Shown here: piece after piece, positions 1-64,000 of the stretch | Layout of the letters: each line of letters opens with the position of its first letter | How positions within the stretch are numbered: position 1 is the first letter of the stretch | Origin: Mobula hypostoma | Lineage: Eukaryota | NCBI RefSeq assembly: GCF_963921235.1 | Contig: NC_086113.1 | Location: 25,048,001-25,112,000, forward strand | Direction of reading: 5' to 3' | DNA length: 64,000 nt | The notes under the pieces: model-generated | What the model was told of the DNA's origin: nothing | Database searches by the model: none | What the model saw: only the letters and a program-made list of their open reading frames with translations | Made by a program: the position numbers and the translations under genes

Positions 1-60
1 TCCATCTCCTGATGAGTTAGAGCCACTGGTATGCCTTATTCGTGATGGCATCAATATGTT
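1..60 (-). mobile_element. Rex1/Babar-type LINE fragment (post-RT region), runs off the window edge
   Basis: Reverse complement AACATATTGATGCCATCACGAATAAGGCATACCAGTGGCTCTAACTCATCAGGAG matches the Rex copies at ~44393-44445 and ~43128-43180. Confidence 0.65.
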
Positions 61-1527
61 ATTTCTTTATCTCTAAAGAAGAAGAGCCTAAAATAAGATC
101 ATTCTGATAGTTGATGTCTGTTCTTCTCAGTTTTTCTTTGGATAGATGTGTGTAATCCAGGTTAATGAAACCCAAAGATGTAATGTTAGAAAGCTCTATC
201 TGTGGAGGGATGAAAACGAGGTTTACAGAATTTAAAAAACAACTTGGGGAAAAGAAATGCTATTATGCGATAACGAGGCGTAGCTGATGCAGGCGTGGAC
301 ACGCAACAGAAACACAGCAAACTATTAGAAACTAAAGCTATAAACTGTTAAAAGTGGAATTAGTAGTGAGTATCTTTACTCTGCTTACTTGAAAACCTCA
401 GGGTGAAAACTTTGGAAGAGAGATGATATCGATAGAAGATTTATTGAAGCTACAGCTGTGACAAGCAGCAGCTATAGTGAGACTATATTGACAGAGACGG
501 AGGTCAAGATCTCTACCATGTGACCAGGAATTAGTTCTGTTAAATCATATCAAGGGATCTGGTGAGTTAAAATACTTTTATTGTTCTGATTGTATAATTC
601 GTGTGTGAAATATGCTCAGTAGTGTTGTAACCAAGGAATGTTTAGAAATGACAATGTGAAATTGAGTTATTTTGAAATAGAAAATGGAATGAGTATAAGA
701 ACTTATGGATTGTAATCCTGTTACATAAGGTCAGTTTTTTTTGTGTAAGTACTATTAATTGATTTTCTGTGGATGACCCAGCATTTCATCTAACAAACCA
801 AGGAACAAAACGAGCCACCCAAGATCGACTAACCAGCGCGGGAATGAAACGTTTTGTGATGAAGAGGATTTAATTCAGTTGGATGTATGTTTATTTTTCA
901 TTCAAAGGATCTTAATTTGATTTTCTAGAAGAACTGATTATTTTTGCAAAGACTTTGGTAAGTTACTGAATGAGATTTACTTCATTTAAATGTTGTTATA
1001 TTGGAGAATTTGTCGTGAAAGAAATAAAGCTATATATATACAGGAGCTGAATTTAAATTTGTAGACATGTTGACCTGAAGCTGAAACTGAAGTTAATTAT
1101 AATACTTAAATAGGAATTCGATTGGTTTCCTAACTAACTAGTGATAACGAAAAAGGCAAATGTCAGTCTGTAGACTTTAAAATAGGGAATAACACTAGAT
1201 CGAATTAGTTGGAGAAATTGGAGTGATAAAGGTTATTCTAATGAATCTCATTGATTCTAACTAAAAAGGAATTTGTTTTTTGTTTGATATCTGACATTTG
1301 GAACATAAGACAAAACATTGAAATTTTGAATCGTTCTTGCTCATGTTAATATTTTGTATATATTGCTGATTTTTTATAAACAAACTTACTTCTAGAAGTG
1401 TTTGTTTTCTATTCACTGCCTCCTTCTGATACCTAGAGCTTCTGCTGGCCTACTAGCACCTAATGCAGTACTATGTAATTTGATTTTCTCATAAAGAGTA
1501 CGGCGATCAGTCACACGAGATAAGACA
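57..1527 (+). mobile_element. Putative long solo LTR / ERV-like segment, unclassified
   Basis: Cuts the Rex fragment abruptly. TG at 57 and ...GAGATAAGACA at 1527, TATA-like run 1031-1040, retained CpGs (268-303, 811-851, 1501-1517), several GTRAG donors. No TSD or PBS found. Confidence 0.4.
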
Positions 1528-1575
1528 AGCACTACACTGGTATTACATGTGCTAACAAAAGAAAAGTTTAACAGA

Positions 1576-1910
1576 CAATGTTCCCTCCAATTTGTAATGA
1601 CCAGAGTGTGCAAAAATCTTGTGCTGTGCAAGTTTTTGCTCAGTGACAACAACATGTGTGCACTGTATCACTTCTTCAATAAAAACAGTATAAGTAAGCC
1701 AATTCTAAAATCTGTAGAAATATCATTGCAAACTCCATGTTGTCAACACCGTCTGCATCAGAAACAGGAAAGGGAAATGTAATTATGTATGATTGTGAAA
1801 TATACTTAACATGCCAGTGAGGTAAAAGGTGACAACCTTTCGTGCACAATTTAGATTCTTCTGTGTGCCAGCAGCAAAAGATGCATGTGGTCATCTTAGA
1901 GGGACAATTG
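1576..1910. mobile_element. Non-autonomous hAT DNA transposon (MITE), 335 bp
   Basis: Imperfect TIRs CAATGTTCCCTCCAA (1576-1590) and TTAGAGGGACAATTG (1896-1910); 8-bp TSD TTAACAGA (1568-1575) / TTAACAAA (1911-1918), the hAT-typical length. Confidence 0.8.
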
Positions 1911-2174
1911 TTAACAAATATATTCTTAACTCTCTTCCTGGCACTACAACACTAATGCCAGCAACAATTCGCTCTTCTTCACCAAACATCAAGTTCCTTC
2001 CCTTCCCTCTTTTTTTATCTTGGGTCAGTAAGAAAACTATTCATATAAAGGGGAAGGTAGAGCCATAAATTTTTGGTAATGGTTCATTTAGAAGCCTGAT
2101 TTTTTACTGGCTTCAGGTAGAAAGTAAAGTTGAAAGGTACAAAGGTACAAATACAAGAGAGACGTCATTCATAA

Positions 2175-2560
2175 GGGACCTTACATATCACTCCAAAGTT
2201 CTTTACAATCAATGAAATATAAGATTAGTTATGGATGTAACATGTCAGTGAACTTCAGATCATCAACAGCTTCAAAAAAGCAATAAGAGAAATAGTCAAG
2301 CCATCTGCTTTTAGTAATCCTGGTTGAGGGTTACCATTTGGTAAAAATACAGAGAACACTCTTACCCTTCTTCTAAATTCAATCGAAAAAAATGGCTAGT
2401 GTCTTTTTTTAACATTTTATCTAAAACTTCTCACATCCATCTAAAGAACACTCCCTCAGTTCTGTACTGAAGGCTCAGCTTGGATTTTGTGCCAAAGTTC
2501 CTGGAGCAGAACTTAAAGTCTATAATTTTCAGTAGTAAGAATGTTACCTACTAACCAAGT
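2175..2560 (-). mobile_element. Old Deu-domain SINE (SacSINE1-like); boundaries approximate
   Basis: Degenerate match to the same family at 14870-15200, 34262-35772 and 61535-61892 (e.g. TGGTTGAGGG, CTCCCTCAGT...CTGAAG, tRNA-like head at the right end). Confidence 0.5.
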
Positions 2561-4396
2561 TTGGATAATTCTAGCAATCCTCATCAATGTTGCACCCAAT
2601 ATAGAGTGTCACTGATTTTCTACTTTACTTTCTCCTGACTGTTTATGCCCATCTTACTATAATTTCTAGATTCAACCTAGAGACAAAAGGGAGAACCAGT
2701 GTTAGTCACATCAGTTCCATGAGCAATACCTGGGAGAGGACTGTAATTCAGAAAACCTAAAGCTGATAACAGTGCAATTAATTTCTTGCTTCAGGTGGGC
2801 TCTGTTTTCCCTTCTTTGGTACCTTGTGAATCAAACATTCTGAATTACAAACTCAAATCCAATTATCATTCAGTCAAGAAACAAAATCTCTCCTACTATT
2901 TAACAAGGTTTAGCTGAATTGCACAACAGACTTGCATATTATATTCCTTTGGGTTAAATGATAATCATGAAACCTATTAAAGTATTAATAGTCAGTTTTA
3001 TCTTTCAGTCATTTTTTTCCTTATTAAATTCAAATTTAAATGATATCCCAGGTGCTCCTTATCTTTTTGATTCCTCTCTTGTCTTGAGGTTTCATGCTCT
3101 ATGTCTCTAATGAAACTGTCCTAAATGTCAAGTATTTTCATCTGTATCCTCCTCCATAAGATTTAACGCTCCTAGATTATCAGCTCCATTTGTCTCCCTC
3201 CATTATCTTTTCTTTTCTCTCTAGTGTATTTCCCTTTCCAAATCAGCAAAGGAATTTTCCTGCAACCAGCACCACACTAGTATATACAATATACATTGGT
3301 GGATCATCGTTTGTGATTTACTTCTGTGTAGAAGTCACACTTAATCCAGGTAATCTAATTCTTCCTCTCCTTATATGGAAAAGGTTGCACTTTTGCTCCC
3401 CACCTGAGAGAGCCAGCTATTGAGATAGTAGGTTTGCTGATAGAATAGTCATTGACTTGAAACACTATTTTTTCACTCTACTATTCTATCTGTTGGACAT
3501 TTCTTTCTTTGTTTGAAGAATATCGATGAGTGACTGAGTTTATTAGCATTGTTTCTTTGTGAAGACTGTTGTGAATTCAAGTTGACATCCAATGCATCTA
3601 TAGATTACTTCCGAAACTGAACAACATCTTAGTACAAGCATTAGTGCACATAAATTTGATACCTATGGGAAGGTATTTACATTCTGCTGTGTCTATGATT
3701 ATACTAGATTCAACATCAAACTACAGTTTTTATACACTTGATACATCATGTAAAAGGAAATTTGTGGCATTCCAGCATTCTGCAATTTTATTTGAAAGCA
3801 TTGATTTTGTATAATTCTTTTATGAATGTAATTCATGGTGGTAGGCATCTGTGAAAGGGAGAAAATTCAGCAAGTTGAGTCTCTTCTAATAATCCCCGTG
3901 GATGGAAATAATATTGAAAAATTAATATTTTTAATAAAAAGTTTTGAAATGTTGCAGAAAATAAATTTCTGACAATCAATTCATGCAAAAGACCTCCAGC
4001 AAAGCAGCTGTCAAATGTAGAACTCTTCAAACCAATTCTACCTCTGTCTCCTCAGTCCGTGAGGGAACGATCTAAGAAAACTTCACATGCCACAAGCCTT
4101 TGGGAAAGTGAAAAGACTACTCAGTCCATTGGGCCTTTTGCAGATAGAATAGATTCATTCTTCTTAAGTCGTTTATTTGGCCCAAAAAGTTGAAGCTAAC
4201 TTTTTCGTTTACCATCACTCAGATTTAACTCTAGAATGCATGTCAAAGCATTTAGTATTATTATTACCCATGTCTTGTTATTTTGTTTAGTTGGTAATGA
4301 TTGAATGTCACCCATTCAGTAGCATCTTGACCATTTTTTCTTTTTTTTATCATAATTAACGCTCAAAAAAATACTGGAGGAACTCGGCAGGCTAGG

Positions 4397-4686
4397 TTCA
4401 TAGTTACACTCTTTACTATTTCATTGTAAAGTGTCTAAAATTCTTATCCTGCTTATTATCTTCTGTCTACAACAATTTAAAGGGACGTATATTGTCTTTT
4501 CCCTTTCACAATTCCAGAGAGTTCTACATGTCTCCCTTTTTAAACAGAGAGAGGTAGATGTGCTTTGCATGAACTGATGAAAAGTTACGTGGGCGCGCAA
4601 GATTCAGCTGCTGTTACTATACGTGTCCGTGAGTAGCACGTCACAGGAAGCAGACAACACCACAGAGAACCATACTCATATCCACA
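4397..4686 (-). mobile_element. Possible solo LTR
   Basis: Minus strand starts TGTGGATATG at 4686; CpG-retaining block (4587-4641) that interrupts a Penelope pLTR remnant at 4357-4396. Other terminus and TSD not resolved. Confidence 0.3.
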
Positions 4687-5344
4687 TTTTTCTGAAAAAC
4701 AATGTCTATGCTGACTGTGTTTTCAAAAGCTCATAGTATCATAGAGAGTTACACTAACCTTTTGGCTCACCATATCTGTGCTGAGCATCAACCACCCATT
4801 TACACTAAATCCCATATTATTCTCCCTGATTCTCAGCTCTCACCCAGATTCCATGACTTACCTGTATACTCAGGGCAATTTACAGTGAACAATTATTTGA
4901 TCAACGTTCACAACTTTGAGAAGTGGGAGAAGATTGTGCAAAAGCCATGCAGAGAACACCTGAGGTAAGGAATGAATTTGAGTCTGTAGTGCTGTGAGGC
5001 AGTCACTCGATCAGATGCCCTAGCTCTCATCTGCAACATCATGACACCACACGTGCAAACTCACATATGTACCACAATTTCTCTTACACTGGAAATTAAG
5101 GTTCCTTTAATACTTATTTCCCAGTATCAGAATTATTCCAACACATGGTTCCTGATATATGCCACAGTTCACAATATGTGTTAATCATTGCTGCCTTGGG
5201 GAGCTCATTGACACTAGTCACATCATTAGACCAGACTTTATGCACTTCTCCTTCAGCCCACAAAAATAGGCATAGGCATTGGCTTGCAATGCAAGGTTAA
5301 GCAAACTGTAGGCACTACATTCTGCCCAGTGTTTTCAATGCTTC

Positions 5345-6045
5345 TTCAAAACAGCGACTCCTCTGCTTGCGTCTTTGAAAACAGCTCTATATCTATCTTT
5401 GACATCTCTTTTTCACCTTTTCAAGGTTGTTTTGAAGACCCTGACCTGGAGTTACTCTGACTTTGGTTCCTTGTGGGAATAGGACCCACTTCAGGGCCAC
5501 TTTTGACATCCCAAGGAGGCAGCCTGGAAGGTAGACATGCCTTCAGAGTTCCGGATTTTCATGGCTCTGGAGACATGCTGTATCTAGGCTGGTGCCCCTG
5601 ACTGAGGAGAACACGGAACATCGGGAGCAGCGGGTTAGCTGCTGGGGGTTGTGTGCCCGGAGAGCTGCACCTTTCTGGTGCTGACTCTCTGGGCGCAGAG
5701 CTCTGAAACAGCAACGCAACAGACTTATGACATCGGAAATCAACGAGTTGTTTGTTATGTCTCCCCTCTCGCTGTGAAATGGTGACACCTCTTTTTCCCT
5801 TACTAGGAAGAGAGAGAGCCTGTGATATGTCGAGTTACTGGGTGACTGACATATCACAGTAACTCGATATGTTTCTGGGGTACTGCAAGCCTGTGTCTTT
5901 ATTGCTGCATTCTTGAGTGCTTGTTGGAGGGCGCCGATTTGCTGTTGGGGGTGTGGAGGTGTCGTTGCCTTGCTGCTGCCTGTGGGTGGGAGAGGGAGCT
6001 GGGTGGTGGAGGGGGGGGGTGGTCTTTGGGGCTTTGGCAATTAAC
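5345..6045 (+). mobile_element. Unclassified non-coding retroposon (SINE-like), copy lacking its tail
   Basis: Homologous in inverted orientation to 17555-18238 (shared GTCTCCCCTCT..CTGTGAAA and GGGGTACTGCAAG blocks); the two spurious ORFs share REKE.SPFHS.RGDITNNSL. Confidence 0.7.
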
Positions 6046-7134
6046 TAAGCTTGATCCTGTACCTCTTTAAAATTGCCACCAGATTAGTCAACAGCTGAAG
6101 GGGAACAAGGATAAACTATTGACGATATGGAGGTAAATGCACATAAAGTGTTAAGAAAAGAAGTCAAATATGTCAGTTCTAGCTAAAATAAGACACCACT
6201 TTTAATTTCTTTCTCTTTTTTTGTTCAATTGCTGAACATCCGTGCTGGTGTGATGGGCAGTATTTCACTTTGAGCTGTATGGTTCACTAAACCAATTTCA
6301 AGATTATCATTTGTGTGTGTGGAATCATGTGTAAACACAAAAAGATAGGGAGTGTAGACTTCCTTCCATATAGACATTTGTTAATCTGATAGGTTTTTAT
6401 CATTTTTTTAAAATCAGTATTTGGTCAGCATCCACTCTGAAAAGAGATTTTGTCTTAAATTAAATTTTGATTTTAATCAACAGAATTTATTTGCCAAGCA
6501 ATCATTATGAGATTTAAACTTAGATATCCAGTCCTTGATCTAGGCTTTTGTATTAGGAATCCAATAGCATAACCAACAATATGCCTGTTAAAATTCAGCA
6601 GAGTTGAGAATAGAGAGTGGAAAAGATCTTTGACACTATGTCTTAGGGACTATATTGATAGATTTCCAAGCTAGGGCAACAATAGTTATATTGATTTCTG
6701 TTGGATCAGGAATGGGATCAAATATATAATATTCAAAATATCCAATGCCTGTTAATTTAAGGTCTATGCTATAAGTGGAAGATTTCCCCTCCACTCTTAA
6801 ATTTTAATAGAAAAATGCTAATTTCAATGATTTGGATTTAATGCATTCCACATTCATATTGTTATCTGAACAATTTTTAAGGCAGTCCCTATAACACAAG
6901 TCCAACATTTCTGATTTCATGAAAAAAAGTAACTCATCTCCTTACTTGTTTTATCGATTAATGGTATTAAAGTACTGCAGCCAGCAATCTCCTGCAAATG
7001 TATTAAACTTCAAAGTTTAAACAAAATTTAGGACGTGTCCCCATGAGGGAGGAGGTATGAGCATATCATGCGTTGATATCATGAGGGCAACAGTGGCCTC
7101 ATGATATCAAAGGTATTTCCTTGGTCCTATCCAT

Positions 7135-7486
7135 AGTCAAAGTCAAAGTAAAAATATTATCAAGGTATGTATATGTCGCCATACAACTACACAGATTTAT
7201 TTCTTGCAGGCCAACAAAGACTGACAAGAAACCGATGTGCAGATGGAGACAAACTGTGCAAATACATTAAAGTGTAATAATAAATAAATAAATAATTCTA
7301 AGAACATGAGTTGTAGAGTCCTGAAAGTGAGTTCATAGGATGTGTTCAGCGATCTGTTCAGTACTGAGGTGAATGAAATTATCCACGCTGGTTCAGTAGC
7401 CTGTTGGTAGAAAGGTAATATCTGTTCCTGAACCCGATGGTGTGGCACCTAAGGTTCTTGCACCTCCTTTCTGACAGCAGCAGAGA
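7135..7486 (-). mobile_element. Rex/Babar-related LINE 3' fragment
   Basis: Tandem (CTTTGA)n-type tail and polyA-like signal at the left end; CTGCTGTCAGAAAGGAGGTGCAAGAACCTTAGG on the minus strand resembles the 3' coding end of the other Rex copies. Confidence 0.55.
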
Positions 7487-8099
7487 CCAGTAAAAATTAT
7501 CCAATATCCAATTATGAGGGTGCATCAAACTGCTAAAAGGTTTTACATTTAGAAAATTATTTTGTTTTAAACATGACCAGTAATATTTTTATGAAGAAGC
7601 ACCCATTCTGGAAAGCTCACCAAAAATATTGCAACTTTAAAGAACAGAGTAAATAAAAGGTGAAGTTCTCAAGATTGCAAGCAGCAAAAATCAATGTATT
7701 CAGAGCCGGAGCTCACTTCATTCACTGGCGTCTTGTTTGGACCAGATAGGGAAAGGCATTGTGAGTTACTTCTTGAAAATTTTAAAGCTTGCAAAGGTCG
7801 AAGTTGACTTTGTGATATAGATTTTAAATATGCCCTCCAATCTATCTCGTAGAAGCACTGAAATTTCTGCTGATTCACTAACTAACCCAATTCAATGCAC
7901 GCATTAGCATTTATTAAAAGAGAATAATATGCTGCAGCAGTAATAAAGATGCTCAATTATTGAGCTGCTGCTAATGTTCTCGGGTCCTGGGGGGGCTGTC
8001 ATACTTCTACAACTGTGCTGTTTATTCTATCTTTAACTTCCCATTTACTTTCTCTGCTCTCTGACCAATTCCATTTCTCTTCTACCTCAATAACAGCAC

Positions 8100-8121
8100 T
8101 ACCTCCTCCTCCTCCTCCTCC
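8100..8121. repeat. (CCT)n microsatellite, ~7 units
   Basis: ACCTCCTCCTCCTCCTCCTCC seen directly. Confidence 0.9.
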
Positions 8122-8618
8122 CAAAAAGATAAACATTTCTGTCTGACATTGGTTTGTTTTCTGATTCCCCAGCAACGTCTGGCAGCTTCTTTCGGTGGGC
8201 AGCATTGGGTTCAAATTGCACTCACTGTCATAGAGTCAGGGAGTTATACAGCAGAGAAGCAGGCTGTCCATCTCACTACATCCATGTCAATCCTTTTGCC
8301 CATCTGCATGAATCCCAATTGCCCATAATAGCTCGTTATCCTTCTTTTTGTCTTAAACAATAAACTGCTGGAAAAGCTCAAGAGACTTAAGCAACCCTTG
8401 TGGAGTCAAAGGTATGGTGACATTTCAGATTTACTCTCTGCATCAGGACAGTGTAGTGTAAAATTAGTCAGTTTATAAAAGTGAAAGAAAGGAGAGAGCA
8501 GAGCTGGTTGGTGATAGAGTCAGGAGGGGAGAGTGAGCCTAGATAAAGGGGGGTGGTGGGGGTGGATGAAAAAATTGAATGAAGGAAAGCTGAAGGGGGG
8601 AAAAGGGAATGATATGAC

Positions 8619-9135
8619 TGTTGCGGTGTGCACCCAACCATGCCAGCCTCCTGGATTTTCCAGAGTATGGATAGCTGGCCCAGCCACTTTAAAGTTTCTG
8701 GCCCGCTCTGCTAATTGGTGGCCATATCTTGGTGCTATGATTTGGATATTTAAAGAGCACCTGAGCTCTGGTCCGGTGATCATTAGCTCAACTTTATTTC
8801 AGTCTGCAATTGTGTTTTGGATTTCTGTCCTGTTTGGATTCTCACCGAGTCTCATCAGGTTTTCATCTAGCATCTAGTTCAGAATTGCTGCTGCTGTTAA
8901 CAAATTTCACGTCACATGCCGGTGATAATAAATCTGATTCTGATTCTAATCTCCATCTCAAAATCGTGTCTCTACTCTAGTCTTGGATACCTAAACACTT
9001 CAGCCCTTGTCATTCTTGCCTAAGCCTCTTGTCCCAATGGCTTGTAATGGGATCCACTGGACCAAGGAAACTCTCTCTCTGTTCCCTGTGGGGAAATGCT
9101 AGAGGTTTGGAGATTTCAGTCCATCAAACTTTACA
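8619..9135 (+). mobile_element. Putative Gypsy-type solo LTR nested in the PLE; contains a 62-bp Rex 3' end at 8886-8947
   Basis: TGTTG start, TATTTAAA at ~8747, TTACA end. The Rex tail AACAAATTTCACGTCACATGCCGGTGATAATAAATCTGATTCTGATTCT is nearly identical to 43725-43780. No TSD found. Confidence 0.4.
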
Positions 9136-9644
9136 GAGGGGAAGTCACATTTCCCTTAGTAGGAGGACATTTCAGAAGTCCTAAAGCAGGAAACTGCGTC
9201 TTTACAACAGATGTGGCAGAGATGGAGAAACCAAGTGAAGAGGATGGTATCCTTAGAGGAGATAGGGTAGGAGGAGGTGAAGTTGAATTATTGTGGGAGT
9301 TCATGCATTTCTTGCAGATAGTGGATAGTTTGTCTCTAGTGATAGAGTCAGAGATCAAGAAAAGAAAGAGAGATGTAAGAAATTGTCCAGGTGAATTTGA
9401 GGATAAGGTGTAAGTTGGTGGAAAGATCAAGTTCAAGTTTATTGTTATTCAATTGTACATATGTATATAGGTAAATGAAGTAACGTTCCTCAAGGATCAA
9501 GGAGCAAAACACAGAACATGCATCACAAACAGCACATAAAATAATACTAACACAATGATATGAACAGATTAAAATATTTTATAGATGTACAAACTGACAG
9601 AACACAGACATGAAATATAATTAAATATACAACACTATTACTGC

Positions 9645-9893
9645 TACTCCTTCTTAAGCTCGTCACCCCTACTAGAGCATAGGTCACCGGCAGCAAAATG
9701 CTCTCCTGGGCCAATCTTTCAAGTCCAGGTTTCAACCCATCTGTATGTCCTTGAAGTGAAGACCCAGGGTTGAAGTCTTCAGAACTTTTTTTGGCATTTC
9801 TGTATCTCTGTATTTTTATGAGATGAGTTTGATAGCCCCTTACTCAACCCTCTCCTTTCATAGTTGGGCTTGGGACCATCCATGGTCGAGTTA
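9645..9893 (-). mobile_element. Bipartite non-autonomous RTE element (5' UTR motif joined to 3' end)
   Basis: Minus strand begins ...GGATGGTCCCAAGCCC...GGAGAGGGTTGAGTAAGGGGCTATCAAAC (RTE-type 5' motif) and ends GACCTATGCTCTAGTAGGGGTGACGAGCTTAAGAAG (RTE-type 3' end). Confidence 0.55.
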
Positions 9894-10940
9894 TTGCTTT
9901 TACTGCTGCTGTCGTTTACATTACGAATTATGTGTTATATGTACTGTGCTGTGCACCTTGGAGCAGCAGTGTTTCATTTGGTGATATACATGTGAGTGGT
10001 TGCATGATGATAAACTTGAACTTGATAAGCAATGCATACTGGCTGATAGCAGGACGTTCCGATGTTTCACAGCCTGGGAAAAGGAGTTGTTACCTGGCCT
10101 AACAAATCTTGTCTAATACTGCAGTAACATTGATGAAATTGACAAGTTCCACAGGAAGAACCACCAGTAGATGAAGAGATGTGGAGATGTGCGGAGCAGG
10201 TTTGGAATAAGCACTACTCCATGTAGCCAATGAAGAGACAGGTGTAACATGGAAGTGCCCATAGGTAGCCCTTCAATTTATAGAAAGCTGGATGAATTAA
10301 AAGAGAGGTTTGTTGAGGGTAGAAACAAGTTCTGGCTGGTGTCTAGAGTGCTGATGGAGTGCTATTGGTTGGGTCCTTCTCTGAATCTCTGTGTCAATCT
10401 TAGGAGATAGACTATTGATTAATAACTACAGTAGGGCTCTAAGACTAATGAAGAAATGTAACATAGAGAAATAGTAAAGTATAAATCCAAGGCTTCACTT
10501 CCAATCTCAAAGGGACATCAGTATTCCAATTCCTCAAGGTCATGACCTCTTCCCAATGTTCTTGATCATTATTATTCTTCACTCAGCATAACAGATTAGG
10601 CAAGCAGCTTATTGTCTCAGTGTAGTGTCGTTGAACATTACAAAGGGAAATCCACTGTTCTTTTGTGTTACCTGGTGGCAATGAAGTGCATCTGAATTGC
10701 CAGTGAAAGAGCTAGGTGTTATATTAACATGAGTCTTCATTTTCCTCTAAGAAGCAGAAAAGCTCCCAGAGAAGATTCAAAAGGAAAAATGAGTAAGGAA
10801 TTATCAGCAGTATTTCATTACATTACAACCTTCCTTCTTAGATTAGGCTGAAAGGTCGGCACAACATCATTGGGTGAAGAACCTGTACTGTGCTGTAATG
10901 TTCTATGTTCTTTATCCTGAATGTTGTATCTCAGCCATGA

Positions 10941-11212
10941 CAAAACCCCATCATTCTCAAAACCCCACTGGTCTCAAAACCCCATCATTCTCCAAACTCC
11001 ATCACTCTCCAAACCCCATCACTTTCAAAACCCTATCACTCTCAAAACTCCATCACTCTCAAAATTCCATCATTCTCAAAACTCCATCACTCTCAAAACT
11101 CCATCACTCTCAATTCCCCATCACTCTCAAAACTCCTTCATTCTCAAAACTCCATTGCTCTGAAAACCTTATCACCTTCAAAACCCTGTCACTCTCAAAA
11201 CCCCATCACTCT
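10941..11212. repeat. 17-bp minisatellite, ~16 copies, consensus CAAAACYCCATCACTCT
   Basis: Direct periodicity; explains the repetitive ORFs 10874-11230 and 10921-11163. Confidence 0.95.
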
Positions 11213-11224
11213 GAACCAGCATTA

Positions 11225-13276
11225 CCATAAGACCATAAGGCAAAGGAGCAGAAGTCAGCCATTCGGCCCATCGAGTCTGCTCCACCATTTTATCATGAGC
11301 TGATCTATTCTCCCATTTAGTTCCACTCCCATGCCTTCTCACCATAACCTTTGATGCCCTGGCTACTCAGATACCTATCAATCTCTGCCTTAAATACACC
11401 CAATGACCTGGCCTCCATTGCTGCCCGTGGCAACAAATTCCATGGATTCACCACCCTCTGACTAAAATTGTCTTCGCATTTCTGTTCTGAATGGGTGCCC
11501 TTCAATCCTTAAGTCATGCCCTCTCGTACTAGACTCCCCCATCATGGGAAACAACTTTGCCACATCCACTCTGTCCATGCCTTTCAACATTCGAAATGTT
11601 TCTATGAGGTCTCCCCTCATTCTTCTAAACTCCAAGGAATACAGTCCAAGAGCAGACAAACGTTCGTCATATGTTAACCCTCTCATTCCCAGAATCATTC
11701 TAGTGAATCTTCTCTGTACCCTCTCCAACGTCAGCATATTCTTTCTTAAGTAAGGAGACCAAAACTGCCCACAGTACTCCAAATGAGGTCTCACCAGCGT
11801 CTTATAGAGCCTCAACATCACATCTCTGCTCCTATACTCTATTCCTCTAGAAATAAATGCCAACATTGCATTCGCCTTCTTCACTACTGACTCAGCCTGG
11901 AGGTTAACCTTAAGGGTATCTTGTACGAGGACTCCCAAGTCCCGTTGCATTTCCGAACTTTGAATTCTTTCCCCATTTAAATAATAGTCTGCCCATTTAT
12001 TATTTCTGCCAAAGTGCATAACCATATACTTTCCAACATTGTACTTCATTTGCCAATTCTCTGCCCATTCTTCCAATCTATCCAAGTCTCTCTGCAGACT
12101 CTCCATTTCCTCAGTAGTACTGGCCCCTCCACCTACCTTCGTATCATCAGCAAACTTAGCCACAAAGCCATCTATTCCATAATCCAAATAGTTGATGTAC
12201 AATGTAAAAAGAAGCAGCCCCAACACAGACTTCTGTGGAATACCACTGGTAACCAGCAGCCAACCAGTATAGGATCACTTTATTCCCACTCTCTGTTTCC
12301 TGCCAATCAGCCAACGCTCTATCCAAGTATGTAACTTTCCCGTAACTCCATGGGCTCTTGTCTTGTTAAGTAGCCTCATGTGTGGCACCTTGTCAAAGGC
12401 CTTCTGAAAATCCAAATGTCCAACATCCACTGCATCTCCCTTGTCTAGCTTACTGGTAATTTCCTCAAAAAATTGTAATAGGTTTGTCAGACAGGATTTT
12501 CCTTTAAGGAATCCATGCTGAGTTCTGCCTAGCTTGTCATATGCCTCCAGGTACTCTGTAACCTCATCCTTGACAATCGACTCCAACAACTTCCCAACCA
12601 CCGACGTCAAGCTAACAGGTCTATAATTTCCTTTTTGCTTCCTTGCCCCCTTCTTAAATAGCGGAGTGACATTTGCAATCTTCCAGTCCTCCGGAACCAT
12701 GCCAGAATCTATCGACTTTTGAAAGATCATCGCTAATGCCTCCGCAATCTCCACACCTACTTCCTTCAGAACATGAGGATGCATTCCATCTGGTCCGGGA
12801 GATTTATCTACCTTTAGCCTATTCAGCTTCCTGAGTACTTTCTCTATCGTAATTGTGACTGTGCACACTTCTCTTCCTTGCCACCCTTGAGTGTCCGGTA
12901 TACTGCTGATGTCTTCCTCAGTAAAGACTGATGCAAAATACTCGTTCAGTTCCTCTGCCATCTCCTTATCTCCCATTACAATTTCTCCAGCATCATTTTC
13001 TATCGGTCCTATATCTACTCTCACCTGGCTTTTACTCTTTATATACTTGAAAAAGCTTTTAGTATCCTCTTTGATATTATTTGCTAGCTTCCTATCATAG
13101 TTAATCTTTTCCCTCTTAATGACCTTCTTGATTTCCTTCTGTAAGGTTTTAAAAACTTCCCAATCCTCTGTCTTCCCACTAATTTTTGCTTCCTTGTATG
13201 CCCTCTCCTTTGCTTTAACTTTGGATTTGACTTCTCTTGTCAACCATGGTTGCATCCTTTTTCCATTCGAAAATTA
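11225..13276 (-). mobile_element. CR1 LINE, 5'-truncated, young; RT plus 3' UTR
   Basis: ORFs 12275-13255 and 11462-12226 are in the same frame, split by one nonsense codon; motifs KSPGPDG, NYRPVSLTS, LDFQKAFDKV, FADDTK. Frameshift near 11465; (CTTATGGT)n tail; possible CATTA TSD. Confidence 0.97.
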
Positions 13277-14310
13277 CATTATTCATGTGATTTCTTCCAT
13301 GCTGAATTTACAGATGATTTGAGAGAGCTCACTTCAAATGCAGTACACACAAAATGCTGGAGGAGCTGAGCAAATCAGGTAACGTCATTGGATGGGAGAA
13401 ACCAGAGGATATTTTGAGCTGAGACCCATCATCAAGGCTAGAAAGGAAAATGGCATGAACCAGAATAAGAAGGAGTGGAGAAGGAACATAGTACAAGATT
13501 GTAGCTGGTAGATGAGGGGTGGAGAGTGGTTAGGTGGGTGGGTGGGGGACTGGAGGGGGGATATGTATGCAGTTACTAGTTGATAGGTGAGACTAAGTGG
13601 AGGGGTAGGTGGGTGGGTGGGAGAAGGGTGATGAAGTAAGCAGCTGGCAGCTAAAAGGTGAGACTAAGCGAGGGGTATAGGTGGGTGGGTGGGACAGGTT
13701 GATGAAATAAGTGGCTGCGAGGGGATAGATGAAAGAGATAAAGGAATGAAGAAGTGAGACTCTGATAGGAGTGGACATGGAATAAATGGAAGGAGGAGAA
13801 GAAGCAATTGGAGGTAATGGGCAGGAGAGAAAAAGAGAATGGGTGAGAAGTAACCAGAATGAGGAATAGAAAACAAAAGAACGGGGGATTAGGGAGATAT
13901 TAGTAGAAATTGGAGATATCAATGTTCATGCAATCAGATTGGAGGCTACCTGGTCAGAGTATGAGATTTTGCTTCTCCAACCTGAGTCTGGCTTCATCAT
14001 GGCAATAGGGGAAGCCACAGACAGACATGTCTGAATGGGACTGATAAGTTGAATTGAAATGGTTGGTCACTGGGGGATCCTGCCTTTTGCAGCTGAGCAT
14101 GTAAAGAGACCTACGAAACAGTCCCACAATCTGCATCAGGTTGCATAGATGGGAGGAGGCAGCACCAGGAGCATTAGATACAATAGTTGACGCCGACAAC
14201 CTCGTAGGTGAAGTGTTGCTGATATGGAAGGACTGTTTTGAGATCACCCACCTGTTTGTACTCCTTCCCCTCCCCCTCCTTCTTATTCGAGTTTCTGCCC
14301 TCTTCCTTTC

Positions 14311-14348
14311 CAGTCCTGATGAAGGGTCTTGACCCGAAACATTGACTG
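14311..14348 (+). ncRNA. Minimal type I hammerhead ribozyme, CpG-decayed
   Basis: CAGTC-CTGATGA-A-GGGT(CTTG)ACCC-GAAA-CATT-GACTG. Helices I and II are perfect; the ACGTC of helix III and the cleavage triplet have decayed to ACATT. Confidence 0.75.
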
Positions 14349-14408
14349 TTTATTCCCCTCCATAGATACTGCCTGACTTTCTGAGCTGTTCCAGAATTCT
14401 GTATGTGT

Positions 14409-14786
14409 CAGAATCAGAATCAGATGCAGGTTTAATAGCACCAACATAAGTTGTGAAATTTCTTAACTTTGTGACAGCAGTACAATGCAATACATGATAA
14501 ATATTTTAAAAAATACTGAATTATATTAAGTATATATATGGATATTAAATAGATAAATGAAATAAGTAGTTCAAAAATAAATAAAACATAGTGAGGTAGT
14601 GTTGATGGGTTTAGAAGTTGGATGGCAGAGGGGAAGAAGCCGTTCCTGAATTACTGAGTGTGTACCTTCAGGCTTCTGAAGTTCCTTCCCGACAGTAACA
14701 ATGAGACAAGGACATGTCTATGGTGGTGAGGGCCCTTAATAATGGATGCCGTCTTCCTGAGGCACCGTTTCTTGACTATATCTTAG
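14409..14786 (-). mobile_element. Rex1/Babar 3' fragment nested in the PLE pLTR
   Basis: (CAGAAT)n tail; 6-bp TSD ATGTGT at 14403-14408 and 14787-14792; the pLTR resumes seamlessly afterwards. Confidence 0.85.
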
Positions 14787-14869
14787 ATGTGTTGCTCAAG
14801 ATTTCCAGCCTCTGAGGAATCTCGTGTTTATCACTTCATGTGCAGTTGCATGATTATGGATGACCCAGT

Positions 14870-15200
14870 GTTGAAATATCCGCAGAGATTTGAATGCAGA
14901 CTATGAGGCTACCACTAAGGAAGCTCTGCATTGTCAGAGACGCCATTCTTCAGATACAATGGTTATCCAAGTATTCATCTGTCATTTGAGGTGAAAGTTT
15001 TTGTAGCCACTATTTTAAATTTATCACTGGGGTCCTCACCAATGTTTATCGCTGAAACGCGTTGTCTTGTCTTCATCACATTGTTGTTGGTTGAATCCTA
15101 TGTGCATGCTAGAAGTTGTGCTTCCCACAGTAGTGGCCAGAGCTGATTGATTGTCTGAATGGGATGCGAAATGCACTTGAGAAATACAAGCATTCCTTTT
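14870..15200 (+). mobile_element. Old Deu-domain SINE (SacSINE1-like); boundaries approximate
   Basis: CTGCATTGTCAGAGACGCCATTCTTCAGAT core and a ...GGGATG...GAAATACAAG-CTTTT type tail. Confidence 0.55.
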
Positions 15201-15215
15201 TCTCACGTCTAACAG

Positions 15216-15278
15216 ATTGTGTGTTCCTTTGCCGTGAAAGGAAGCAGCTTCAAGTCTTTCTCATTTAATGCCGTTCAG
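15216..15278 (+). other. Candidate 63-nt exon (phase 0/0, IVCSFAVKGSSFKSFSFNAVQ)
   Basis: Acceptor CTTTTTCTCACGTCTAACAG| and strong donor CAG|GTGAGT; only one frame is open. No protein recognised. Confidence 0.3.
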
Positions 15279-16737
15279 GTGAGTTGCACAGACAATTCTC
15301 AAAGCAGTAGCTGACTTGTCCGCATATTCTGGATGCAAATAGTACCTGCCAGGGACTCGAACCGTTGATCCTTAGTGAATGCCATGCAGTGCAGGTGCCA
15401 ACAGCTGTTGTCAACTTTTACAATCGGTCACTCTGGCATCAAAAATCAATAACTTTTTACTGCTGCTTTGGGAGGTGATTGGCCAGAAATGAGAAATGGG
15501 AACTTGGACAGCTGGTCAGCAGTCTGTTGATTTTTTCCTTTTGTGGTCCAGTATAATTAGAGTTACTAAGACCAGCCAAAATGCTGATCTTCTAGTTGCA
15601 TATTAATGTTGAAGTCCTATCCTCAGGCACTAGCCCATCTGTATACCCAGCAATAATCATTAAGGAGGAAAGAAGAAATCTTTGGCACCATGTGCACTGT
15701 CCAGTTAAGGGATTTTATCATATGGATCAGAACGTGGGGTCAGTGGAGAAGCCACCATGCTCATTTTTGATCCCCAAGAAAGTTATCTGCAAAGAAGTAA
15801 TTGCCTCTGCAGGGAGAACTTCTCTTTTCCTGGTGATTGCTGCTGTCAGGTGTCAATTCAATAGAACCCATCATTGTCTAGCAAGCCTGTGTTGCCAAAA
15901 GTAATATAATGCAGATGCTGGAAATCTGAAATAAAATGCTCAAGGTGTTTAATAAATCAATTAGCAGCTCTGGAAAACAAGATCAACATTCCAGGCTGAT
16001 CACCTTTCATCCATTTGAGCAAAATATTATGACATACTGAGAGCTAATGATAGAAACATGTATATAATATCAAAAAAGACATTCAAATGTATAAATATAC
16101 TTAATAACATAATATAAAACTATTTTAAATACCACTATAGTTTTTAATTTCTTCACATAAATATTTCAATATACATACATGAAATTCATTCTTGTAGAGT
16201 GAGTTTATATTCTAATTGTACTATCCTGGCAAAGGGAAGCTCAACACACTTAGAGCCAAGCCATAAATTTTCAGTTTTCATCGGTCTTGTGTATAGTCTA
16301 AATGTATCAATTTATTTGACTTCTCTTGACTGTGGTGGTGACAGTTGCAAATAGGACAGTCTATGGAGTCAACCAAATGATTTAAAGGAACTTTGGAACT
16401 TTCATATTAAATGACACATGTGTAGAAATCCCAAAGAATGCTGTGTGTTTCACTGACTGATGATAGCTTACACCAATAATTCCTTATCACTACCACAATA
16501 GGACAAACGAGATACATAACATTCCTAAGATAACACCAGATCCATAAATTTGACAGGGAAGAAGTGCTATTGTTAACTAAATTGGGTAGAATGAAGAATA
16601 AGAGAATGCATTCACCCCACTTTACTGGATCATGACAGTAATTGATTGCTAAATCCAGGTATTCCTATGGTTAAAACAATTAGGACTAACAGAAGTGTTT
16701 TCTGCATGCAGGAAAAGTAACTAACACTTGTAGGAAA

Positions 16738-16774
16738 GGTCCTGACGAAGGGTCTCGGCCTGAAACGTCGACTG
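16738..16774 (+). ncRNA. Minimal type I hammerhead ribozyme with intact core
   Basis: GGTC-CTGACGA(16742-16748)-A-GGGT(CTCG)GCCT-GAAAC(16762-16766)-GTC^-GACT. Helix III is the loopless palindrome ACGT; predicted cut after 16769. Confidence 0.8.
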
Positions 16775-16835
16775 CACCTCTTCCTACAGATGCTGCTTGG
16801 TCTGTTGCGTTCACCAGCAACTTTGATGTATGTTG
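16741..16835 (+). mobile_element. 95-bp Penelope pLTR-derived insertion carrying a hammerhead
   Basis: Perfect 14-bp TSD CTTGTAGGAAAGGT at 16727-16740 and 16836-16849. Confidence 0.9.
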
Positions 16836-17554
16836 CTTGTAGGAAAGGTGTTAACTTTTAAGCCCAAATCTATGTTTAAATGAACAACAGATGCAGCATT
16901 CTACAAAATTGATAACCTCAGAAGTGGGAAATCCTAACTTGTCTTCTAGTCCTGTGAATTGGTTCATTAAATTTCCCCTCTGGATGACAAAGTTTTAACT
17001 GGAAACAAAACTACCAGTCTCATTTCCCCTCTGTCTCTATGCTCTGGGGATTTCTTGTTCTTGTTAGCACCTGTATGGACAGATTTTGTAATTGGCAACT
17101 CCCACGGAGCAATGATCTGTGTTGAAGGCAAAATGGAAAATCACATCTAAATATGTTATCAAACTTGTAGAAATCAATAAACTATCAGCAATAACAAAAT
17201 ATTGCATTTAAAATGCGTATTTAGCATTGCAAAAATATCTCAAGCTGCTTCGTAAAAGTAGTAACAAAAAATTGGAACCAAGCCTCACTAGAAGATAATG
17301 AGGCCAAATAAATATTAAGGAGTTTGGCTTGGGGATAGTGGGAAAGGGACGTAGAGAGGATTTGGGATGACATCAAGAAACATAGAATCAATCTGATAAT
17401 TAATGAACTGAAGTTCTTTTTTATAGCTATCTACCAAAATGCATCCAACAATTTCATTAGTGGCTCCTTATTACAGCTTACAAAAGCAGTTGGCATTCTA
17501 TGCAAACTGAAAATTACTTGAGGTTAAAAGGGCTACAAATATAAGCATGAAATA

Positions 17555-18238
17555 TTCAAAGGTTTCAAAGGTACATTTAATGTCAGAGGAATGTATACAA
17601 TATACATCCTGAAATGCTTTTTCTTCGCAGCCATCCATAAGAACAAAGGAGTGCCCCCAAAGAATGAATGACAGTTAAATGTTAGAATCCCAAAGACCCC
17701 CCCCAGCTCCCCCCTCCCACGTGTAAGCGGCAGCAAGCAACATTTCTCTCCCCCCAGCAAAAAAAACGCATCGGCACCCACCACTGAGTACTCAAGTTTG
17801 CAACAAGGCAACAGCAGAGACACAAACTTGCAGTACCCCAAAGACTACTTGTTCACCAGGTATTCTACATACCGCAGGCTCTCTCTCTCCCTAATAAGGG
17901 AAAAAGAGCTATCTCCGTTTCACAGCAAGAGGGGAGACATAACAAACAACTCACTAGTTTACAATGTTAAAAGTCTGTTGCATCGCTTTTTCCGAGCTCT
18001 GAACCCAAAGATCTCAGGTCACTGGGCACACAGCCTTAGATCTTCCAACTCCCACAACACACTGATCTTCTGTTGGGACACTGACCTTTGATCCACCCGT
18101 CTCCAGAGCCACGGGATCTCGGACCTCCGAAGATGTGCTAAATTCTTAGTCCGCACCTTGGAATGTTGAATAATAGCCAGTCATGAAACTGCCTATTCCC
18201 ATTCCTGCAAAGAACCAAAGTCAGCGTGTAACTCCAGA
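17555..18238 (-). mobile_element. Unclassified non-coding retroposon with (CCTTTGAAA)n tail
   Basis: Minus-strand end ACATTAAATGTACCTTTGAAACCTTTG; homologous to 5345-6045. Confidence 0.75.
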
Positions 18239-18426
18239 TCTTATCAAGTATTCTTATCATTATACTCTTGAAGTTTTGCTTTTAACAATGGTACAATCAA
18301 GAAACAATCATAATGTTTTTCACTAAACTTTTGTCGAATGAATAACCAAATAAATTTTGAACAACTGGCTCTGCTTTTTAATTAAGATTAGTTTGAATTT
18401 AAACAACTGTACTTAAGAACTTTACT

Positions 18427-18562
18427 AGTCATGCTGAAAGGTCTCAGCCTGAAACGTCGACTATACTTTTTTCCATAGATGCTGCCTGGCCTACTTATTT
18501 CCTCCAGCATTTTGTGTGTGTTGCTTGGATATCCAGCATCTGCAGATTTTCTCTTGTTTGCG
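18427..18562 (+). mobile_element. Penelope pLTR-derived short insertion with degenerate hammerhead
   Basis: AGTCATGCTGAAAGGTCTCAGCCTGAAACGTCGACT...TCCAGCATCTGCAGATTTTCTC. Confidence 0.8.
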
Positions 18563-18730
18563 TCTAAGGATCCCTAGTCCAGCTCTAGAACACATGCAAG
18601 TTCTCAGCATCATGGCATACCATAGTTTACAGAAACTACGATATGCACAGTGATAAAAAATAAAATCCTAAAATGCCATAAGTGCTTCCAGCTTACAAGC
18701 CATTTGTTGAGGAGAAGCTCATTTAAGCCA

Positions 18731-18855
18731 GACGAAGGGTCTCGGCCTGAAACGTCGACTGCGCCTCTTCCTATAGATGCTGCTTGGCCTGCTGCGTTCA
18801 CCAGCAACTTTGATGTATGTTGCTTGAATTTCCAGCATCTGCAGAATTCCTGTTG
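18731..18855 (+). mobile_element. Penelope pLTR-derived short insertion truncated inside the hammerhead core
   Basis: Starts GACGAAGGGTCTCGGCCTGAAACGTCGACTG; TSD TTTAAGCCA (18722-18730) / TTTAAACCA (18856-18864). Confidence 0.85.
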
Positions 18856-19347
18856 TTTAAACCATATTTTTATTTTCTTCCAAATGCAAGTGCAAATTTT
18901 TATCTTTTTAAGGTTTTTGAGCAGGTCTTTTGGTTCAGAGCTGGACTTGAAAAGCAATACTATCATACACTTATCCTCACATTTCCCTGAAACACTTTTC
19001 TCTTAGAAATCAATCAGTTCCTTCCTGAGTGCCCTATTATAAAAACTGAACCAACATGATGGTCAGTATGGTCAAGTACTGACTGTATCAAGTTGCACCG
19101 CTATTACATTTCCCTGCTATAAGTTCATAAACCATAATGAATCCTCATGGTCACTGAATCCGTTGTATTGATACTCTGGCATATATGATAATACAATGCA
19201 GGTCTTATTGGTTAGAATTTTGGGGGTCCATGTATGGCAACTATATTAGGAAGTAGTTGAAGTCATGGAAAGTTCCCAATTTTTTTTCCCAACTACTTCT
19301 CATCCACCTTCCAAAGAACTCCAATGGATTTAAAGAGATTTGGGATG

Positions 19348-19768
19348 TATTAGGTAAAGTCCGTAAAGGAGCCGAACGGTCCAAAGCTGGAGATAAACAG
19401 GTATTAAGATCTCCGCCCCAAATCAATGAAAACTCGTTCAAATTCGGAAACTGATCAAACAATGATTTATAAAATTCCGGACAATCCATATTAGGAGCAT
19501 AAACATTAACCAAAACTACTTTTTTATTAAATAGTAAACCACTAACCAATAAAAATCTACCATTCGGATCAGAGATAATATCCTGTTGTATAAAAGTAAC
19601 TGAGGAATCTATAAAAATAGAGACGCCTCGAATCTTAGCATTGGAGTTCGAATGAAATTGTTGTCCCTTCCAGAATTTGAAAAAACGTAGTCTGTCCCCC
19701 CTCTGTACATGGGTCTCTTGTAAAAATAAAATTTGTGCTTTAAGTCTCCGGAACACTTTAAAAACTTT
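19348..19768 (-). pseudogene. L1 ORF2 APE-endonuclease N-terminal part (inverted segment)
   Basis: KVFKVFRRLKAQILFLQETH...DPNGRF...NVYAPN...GGDLN...DRS..LRTLPN within ORF 19241-19828. Confidence 0.95.
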
Positions 19769-22700
19769 ACCTAATAAATCTGCAAATTTGATTAATTTTT
19801 TCCTTTCTGATTCTGGGTCGACGGACATTTGGCGTTTTCTGCATCCTCAGGAAAAAGATTTTTCCTTTTTTTCACATGTTCATCATTCCTATTCAAGAAT
19901 TGATTATTTTTTTATTGATTCTCGTCTCATTCCTTCAGTGATTAAATGTGATTATGATTCTATAACCATTTCGGATCATGCTCCACTTAAGCTTTCTATT
20001 AAAATTATGGCCAATATACCAAACAATAGACAATGGCGTTTTAATTCGCTGTTGTTTCAGGACTCGGACTTTGTTAATTTTATGAATGAACAGATTGAGC
20101 TTTTTTTTACAATTAACCATACAGAAGATATTTCGGTTAACACTCTTTGGGACACTTTTAAAGCCTATATTCGGGGTCAGATTATTTCGTATTCCGTTGC
20201 TTTGAGGAAGAAACAGAAGCAGGAGGAGATGGCAATTGTGGACAAGATTAAAGAAATTGATAAGAAATATGTTATGGCTCCTTCTGAGGAGCTATACAAA
20301 CAAAGAACTGAACTTCAAATGGAACACAGTTTACTACTCTCGTCCTCGATTGTAAACCAATTAAAGAAAACAAGAAGTGATTTTTATGTTCACAGTGATA
20401 AAATTGGCAAGCTGCTGGCTAATCAATTGAAATCTAATTATGTTAAATCTCAAATCAATCAGATTTATAACCAAAATGATCGATTGATATTGGATCATGT
20501 GGGGATTAATCAAACCTTTTGTGATTTTTATTCTTCTTTATATCAATCAGAGTCTCCTCGAGATTCTAAATATATGAATGATTTTTTAGATAAGTTAGAC
20601 TTTCCTCAGATTTCACAGGATATGTCTTCTTTATTAGATACTTCCATTACAATGGATGAGATTAAGAATGTTATTTTTTCTATGAATCTGGGGAAAGCTC
20701 CTGGCCCTGATGGGTTTACCGTTGAATTTTATAAATGTTTTGCTTCTTTATTGATTCCTTGGCTCTATAAGGTTTTTGAGGCTTCTTTGAAACTTGGTAA
20801 ACTTCCGGAATCTTTTAATAGAGCATCAATTTCTTTAATACTAAAGAAGGATAAAGACCCTGCTCAATGTGCATCTTATAGACCAATATCTTTATTAAAT
20901 GTTGATTCTAAAGTTTTTTCTAAGTTATTAGCAAATAGACTAGAAAAAGTACTTCCTTCTATTATTTCGGAAGACCAAACGGGTTTTATTAAAGGTCGTT
21001 ACTCTTTTTATAATATTCGTACATTGTTAAATATCGTTTATACTCCCTCACAAAATGTTCCTGAGTGTGTTATTTCTTTAGATGCCGAGAAAGCTTTTGA
21101 TAGAGTAGAATGGCCTTATTTATTTAAGGTGCTTGAAATGTTTAATTTTAGCTTGAAATTTATATCCTGGATTAAACTGTTATATCACTCCCCTGTAGCC
21201 TCGGTTCGTACTAACTCTTTAAACTCACCTTTTTTTCCTCTCTTTCGTGGTACTCGACAAGGCTGTCCTCTTAGTCCCCTATTATTTGATATTGCATTAG
21301 AACCTCTTGCAATTGCTATTCGAGAATCTTCAAATATTACTGGGATAACTCGGGGATTAAAGTCCCATAAATTATCACTCTATGCTGATGATTTACTTTT
21401 ATATATTTCTAATCCTGAGAGATCTATTCCTGTTGTTTTAGAGTTATTAGCACAATTTGGTCTTTTCTCAGGTTATAAATTAAATCTTAGTAAGAGTGAA
21501 CTTTTTCCGATTAATAAACATCTTCCCTTATATTATAAATTTCCATTTAAATTGATTAATAATTACCTTTCATATCTTGGGATTAAAATTACTTGTAAAC
21601 ATAAAGATTTATTTAAGACTAACTTTTTACCATTAATAGACCATATTACTCAACTTTCATCTAAATGGTTTCCCTTATATTTAACTTTGATTGGTCGTAT
21701 TAATGCAGTTAAGATGTTTTTTTTGCCAAAATTTTTATATGTGTTTCAGGCATTACCAATTTTCGTTCCTAAATCTTTTTTTGATAAAGTCGACTCTAAA
21801 ATTTCTTCATTTATTTGGCAGAATAAGAATCCGAGACTGGGTAAAATACATTTACAGAAAGCTAAGAGAGATGGAGGTTTAGCATTACCTAACTTTAGAT
21901 TTTATTATTGGGCTATTAATATTCGACATATGAAATTTTGGTTACTTGACCGGGATATACTATCTATTCCTAAATGGGTAGCATTGGAATTACAATCTGT
22001 TCAGGGTTATACACTTGGTTCTATTTTAGGTTCATCTCTTCCTTTTGATTCGAAACGCCTTAAGCAGGTCTCTAACCCGATCGTTAAATATGCTTTGCGT
22101 ATTTGGTTTCAATTCAGAAAATTTTTTGATCTTAATCAATTCGGGTTAGCGATTCCTATTTTAGGTAACATATTTTTTCCTCCCTCTTTTACGGATCGCG
22201 CTTTTCAAACTTGGAAGACTAAGGGTATTTTACGGTTTTTGGATTTATTTTTAGATGGTTCCCTTATGTCTTTTGAACAATTATCTAATAAATATAACTT
22301 ATCAAGAATACATTTTTTTAGATATTTACAAGTTAGAAATTTCCTAAGTACTATACTTTCTTCCTTTCCAATGCTTCCTCCTATATATATTTTAGATTCG
22401 ATAATTAACCTTAATCCATGTCAGAAAGGTGCATCGGCTATGATTTATAATATTATTATGAAACTTAGGAAAGCTCCATTTGATAAGATTAGGGTAGATT
22501 GGGAACAGGAATTGGGGCTTACCATTTCTGTGGATGATTGGGGGCAGATTTTACAATTAGTTAATACTTTCTATTTGTGCTAAACATTCCCTAATTCAAT
22601 TTAAAGTGGTGCATAGAGCACATATGTCCAAAGATAAGTTAGCGCGTTTTTACTCGCATATTAATCCTTTCTGTGATAGATGTTCGGGGCAGATAGCCTC

Positions 22701-23064
22701 TTTAACTCATATGTTTTGGTCTTGCCCTACTTTGGAAACTTTTTGGAGAGATATTTTCAATATTATTTCTAAGGTATTAAATATAGATATCTCTCCTCAC
22801 CCTATTACTGCTATCTTTGGACTACCTAAAATTTCTAGTAATCTTTCCCCTTCAGCCCGTAGAATGATTGCATTTCTTACTTTAATGGCGAAAAGATGTA
22901 TTTTACAACATTGGAAAGAGCTTAATGCTCCAACTACCTTTTTTTGGTTTTCTCAGACGATTTTATGTTTGAATCTGGAGAAAATTAGAAGTAACCTTTA
23001 TGGTTCTTCATTTAAATTTGAACAGATTTGGGGACCTTTTATTCGATATTTTCATTTAATGTAA
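19764..23064 (+). pseudogene. L1 ORF2: EN C-terminus, RT and CCHC domain; one frameshift at ~22569
   Basis: SRIDYF, SDHAP, KAPGPDG, LDAEKAFD, GTRQGCPLSP, YADD, and CDRC..HMFWSC in 22606-23064. Restoring 2 nt gives VNTSSICAKHSLIQFKVVHRAH. Confidence 0.95.
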
Positions 23065-24455
23065 TATTTACCCTTCTTGTTTTTTTTTCACTGTTTTAAT
23101 GGAGGTCGGGATTGAGGACGTGATTTTAAGTTTAACTCTGTTTGGTTTCAAGTTAGCCCATTGCTTTGCTTTGCTTTTAGTTAGTTGCACGGTGGGTTTT
23201 TTTTTGGGGGTTTTTTTTTCTTTTTTTCCATTGATATATATAAAATCTAGTATACTATTATGTTATCTTGGTTTCTTATGCTTAAATTACATTGTTTGTA
23301 GTATTTTCTTTTTGGTATTGTTATCTTTTGGAATTTTATTATACTTTAACATTGTATTAATGTTTATATGGCTTACCTTTTTTGTATACTTACTCAATAA
23401 AAAGATTTAAAAAGAAAAAAGTAAAGAGATTTGGGATGACTTAGTGGGGTTGTGAAAGATATTGCTTGACTCTAATTTATTTTTTGTCTTTAAAAAGGTT
23501 AACATGGAAAGATTGGCGTATTCGAAAGAACACCACACATAAATTGCTGAAGGAACTCAGCAAGTCGGCAACGTCTATGAAGAGGAATAAGCCGTCAAAC
23601 TATTGAAAAGGAGTATGCCTACAAAACATTGTGAGATAAAAGGTGCCTGCATGATTGTGCATCATTCCAACAGTTGTTCACTTTGGTGGGCTGGCACTTC
23701 AAACCTTGCTAATGGGTCTCAAGTGTGTCCAGGTTGTTAATGGAAGTTTTTTTTTGCTTCATCCTGTATTTTCACAGGAAAATAAAACATCACAAACCAA
23801 GAACTGGAAGACTGGGGAGAGAAAAGTGGCCATTGGTTCACATTTGGGTTAAATGTGGAGTGGTATGGTCTATAAAGGAAAATCAGCACTAGGGGGTGCA
23901 AGTTCTGCCTAGAAATCAGTGATATGTGTTGGGATAGTGAGGGATTGCTGGAGGATCTGGGAGTTGAGGTGGTGAGACACTAGGAAGTTAGAGAGCTGGA
24001 GATTCAGTGTTTTGGGAAACTGTGTGGGAGGCGGGGGCAGCAGCTGAGTCATTTGGCATTTTGGGGCAAAGTAGGTGGGGATGGTCACTATTGGTATCAG
24101 CATGTTCCTGAAGGTAAATTATGGAACTTAACTTCACAGAGTGCCAGTGCAGTATTTCAGAATGAAAGCATACTTGAACCAAGCAAGATGAAGACTAATC
24201 ATTCTTAGTGTCTTGGCAGTATTCTAATTATGTTTGATTTGTGTCTGACATTCAAATTGTATCGGGCATATGGACATGGGGCTTGTAGTGAGATGTGTCC
24301 AACTGAATCTTCAGATTATTCTGTGTCATTACTTGGCGCAAGCCCTTGTGTTTCATTAACACAAAAGAATCCGAAATCTGCTGACATCACATTTCATTTG
24401 AGGAAAAATCTATTTTCAGTTGTACAATTGTACGATGTAAACACCACCACATAAT

Positions 24456-24714
24456 TGATGGTGTAGTGGCATCAGTGCCGGATTTTGGGACGATAGGTCC
24501 CAAGTTCAAATCCAGCCAGCTCCCCTGCACACTTTCCATCCGTGCTGGGTTACAAGCTGGTGATCTCTTTGGAAACTCACCTGGCAGAAGGAAATGGCAA
24601 ACCACTGCTGTAACTTGCCTCGTATGCGGTTCCCCACTACCTCAAAGAGGTGTGGAGGGAAATCGTCCGCTAACCAGAAGAATTCCGGATGTGATGTACC
24701 TTTCCTTTCCTTTC
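24456..24714 (+). mobile_element. tRNA-derived SINE with an RTE-like middle block and (CCTTT)n tail
   Basis: A box TGGTGTAGTGG (24459-24469), B box GTTCAAATCC (24504-24513), GCAGAAGGAAATGGCAAACCACTGCTGTAACTTGCCT, tail TACCTTTCCTTTCCTTTC. Confidence 0.8.
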
Positions 24715-26504
24715 ATATAAAAGCTCTTTCTTAATATAGTAAATATTAGAGAGGAAGGGACTATTACTGGGAGAGATGTTTGGAGGAAAGAACTATTTGA
24801 TTAAATATCCGGGAATAGGTCCAACTAGAACTGACAACGCTAGCTGGCAGTGATCAACCATCTTGTTATTGGTCAGAGCTGCCTCTTTTGAATCTGATTT
24901 GAAGCAGTTCACCCAATTATTGCTGAAATCTTGCGTTTCTTAGCACATCAGTTACTGAGTGAATAAACTGCTGAGCTACTCAAGGCCCCATATACATTTA
25001 TATTGTACTATAAGGTACTGTATAGATACCTAGATTTCTTCACTCTGTCATAAAGATGGATTTGGCTTTTATTTTAAAAACTTTATCTCTTCTGATCAGG
25101 TAGAACAGAAACGGGTTTCACCCAATGCACTGGGCATTTGTACACCAATATGTAAAGTACAATTTAAAAATTTGTAAAGGCCAGATTATATAATAGACTC
25201 TTGTTTGCTTCAAATATACCTTCGCTATCAATATACAGGTGTACTTGTACTTGTAAGGTAGTATTTGCACTTTTTGCCAACTCCAATCTAATCCAGGTTT
25301 CTTCATTCAATAATCAACATGTTGACATATGACTGATTTTATCTCAAAATCTTATTGTTTTAGTGATGAGAAAATGTGTTAAAATTGATGGTAATTGTCT
25401 AAGGGTATAGTGAGTCCGTTTTCAAGCAAACCGTTCAAATTATACATTCCCTAATGCCCCGAAGTAAAAATTATATCAGTAACCCACTTCATCTGACATA
25501 ATTTTATTAAGTAGCAGTGGAGCCCTGCTATCATACTAATTATATTGTCACTATTAAAGCCCATGATTTTACTATATCCAGCATGACACCTTTGCATTAA
25601 GAACTGACCTTGAATTTGCAGAGAACAGTGTGGTATTAAATCTTTCAAACCTATTTTCTCTGCGTATGGAAGTTCCAAGTTATTTGCTTTCATGATCTCA
25701 GTTACTGGTAAGGAAGCAATGGAGATGAGTATCACTGAGTCTGAACTAAAATGTTTCCTTCAATTGTGTCCATAGATTGCACAACTAAGAATTTGTATGT
25801 TTATCATTATGTGGGTCTTTTTTGCTTCCCAGACAATTTCCTCTTTCAGACCTGCAGAGCAGAGCACTCCCAGATTATTTAAAAATTGATTATTTTTTTG
25901 AATGGACAAGGTTTTCAGTCAAGGTGTTCTGAAGTTACCAGACAACAGAGAAGGAAAATTGAATTCCATTTTGTTATTTGTGACTATTACATTTTAGTAC
26001 CTGTTAGATCATATATGCATTATTGTGTGAAGTAATGAACACCAAATATCAGAAGAAATATATTTGTCTTTTCCTCAGTAAGGGTAGACAACCTTCAAAT
26101 TGATTCTCAAACAAGGAGAGAAAAGATTTATGTCAAAATTAGGTCCTGTTGCCATAGTGCCACACAGATTTTCTCTGCTATACTATCAGGACTCCAAGGA
26201 TTATATTTCTGAAGCGAGATTGCATTAGCCAGGTTTATAGTTCTGAAAAATAAAATTTTAGGCAGTGATTTGACTGGAGTTTTGAAAAAAAGAATTAATA
26301 GTGTTGAACCACTGGAAACTTTTCTTCTGGGAAAAGTGTCTCAGACCTTTAAACTGGGTTATTTAGGAGGAGCGTTTGGTACAGAAAGTGGAAGTGTACA
26401 TCATTCTTACCTTGAAATCTGCACATGCTGACGCTGATGATAATTTTTAAACTTTGAAAACTGAAAACCATTGGTAGCTGTTGGAATTAAGAAATCTGGT
26501 TCAT

Positions 26505-27564
26505 AATTTTCGAGCTGTGAATTTGAGTCCTTTGCCAATGTTTGGTGTTTTTGACATGTAATTTCAAGCCCATATCACACAAAATATAATAGCCTCGCAG
26601 GCAGTTTAATCAAGGTAGTGAAGGGCCTCATGAAGAAAATGCAAGATGGACTAGAGGATTTTCTCAAAAGTCTAATAATTTTACAGAAGTGCACCACTGC
26701 AGAATGGCCTCTCACCAGCCCAAATGCTGATGGGTCAATGCATACTCACTAACCTTCCAGTGCACGAAAACCTGTTGACACCTAAAGGAGCACACAAGGT
26801 CAAATTGGCTAAAACGAAAGGGAAAGAAAGCAAAAACAGTATCACAACAAGACTGTGAAAACCCAACCAGTCCTGAAGCCTGCAATTCAAGTGCAAATCT
26901 GAAATCACGATTCTGGCACATGGTGCATGGGAGGATTCGTGCAAGAGGAGGTAGCTCGACATTCCTAGAAAATCCAGATGAAGCAAGGAGCCACATAGAC
27001 CTATGGCCACAACCTCCAACTCATAGCTGTAATGCCTTACCTGTCAGTACACTAAAGGGGCCAGCATATGTAAAAAATGAACATATTGATCAGAATTCTC
27101 AAAAAGACATAAATATTAATGCAGCAAATGCAAGTAATGCACCTGTGGAAACAAATAGCAGATCAAAAAGGATCATTAAACTGCCTCAAAGACTGATTGA
27201 AAGTTGACAAGTGGAGAAGAAGGTGCTCATTACAATTGAAGTTGAAATGTTGAACAGTTGATAATTTGAAAATAAAGGAAAAGAGACTGGTTATAGAATG
27301 TAGATATCTTTGTTTGGAAAGGATTGTTGTTCCTTGCACGTTTGTGAGCATTGTGTTTGTTTTTCTTTCAAGGGGGAAGATGTGTAATTATGTGTGCATA
27401 ATAAGGAACTTCAGTTCCCAGTGGGCAATGCAAGCAGTTCACCCGCAACCAGAAGCCATGAATGTGACAGGTTCCGCGTGCACAGGTTTGAGCAGCTGTT
27501 CAGTAATAAGATGTTCTAATGTAAACCCATGCCAAGTGTGTCTTTATTAGGAACAAACCTAACA
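26505..27564 (+). mobile_element. Gypsy LTR retrotransposon 3' remnant: decayed integrase, PPT and 3' LTR (27381-27564)
   Basis: Frameshifted YRSAPLQNGLSPAQMLMG...TNLPVHENLL; pol end SRSKRIIKLPQRLIES* at 27207; PPT AGGGGGAAGA 27371-27380; LTR TGT...AACA. Confidence 0.88.
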
Positions 27565-28540
27565 TGGAGGTTGGAAGTTCGGGAGCGGCCCTATAGTTGA
27601 CACAGATCCTTGCGAATTTTGCTGACTGACGCATCATAGTAGATTGAAACTTTGCGACTGGAACACCAAGACATGCCCTTATTTCTAGCACCCTTCTTAA
27701 ACCTTTCATCTAATATTCAAATATGGAGTACATCTTAATCAATACGTTTTCAATCCCAAAATATTTTGTGATTGGACTTGCTTCAGTTGAATGATTATTG
27801 CCTGATATTTAATTCTGGTTCATGCCTGATCTTCAGCATTGAACATACACAGGTGATGCAACTGGTGAACTTATGGCTTGTTTTTCATTCTTGTGAACAT
27901 TGTGCTTGCCATCATGACCCATTCATTGGAAGCTCTATGATGAGATTGTCCACCATCACAGCAACAGATTGCTCATTATCACAGTCTGCTTTGTTAGAAA
28001 CTCAAATAGATTATGATTGATGGCATTTTGTTGATTTGAAATTGGTTTATTATTATGATTTGAGGAATAAATTGTCCTGTATGCTCTTCATACAGATTAG
28101 TTCATTCAAAGTTCAAGGTTGAAGGCAAATTTTATTATCAAAGTATATATATTTCACCATAAACAACCCTGCACACTGCACATTGCATTGAGGGAATACA
28201 AGGTAAAACAATAACAGATCCAGAACAAAGTGTAACATCTACAGAGAAAGTGTAGTGCAGGCAAATAATAAGGGTGCAAAATCAAAATGAGGTAAATTAT
28301 GAAGTCAAGAGTCCATTTTGTCATATAAAGGAATTATCTTTGGGATATCTTGAAAAGAATGTGTCAGCGGCCAGTCATTCATTCATGCATATTTTAATAT
28401 TTCAGTGATGCTGATAGGATCTAACCTGCATTTCAACAAGGGTCAAAATATTCTTTGATATCATATCCATTTCCCATGTGCTACACCCAGAAAGGTGGTT
28501 TGAGTCAATGGATCCTGGTGCTAACCACAATGGTAAATCT

Positions 28541-29000
28541 TCAAGCAGTCAGAGTTTCAAGATAGTTTAATGTCATCTCCAGTACATAAGTGTAAAGAGG
28601 AACAAAATAATTGCTACTCCAGCTCCGATGCATCACAAGAAAAACCCACAAAAGATAAAGAACACAAAAATAATTTAAAAATACAATGTATAAATACATA
28701 ACATAGCTGATATATGTAGATAAATTGCATGTCCATAAAGTGACACTAGCCTCAAGAGTGTGGTCACATAATGAGACTGACATGAAATAATAAAGTAGTA
28801 GTAGTTAGGTCATGGAGGGATGGGTTAGTGGGCTGAGGTGTTGATCAGCCATAATACTTATGGAAAGTAACTATTTTTGAATCTGTTGGTCCAGGCATGG
28901 ATGCTGTTTGCCTCTTGCTTGATGGTAGTGGGACCAACAGCCCATGAGCAGGGTTGGTGGGATACTTCATGCTGTTACTGGCCCTTTTCTGGCACTTTTC
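28541..29000 (-). mobile_element. Rex/Babar-related LINE 3' fragment; boundaries approximate
   Basis: Same family as 36085-36903 in the opposite orientation (CACTTATGTACTGGAGATGACATTAAACTATCTTGA end). Confidence 0.65.
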
Positions 29001-29263
29001 TGTGTTCTGCATTCTGTTGTGGATCTCTTATGTTGCAAAGTTTGTTTTCTATTTGGCCAATGTTCTCATGTGAATGACAGTGAAGTAAATATTTGATGAG
29101 GGGATGATATTCTACCTTAATCTAAGTTATAATGTTTTTCTTTAATTGTTTGTAATTCTGGGTAGAGAGGAGAGTTGCTCATGAAAATTGTTAGCTGCTT
29201 TAGTCTAATTGTCTTTTCTCCTACATTGCTGCTTCCTTCCCCTGATGTTTTATAACGCTGCTT

Positions 29264-29669
29264 TTTTAAACAATATTTTATTGAATTTTACACATATTTC
29301 ACATATACAAATAAACAATAATAATAATTAAACTAAATAGTGAAACATGTTCTCATGTTTTTCACAATCATCGAAGGAAAAGAAATATAACATTTCACAT
29401 ACTTCACATATTTAACAAAGAAATAAAATAAAAACACATCAGAAAAAAAAACGTAGAAGCGCTCAACAGCACACAGCTATTTCACAATAAATGTGCACCT
29501 TGATGTCCAAGAAACTCCAATAAAGGTTTCCACACATTTTCAAATACTCCTGCCCTTCCTCTGGTTATGTAAGTCAGTCTCTCCAATACAATACAAGATG
29601 CCATCTCCTTCACCCATACATGAATCGAAGGTATATCCATTTTTCTCCAAGATAAGGCTATGATAGCTT
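29264..29669 (-). mobile_element. Second L1 family, heavily 5'-truncated (ORF2 C-terminus plus 3' UTR)
   Basis: KAIIALSWRKMDIPSIHVWVKEM...LERLTY...FENVWKP; AATAAA and A-tail on the minus strand; TSD TAACGCTGCTT (29253-29263) / TAACACTGCTT (29670-29680). Confidence 0.88.
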
Positions 29670-30525
29670 TAACACTGCTTACCACTTCTTCACCATTGGC
29701 AGCACTGGTGAGTGCCCTGTGAAACCTGCACTAATCGAATGTGGCAGTCAGACAGTATCAAGCCAACATTAATCACATGGAAATGCTTGGTGCTCAGTGA
29801 TTAATTCCTTGTTCAGCCCTGATCTAATAACTAGGCAAGGATGTCAAAAAAGCTGAAAGAGTCACTTTTGAAACATTTTAAAAAATTAACTTCAGCATCT
29901 ATCATGCATACAAAGGGATGAAAGACCTCTTTCATTTATACCATTCTTTGAGTCAACCTGGGATGTAATTCTTTCTTATAGGCAATTGTAATGTCTCTCT
30001 ATAGAAATACTTTGATCATGCAGATGAAGGTGCAGAAGCACCTGTGTATTTGGTTTGTCAGCTAACCCATTTAGTACGATCATCAGCTTCTGTAATCACT
30101 TCAAGTGATTCTATGCTTTTACATTTAGTTTTAGGTTTATTGCCTCTAGAAGAAAAGCATTTTTCTATGATTTCTCTATGCAATGTCAAATAATCTGAAG
30201 CAATGATGATAAAAATCTTGGCACTTATCACTGGACACAATCAACATGGAAGTCAATCCTTCCTTATTTCCACTACAAGGGACTTTGTTTGCAGCTTCTC
30301 ACACCATCAACTAAATTCATTGAGATGTTCCCAAAGCCAATGACCTCACTTTAAGGACTCTTTATCTTGTTATTTCATGTTCTCGTTCTTTATTACTAGT
30401 TATTTATATTTGCATTTGTGCACTCTGTTGTCTTATGCACTCTGTTTGATCTTTCATTGATCCTGTTTTAGTTACTATTCTATTGATGCTGAGTATACCC
30501 ACAGGAAGATGAACCGCAGAGTGTA

Positions 30526-31037
30526 CCTGTCCAAGACCGAAAGAGGCTGCAGAAGATCGTGAACATGGTGCAGCACATCACACAAACCAATCTTCCGTCC
30601 TTGGACTCACTTTACACCGCATGCTGTCGGAGCAGTGCTGCCAGGGTAATCAAGGACACGACCCACCCAGCCAACACACTTTTCGTCCCTCTTCCCTCCG
30701 GGAGAAGGCTCAGGAGCTTGAAGACTTGTACGGCCAGATTTGGGAACAGCTTCTTTCCAACTGTGATAAGACTGCTGAATGGATCCTGACCCGGATCTGG
30801 GCTGTACCCTCCAAATATCCGGACCTGCCTCTCGGTTTTTTTGCACTACCTTACTTCCCACTTTTTCTATTTTCTATTTATGATTTATAATTTAAAATTT
30901 TAATATTTACTAATTTTAACTATTTTTAATATTTGATATTTGTAATCCAGGGAGTGGGAAACGCTGAATCAAATATCGCTGTGATGATTGTATGTTCTAG
31001 AACCAATTGTTTGGCAACAATAAAGTATAAAATATTA
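30526..31037 (+). mobile_element. Young Rex1/Babar 3' fragment nested in an older LINE tail (30344-31090)
   Basis: ORF ...HPANTLFVPLPSGRRLRSLKT.TARFGNSFFP.VIRLLN; TSD AGTGTA at 30520-30525 and 31038-31043. Confidence 0.85.
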
Positions 31038-32496
31038 AGTGTATTATGACATATATGTACTTCGATAATAAAAAATTACTTTGACTTTGAATAGTTTCTT
31101 CATTAATCTGAGCAACTGCAAAGACTAAGTAACAACATAGACAATGATGCACAGAGTATATTCCTTCGACGAAGGATGCAAACGCTTGGAAATAAACTCT
31201 TTCATATAACCTTAGGCATAGAAACAGACTCTTCTTGATCATGTTGAATGGAGGAATAGGCTTGAGGAGACCAGATGGCCAACTTTTATTCCACTTTCTT
31301 GTAGATTCAGCCCACTAAGTCTGGACAAACCATTAAGCATCCACTTATATTAATTTACTTTTACTCTCTCCACATTCCTCTTGATTTCCTTCAGATTCTA
31401 ACACTTCCCTGCATACAATGGACAATTCTGCCAATCAAGAATCGAACCTGAATTTCTAGAGCTTTGTGGTAGCCACTTTATTCACAGTGCCTCCATGCCA
31501 ACCAAGAACTATGTGCTGAATACATTTGCTGACCTTCCTTTCCGTATTTCAGTCATACATATTTTTTAAGGTGGTATTTGATCTATTGTGTTTCAATTCC
31601 TCCATGATGGAGTACAGATACCTTAACAATACGTATGAATGAATTATGTCTGTTATCTTACGTCAGACTTTTGATGGACACCATGCACAAGACATATACT
31701 ATCACAGCCTCTTGCATTGCATTACCATATACACCAAAAATATATCAGTCCTTAGAAAGAATGATTACAGGTTATCAAAAAAATGTTAACAATTCTTGGC
31801 CCTACCATCTCAGTCCCAATATCATAAATGAAGTTAAGTTATGGATTAAGTTTTCTGACTTGATTTCTTCTTTTGTTGCTCCAAGGTTGATGGCTGGTTT
31901 TGACACACCTAAAATAACTCTCCTCAAAATATTACATTGCCCCTACAATCTCTTGGCAAAGAGCATTTGTTTATAAATGTCTATCATTTTTTTTATGGAA
32001 TACATAAACTTGTAGTCTAGTTTTATGCTGACCTTGAGGAAAGCTCTTTGAATGAAGTACAATGTCGTACTGCTGGTCATACTTAGCTACATTGCATTTG
32101 GCTACAATTGCCTTGTGATATGATGAGATCTTGACATGAGATTGTGGAAAATAAGTTCTTCTTCCTTCCCATTTCACATATCCAATCATCTTTATTTCTA
32201 TAGCAACAAACCAGAATCTTCCCCTTTGCGTGTTTATTGTGGCTCCTATTTATGATAGCTCTTCAGGCCAAGATGAACTATCAATTCCTGTGAGATCTGT
32301 TCATGCAACACCACAATTCTGCTGAACATATAAAACAAAAGATATGACACAACTCTTTTGAAGGTGTAGGATAATTTTCGAGGTGGTGTAATTCCTTTTC
32401 TGAATTAACAGACAATTAATAAGTGTTGTTTCATTTAATGTCATTAAATTACAGGTCATTATGATTTAGTACTGACAAAACTAATATCTTGAAATA

Positions 32497-32687
32497 ATAG
32501 CAACACACATAAAAAATGCCGGTGAACGCAGCAGACCAGGCAGCATCTATTGGAGGAGGTACAGTCGACGTCTCGGGCCGAAATGTCGACTGTACCTCTT
32601 CCTATAGATGCTGCCTGGCCTGCTGTGTTCACCAGCATGCTTTATGTGTGTTGCTTGAATTTCCAGCATCTGCAGATTTCCTCGTGT
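32497..32687. mobile_element. Fold-back (palindromic) Penelope pLTR insertion, 191 bp
   Basis: ~72-bp inverted arms at 32499-32570 and 32584-32655; 12-bp TSD TATCTTGAAATA at 32485-32496 and 32688-32699. Confidence 0.92.
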
Positions 32688-34465
32688 TATCTTGAAATAG
32701 TGTTTTTTTAAACAAATCTTATGCATTGTTTGTGATTAACATTATGTGACATTTAGTTAACAACTTGCCCTGATCTTTATGCAAACTACTGATTCTAGCA
32801 TTTAATGCATAGATATGGCCTAGATGAAAACTTGCATTCTGTTCGAAACTCTTACCAACTTAATCACTTCATTCAAGAAAAGAAGTAGGAATATGCCCTA
32901 TACCTATGGGTCAGTTAGTCTAATGTCAATGTTACAGAAAACATCGGAAAAAAATATCTCAGGTCCTTCTCCTCATCTCATCCATGCCAAATTAAACTAC
33001 ACTTAAAAACATGGGAATAGTCAGCAAGGATTTGTTGGTTGGAGATACTGCCTGACTAGTTTTCTTAATTTTGGTACAGCTAACTAAATATATATTGTGT
33101 AATTGATTGAATTATTTTCATTTCTCTCAAAAATATGCAGTTGAGGTAATTAAAATTAATTCTAAGTAGTGACTATTTTATATGGCACTCAACTCGATGG
33201 AAGAAAGTCAGATCAGGTATGCAGTACATTTAAAGAGAACCATTTCAATTTGGAAGCAAAAGTGCAACAAAATATAGAAACATTAAGATTTACTTTGGTG
33301 CCAAACGGTGACGGAGAAACCATACACCAAACTTAATTATAAATAAATAATAACAATTTGATGGATTGATATAGTAAAGGTGTGGCTGCTCTAGATGAAA
33401 GTGTGTTCACTAATCTAGCTGAATTGTTCGATCAGTTATTCTAGTGAACATTACTTAAGTCGTAGCTGTTGCAATTTACAGAATTTTATTCAACCTATAG
33501 ATATGCAAGTCAAACAGCATTCTTTCTCGTCAAACTGCTTAATGTTTTGACATCTGTTAACTTTAAGAATTAATTCAACCTCTTAAAAAAGCATAGGCTG
33601 TAGAGAGGGTTGCAGAACTGCAGGCTTTAAATAGGGCTCCTCGTTGGGAACACTGAAGTGCTAAATTTACATCTCACACTTGTTCATGCTGCTTCAGAGT
33701 AACTTATTTTAAAGTAATTAATATAGATGCCACTTATCCATGACTCTATCCATGATTCAATGACAAATAAGTACTGTCGGCAATGAATATTCACATGTAT
33801 ATGCAGTCATCCTTGAATAAAGAATTTTTGATACAAGACCAAAATTAGTATAACTTTAATATGATATTATTATGTGCATTTATTGCATTTAAATACATCT
33901 CAACACATAACAGCCTTTTATGCTGAAGTGCAATGAATTCATTTGTGTGATAAATTAAGTATGTATAAAAGCTACTTAAGGCAAATTGATCTAGGCCTGT
34001 TGCATAGCAAAGTCCCAAGCGTGTTAATTCTAACCATAAGACAACTGATTAAATACAGTAGATTAACTAATTGAAATCCATAAAACATTTATGTGAAGTT
34101 TCTGTCATTTGAGTTATATGCTTAGTATATTATTAGAATGTTTCCAATTTGTTTCTTGATGGGAACATTGCATGAATATTCACAACTAGCTACATACTAT
34201 GAAAGCAGCATCCATGGAAATGAAAAACAAAGTTACAGCAGATGCTGACAAAATAATAGGCCGGTAAATCTATAGCACCTTCCACATCACTTTCTGGTTA
34301 TCCTGAACATCACTGTGTAATCAATGAAATACTTCTGAGGTATAAGAAGGAGATAAAGCAAATAATTTGCATACCTGCTCCTACCAGCAGCTCTGTGCAA
34401 ATTACTCTTTTGGTGATGTAGGTCGAGGGATAAATATTGGTCGGGAGAGCCAAGATAACTCTACT

Positions 34466-35129
34466 CAGTCAGTAGTGAAGAAGGCGAATGCAATGTTGGC
34501 ATTCATTTCTAGAGGAATAGAGTATAGGAGCAGGGATGTGATGTTGAGTCTCTATAAGGCACTGGTGAGACCTCACTTGGAGTACTGCGGGCAGTTTTGG
34601 TCTCCTTATTTAAGAAAGGATGTGCTGACGTTGGAGAGGGTACAGAGAAGATTCACTAGAATGATTCCGGGAATGAGAGGGTTAACATATGAGGAACGTT
34701 TGTCTGCTCTTGGACTGTATTCCTTGGAGTTTAGAAGAATGAGGGGAGACCTCATAGAAACATTTTGAATGTTAAAAGGCATGGACAGAGTGGATGTGGC
34801 AAAGTTGTTTCCCATGATGGGGGAGTCTAGTACGAGAGGCCCTGACTTAAGGATTGAAAGGCGCCCTTTCAGAACAGAAATGCGAAGAAATTTTTTTAGT
34901 CAGAGGGTGGTGAATCTATGGAATTTGTTGCCACGGGCGGCAGTGGAGGCCAAGTCATTGGGTGTATTTAAGGCAGAGATTGATAGGTATCTGAGTAGCC
35001 AGGGCATCAAAGGTTATGGTGAGAAGGCGGGGGAGTGGGACTAAATAGGAGAATGGATCAGCTCATGATAAAATGGTGGAGCAGACTCGATGGGCCGAAT
35101 GGTCTACTTCTGCTCTTTTGTCTTATGGT
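34466..35129 (+). mobile_element. CR1 LINE 3' fragment, same young subfamily as 11225 and 47085
   Basis: SVVKKANAMLAFISRGIEYRS...YGEKAGEWD*; CTTATGGT tail; TSD CTACT at 34461-34465 and 35130-35134. Confidence 0.95.
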
Positions 35130-35310
35130 CTACTTTGTTTTTCACATCCACGGATGCTGCTTTCATAGTATGTAGCTAGTTGTGCAACCCTTCTTCAAGG
35201 TGACATCAAAGAGTCTTTTTATGTTCAGCTTTTAATGTATATTTAAAATCAGATAGGGCCTTGGTTCAACAGCTCATCCAAACAACAGCTCCTCAAACAA
35301 AAATTGCATT

Positions 35311-35700
35311 AGTGTCGCAGTCACACTCATGCAATCATCTGTTTAAGCTTCTTCCATCTGGCAGATGTTATAAGATTTTCTATGCCCGCACTTCCAGACT
35401 GAAAAATAGCTTTTTTTCCCAGAGCGATAATTGCTCTGAACCAATCGATCAAGCATCATCCATAAATTTGTTATATTGCTACTTTAATACTGGTTTTATG
35501 GCTGTCATGCGTCTGAGTTGTGCTTTTGTACTGCTGGACGTTGCTTGTACTGGCTGGTTACTTGATTTTGTTTATTGTTTATTTATTTTATTTGTTGTTT
35601 TATAGCATTGAGTACGAGAGTTGCAAACTCATTTTCACTGTATTAGTGCATGACAAATTGTACTGTGCAATGACAATAAAGACATTTCAATTTCAATTTC
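35311..35700 (+). mobile_element. Rex/Babar-related 3' fragment with (TTTCAA)n tail
   Basis: HLFKLLPSGRCY...RTSRLKNSFF; GACAATAAAGACATTTCAATTTCAATTTC. Confidence 0.75.
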
Positions 35701-36084
35701 AAGAACTTCTGAACAAAAGACCCTGGAATCCACAACCATTTGACTTAGAGACAGGTGTACTAACCAATGAGAAACATGACAAAATGAATGATAAAAACAA
35801 TAAAAAGGATATCCTGTAAATCATGCAAAATCTGAGGCAAGATTTCACCCTTGGAATACTGTTGTCTGTAACTCGCTCTACAACTGGTATCCGCCTTGTT
35901 GAATGTTTCCTTCATTTTTTTATATAAAGGGACATTTATTCCAAATTCCTTTCCTTTGAAAGGCTTGGGTCCACTTGATCAATTAGTTGTACTTTTTCAC
36001 TGCAAAAAAAGATCAATTCTGTACGAGTGATTAAAGTATTACAGAATTTATCAAGAATTGTTGGTGTTTGGAAGGTTAAGCAAT

Positions 36085-36903
36085 GCTTCAACTTCATACT
36101 TACATCTATACTCACATCATTCCACAGAGGCGCAGTAGAGAGCATCGTGACAAACTGCATCAATGCAATGTATAGAAACTGCATTGCGGCAGACAGGAAG
36201 GTTCTGCAACTGGTAGACAACAGCGCCCAGTGCATTACCAGAACTAGCCTACAAACCATCAAGGGCATATAGACAGAAGGTGCCAGAAAAGAACTAGTAA
36301 CATCATGCAGGATCCCACCCACCCTGCTCATGGACTGATTGTCCCACTCTTATCAGGAAAGAATCTATGTAGCTTTCACACCAGGACCACTAGACTTAAA
36401 AACAGTTACTTTTGCCAAGCAGTGAGGCTGACTAACATCTCCACCCACTAACTCACGTCTTCACAGCCCCCGCCACCAATACTTTATCATTTGCTGTCAG
36501 TCACCTGTGGACAGACACTCCTGTGTCTGGAGTCATTTTATGGAGATACAATCAATCTATGTATATAAGCTATCTTACATACTTATATTGATTATGCTTT
36601 TTCATTATTATTGTGTTCCTTATTGTGTTTTTTGTACTGCTTTGGATTCGAAGTAACAATTATTTCATCCTTCTTTACACTTGTGTAGTGGAAACTGTGT
36701 TGTATCTGTATACATATAAAGAACTTCAGTTCCCAATGTGCTGTTCCACCAGGACCGGAAGTGACATGGGTGAGCTGGTTGCACGCGCTCGTGCCAGGCT
36801 GAAGCCATTACTGGAGTGCACAGTAAATAAAAATGTTAGTTTTATCCATGCTGTTTGTCTTTATTAAGAATAAACATAACAGAAATGATCATCTTGAATC
36901 TTA
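36085..36903 (+). mobile_element. Rex/Babar-related 3' fragment hosting a solo LTR
   Basis: ILTSFHRGAVESIVTNCI...DRKVLQ; (ATCTTGA)n-type tail after the LTR. Confidence 0.75.
36696..36881 (+). mobile_element. Gypsy solo LTR related to 27381-27564
   Basis: TGT...AACA, 186 bp; shares GAACTTCAGTTCCCA and GTCTTTATTA with the 27381 LTR; TSD GAAAC/GAAAT. Confidence 0.85.
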
Positions 36904-37356
36904 CATATGATAAAGGTAACAACAATGTTTGCATAAAATCATTAATACTTAACCTAATTACATGATGAAGGGTTTCCGGCCTGAGATATTAACTCTTTTT
37001 TTTCCCCTTTTATCTGTGGACTAACCAGCTGGGATTTTTTTTGTATCTTCTATTTTTGTTTTAGATTTCCTGCATCCCTAGTCTATCTTTTTATTTTAAT
37101 GATCAAATGATGAATATGTCCTTCCCGTTGCTGTTTTGAATTGCCAGTGTTCTATCTCTCAGTGAGGTTATGGTATCTTCATTTTTAAATTCCAAACTTT
37201 CCTTGGCTCCTTTCATGTTCTTGTCAAACAAAAAAAAAAATCTGTTGATGTCAAGTTTAAAATATAGTTATTTCTCTTGAGATTTCCATATCTAACAGAT
37301 TTTAACAGAGTAGTGCTCCCCAGCCTTTCTGGCTCTGTTTTGATTGCTTCCTTCTT

Positions 37357-37645
37357 TGGCATGGTAACATAGCAGTTACTGGGACACTATAACAGCTCGG
37401 GGCATCAGAGTTTGGAGTTCAATCCCAGCACCCCCTGTAATGAATTTGTCCACTCTGAAGTGTGTGGATTTCCTCCGGGTGCTCTGGTTTTCTACAACAG
37501 TCCAAAATAATACCAGTCAGTAGGTTAATTGGTCATTGTAAATTGTCCTGTGATTAGGCTATGATTAAATTGGAGGTTGCTGGCAGCTTGGCTCAAAGGG
37601 TGAGAACTGCCTTTTCTGCACTGTGCCTCTGAATAAATAAACATC
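37357..37645 (+). mobile_element. V-domain SINE (HE1-like)
   Basis: tRNA-like head (TGGCATGGTAACATAGCAG...GGAGTTCAATCCC) and V core GGATTTCCTCCGGGTGCTCTGGTTT...TCCAAA. Confidence 0.7.
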
Positions 37646-37649
37646 TAAG

Positions 37650-37950
37650 CAAGGGGGAATCATTTTAAGGTGATTGTTGGAAAGTATAGAAAGGATATTA
37701 GAGACAAATTCTAACAGAGAGTTGTTTGTGTGTGGAATGCCCTGAGAGTGGTGGTGGTAGAGGCAGATATATTGGGGCATTTAAGAAAATTTTAGGTAGA
37801 CACGTGTATGATAGAAAAATGGTGAACAATGTAGGAGGGAAGCGTTAGATTGTTCTGAGAATAAGTTATAAAGTCAGCACCAACATTGTGGGCCAAAAGC
37901 GTCTGTACTGTGCTATAATATTTTGTTTTCTATTTTCTATGTTCTGTATT
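37650..37950 (+). mobile_element. Older CR1 3' fragment
   Basis: TGGAATGCCCTG..GTGGTGGTAGAGGCAGATA...CAACATTGTGGGCC...CTGTACTGTGCT with a (TTCTATG)n tail. Confidence 0.7.
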
Positions 37951-39104
37951 CTCTCAAGATTGGACTAAAATTTCTGTGTACCTGCCTTCTGTTTTGTTTT
38001 AGAAAGAAAAATCAAATCTCTCACTTATATTTGATATTTGCCAGAAATAATGCCATCATGACATGGGCCTATGCACACTTGCTTTTTTATACGCTTCCCT
38101 TTGATGATTCGTAAGTCTTTTCAAATGCAGGCTAATGTCAATAGTTTCAGCCACATTTTCCTGCAAGATCCAAGTCTTGATGTTATTAATTGATCTTTAG
38201 GAATAGAAGCACTTTACTGTGAGCAGAGGTTAAGTAGGGTTACTGGAATTTACTGGAATTCAAAAGGATGAAAGGAGATTCCATTTAAATATAAGAAAAT
38301 TCTGAGTTGAAATGACAGGCTGAAGATAATGGTTTCAAAGTAAGCTGTTCCCAGTTAAATAATACTGTACAATGAAGAAACATTACGCAGTAATTTTTGG
38401 AACTTTGATTTCTCTGCTCTAGAGGGCTGTAAATATTTTTGATATATTCAAGGCTGAGGTATTATTGGACTCAATTGCAATCAAGGGATATGGGGTTCAA
38501 ACAGAAAAGTGGAAATAAGTAAGCTTAGAAGTAAGTGGGGTGAGTTTGGTAGAAATGTTTCTTGCAAAGGAACCACTAACCTGGTAAGTTATAGCAAGTG
38601 AAAGATACCTGTGAAATGCAAATTACCACAGTGTACTAAGTGTTTGGTGCTTCTATTTATTGCAGATTTATGTTGCCAATCAAGTTGACCGGCCCAACAA
38701 AGGAACAATATAAACGTTGAATATAATTGCTGCAGGCAATAAATTGCGATTGGAGATTTCCTAAATATAGAACTTCAGTAAATCCAAATATTCTTTATCT
38801 CTCTCACCACATTTGATTTGTCTCTAGTTTGCCTTTCTTTCCTGTCGTTCTTCTCTATTTCATTTCTTTAAACTCCTACCCTTCAAGTTAATAGACAATT
38901 GGTCCCGTAGTTGAGAAAGACCCTAGAGAACTTGTTAGCAGACACATAAGAAAAAAGTAAACAAAACTGAAACTAAATGAATTTTGACCTTTATGTCCAA
39001 AATTTGCAGTTTATGGCTGTCATGAGACAAACCATAGTTTATTGCCCACCCCCTTTCACTCTTGAGAAGATCTGGTGGGACACCTTTTTGATTCACTATA
39101 TACA

Positions 39105-39545
39105 GTATTCATTATAGATAGGATGTAGACATTTCAGAGAGAGTGCAGAAGAGATTTACCAAGATGCTGCCTGGATTAGTGAGCATGTCTTATGAAGATA
39201 GGCTGAGTGAGCTCAGCCTTTCCTCTTTTGAGCAAAGCAAGGTGACTTGATAAAAGGCATAGATAGACTGCCAGTGACCATGGAAATAGCAAATACGAGG
39301 GGCCTTTGAGGAAAGTATAAGGGGAATATCAGAGTCAGATCTTTAAAATGAGGGGGAGGTAGCAGAAGCGTGATGTATTAGGGACACTTAAGAGACTCTT
39401 AGATAAGCACATGGATGAAAGTAAAATAGAGGGCTGAGGGCTATGTGGGAGTGAATCGTTAGATTGTTAGAGAAGGTTAAAAAGTCAACACAAGATATTG
39501 AGTTGAAAGGCCTGTGCGGTACTGTACTGTTCTGTGTTCTGTTCT
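39105..39545 (+). mobile_element. Older CR1 3' fragment
   Basis: GAGAGAGTGCAGAAGAGATTTACCAAGATGCTGCCTGGA (ERVQKRFT.MLPG) and a (GTTCT)n tail. Confidence 0.7.
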
Positions 39546-40500
39546 TCTGGTGAAGGCTCTAACACAGTGTTATTGGGTAGGGAGTTCCAGGACTTACAGT
39601 ATATTACCATTCTTTCATTGTTATCCTGTATATTTCCAAGTTGGGATAGTGCCTGACCTGATGGGAATCTATCGTTAACGGTTTTCTTCTGCAGCTGCTT
39701 CCCCACACTTTATAAGAAGGAGGTGTCATGGATTGGGATGTGCTGCATAGCAGAGCCTTTGGTAAGGAACGACCTTGCATTTCATACATGGTATTCCACA
39801 GCATTTCTGATCTGTGCTTTTGCAGACAGACTCTGTAGAAGCTCGGTGAACAACTCACAGCAGGATATCCAGCCTTTGACTTACTTGCACACAGTCACGT
39901 TGTTTATTTGTCTGGTTTAGGTATATTCCTGATTAATACTAATTCCTAGGAGGTTGATAGTGACAAGGATCAGAAATGGCAATGGCATTAGCTATGAAGA
40001 GTAAGAGATCATTTCTTGGCACACACATAAAGGACAAGCTGCAAGAAGTCCTACTCCAACCAATTCCCTTTCATTACTGTTGCTCTGCAGAATATATTGT
40101 TACAGGGAAACGATGAGAAAAAGATATGTGTGTTGCTCCAAATTTCCAGAATCGCTTGTGTTTAAGAGATCAATAAATTGCGCATTTTTTCACACTTTGA
40201 CCTACTTTAGTTTCTTCTTTGGAAAGAAAGCAATTTCAAAATGTTCTGTTTTGTTGGAGTGGTGGGGAAAGGATATTCTAACTGGTTTCACCAACATCTG
40301 ATTTAGAGAGGCCAATGCAGAGAATCAAAAAAAAGCTGCAGAGGGAGTAAATTCAGCCTGCTCCGTCATAAGTACTGGACGCCTCATCATCCAGGACATT
40401 TTCAAAAGGAAATGCCTCAAAAAAATTGCATCCATCATTAAGGACTTCATGACCCAGAACATACCTTATATTCCTTATATACCTTATATATATATAAGGA

Positions 40501-41570
40501 TCTCAGGATCTTCTCCATCAACTTACCAACCACTGAAGTAAGACTCACTGGTCTATAATTTCCTGGGCTATCTCTACTCCCTTTCTTGAATAAGGGAACA
40601 GCATCTGCAACCCTCCAATCCTCTGGAACCTCTCCTGTCCCCACTGATGATGCAAAGATCATCGCCAGAGACTCAGCAATCTCCACCCTTGCCTCCCACA
40701 GTAGCCTGGGGTATATCTCGTCTGGTCCCAGTGACTTATCCAACTTGATGCTTTCCAAAAGCTCCAGCACATCCTCTTTCTTAATATCTACATGTTCGAG
40801 CTTTCAGTCTGCTGTAAGTCATCCCTACAATTGCCAAAATCCTTTTTCGTAGTGAATACTGAAGTAAAGTACTCATTAAGTACCTCTGCTGTCTCCTCCG
40901 GTTCCAAACGCACTTTTGCACTGTCACACTTGATTGGTCCTATTCTTTCACATCTTATCCTCTTGCTCTTCACACACTTGTAGAATGCCTTGGGGTTTTT
41001 CTTAACCCTGTCCGCCAAGGCCTTCTCATGGCCCCTTCTGGCTCTCCTAATTTCTTTGTTAAGCTCCTTCCTGCTAGCCTTATAATCTTCTAGATTTCTA
41101 TCATTACTTAGTTTTTTGAAACTTTCATAAGCTCTTCTTTTCTTCTTGACTAGATTTACAACAGCCTTTGTACACCCATGCTCCTGTACCCTACCATCCT
41201 TTTCCTGTCTCATTGGAACGTACCAGTGCAGAACTCCATGCAATTATTCCCTGAACTTTTGCCACATTTCTTCCATACATTTCCCTGAAAACATCTGTTC
41301 CCAATTTATGCTTCCAAGTTCTTGCCTGATAGCCTCATATTTTTCCTTACTCCAATTAAACACTTTCCTAACTTATCTGTTCCTATCCCTCTCCAATGCT
41401 ATGGTAAAGGAGATATAACTGTGATCACTATCTCCAAAATGCTCTCCCACTGAGAGATCTGACACCTGACCTGGTTCATTTCCCAATACCAGTACAGCCT
41501 CTCTTCTTGTAAGCTTATTGTGTCAAGAAACCTTCCTGAACACACCTAACAAACTCCATCCTATCTAAAT
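40501..41570 (-). mobile_element. Internal CR1 ORF2 fragment of a different subfamily, lacking its 3' end
   Basis: KNPKAFYKCVKSKR...AEVLNEYF.SVFT; KSLGPDEIYPR...NYRPVSLTSVVGKLMEKILR, then an abrupt stop in TA-rich filler. Confidence 0.9.
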
Positions 41571-42128
41571 AGATATATATTTCTTATTTAAACATATTAT
41601 ATTTTATGTATTGCACTGCCACCTATCAACTGATTTCATGACATATGACGATGATAATCAACTTGAATCTGATTCTGATTCTGAATTACAAACCAACATC
41701 ACGCTGTTCATTAAGTGGGAAATAATAAGAAATATGTACATTAGCACAGGCAACACCAAGGTCAGACTCAATGTCTCCCGTCGATGACGTTCATCAAAAT
41801 TGGATTTAAGCTTCTGTCTTGCTCTTGACCTTTATGATGATTTCATTCTGATAATGCTTGTGGTATTGTTCCTTGAAAGGATTTTTTTCAATGAGTTGAG
41901 AAAAGGGTAACAGAGGTTATGGAAATTTGAAGCTTTAATGAGTTTACCTTTGAGGATCAAAGTAAGACCAGGGGAAATCTTTTTTTTCAGTAAATACATA
42001 ATTCCAATGCATAAATTGCTCCTAATTCTGGAAGATTTGGATTGAGGGAAAAAAGAGATTATTCACTAGTCCATCAGTGTCTTTATCAACATCGAGACAA
42101 TGGACATTGCAACTTGCCTATCACCACA

Positions 42129-43782
42129 ATAGATGCCTTCTATGCCCACTTTGAAAGGGAGAACACAACGACATCTGTGAAGATCCCTTCTGCTTCTGAT
42201 GACCCTGTGATCTCTGTCTCAGAGGCCGATATTAGGCTGTCTTTAAAGAGAGTGAACCCTCGCAATGTGGAAGGTCCAGATGGAGTATCTGGCAATGCTC
42301 TGAAAACTTATGCCGACCAACTTGCGGAAGTATTCAAGAACATTTTCAACCTCTCACTGCTACAGGCGGAAGATCACACTTGCTTCAAAAAGGCAACAAA
42401 TATACCACTGCCTGAGAAGAATAATGAGAGCTGCCTTAATGACTATCTCCCAGTAGCACTCACATCTACAGTGATAAAACGCTTTGAGAAGTTGGTCATG
42501 ACTAGCCTGAAATCCTGCCTCAGTAAGGACCAGGACCCATTGCAATTTGCCTATCGCCACAATAGGTCAATTGCAAACACAATCTCAATGCTTCTCCACA
42601 CAGCGTTAGACCACCTGGACAACACAAACACCTAAGTCAGGATGTTGTTCGTCGACTATAGTTCAGCATTTAATACCATCATTCCCACAATCCTTACTGA
42701 GAAGTTGCAGAACCTGGGCCTCTGTACTCTCTCTGCAATTAGATCCTTGACTTCCTAACCAGAAGATGCAACCTGTGCGGATTGGTGATAACATACCCTC
42801 CTCGCTGACAATCAACACTGACGCACCTCAGGGGTGTGTGGTTAGCCCACTGCTCTACTCTATATATACACATGACTGTGTGGCAAGGCATAGCTCAAAT
42901 GCCATCTATAGATTTGCTGACGATACAACCATTGTCAGTAGAATCTCAGGTGGTGACGAGAGGGCATACAGGAGTGAGGTATGCACACTTGTGGAGTGGT
43001 GCCACAGCAACAGCCTGGCACACAACAAAAGAATACATACCAATCCCCATAGAGGGATCAGAAGTGGAGAGAGTGAGCAGTTTCAAGTTCCTGGGTGTCA
43101 AGCTCTCTAGGGATATAACCTGGTCCCAGTATGTCAATGTAGTTATAAAGAAGGCAAGGCAAGGACTATACTTCATTAGGAGTTTGAAGAGATTTGGCAT
43201 GTCAACAATTACACTCTATAGGTGTACCGTGCAGACCATTCTGACAGTTTGCATCATGGTCTGGAATGTGGGTTGGGCGGGGGGGTGGGGCGGGGTTGCT
43301 ACTGCACAGGACCGAAAAAAGCTGCAGAAGGTTATAAATCTAGTCAGCTCCATCTAGGGTACTAACCTACAAAGTACCCAGGACATCTTCAGGGAGTGGT
43401 GTCTCAGAAGGGCAGCATCGATTATTAAGGACTTCCAGCACCCAAGACATGCTCTTTTCTCACTGTTACCATCAGGTAGGAGGTACAGAAGCCTGAAGGC
43501 ACACACTCAGTGATTCAAGAACAGCTTCTTCTCCTCTGACATCCAATTCCTAAATGCACATTGAACCCTTGAACACTACCACACTTTTTTAATATACAGT
43601 ATTTCTGTTTCTTGCACATTTTAAATCTATTCAATATAAATATACTGTAATTAATTTACTTATTTATTTGTTATTTTTTTTTCTCTTCTACATTATGTAT
43701 TGCATTGAACTGCTGCCGCTAAGTTAACAAATTTCACGTCACATGCCGGTGATAATAAACCTGATTCTGATTCTGATTCTGA
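42129..43782 (+). mobile_element. Rex1/Babar LINE, 5'-truncated, RT pseudogene
   Basis: EGPDGV, NDYLPVALTS, DPLQFAYR, APQGCV.SPLLYS.YTHD, FADDT; (ATTCTG)n tail; small deletion near 43025. Confidence 0.93.
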
Positions 43783-44992
43783 TCAATGGCAGATAAGATC
43801 TCAATGGCTCTCCACATGCTTTTAGAATACCTGGACAACACAAACACCTATGTCAGGATGCTGTTCATCAACTATACCTCAGCATTTAATACCATCATTC
43901 CCACAATCTTAATTGAGAAGTTACAGAACCTGAGCCTCCGCACCTCCCTCTGTAATTGGATCCTTGACTTTCCAACTGGAAGACCACAATCTGTGTGGAT
44001 TGGTGATAACATATCCTCCTCGCTGACGATCAACACTGGTGCACCTCAGGGGTGTGTGCTTAGCCCACTGCTCTACTCTCAATATACGCATGACTGTGTG
44101 GCTAGGTATAGCTCTAATACTACCTATAAATTTGCTGATGATACAAACATTGTTGGTAGAATCTCAGATGGTAACGAAAAGGTGTACAGAAGCGAGATAT
44201 GCCAACTAGTGGAGTGGTGTCACTACAACAACCTGTCACTCAATGTCAGTAAGATGAAAGAGCTGAATGCGGACTTCAGGAAGGATAAGATGAAGGAATA
44301 CAGGACAATCCTCACAGAGGGATCAGAAGTAGAGAGAGAGAACAGTTTCAAGTTCCTGAGTGTCTAGATCTCTGAGGATCTAACCTGGTCCCAACATATC
44401 GATGTAGTTATAAAGAAGGCAAGATAGCGGCTATTATTAAGAGTTTGAAGAGATTTGACATGTCAACAAATACACTCAAAAACATCTACGTATGTAACGT
44501 GGAGAGTTTTCTGGCAGGCTGCATCACTGTCTGGTATGGAAGAGCTACTGAACATGACTGAAAGAAGCTGCAGAGGGTTGTAAATTTAGTTGGCTCCATC
44601 TTGGGTACTAGCCTCAAAGTACCCAGGACATCTTCAAGGAGCGGTGTCTCAGAAAGGCAATGTCCATTGTTAAGGGCCTCCAGCACCCAGGGCATGCCCT
44701 TTTCTCACTGTTACCATCAGGTAGGAGGAAGCAAACCCTGAAGGCACACACTCAGTGATGCAGGAACAGCTTCTTCTCCTCTGCCACCCAATTCCTAAAT
44801 GGATATTGAACCCTTGAACCCTCTGCTTTTGTGTGGTTTTTGACCTATTCAATATACGTATACTGTAATTGATTTATTTATTTATTATTCTTTTTCTTCA
44901 ATATTATGTATTGCATTGAACTGCTGCTCCTAAGTTAACATATTTCATGTCACATGCCGGTGATAATAAACCTGATTCTGATTCTGATTCTG
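43783..44992 (+). mobile_element. Second Rex1/Babar LINE directly abutting the tail of the first
   Basis: ORF 43786-44367 with [14 protein letters not shown] and KFADDT; (ATTCTG)n tail. Confidence 0.93.
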
Positions 44993-45855
44993 AATAATCT
45001 TTACCCCCTTGGGTAATAAAATTAAGACTATTAATTATCAGAAAATAAATTATTTCATTGTGTTATAAAACCCTATTGGCCCTCTTGTGTATATCTGAAG
45101 TTTTTGTATGGCAGAATTGCCTTAAACGATTATTATCCAAGTTTATGTAAAACGTCTCATCATATGAAGAGAACTGTGGACAGCAAAAGTAAAAACTGAA
45201 GGCAGTATGGGATACCTTTTATTTGGTTAACTCTCCATAGGGAAGCTACCCCCATATGAAGACATTGTGAGTTAAAAAAAGGTTAAATGCTTCCATTCTC
45301 TAAAATTGAAAAGTAAACTGAGTCTGTGCAAAAGCAAATTGAATTATATAAAAGATTCTTTGTGAGTACACATTTAGCCATAAACATTTATCTCATAGGC
45401 ATGTCTTAATTCTAAAATGACCATATTGTTGAAAGCTTCCAAACATTAGAAATGATTTTGATATATATAACTATATTGCAGTTCATCATGGAAATAAGTG
45501 ACTGTGATTTTATTATTCACAATAGATGAAAATTTACAAATAATAAATAAAAAATACCAGCTGCAAGCTGGTAAATTAATGCATTTATGTAAAAATCCAT
45601 TGCACTTTCGAACAATTGTTAACCAATAGGTATTGAAATGAGGCACTGGGTCATTTTGCATGCATGTATTTAGGAGAAAGTTAAGCTCCTTAACTTTTGA
45701 ACAAATTATTTGATTTCTGGAAATATATAATCATAATTTATTTTATTACTTTTGTAATTTTGAATTGCAACTGTGATATAGAGTTTGCAAGTCCAGACTT
45801 ATAAAGTTTCTATTCATGACTATCCAATTAAGAGAACAGTGAGGAGTTACTGAAA

Positions 45856-46000
45856 TAACAACAACAACAACATCAACAATAATAATAATAATAATATTAT
45901 ATACTTTATTGATCCTGAATGGGAAATGTATTCGTTACAGCAGCAATATTCGAAAACACACAGCAGTGTGCAGACTTAACTAATAATAAAGTACAGAGTA
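45856..46000 (-). mobile_element. Short LINE 3' end with (ATT)n/(GTT)n microsatellite tail
   Basis: Minus strand ...ATTTCCCATTCAGGATCAATAAAGTATATAATTATTATTATT; (AAC)n(AAT)n on the plus strand at 45856-45897. Confidence 0.6.
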
Positions 46001-47084
46001 CACATGTAAATGTTTCTCTTGTAAGTTAGGCAGCCCTAATATAAGTTTGTTGTTGGTGTTTCCAATGACAAGGGAGACTTTTTTTCACAATGTTGATTTA
46101 ATAGGTGCTGGAAACGACTGTGTTGAATTGCCAAAGGACCATTTTAATGGGCTTCCGAAGGGTCAGTGTAACTGAGTGGAATGGGTGGTTTATTGATTCA
46201 TCATAGTTTAATGAATGCTCCAGCAACCTAATTTTTTCCAAGTGGTCGTTAAATCTATATTGGGTTATACTGCAAATGGGAGATCTTGGCAGACACAAGA
46301 GACAGCATATAAGACTGCATTGCCAGCTGTAAAAAAAGAACTGAGGCTGATTGTAAAAAAAGCAGGAACAGCCCTTCTCTTCAGGCTGAGTACTAACAAC
46401 TCTGGTAGCACTGATTTTATTACCTAGTCAATAAAACAGAGTGGTGGAATAACCATTCAGCATTATATAGTGTGAAAGCAAGTCACAATGTTCAGACTGT
46501 GATTACCACTTTGAGGAATTGAACACTTACCACTTTTGTAAACTGGAAGTGGCCAACACCACTGATGATATTTTACCAACAGCATTTTTTTTTTGGTTTA
46601 AAATAGAAAAAAAACTTCCAAGTGAGGTCAGGCAGACCTTGTGGGGAGAACAAAATGAAGTTAATATTTCCGGTTGATGGCATTTCGTCAGAACTCACAA
46701 TCTGCCTGATTTTCAGAGTATTTTCAACATATCTGATTTTATTTCTGCAGTTGCCATGTTTTGCTTTGGGATTGTTTTTAATTTATTAAAGGAGAGTACG
46801 GCCTCATCAATACTGGGACAGTTATTAGATTTCAGTATACTGTTTATAATGGGCAATTCTTCATACCCAGGGGATGTCTGAAAGATATCCAGGCTCGTAA
46901 CTGGTGGGCCATTGCTTCAGCATCTCTGATGACTGTTTGAATCAGTTGTGTCTTACATAAGGTAACGTACATTGTACTTCACTGCTGGAAATAAATTGCA
47001 ATGGGCAGCAGCCACAGGAGCCAAGACTGTACCTGCTCCATTTCATATCACCAGAAATAAACTAGGTGAGCCAGGTGCAGTGTA

Positions 47085-49036
47085 GACGATAGACCATAAG
47101 ACAAAGGAGCAGTAGTCGGCCATTCGGCCCATCGAGTCTGCTCCACCATTTTATCATGAGTTGATCCATTCTCCCATTTAGTCCCACTCTCCCTCCTTCT
47201 CACCATAACCTTTGATGCCCTGGCTACTCAGATACCTATCAACCTCTGCCTTAAATACACCCAATGACTTGGCCTCCACTGCTGCCCTTGGCAACAAATT
47301 CCATAGATTCACCACCCTCTGGCTAAAAAAATTTCTTCACATCTCTGTTCTGAATGGGCGCCCTTCAATCCTTAAGTCATGCCCTCTCGTACTAGACTCC
47401 CCCATCATGGGAAACAACTTTGCCACATCCACTCTGTTCATGCCTTTCAACATTCAAAATGTTTCTATGAGGTCCCTCCTCATTCTTCTAAACTCCAAGG
47501 AATCCAGTCCAAGAGCAGACAAACGTTCCTCATATGTTAACCCTCTTATTCCTGGAATCATTCTAGTGAATCTTCTCTGTACCCTCTCCAACGTCAGCAC
47601 ATCCGTTCTTAAATAATAAGACCAAAACTGCCCACAGTACTCCAGGTGAGGTCTTACCAGCGCCTTATAGAGCCTCAACATCACATCTCTGCTCCTATAC
47701 TCTAGAAATGAATGCCAACATTGCATTCGTCTTCTTCACCACCAACTCAACCTGGAAGTTAACCTTAAGGGTATCCTGCACAAGGACGCCAATATCCTGT
47801 TGCATCTCAGAACTTTGAATTCTCTCCCCATTTAAATAATAGTCTGCCCGTTTATTTCATCTGCCGAAGTGCATAACCATACACTTTCCAACATTGTATT
47901 TAATTTGCCACTTCTTTGCCCATTCTTCTAATCTATCCAAGTCTCTCTGCAGACTCTCTGTTTCCTCAGCACTACCGGCCCCTCCACCTATCTTTGTATC
48001 ATCAGCAAACTTAGCCACAAAGCCATCTATTCCATAATCCAAATCGTTGATGTACAACGTAAAAACAAGCAGCCCCAACACGGACCCCTGTGGAACGCCA
48101 CTGGTAACCGGCAGCCAACCAGAATAGGATCCCTTTATTCCCACTCTCTGTTTCCTGCCAATCAGCCAATGCCCTATCCACGTATGTAACTTTCCCGTAA
48201 TTCCATGGGCTCTTATCTTGTTAAGTATCCTCATGTGTCGCACCTTGGCAAAGGCCTTCTGAAAATCCAAATAGACAACATCCACTGCATCTCCCTTGTC
48301 TAGTCTACCAGTAATTTCCTCAAAAAATTTTAATAGGCTTGTCAGGCAGGATTTTCCTTTAAGGAAACCATGCTGAGTTCTGCCTATCTTGTCATATGCC
48401 TTCAGGTACTCCGTAACCTCATCCTTGACAATCGACTCCAACAATTTCCCAACCACCAATGTCAAGCTAGCAGGTCTATAATTTCCTTTTTGCTTCCTTG
48501 CCCCCTTCTTAAATAGCGGAGTGACATTTGCAATCTTCCAGTCCTCCAGAACCATGCCAGAATCTATCGACTTTTGAAAGATCATCGCTAATGCCTCCGC
48601 AATCTCCACAGCTACTTCCTTCAGAACACGAGTGTGCATTCCATCTGGTCTGGGAGATTTATCTACCTTTAGACTATTCAGCTTCCTGAGTACTTTCTCT
48701 GTTGCAATTGTGACTGCACACACTTCTCTTCCCTGCCACCCTTGAGTGTCCAGTATACTACTAATGTCTTCCTCAGTGAAGACTGATGCAAAATACTCGT
48801 TCAGTTCCTCCGTCATCTCCTTACCTTCCACTACAATTTCTCCAGCATCATTTTCTATTGGCCCTATATCTACTCTCACCTGTCTTTTTCTCTTTATATA
48901 CTTGAAAATACTTTTAGTATCCTCTTTGAAATTATTTGCTAGCTTCTTTTCATAATTCCTCTTTATCTCTTAATGACCTTCTTAGTTTCCTTTTGTAAGC
49001 TTTTAAAAACTTCCCAATCCTCTGTCTTCCCACTAA
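47085..49036 (-). mobile_element. CR1 LINE, 5'-truncated, young
   Basis: ORF 47857-48879 with YLDFQKAF, GVPQGSVLG, FADDTK; nonsense codon at 47857 and an 8-nt deletion near 47700; TSD TGTA at 47081-47084 and 49037-49040. Confidence 0.97.
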
Positions 49037-49412
49037 TGTATGGGAAGATCTGGTAAAATACCATATTTTTGTTTTGTAAAAGAGGCCCAAGACTTCACTT
49101 CAGGCTGACCTCGCTGTGCTGTGAACTTTGTATCGTCCTTCCATTTCATCTGTGAGAGAATCCCCCAGCAAATGTCTCATGGTCTTTTTAAAGTGAAGCT
49201 TGATAGGTTCTTGGTTAGTAAAGGTGTCAAAAGCTATGGGAAGAAGGCAGGAAAATGTGGTTGAGTGGGATAATACATCAGTCATGATGGAATGGTGGAG
49301 CAGACTTGATGGGCCGAATAGTCTAATTCTGTTCTTATATCATATCCTTAGTTTTGTTGGTTGTTAGTGCAAATAATGTATTTCAATGCATGTTTTGATG
49401 TACACCATATCA

Positions 49413-49568
49413 CATGGGTTTCTTCCAGGTGCTCTGTTTTCGTCACATATTATGAAGACGTTTGTGTTTGTAGGTTAATTGATCACGTGGGTGTAATTGG
49501 ACAGCGGGGGCTCACTGGGCTGGAAGGGCCTATTACCGAGCTGTATCTCTGCGTAAAATTAAAATAAA
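49413..49568 (+). mobile_element. V-SINE 3' half
   Basis: GGGTTTCTTCCAGGTGCTCTGTTTT...GGGCTGGAAGGGCC...CTGTATCTCT. Confidence 0.6.
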
Positions 49569-51184
49569 GTCTTTGGTTTGACCGCCTGTACCAGAAACAG
49601 CACCACACCCACTCAGACCTCTGTGCTTTAGCTTCTCAACATGGATATCCCTGACTTCGAAACTTCTAACAGAACGCCACCTTGACTAAAGATATTGCAG
49701 CATGATAACTTGATGTGGAAAATATAAAGGCATAAGAAACAGGTCGGTTATTCAACCCCTTCTCCTGATCTGGCACTCAATAAAAGCATAGTGAAGCTTT
49801 ATTTCAGCTAAACTTCACTGCATTTACCCTAAGTTCCCCCCGCTTCTCCTAATCTATCAATCTTGGTCTTGAATATACTTAATAACATAGTCCCCTTCTG
49901 AAATCTCATTATCCACAGGGTTAAGAAATTTCTTTGCACCTCTGTCCACATTGACTGAACCCTTATTTTGGGACTGTGACCCCAATAGACACTACCAAGC
50001 CAAAGGAAACCTCAACTCTGAATACTCCTTGTCAAGTCCTGTAAGGAATATGGACACTTCAATGAGATCACATTTGAGAAGAAGTTCCTGAGGGAATTAC
50101 ATTTGGCCTAGCTCTCTTTCTGAAACATGACAGACTGTTGTTTTTGATGATGACATCACATTCAAAAGTTCGGTGAGCTCCCATTTTGAAAGACAAGAGC
50201 AGATTAAATTGCTGCAAGCACACAGTTGGATGGGTTTTTTTTTCAAACCCATGAGAGTTTGCCATATTTCTCAGCACTGCAGAAGTGACCAGACTTCAAA
50301 AATGTCGGCTGCAAAGTACTTTGGGACATCCTGAGATGGATGTGAAATGAACTCTATAATTTACTTTTCTTTTTCTCTCTGTGCACAGGTATCAAACTAC
50401 AGAATGACAGCTCCTCAATGAGACCAAGATGCAGAATCTGACTGGATTGCTTGAGGCAATCAGCCAGGTTATTTTTGACCCATTTGGTACTTTGCTTTCT
50501 TCTTCTGTGGGACCTGCAAAGCTGCATTCACCTTTCAACTCTCCGTAGCATCTAGTGTCTTCCCGGCCTCTTGGCTGTGGTTATTTCATGTGCCAAAACA
50601 GTCCACAAGTCATGGATAAATCTGATAAGTTTATTTTAAAATGGATGTAAGTTCCACAAGTTAAAAAATATAACTAACAAGACTAAAGCATACTAAAAAA
50701 CATATGGCTTCATGCACCCCATTGAAATGAATTTCCTGTTTGTAAGTCAGCTGTAGCTGGCATTAAGTAAAGATCTGAGATGTGAAGTACATCTACATCT
50801 TTGCACAGTAGGATTAGAATACTCCCTTGGACTCAGTCCTAGTCTAGGGGATCAGCAGAAAGTTAGATACACCGATGTCGGAGCACCAGTACGTCATGTT
50901 TCCACACCCTACAGTATGTTGAAGTGAAAATTTCGTATTCACCAACACACTAGTTATTGTTCCTCTATGGAACCACCTGCCAGCCAGTCATGCAATCCCA
51001 TGCAAGATAGCTACTCTTACACGTTCTGTGCAAGACAGCTTAGTCTACATTGAAATTGTGACCACAGTTTGTGATGTATCTGTCAGTATTTCTCCATGTA
51101 ACTATCAGGAAGTATTGGGTTTCCACATAAGTGAATGTCAAGCTCCGCACTTCAGTGTTCTTCAGTGTTAGATAGTGCTGTCAA

Positions 51185-52030
51185 GGCAACCTCACAGCTG
51201 ATGTAGATCCCTCTGCAAGGCCTTCCTCACTGTCTGCTAAACCCCCATTCTCAGTGCCATATGCAAATTTGCTGCTCCAGTTAAACACATCACTATCCAG
51301 ATCACTGATATAGGTGACAAACAATAAAGGACCCAGCACAAATCCCAGCAGCACAGAACTACTCACAGGTTTCCAGTCAAAGAAGCATCCCTCTGCTATC
51401 ACTCTCTGGCTTCTCCCTCAAATTCAATGTCCAATCCAATTTGCTACCTCATCCTGAATGCCAAGCAACTGAACATTCCTTTGTGGGACCTTGTCAAATT
51501 TCTAACTAAAGTCCATGTAGACAACATCCACTGCCTTGCCTTCATCCACCTCCATGGTAACTTCCTTGAAAAACTCAGTAAGTTTGGTTAGACATGACCT
51601 ATCACACACAAAGTCATGCTGACTATCCTTAATCAGTCCATGTCTATCCAAATATTATATATCCAGTCCCTTAGAATTCCTTCCAATAACTTTCCCACTT
51701 TGATGTCAGACCCACCAGCCTATAATTTCCTGGTTCCTGCTTAGAGCCTTTTTTTAAACAGCAGAACAACAGTGGCTATCCTCCAATCCTCTGGTACCTC
51801 CCCTGTTGCTGAGAATGTTTTAAATATTTCTGCTAGGGCCCCGGCAATATCTGCACCTACCTCCCATAGAGTCCAAGGGAACACCTTGTAAGGCTCTGGG
51901 GATCTTTCCACTCTGATTTGCCTCAGGGTAGCAAACACCATCTCCTCTGAAATAAGTACAGGGTCTATGAAGATGATGCTACTGTGCCTCACTTCTATAG
52001 ACTCTGTACCTGTCTCCTGAGTAAATACAG
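51185..52030 (-). mobile_element. Older internal CR1 RT fragment
   Basis: EVPEDWRIATVVLLFKK; W.PVSS.V..G.VLGPLLFV.YISDLD; SKFA. Breaks off at ~51185 without a 3' end. Confidence 0.85.
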
Positions 52031-52439
52031 GGGCAAAGAATGTATTTAGTCAATATACTCTCAGTCACTCATCTATAGAAGCTTGTCAAAGTTTTAGATG
52101 GCCATTTGATTACTAATTAATCCATTCAGCACAATGTTGTGCACTGTTCTATGTTCTATGTTTTTAACTAGTCAAGCATTTTGTGAATTTTGTCAGGTAT
52201 TTGGCCTCAAATGTGACTTCAACAGCGATCAAAATATTTCTCTGGGATTTAAAATCAGACGATCCCTGTGCTGGGCAAGTCACTTCATAATTGGGTAGGT
52301 ATAGTAAGTGGTGCATCAGTTAGCACGGGTGGTTCTCTTTTCCTAGGAAATTCTGATGATAGAGTCAATGAAGAGTTGATGAGACTGAGGAGCATAAAAT
52401 ATAATTAGTGTGGGGTTTCTACACATGGATGCTTGGGGA

Positions 52440-52566
52440 CAAAAAGGAATGCGGATGTTACAATCTGGAGCAACAAACAAGAGGCTGAAAGAACTCAGCA
52501 GGTTAGGCAGCATCTGAGGAGCAAAATACATCATTGACATTTCGTGTTGAGACCCTTCAGCTGGAT
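52440..52566 (-). mobile_element. Penelope pLTR remnant with decayed hammerhead
   Basis: Minus strand TCCAGCTGAAGGGTCTCAACACGAAATGTCAATG...AGATGCTGCCTAACCTGCTGAGTTC. Confidence 0.7.
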
Positions 52567-53416
52567 GAACAGGTAATTGGATGTTTGATGCCCGTCCTGG
52601 ACTCAACAGCCATAATAACTGTATGTATGACTGCATGAACAGAAAAAGTAGCTTGTTAATTAATGTAAATCTATAAGACATTAAAATGATTGAATGTCAT
52701 CAGAAAGGCCAGCTTTTTTGCTACCATGAATTATTTGAAAGAAGTGGTTATTATTGATTCTAATTTTGATCAAGTTGAGCTTTAGTGGAAATATATCTTC
52801 ACCACTTCTAAATCCATTGTAATCTGATGATAATTCTGTTCCTAAGAAATTTATTCACATTTTTGTTAAACATTGCTCATGTGGGAAATTATTCATCTTT
52901 GTAACCTTATCATTTGTACCCAGATATGAAATGGATTTATTGAATGTGTGAAGACAGATTTTTGATTTTTACAGCTCAAAGCGGTAAAAATACAAATGCT
53001 CTCAAAAATTATCGGATGAACATGAAGAAAATTTTCCACTTGCTCAAGAGCTATAATTGATGAACGTATTGACCACAGATTCAGACCCTTGCCTTTTCAT
53101 AGAATTGTACAAGGAGTTGGAAGTGACAGGAAATCTGATAGGTCCCTGAGCCCAGTATTGATGTATTGGCTTAAATGGAGATAGAAGGCTAGTAAAAAAT
53201 TGGACTTTATGCCTCACCCAGTTGTCACCAACATTGCTGGCAGTTACTTGATCAGTTCACAATTGAAGAAGAAGAATTTCTGGCCATTTTTCATGCTTAT
53301 GATGCTGGTGAGCCATGTGACATGTTGCAGACTGCTACAAAACTTCTAAATATACATCTTCTGAACTGCTATTGCTGCAGTCAGCAGCCTGTAATTCCCT
53401 TTTATGCAACATACTT

Positions 53417-54284
53417 TTCAGTTCAATTCAATTCCAGTTTAGTGGCTATTCTCATGAATACAGTGAAACAAGACAGTGTTGCTCCAGGGTCAAGCTGCTA
53501 AACACAGTACCAACAGTCACACACAGCACAAAGCACACACAAGATAGCAAGTACAAATGGTACTGCAATCGCACAATAAAAGAGTCCCAAAGCTTGTACA
53601 GTCAACCACAATAGAGCCTATCAGGGTCAGCATCAATTTCAGCCTGGAGGCCATGCCACACCACCCCTGGTGGAGCACACCGGCCCCAATGGCCCTCCCC
53701 ACCCCTGGGCAATACCATGGCTTGAGGCCCAGTCCTCGCACATACAGGACGACAAGCTCATATAGGACATCAGTAAAATATAACAACGCAGAACATACAT
53801 GTATATAGTCCAGTCCCCCCAGCACATCAAAATCATCAGTCGACTGCAACAGAGCTTTCAGCCCAGATGTCACACTAGTCCCAATGGAGCACACTGGCCC
53901 TGATACCCATGAGACGACACTGCAGCCTGAGGCCCAGTCCTCACATATACAAGCACATATAGAATATTAGTAAAATACAACCACTAAAAATATATATGAA
54001 TATTGTCTAGGCGCTTCAGGCCATTAAGATCTTCAGTTGACTGCAACTGTGTCGCAACGCGCACACCCCCCCCCCCCCTGTGGAGTGCACTGGCTTGGAT
54101 GCCTCTTCCCTCGTGGCTGTAAAACAGGCAATCCCACTGCTTGAGGCCCTTAGTCCATTGAATGTCGCTAAAATCTGCAGTTGACCACAGCAGAGCTTGT
54201 CTTCTGCCAGGCAAAATCCCAGGAAGGCAGCACTGACTCCATTTTAGATGCTGTTCCACACAGCCCCCAGTGGAGTGCACCAGG
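53417..54284 (-). mobile_element. Non-coding retroposon with ~200-bp tandem monomers and (TTGAA)n tail
   Basis: TGGAG(C/T)(A/G)CAC(C/T) anchor at 53671, 53885, 54081 and 54271; tail TTCAGTTCAATTCAATTC on the plus strand. Confidence 0.65.
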
Positions 54285-54309
54285 AAATATCTCAATGAAG
54301 TAGTGATGT

Positions 54310-56500
54310 CACGATCTTCTGAAGGACTTAATTCTCAAACATGCAGGCACAGCACTTTTAAGCAGATGAAGGTACAATACATTACCCTGACCGGAAGAGA
54401 AGGATAAAAGGAGGACTCCAAGCCAGGCTGAGATGCAGAGGAATGAAAATCCCTCTACTCAGTATCTTATTAGTAAATGCATAATCACTGGAAAACACAA
54501 TTGAGGACCCAGGGCCAAAACTGTTGTATTGCAAGGAAATAAGGAATTGCTATGTTCTGTGTTTCACGGAGACATGGATCACTCCGGAGACAACAGACAT
54601 GTTGGTAAGACCTGGAGGCTTCTCAATCCACAGTATAAATCTGAACTGCTGATTCAGAGAAGGCAAAAGATTGGGGGTCTGTGTTTCATGATTAGCTCTT
54701 TATGGTGCTTGGATGTGGCAGTTCTGTGACACATTTGTTCCTCTGACCTGGAGCATCTAGTGACGAAGTGCCAACTGTTGTACTTAACAAGAGAGTTATC
54801 CTCCGTGATCCTGACTGCAGTTTACATCCTGCCAAAAAGCCAACGCTATTCAGGCACTTGAGATATTGAAGGGTGTCATCACCAAACAAGAAAATGCCCA
54901 CCCTGGTGCATTTAAAATCATAGTCAGGGACTTCAATCAGGTTTCTTTGAAGAACTCGCTGCCCAATTATCAACATCATATAACCTACAGCACCAGGGAT
55001 CTAAATGTGCTCAGCCACTGTTATACTACAATAAGGAATGCCAACCGTTCCATGCCTAGACCACATTTCAGGAAATCTGATCACTTGGCTGTACTTCTCC
55101 TACCTGCATACAGGCAGAGCTTAAAGAGCAAAGCGCCAGAGATAAAGACAACAGAGAGTTTGTCACGGGAGGCAGAGAAGCAGCTACAGGATTGCTTTGA
55201 GTCAGTTGACTGGACTGTGTTCAAGGACTCATCAGAGATTCTGAATGAATATACCACGGCTGTGATGAATTTTATCAAAACACCACAAAATCATTCAGAC
55301 TCTTCCCCAACCAGATCTGCAATCAGCTGAGGGCCAGGTAAGTGACATACAGATCTAGTGACCAAGGAAGATACAAGAAGTCCAGGTACAATCTCTGGAA
55401 ATCTATCTCACATGCAAGGTGGCAATTCCAGACCAAGCTTGAATCACTGAAGGATGCTGAACAGCTGTGGCAGGGCTTGAATGCTATTACCTCTTACAAA
55501 GTGAAACCAGAGACATGGTTAAGAACAAGGCTTTGCTCTCAGATGAGCTCAGAGCCTTCAATGCTTGCTTTGAGGGTCAAAACATGGAGGAAACTTCAAA
55601 AACTCTCACAGGCTAAGGAGTTGATTACTGACTTCAGGAGGAGGAAACTTGAGGTCCACAAGCCAGCCCTCATTGGAAGATCAGAGGTGAAGAGAGTCAA
55701 CAACTTTAAATTCCTTGGGGTTATCACTTCAAAAGATTTGCCCTGAGCCCAGCATGTAAGTGCAATTATGAAGAAAGCACAGCAGTACCTCTGCTTCCTT
55801 AGAAGTTTGTAAACATTTGGCAAAACATCTAAAACTTTGACAGACTTCTATAGATGTGTCATTGAGAGTATATTGACTGGTTGCATCATAGTCTGGTATG
55901 GAAACACCAATGCTCTAAAATGGAATGTCCTACAAAATGTAGTGGGTATTTCCAGTCCATTATGGGTAAAGCTCTCCTTGCCACTGAGCACATCTACACA
56001 GAGTGCTGTCACAAGGAAGCAGCATCCATCATCAGTATCCAGGTCATGCTCTCTACTCGCTGATGCCATCAGGATGAAGGTACTGGAGTCTCAGGACCCT
56101 CACTACCATGTCCTGGAGCAATTATTACTCCTCAACCTTCAGGTTCTTGGATCAGAGGGGGTTAACTTCAGTCAACTTCACTCACACTATCACTAACCTT
56201 TTCTCACAATTATTGGATTCACTTTGAACAACTTTTGAATTCATGGTCTTGATATTTATTGCTGATTTACTTAATTATTATTTTTTCTCTTTGTATTTGT
56301 ACAGTTAATTTCCTATTGAACATTGGCTATTCGTCTGTCCTATTGAGTACGGTCTTTCATTGATATGGTCTTTCATTGATTCTACTGTGTTTCTTGGATT
56401 TACTGTGTATGTCCACAGGAAAGCAAATTTCAGGTTTCTATGTAGTGTCATACACAGTATGTACTTTGATAATAAATTTACTTTTGAACATTGAACTTTG
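54310..56500 (+). mobile_element. Rex1/Babar LINE retaining the endonuclease but with the RT core deleted
   Basis: GGLQARLR...PL.SILL.N...LEN; DFNQ; HCYTTI; KSDHLAVLLLPAY; jump at ~55611 to KELITDFRR...FKFLGV; tail ACTTTGATAATAAATTTACTTTTGAACATTGAACTTTG. Confidence 0.85.
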
Positions 56501-58101
56501 ATAAGTTCTGGGAGAGGGTTAGGCAGGGACACATTTCTCTTCGGCCAAAGCAATTGGTGTCAGAATAAAAAGAAGTGTAGGGATAATGACCTTGTCAGGA
56601 CCATCAAAAATTTTGAGCTCTAGTGTCCTTCAGGGTGCCTTTGGACACACTAAGGTAATTGCCAATAAAGTGGCTCTTGTACATTAGAATATATACCTAC
56701 AATTGCAACATGTCAAACACAGATCTCATATTTTCCTGATTTGGATGATCTCTGCACTATTAGCTTTCTACTTAGACAAGTATTTCTGTACATTTCTATT
56801 CATTTCAGTTTTATGTGGCTATTTTGTCCGAGGTGACCACATATTTAACACAAACCTCCAGGAAGCACTGCAAACATCATGACAGTGTATAGACTGCACA
56901 CATATGGCATATCCCAACCAAGGGGCAAAAATACCAACTGCTTTTGACACATATCAGTGAGGTAGGGCTAGTGGTGAGAAGGGGGCCAGATATACCTGAT
57001 TTTGGAGCTGGAGATCAAGATTTGGTATAGGGCTGGTGGTTGCTGGAGTTTGGAGCTCAACATTGGTGTATGGATTGACTGGAGATTGTGAGAGTGCAGT
57101 GTGTGCAGAGATTTTTGGGTGGAGAAGCAAAAAGGTAATTGGCTATAAACTAGGGGTTGGTGTGGAGTGGCCGGACCTCAGGCCTGGCAATGGAGTGTAA
57201 GGTCACTCAGCACTGGGGCCTAGCTGAAGGTGGAGGGATTTAACCAGAAACTAAGATCAGGATTGGGGTGACAGCAGATCAGAGCCTGATGTCAGGTTAA
57301 GGGTGGAAAGAAAACAGGTCCAGTGGTGGTGGATTTCTAAATAGTAAGACTTGAGTTTAGAGGCAGATTGTAGCACGTTGGAAGTTAGCACAGTGGGGTG
57401 GAAGGGGTTGTGTGCAAGCCTGAAGGGAGCAGATGTTAATGAAATTTTATGTGGAATTCCCTGGGTTGGGATCCTATTGCTGAGCTCGGACATGCTTCAT
57501 CAGCCTTTCCTAAAACAACAGAGGCAACAGAATAATGAAATCATGGCTGCTTCAGGAACACTCCATTACTGATAGGATGCTTTACAAGGGAACGTTCTTC
57601 CATTTACCTAGTGATTTTGTTCAAATGCTGCACCATTCCATGGGTCTCTGCCTGTTAGGGTTTCCTGTGTGGCATGTTTTGAACCAGAAGTGAAAACAAT
57701 CATGTCCCAGTCTGGAAATGTGTAGTGTTGTGTAGTGTTGAAAAATCAATTGCCAGATACTGGGGATGTAGTTTCTAAATAAAAAACAAATATAATTAAC
57801 TTATGTAAAATTATGTTTTTTTTCAATCCCACAGATTGTAATTACAAGGAATTTTCCAGAACTTGAGGTGCAACAGTCACTTTGGTTGAACAGTTTTCCA
57901 CTTATTAAGAACAATCAGTTTTATAGTGTGTACAATATACAGAATGTAGCATAATAAGATTAATATATCTCCATTTGTGGAACAGTTCCATCTGCTTTTG
58001 ACAGCTGGCAAAGACTCTGAAAAACAAGAATACGTAAGATTTGAGCCTACATTTTAATTGCGCTCCCAAATAATTGTCATCAGGCTCCATATTTTAAACA
58101 G

Positions 58102-58215
58102 ACTCTGGGGCTTGTCAAATCTGCTGGATTGGACTGGTACCTCCCAGAAATGGCTAGCTACTTGCCTCCTGTCAAGAGCTGCATCGAATTGAAAGCTGGT
58201 TCAAATTCAACCCCG
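58102..58215 (+). other. Candidate 114-nt exon (phase 0/0, TLGLVKSAGLDWYLPEMASYLPPVKSCIELKAGSNSTP)
   Basis: Weak acceptor TTTTAAACAG| and donor CCG|GTAAGC; only one frame is open. No protein recognised. Confidence 0.25.
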
Positions 58216-59304
58216 GTAAGCAGAAGGATGATGCCGTCAATAATTTACAGACTTCAATGAAAAGTTGTAGTCGGGGTTTGAAAGGAGACTGCATTTATTC
58301 TAAAGAGCACAGCAGCCATTCCAGGATTGCAATATTTTTCCAGCCCTTCAGAAACATCTTGCCAATGTAAGCATATTTACACGCTGCTGCTTCACCTTTT
58401 ACTGGGAGCGTTCATTGCTGTTGATAATGCAGTTAAAATATTTTTAACACATGATTGCATTCCATAAACAACCAAGGGCCACTTTTGCCCCTGCACTCTA
58501 TGTAAATCTTTCTTTAATGTTATTGGTGACCTGGAGTTCTCAGATAATGTTTGCGTTTAACCCTGTTTCTGGAAGATGCTGACCACTGTGGTCTGAGACC
58601 ATTGGCAAGATATTTATTTTAAAAGTGGCAATCTCACATTTTCTCCACCTCCCAGGAATAAGTTAAGGAGAACAAAGGAGAGAAAAGAAATGTTGGGGGG
58701 CTGGGGGTGGAAATGGGATCAGTATATATCTTCATCCCTTCTCACAAATTGCTGAAGAGAGAAAATGGATAAAGATCATGGAAAAAAACATTTTGAAATA
58801 TGATTTTTTTATGAATGATGAGGCCACTTGTATCATAAAACTTGACAGATGAGCTAATGTGTGATGTCAAGATAATTGAATTATGTTGATATATCTTTTC
58901 TGTTTTTTTTCATTAAATTTAGATTATCTCTATGTTCCCAGGTGTGTTTCAAAAAATGACTATGCTTTTTTTTAATATCTCTTTAGTTTGTCAAGGAATC
59001 AAAAGATCTGCAATTAAATATTAGATTCAGGCTGGTAAAATGAAAACTTGCAGTTCAGCTTCCCTCCCAGATCTCTGACTATTCTCTGGAATCAATCCCA
59101 GTCTGTGCCAATTGACCTTATTTTCTCCTAATTTCTTCTTAATTGCCACACAAGGGAAGAAAGAAACATATTGGAATTTATAACTTGCAGCAGTGGGAGT
59201 CCAGATTTGAGCAGTAGAGAGAAAAAGTATAGGTTGACCATGGTGACAAGATCAGCCCTTGGTCTGATGTCCATTTAACAAATGGATAGGATCTGAGGAC
59301 AATA

Positions 59305-59750
59305 CTTTCCTCTTCTCTATCTCTTTCTCCATTTTCCTTACCTCTTATTTTCTTCTTCACTTTCCCACCCCTATTCCTTGTCTCTTACACCTTCACCTCT
59401 CCTGTCTGTTCCTCTCTCTCTTTTCCCACTCCTTTCCCTTTGCACCTCCACATTTGTCCTCACGTCCCTCCTCCGACATTACTCTTAACTCACCATTCTT
59501 ATGTCAGTCTTTTCTCTCATATTTTGTCTCTCTTCACCCCTATCCTTTCCCCTTCTCATCTCTCCTTCCCCACTTCTCACTGCCTTTCTCCTCCCCATTT
59601 TGCCCTCATATTTTCCTCCTCCTTATCTATTTCCCTCTTCTCCTTGCATTTCTTTTCTGTCTATTTTCTTTTTCCTGAACCTTCTCCACTTCTTCTCCCT
59701 ATTCCTGCTTCTCTCTGCTCCATCCCTCCTACTCTTCATGACTTTTTCGT
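59305..59750 (+). repeat. Polypyrimidine low-complexity tract (~450 bp)
   Basis: Almost G-free CT-rich run; source of three spurious ORFs. Confidence 0.85.
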
Positions 59751-60176
59751 TCTTGGAAATAAATGAGAGGGAATAAATAAAATTTCAGTGTTGTATCACC
59801 CTGACCTCACTTGAAACATTGCTTTCTTTGTTTTATAAAATGTCACTTCATTTGTTTTTTGCACGTTTGCATAGCATTAGTAAGACACATCTCTGAAAGT
59901 AGGAGCAAAAGATAGCCATGTTACCCCTGGAGCCTGTTATTTTCCATGGAAGAATTAGAGCTCAGATATGGTTGCAGACAAGGGAGGTAGAGGGAAAGGA
60001 GAAAGGGAATATCTGTGATAGGTGGAGAGTTAGGGGTACAGGCAGGAAAGTAGATTTAAGGCAATGATCAGTTCACCTACAATCTTCTTGAATGCTGGTG
60101 GAGACTTAGGGCAACACCTATCATTACACTTAACTTGTTATATCTTTACAATTTGGTGTATCTTTTTATTTTTTAG

Positions 60177-60405
60177 GGATGGCACAGTCATGTAACAGTA
60201 AGCATAACACTATTACAGTGTTAGTGACCTGGATTCAATTCAACTGCTGCTTATAAGGAGTTTGTAGGTTTTCTCTGTGACTGCATGGGTTTCCTTCAGA
60301 TGCTCCTGTTTCCTCCCACATTCCGAAGACATACTGGTTAGTAAGTTACTTGGGCAGTGTGGGGTCGTTGAGCCAGATGGGTTTGATACCATGCAGTATC
60401 TCTAT
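60177..60405 (+). mobile_element. V-SINE
   Basis: tRNA-like head plus CATGGGTTTCCTTCAGATGCTCCTGTTTCCTCCCACATTCC. Confidence 0.7.
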
Positions 60406-61534
60406 ATAGGTACATAAGTAAAATTCGGAGCCATCCACAGACATTTTGGTGATTAGTGTCCTGAAATGTTGAAGCACTACCTGAGTTTGCTGGGCCCTTT
60501 CTGCACTTTAATTTTTGATTTCATAACATTTGCCTCTCCAATAATCCACAGATGTACTTCTCTCAGCCTCAGATATATTCCACGGTCCAGCCTCCACAGC
60601 TTTCTGAAACAGAATTGTGAAGATTCGTTGTGAATAGTTGACTTCCTAATCTGCAAGCTTACCCTTAGTTTTGGATTCCCCAAGGAGGGGAATTATTCTT
60701 TAGGTATTTACCCTATCAAACCCTGTTGAAATTTTATATTTTTCAATACGACAATGTTAATGTACAGCAGGGATTTGTGAAAAACCTGCTAGGATATCCT
60801 GGGATACTATGAAGGGAAATAGTCCCATTGGCTGAAAAGAGAAAAAAAAAATGAAGTCATTGATAAAGGAGCTGGAAACATAAGGAAATCGGTTTTCATG
60901 TCGAAACTAGATGAGATCTGGAATTTATTGTCTGAAAATGTTTGAAAAAAGGAGAAACAATCATGGTTTAAAAATAAAATTGACCAGGTACTTGAAGGAT
61001 TTTTTTAAAATGCAGGATTACATGGATATAGTTGGGAAATGAACTAGACTAAAAGGCTAACATAGCTTAATTTTCTGAATGGCCACCTTCTGAACAGTAA
61101 CAATTCTATAATTCATGACGGATCTCCCATTGAAAAATGACAGTGCGGAATCAAATTGGATGGAGTGAATTCCTTTTCCTTTATATTGGGAGAAGAATTA
61201 GATATTTGGATGAATAAAGCATTTTGATAACCACTATATTAAAATGCATTAATCACACAAATGCATAACTGCATATATATTCATAGCACAGAGAACTAAA
61301 TTAGATTTAAATTGTCATTGAAACAACCAAACAACAATTCTATTCTGTTTCAGAAAATAAGCTGGCTTTTTAATTCACAATCTGTGCCCTATATTTGCTT
61401 AGGCATAGTATTTTAGAACAACTACAGAAAATAAAATCACTTTGTGCCTTCACCACACCACCACCCCCCAGCCCTTTTTGACTCCTCCTGACCTCCTTCA
61501 TCACTTCCCTCCTCCTCATCTCTGTCTCCGATAA

Positions 61535-61892
61535 ACCTCCACTTTTGTAACAGTGGCAACCTGACAACCAATCTTAACACAGCAACAAACAATTTTAACA
61601 TAGCAAGCTCCCAAAAGCAACAATGTAATAAGAGCCAAATGCTTTTGCACTGAAGGACAGGACATGAGGGAAAATTCACCGGCTCATCTCTGAAATAGCG
61701 TCAGGAGATATTTTATATCCACATGAGAGAGCATTTTATCATAAGTCTGAAAGACATCATCTTTGACTGTGTAGGTCTCTGCTGGCACTGCGCTGAAATT
61801 TCAGTACATATTTTGATGCCGAAACTTCTAGAATGAGACTTGAAGGCAGAACATTCTGATCGGTGGCAAAGCAGTTACTTGCTGAGCCAAAG
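61535..61892 (-). mobile_element. Old SacSINE1-like SINE; boundaries approximate
   Basis: ATAGCAAGCTCCCAAAAGC...TATCCACATGAGAG...GACTTGAA...CTGAGCCA. Confidence 0.55.
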
Positions 61893-62329
61893 CCTTATGT
61901 AGTGAAATGCACTGTAAATAATAACGTTGTGTCAAGAGTGTAGTTGGAAATCTTCAGTTCTAACCTGTTGGTAAACTCTTTGTGAAGGCCTTGCACTTAA
62001 ATTGCACAGCTTGGTGAGATTGTTTAACCTAACCTTTCCCATCTCTGCCCCCCATTCCAAATAATCCACTGGTAGGATTAATTGCATGAATCTTTTGGAG
62101 ATGTGACTTGCTAACAGAGATGTTGTTGAATCTCAGTGACTGGGGTTTTCAGTGACGTTCTCCCAATCCACTACAGGGTTTAATCCAATACTAATACAGA
62201 CAAAGAGATGGTTCTTGGTAATTTCTCTAAATGTCCACAAGTTTCTGGTTTCAGTTGAAAGGAACTTTCCAGAAATTCCATGTGCTGAGAATGGGATCCT
62301 GCTACAGGACAAGGATATTTTATTTGACC

Positions 62330-62809
62330 TCAAGAAAAGAGATACTGACATAAGTTGCAAAATTCACTTTATGGCATGCATAATAAATGCATAATAAGCT
62401 GCAATAAAGACAAATAAATGTTGAAAAAGAGAAATACCAAGGTAATGTGCATGGGTTCATTGGCCGTTCAGAAATCCGATGGTGGTGGGGAAAAAAGCTG
62501 TGCCTAAAATGTTGTTTACACAAATCCAGGCTCTGGTATCTCCACCCTGATGGTGGTGATGAGAAGAGGGCGTGTCCCAGATGGTAAGGAAACTTAATGA
62601 TGGATCGTACCTTTTTGAGACACCTCCTTTTGAAAATGTCCTTGATGGTAGGAAGGCTTATACCCATGATGGAGATGGCAGAACCTACAACACTCTGAAG
62701 CCTCTTGTGATCCTATGTATTGGCTCCTCCATACCAGATGGTCATGCAACCAGTCAGAATGCTCTCCACGGTACATTGTAGAAATTTACTATACCGGTGA
62801 CATACCAAA
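62330..62809 (-). mobile_element. Rex/Babar 3' fragment
   Basis: LPTIKDIFKRRCLKKVRSIIK.PYHLGHALFS..PSG.RY.SL. Confidence 0.8.
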
Positions 62810-62912
62810 AATATGGAGGGGACTCTATTCTCAAATCAAAATACTGAAGATCTTACAAATATGACATAAATCAGAAAATTCTAGGAATATTCCATTTGCT
62901 CATGGCTGCCAG

Positions 62913-63375
62913 GAATCAGAATCAGGCTTAGTATCACCAGCATATGTCGTGAAATTTGTTAACTTAGCAGCAGCAGTACAATGTAATACACGATCATATA
63001 GAAAAAAGTAAGTAAGTAAACCAATTTCAGTAAGTATATATATGTATATTAAATAGTTAAGCTAAAAATTGTGCATAAACAGAAATATCGCAGAGTGTGT
63101 ACCTTCAGGCTTCTGTACCTTGCTCCTAAGAAGAGGGTATGTCCTGGGTGATTGAGGTTCTTAACGATGTACGCAGCCTTTCTGAGGCACTACTCCTTGA
63201 AGATGTATTGGATACTACAGAGGCTAGTAAGCAAGATGGAGCTGACTAATCAAACGTCTTTCTGTAGCTTCCTTTGATCGTGTGCCGTCGTGGCACCCCC
63301 CCCCACCCCCCCCGTACCAAACAGTGATGCAGCCTGTCAGAAAGCTCTCAATGGTACATCTATAGAAGTTTTTGA
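62913..63375 (-). mobile_element. Rex/Babar 3' fragment with (CAGAAT)n tail
   Basis: GAATCAGAATCAGG...GTCGTGAAATTTGTTAACTTAGCAGCAGCAG; homologous to 43200-43782. Confidence 0.85.
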
Positions 63376-64000
63376 AAGAGAAACAGAGTTAAGACTTATT
63401 GTGATTTTTTGTTCACAAAATTTACCTGATGCACTTAACAGTTCCAGCATTTTTTGTCTTACAGTACACACATGCCAGTTCACGGTTGTATTTTGTTTGC
63501 TTTGCTTGGTGCTCACAGCTGGTATTATTTACCAGTGATCTGTTCCATTTATAGAAATCAATCTTTAGCGTCCTGGCACTAAAATGATTGACCTGCCCCT
63601 CCACTGACTTGGTAATTGCTCTGTGTCGGACAGGCACTAGCTGTGCAGAACTGCATCATGGAGATGAATGCTCCAAAAGCACCAGGCCAAATACAATTCT
63701 TTTCCGTTCCAGCAATAGTTCGATGATAAGTTAAAAGAAGAATGTCAAAGAATTGATAGAAGAAGCAGTATGGATATTCCATGGGTATTACAATTGTAAA
63801 GAGAAACAGAAAACAAAGAATATATTAGACAATCAAATGTTAAGTAATCTCATCAAAATCTCACATTGCTTCTTAGTATCATCATAGTAGTGTTTGAATT
63901 TTTTTTCTCTCCATCTATTGCAGATCACTATCTTGTGTTTATTACAATTAATGGCTTTCCTTGTACACAGAAATGAATTATTTTTATTTCTGTCTTTGCA

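Follow-up and report, generated by a model that had tools for sequence, protein, structure and literature searches.

Within the 64-kb stretch of ray DNA analyzed here (the window), a perfect 17-bp target-site duplication (TSD) brackets 4074 bp derived from a single L1-clade LINE, the 5' part of which is inverted relative to the rest. This arrangement is best explained if a young L1-clade LINE retrotransposed once and the integration was resolved by twin priming, a reading to which we assign a probability of about 90%. Twin priming is favored because there is one TSD pair, a tail on the sense segment only, a 13-nt overlap at the breakpoints, and microhomology at the junction between the segments. 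Direct observation covers the architecture of the insertion, its outer junctions, the collinear order of its segments in relatives that lack the inversion, and an empty site in a related organism. An earlier note on this DNA had also interpreted the insertion as a twin-priming product, and the present work supports that interpretation: the testable defining features are present, save for the complementarity between primer and RNA, which extends to 3/4 bases with a terminal mismatch.

Structure of the insertion and its target site

The insertion is composed of the following features, given in window coordinates:

19331-19347, no strand: 5' copy of the TSD, TAAAGAGATTTGGGATG, 17 bp, identical to 23422-23438
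19348-19360, minus strand: inverted copy of the 13-nt stretch presumed to be present in both cDNAs, TATTAGGTAAAGT
19348-19768, minus strand: antisense L1 segment, 421 nt, ORF2 endonuclease residues ~23-162, read here as the cDNA for which the 3' end of the top strand was the primer
19764-19768, no strand: junction microhomology ACTTT, 5 nt, common to both segments and bounded on both sides by mismatches
19764-23064, plus strand: ORF2 part of the sense L1 segment, from residue ~159 to the natural stop, with the end of the endonuclease (EN), the reverse transcriptase (RT), and a putative C-terminal zinc-knuckle region
23065-23421, plus strand: 3' UTR, polyadenylation signal (AATAAA, 23396-23401), and A-rich tail (23402-23421), which is short and interrupted
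23422-23438, no strand: 3' copy of the TSD, 17 bp, same letters as 19331-19347

The two copies of the TSD agree at 17/17 positions, and a search of both strands locates TAAAGAGATTTGGGATG nowhere else in the window. This single pair surrounds the inverted and the non-inverted segments together. Translation of the minus strand of 19348-19768 yields KVFKVFRRLKAQILFLQETH...DRSAPLRTLPN, and translation of the plus strand starting at 19764 yields TLPNKSANLINFF.... Direct reading of the sequence gives ...GGGATG/TATTAGG at the 19347/19348 junction; it also reveals that the antisense segment has neither a poly(A) nor a TSD of its own, its L1-3' end abutting the 5' TSD. The inner junction (19763-19769) lies within high-copy sequence and is taken from the assembly.

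On a common L1 coordinate, the breakpoints of the two segments are 13 nt apart. In particular, 19348-19360 repeats, as an exact reverse complement, the 13-mer ACTTTACCTAATA that occupies 19764-19776, and both copies fall on identical columns of a collinear relative, L001. Contigs representing other copies of the family track the antisense segment as far as 19768 and then diverge into TTTCCTTTTAATAGG, whose reverse complement translates as ...PIKRK/KVFKV. Because the family copies match through 19768 and the sense 13-mer opens with the five bases ACTTT, these bases belong to both segments. Taken together, these results bear out what the earlier note had read at the level of the letters: a 17-bp TSD flanking the element (an identical pair, unique in the window), an endonuclease N-terminus on the minus strand with a plus-strand ORF that resumes at 19764 (the translations), a 13-mer duplicated as an inverted repeat (an exact reverse complement), and an ACTTT common to both sides of the inversion (the contigs of other family copies).

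When compared with two natural uninverted relatives and with human ORF2p, both segments are collinear and the overlap is unchanged (natural copies served for all of these comparisons). In the alignment with protein P0002, residues 23-155(-162) are covered by the antisense segment, and the sense one begins at ~159; in the alignment with human ORF2p, the antisense segment corresponds to residues 37-157 and the sense segment to residue 162 onward. The natural collinear relative L001 aligns with window positions 19730-19394 on the minus strand (L001 219-556) and then with 19766-23057 on the plus strand.

Contigs from the source organism cover 18833-19377 and 23397-24100 with 0 differences and at single-copy depth. 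A contig was counted as bridging a junction if it extended 31 letters past it; those at the 5' outer junction reach 30 letters into the L1, one under this threshold, and those at the 3' outer junction contain 25 letters of the L1 tail, also under it. In a second, related organism, whose flanks are ~2.5% diverged from those of the source, two contigs of 1756 nt (X5) and 1738 nt (X6) pass from 19330 to 23422 with nothing in between; they thus represent the empty site exactly, with one copy of the TSD and neither L1 segment. The earlier note had named an empty allele in another species and a non-inverted orthologue at the same site as informative outcomes; the related organism has the first in place of the second.

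A further claim of the earlier note, that a SINE tail is restored in the reconstructed empty site, is not confirmed. The target sequence is located in a single-copy unitig, has no second copy in the window, and has no tRNA or Rfam match. A blastn comparison of the rebuilt empty site with the rest of the window gives just two matches, one at 18728-18858, distant from the target, and the other a weak repeat fragment at 23535-23598, ~96 bp downstream of the target; Rfam and ARAGORN searches over 16000-25500 return nothing relevant.

Identity, coding capacity, and age of the element

The element is an L1-clade LINE, with an RT that is nearer to L1 ORF2p than to other LINE clades. This assignment follows from the match of the sense segment to residues 162-899 of human ORF2p (8sxt) at E=3e-151, versus 1e-24 for R2 proteins. 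The top database matches are L1-type ORF2 proteins of ~1260-1280 aa, and RVT_1 is detected in the sense segment at E=2e-38. ORF2 has an N-terminal APE-type endonuclease, which matches the human L1 EN structures 1vyb and 2v0s at E=3e-13; Pfam Exo_endo_phos is found in the antisense segment (E=1.1e-6, 29 bits versus a cutoff of 24.5), and the remaining EN domain, matching 1vyb residues 162-237, is on the sense segment. A candidate C-terminal cysteine-rich CCHC region (zf-RVT) has E=4.3e-4 and 21.3 bits, under the cutoff of 27.5; tblastn with P0002 spans residues 162-1097 and 1095-1256, the latter (C-terminal) region being 49% identical. An A-rich 3' tail, a 17-bp TSD, and a bottom-strand site of 5'-TTTA/AA, all features of L1-clade LINEs, are present as well. 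The closest named relative is from a stingray, Hypanus sabinus (P0003), in keeping with the earlier assignment to a non-mammalian L1 of a cartilaginous fish.

The element is young, as the earlier note had also held, because its CpG observed/expected ratio is 0.72, versus 0.31-0.37 in the flanks, and because ORF2 is open apart from one frame break. This break, near 22569/22570, leads to a stop at 22581-22583, and the remainder of the protein is encoded in another frame; consequently, the plus strand contains ORFs at 19677-22583 (a 968-codon open frame) and 22606-23064. Contigs indicate that other copies of the family hold two additional letters after 22569. The insertion has nothing upstream of ORF2 codon ~23, and was dead on arrival: the 5' UTR and ORF1 are absent and the endonuclease domain is split.

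Contigs also indicate that the family has very many copies in the source genome. Within the window, blastn finds no further copy of the element, full-length or otherwise, as the element matched only itself; elsewhere in the window, tblastn picks up nothing beyond unrelated RT fragments of LINEs and a small, diverged part of an L1 C terminus at 29509-29661.

A proposed twin-priming pathway and its alternatives

From the architecture alone, we infer two starts of reverse transcription on one RNA within one integration, and the order of nicking, the priming events, and the annealing step can be proposed on the same basis. In the bottom strand, the L1 endonuclease would cut 5'-CTCTTTA/AATCC-3', which is a TTTA/AA site; primed by the 3' end thus exposed, reverse transcription would start at the A-rich 3' terminus of the L1 RNA, giving a first cDNA of 3658 nt that reaches the L1 position corresponding to window 19764. 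The top strand would be nicked 17 nt downstream, after ...GGGATG, and its 3' end would pair weakly (GAT plus a terminal mismatch) with an internal site on the same RNA; the second cDNA would then extend 421 nt toward the 5' end of the RNA and stop near ORF2 codon 22-23. The first cDNA would continue 13 nt beyond the second priming site, so that these 13 nt come to be present twice, as an inverted repeat. Finally, the 3' ends of the cDNAs would anneal over 5 nt (ACTTT/AAAGT), and fill-in and ligation would complete the insertion.

The earlier note had drawn attention to an imperfect match between the target end, ...GATG, and the L1 antisense sequence, ...GATT. The match is as described, the mismatch falling at the 3'-terminal base, but it is weak as evidence of priming, since 3.7% of the positions in the element match the target end equally well or better. 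The energy of the duplex between the target end and the L1 RNA is only in the top 12%. Primer/RNA complementarity is only suggestive of twin priming.

It is very unlikely that the two segments represent two independent events or two RNAs, that is, a 5'-truncated L1 in sense orientation accompanied by an antisense fragment of separate origin that was nested, adjacent, or primed on a second RNA. Nested or adjacent copies are common, given how numerous the family is in this genome, but the antisense piece lacks both an A tail and a TSD of its own, one TSD pair spans both pieces, and the empty site has neither. In addition, on an element of several kb (4,066 nt of which are represented here), the antisense piece has its 3' end within 13 nt of the 5' end of its sense counterpart, a coincidence that we estimate at roughly 0.5% for independent events.

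A simple 5'-truncated L1, whose first ~400 bp were flipped later by a chromosomal rearrangement, would also yield an inverted 5' part, and the 13-bp inverted repeats could in principle mediate such a flip. However, one breakpoint of the rearrangement would have to coincide exactly with the L1/TSD boundary, and a simple flip does not generate a 13-nt duplication, whereas a flip through existing 13-bp repeats requires the prior, unexplained presence of an inverted 13-mer at the 5' end. The related organism has an empty site rather than an uninverted copy, and an inversion after insertion is accordingly considered extremely improbable. As for an assembly chimera that combines reads of two L1 copies, the inner junction is in repeat sequence and none of the listed contigs was shown to bridge it directly, but we give such an artefact scarcely any credence, because single-copy-depth contigs enter the L1 at both outer junctions (by 30 and 25 letters, 0 differences), the joined orientation has only 5 nt in common across the junction and hence no overlap usable by an assembler, the inverted piece measures 421 bp, a distance that any long read could cover, and the breakpoints agree exactly with L1 coordinates.

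Comparison with known twin-priming products

About a fifth of human L1 insertions carry a 5' inversion. Ostertag and Kazazian reportedly described the twin priming of mammalian L1 in 2001, and to our knowledge the process has been documented almost only for mammalian L1. Among 106 papers that use the term, neither the 40 ranked highest nor those retrieved in combination with fish, zebrafish, or non-mammalian elements describe twin priming of a native non-mammalian L1. The ray insertion is a clean but expected example of twin priming outside mammals. Like mammalian products, it has one TSD pair, an overlap between the cDNAs, microhomology at the inversion junction, and a T-rich/A site for the first-strand nick; its 3' segment is in sense orientation and ends in an A-rich tail, and its 5' segment is antisense and derives from the adjoining upstream part of that L1. 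It differs in that the host is a batoid and the element a fish-type L1 (with ~30-35% protein identity to human ORF2p, as we estimate from E-value and bit scores), the tail is short and interrupted, and the nick site reads TTTA/A instead of the canonical TTTT/A.

Among human germline twin-primed L1s, as summarized in PMC12016303, which treats somatic insertions as well, an overlap is seen in 42% (median 12 bp, quartiles 4-17) and the median TSD is 13 bp. The 13-nt overlap and 17-bp TSD of the ray insertion lie within these human values, which suggests that the geometry of the second-strand nick, of top-strand priming, and of joining by microhomology is conserved across roughly the entire range of jawed vertebrates. 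The ray TSD is also of the size seen for 5'-inverted L1 inserts in cultured cells, whose TSDs span 10-20 bp and peak near 15 (Yamaguchi, Kajikawa and Okada 2014, PMC4245944). In the experiments reported there, 5' inversions arose almost exclusively with human L1 in human cells; human L1 gave none in chicken cells, nor did zebrafish L2, and it was concluded that 5' inversion depends on both the host and the LINE species (PMC4245944). In contrast, the ray case involves a native L1 in a cartilaginous fish.

There is perhaps an even chance that native L1s of cartilaginous fishes, and perhaps other LINE clades there, regularly give rise to 5' inversions by twin priming when they integrate. If so, the capacity would be ancestral to the L1/host systems of jawed vertebrates rather than a trait of mammalian L1 in mammalian cells, in contrast to the mammalian dependence suggested by the cell-culture work (PMC4245944). 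(It should be noted that the evidence comes from one locus; the insertion, in itself no discovery, is useful as a validated starting point for a genome-wide census.)

The ray insertion also resembles the variants of Meyer et al. 2010 (PMC2837659), in that both target strands serve as primers. The dual-priming products described in that work have a 5' poly(T) and no second L1 fragment; in the ray copy, the 5' end instead consists of an internal L1 fragment, and poly(T) is absent.

Structure of the insertion and its relatives

The young L1 copy at 19348-23421 lies between two identical 17-bp target site duplications (TSDs) of the sequence TAAAGAGATTTGGGATG, which enclose 4074 bp; a search of the whole window, on either strand, finds no third copy. 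The features considered here are as follows.

19331-19347 and 23422-23438: the TSD copies
19348-19768, minus strand: antisense segment, translation KVFKVFRRLKAQILFLQETH...DRSAPLRTLPN, Pfam match to Exo_endo_phos
From 19764, plus strand: sense segment with ORF2, translation TLPNKSANLINFF..., its pieces matching RVT_1 (Pfam, E=2e-38) and, weakly, zf-RVT (Pfam)
23396-23401: AATAAA, with an A-rich tail from there to 23421
18728-18858: high-copy short repeat, ending at ~18858, summed depth in the millions; further copies at 16741-16839, 18436-18559, and 32488-32688; an Rfam search of 16000-25500 gives no hammerhead at E<=1
11462-13255, 40504-44367, and 47857-48879: other LINE reverse transcriptase fragments (RVT_1)
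29509-29661, minus strand: small diverged L1 C-terminal fragment

The sense ORF2 has an open frame of 968 codons that ends at 22583, and another frame then resumes (22606-23064). Reverse-complementing 19348-19360 gives exactly the 13-mer ACTTTACCTAATA present at 19764-19776. An earlier note, made from the sequence alone, had described a flanking 17-bp TSD, an endonuclease N-terminus on the minus strand with the plus-strand frame resuming at 19764, and this 13-bp inverted repeat; the TSD copies, both translations, and the repeat agree with that description.

Against P0002, the ORF2 protein of a full-length relative, the antisense piece aligns to residues 23-155 (extrapolated to 162) and the sense piece begins near residue 159; comparison with human ORF2p gives the same placement of both segments. 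A natural uninverted reference is provided by L001, the 6613-nt (6.6-kb) contig ptg001341l of the public ENA assembly ERZ21784934, which carries a collinear, uninverted L1 with ~70% DNA identity, encoding a 1004-aa ORF2 piece and then a 112-aa zf-RVT piece. L001 positions 219-556 match the minus strand of the window at 19730-19394, and positions 592-3891 its plus strand at 19766-23057. Since, in a three-way alignment, the ends of both window segments fall on one set of 13 L001 columns, the insertion corresponds to 4066 nt of one L1 RNA, with the 5' 421 nt flipped and 13 nt copied twice.

The plus-strand protein matches the solved human L1 ORF2p with E=3e-151 (residues 162-899) and R2 proteins with E=1e-24 only, and residues 37-157 of the human L1 endonuclease are matched by the minus-strand piece; on these matches, the element belongs to the L1 clade. 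The database sequences most similar to it are ORF2 proteins of L1 type, ~1260-1280 residues long. The nearest with an organism name is from the stingray Hypanus sabinus (70% identity), followed by teleost L1s (45-49% identity), and the earlier guess that the host is a cartilaginous fish fits this evidence as "cartilaginous fish, batoid". The other LINE fragments, being ~25% identical to L1 ORF2, come from other clades; one ORF among these regions has an ALKBH8_N-type match.

Junctions, empty site, and competing explanations

Four sequencing runs were compared with window 18700-24100, using 31 letters as the criterion for a contig to bridge a junction. Two contigs of organism A, the probable source of the assembly, show 0 differences and single-copy depth: one covers 18833-19377 and extends 30 letters into the L1, and the other covers 23397-24100 and contains 25 letters from the tail of the L1, each below the 31-letter criterion. 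Both stop where the high-copy L1 starts; de Bruijn unitigs necessarily end at the onset of high-copy sequence. The unitig at the 3' junction begins at 23397, implying that the 30-mer 23397-23426, made up of the tail and the first 5 TSD bases, is present at some other place in the genome too; a further copy may have this tail and a target of the TAAAG type. Among the contigs listed for these runs none bridges 19763-19769, so the internal junction rests on the assembly, which would leave room for a misassembly there; this is unlikely, given that contigs at single-copy depth cover the outer junctions and that the sides of the internal junction have just 5 nt in common.

In organism B, which comes from another study and another sample, two contigs (X5, 1756 nt, and X6, 1738 nt) join 19330 directly to 23422. 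Over 1148 aligned bases, their flanks show 29 mismatches to the window (~2.5%) and a single 3-nt indel. This arrangement, with one 17-mer copy, is precisely the unoccupied site, the empty allele that had been proposed as a check in other individuals or species. Consequently, the TSD is real, both segments came in between one pair of nicks, and the insertion is either younger than the A/B split or polymorphic. The proposal that the empty site rebuilds a SINE tail is not supported, as the target is single-copy in the reads, has no second copy within the window, and gives no signal in tRNA and Rfam searches. The sole repeat signal here is a weak fragment at 23535-23598, which belongs to a different repeat from that at 18728-18858.

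If the element had inserted first and its 5' part had been flipped afterwards, a breakpoint exactly on the L1/TSD boundary would be needed, and the 13-nt duplication would be left unexplained. Two separate insertions, or two RNAs, would not give the segments a common TSD pair, would not leave out a second tail, and would not place their ends within 13 nt of each other on an element several kb in length. Twin priming, the interpretation offered originally, is supported by the shared TSD pair, the collinear segments, the 13-nt overlap, and the empty site, and is given a probability of roughly 0.9.

A putative twin-priming pathway

From the bottom-strand sequence of the empty site, 5'-...CATCCCAAATCTCTTTA/AATCC-3', the first nick would be placed at TTTA/AA, which departs by one base from TTTT/AA, the canonical L1 site. 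The freed bottom-strand 3' end would prime on the A-rich RNA 3' end, and the top strand would be nicked 17 nt away, after GGGATG. The top-strand 3' end directly adjoins the antisense L1 sequence, and may have paired with RNA lying downstream of where its priming began. Of the imperfect match noted earlier between GATG and GATT, the pairing at GAT stands, with the terminal G mismatched. The match over the last 4 nt is equalled or bettered at only 3.7% of element positions; judged by longer stretches or by duplex energy, this site does not stand out. Such complementarity would fit annealing, but taken alone it is no evidence for it.

The two cDNA ends would then be joined on ACTTT/AAAGT. Contigs of other family copies match the antisense segment through 19768 and continue with TTTCCTTTTAATAGG, which when reverse-complemented reads ...PIKRK ahead of KVFKVF, the ORF2 N-terminus. 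Thus, the antisense segment natively contains ACTTT (19764-19768), which also opens the sense 13-mer. As these five bases belong to both segments, in keeping with the earlier reading, the junction has a microhomology of 5 nt with a mismatch on each side.

In human long-read data, 5'-inverted copies make up 18-22% of L1 insertions, 42% of germline cases have overlapping cDNAs (median 12 bp, quartiles 4-17), and the median TSD is 13 bp (PMC12016303). In cell culture, TSDs of 5'-inverted L1 inserts are 10-20 bp, and inversions are almost exclusive to human L1 in human cells, being absent for human L1 in chicken DT40 cells and for zebrafish ZfL2-1 (PMC4245944). The ray copy, with its 17-bp TSD and 13-nt overlap, falls within the human L1 ranges. 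Among the papers that use the term twin priming and ranked highest in a literature search, none describes it for an L1 native to a vertebrate outside the mammals, an absence that is not proof.

Age and abundance of the family

The CpG observed/expected ratio of the element, 0.72, compares with 0.31-0.37 for the 2-kb flanks and 0.28 for the window. ORF2 has a single frame break, near 22569/22570, and no further stop; many other copies have two extra letters at this break. The two letters missing at 22569-22583 are inserted in contigs that make up only about one-third of the depth summed for organism A (51682/158615; 14 contigs), these sums being rough. The frame-breaking state may be common to many other copies, which would suggest a defective subfamily that nonetheless spread. 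A large share of the contig pieces compared are at least 99% alike. The family is abundant in organisms A and B, and is indicated to be older than their split. Across 19424-23405, summed contig depths in organism A, which are not copy numbers, increase roughly three-fold between the endonuclease part and the 3' end, in what looks like the usual 5'-truncation gradient.
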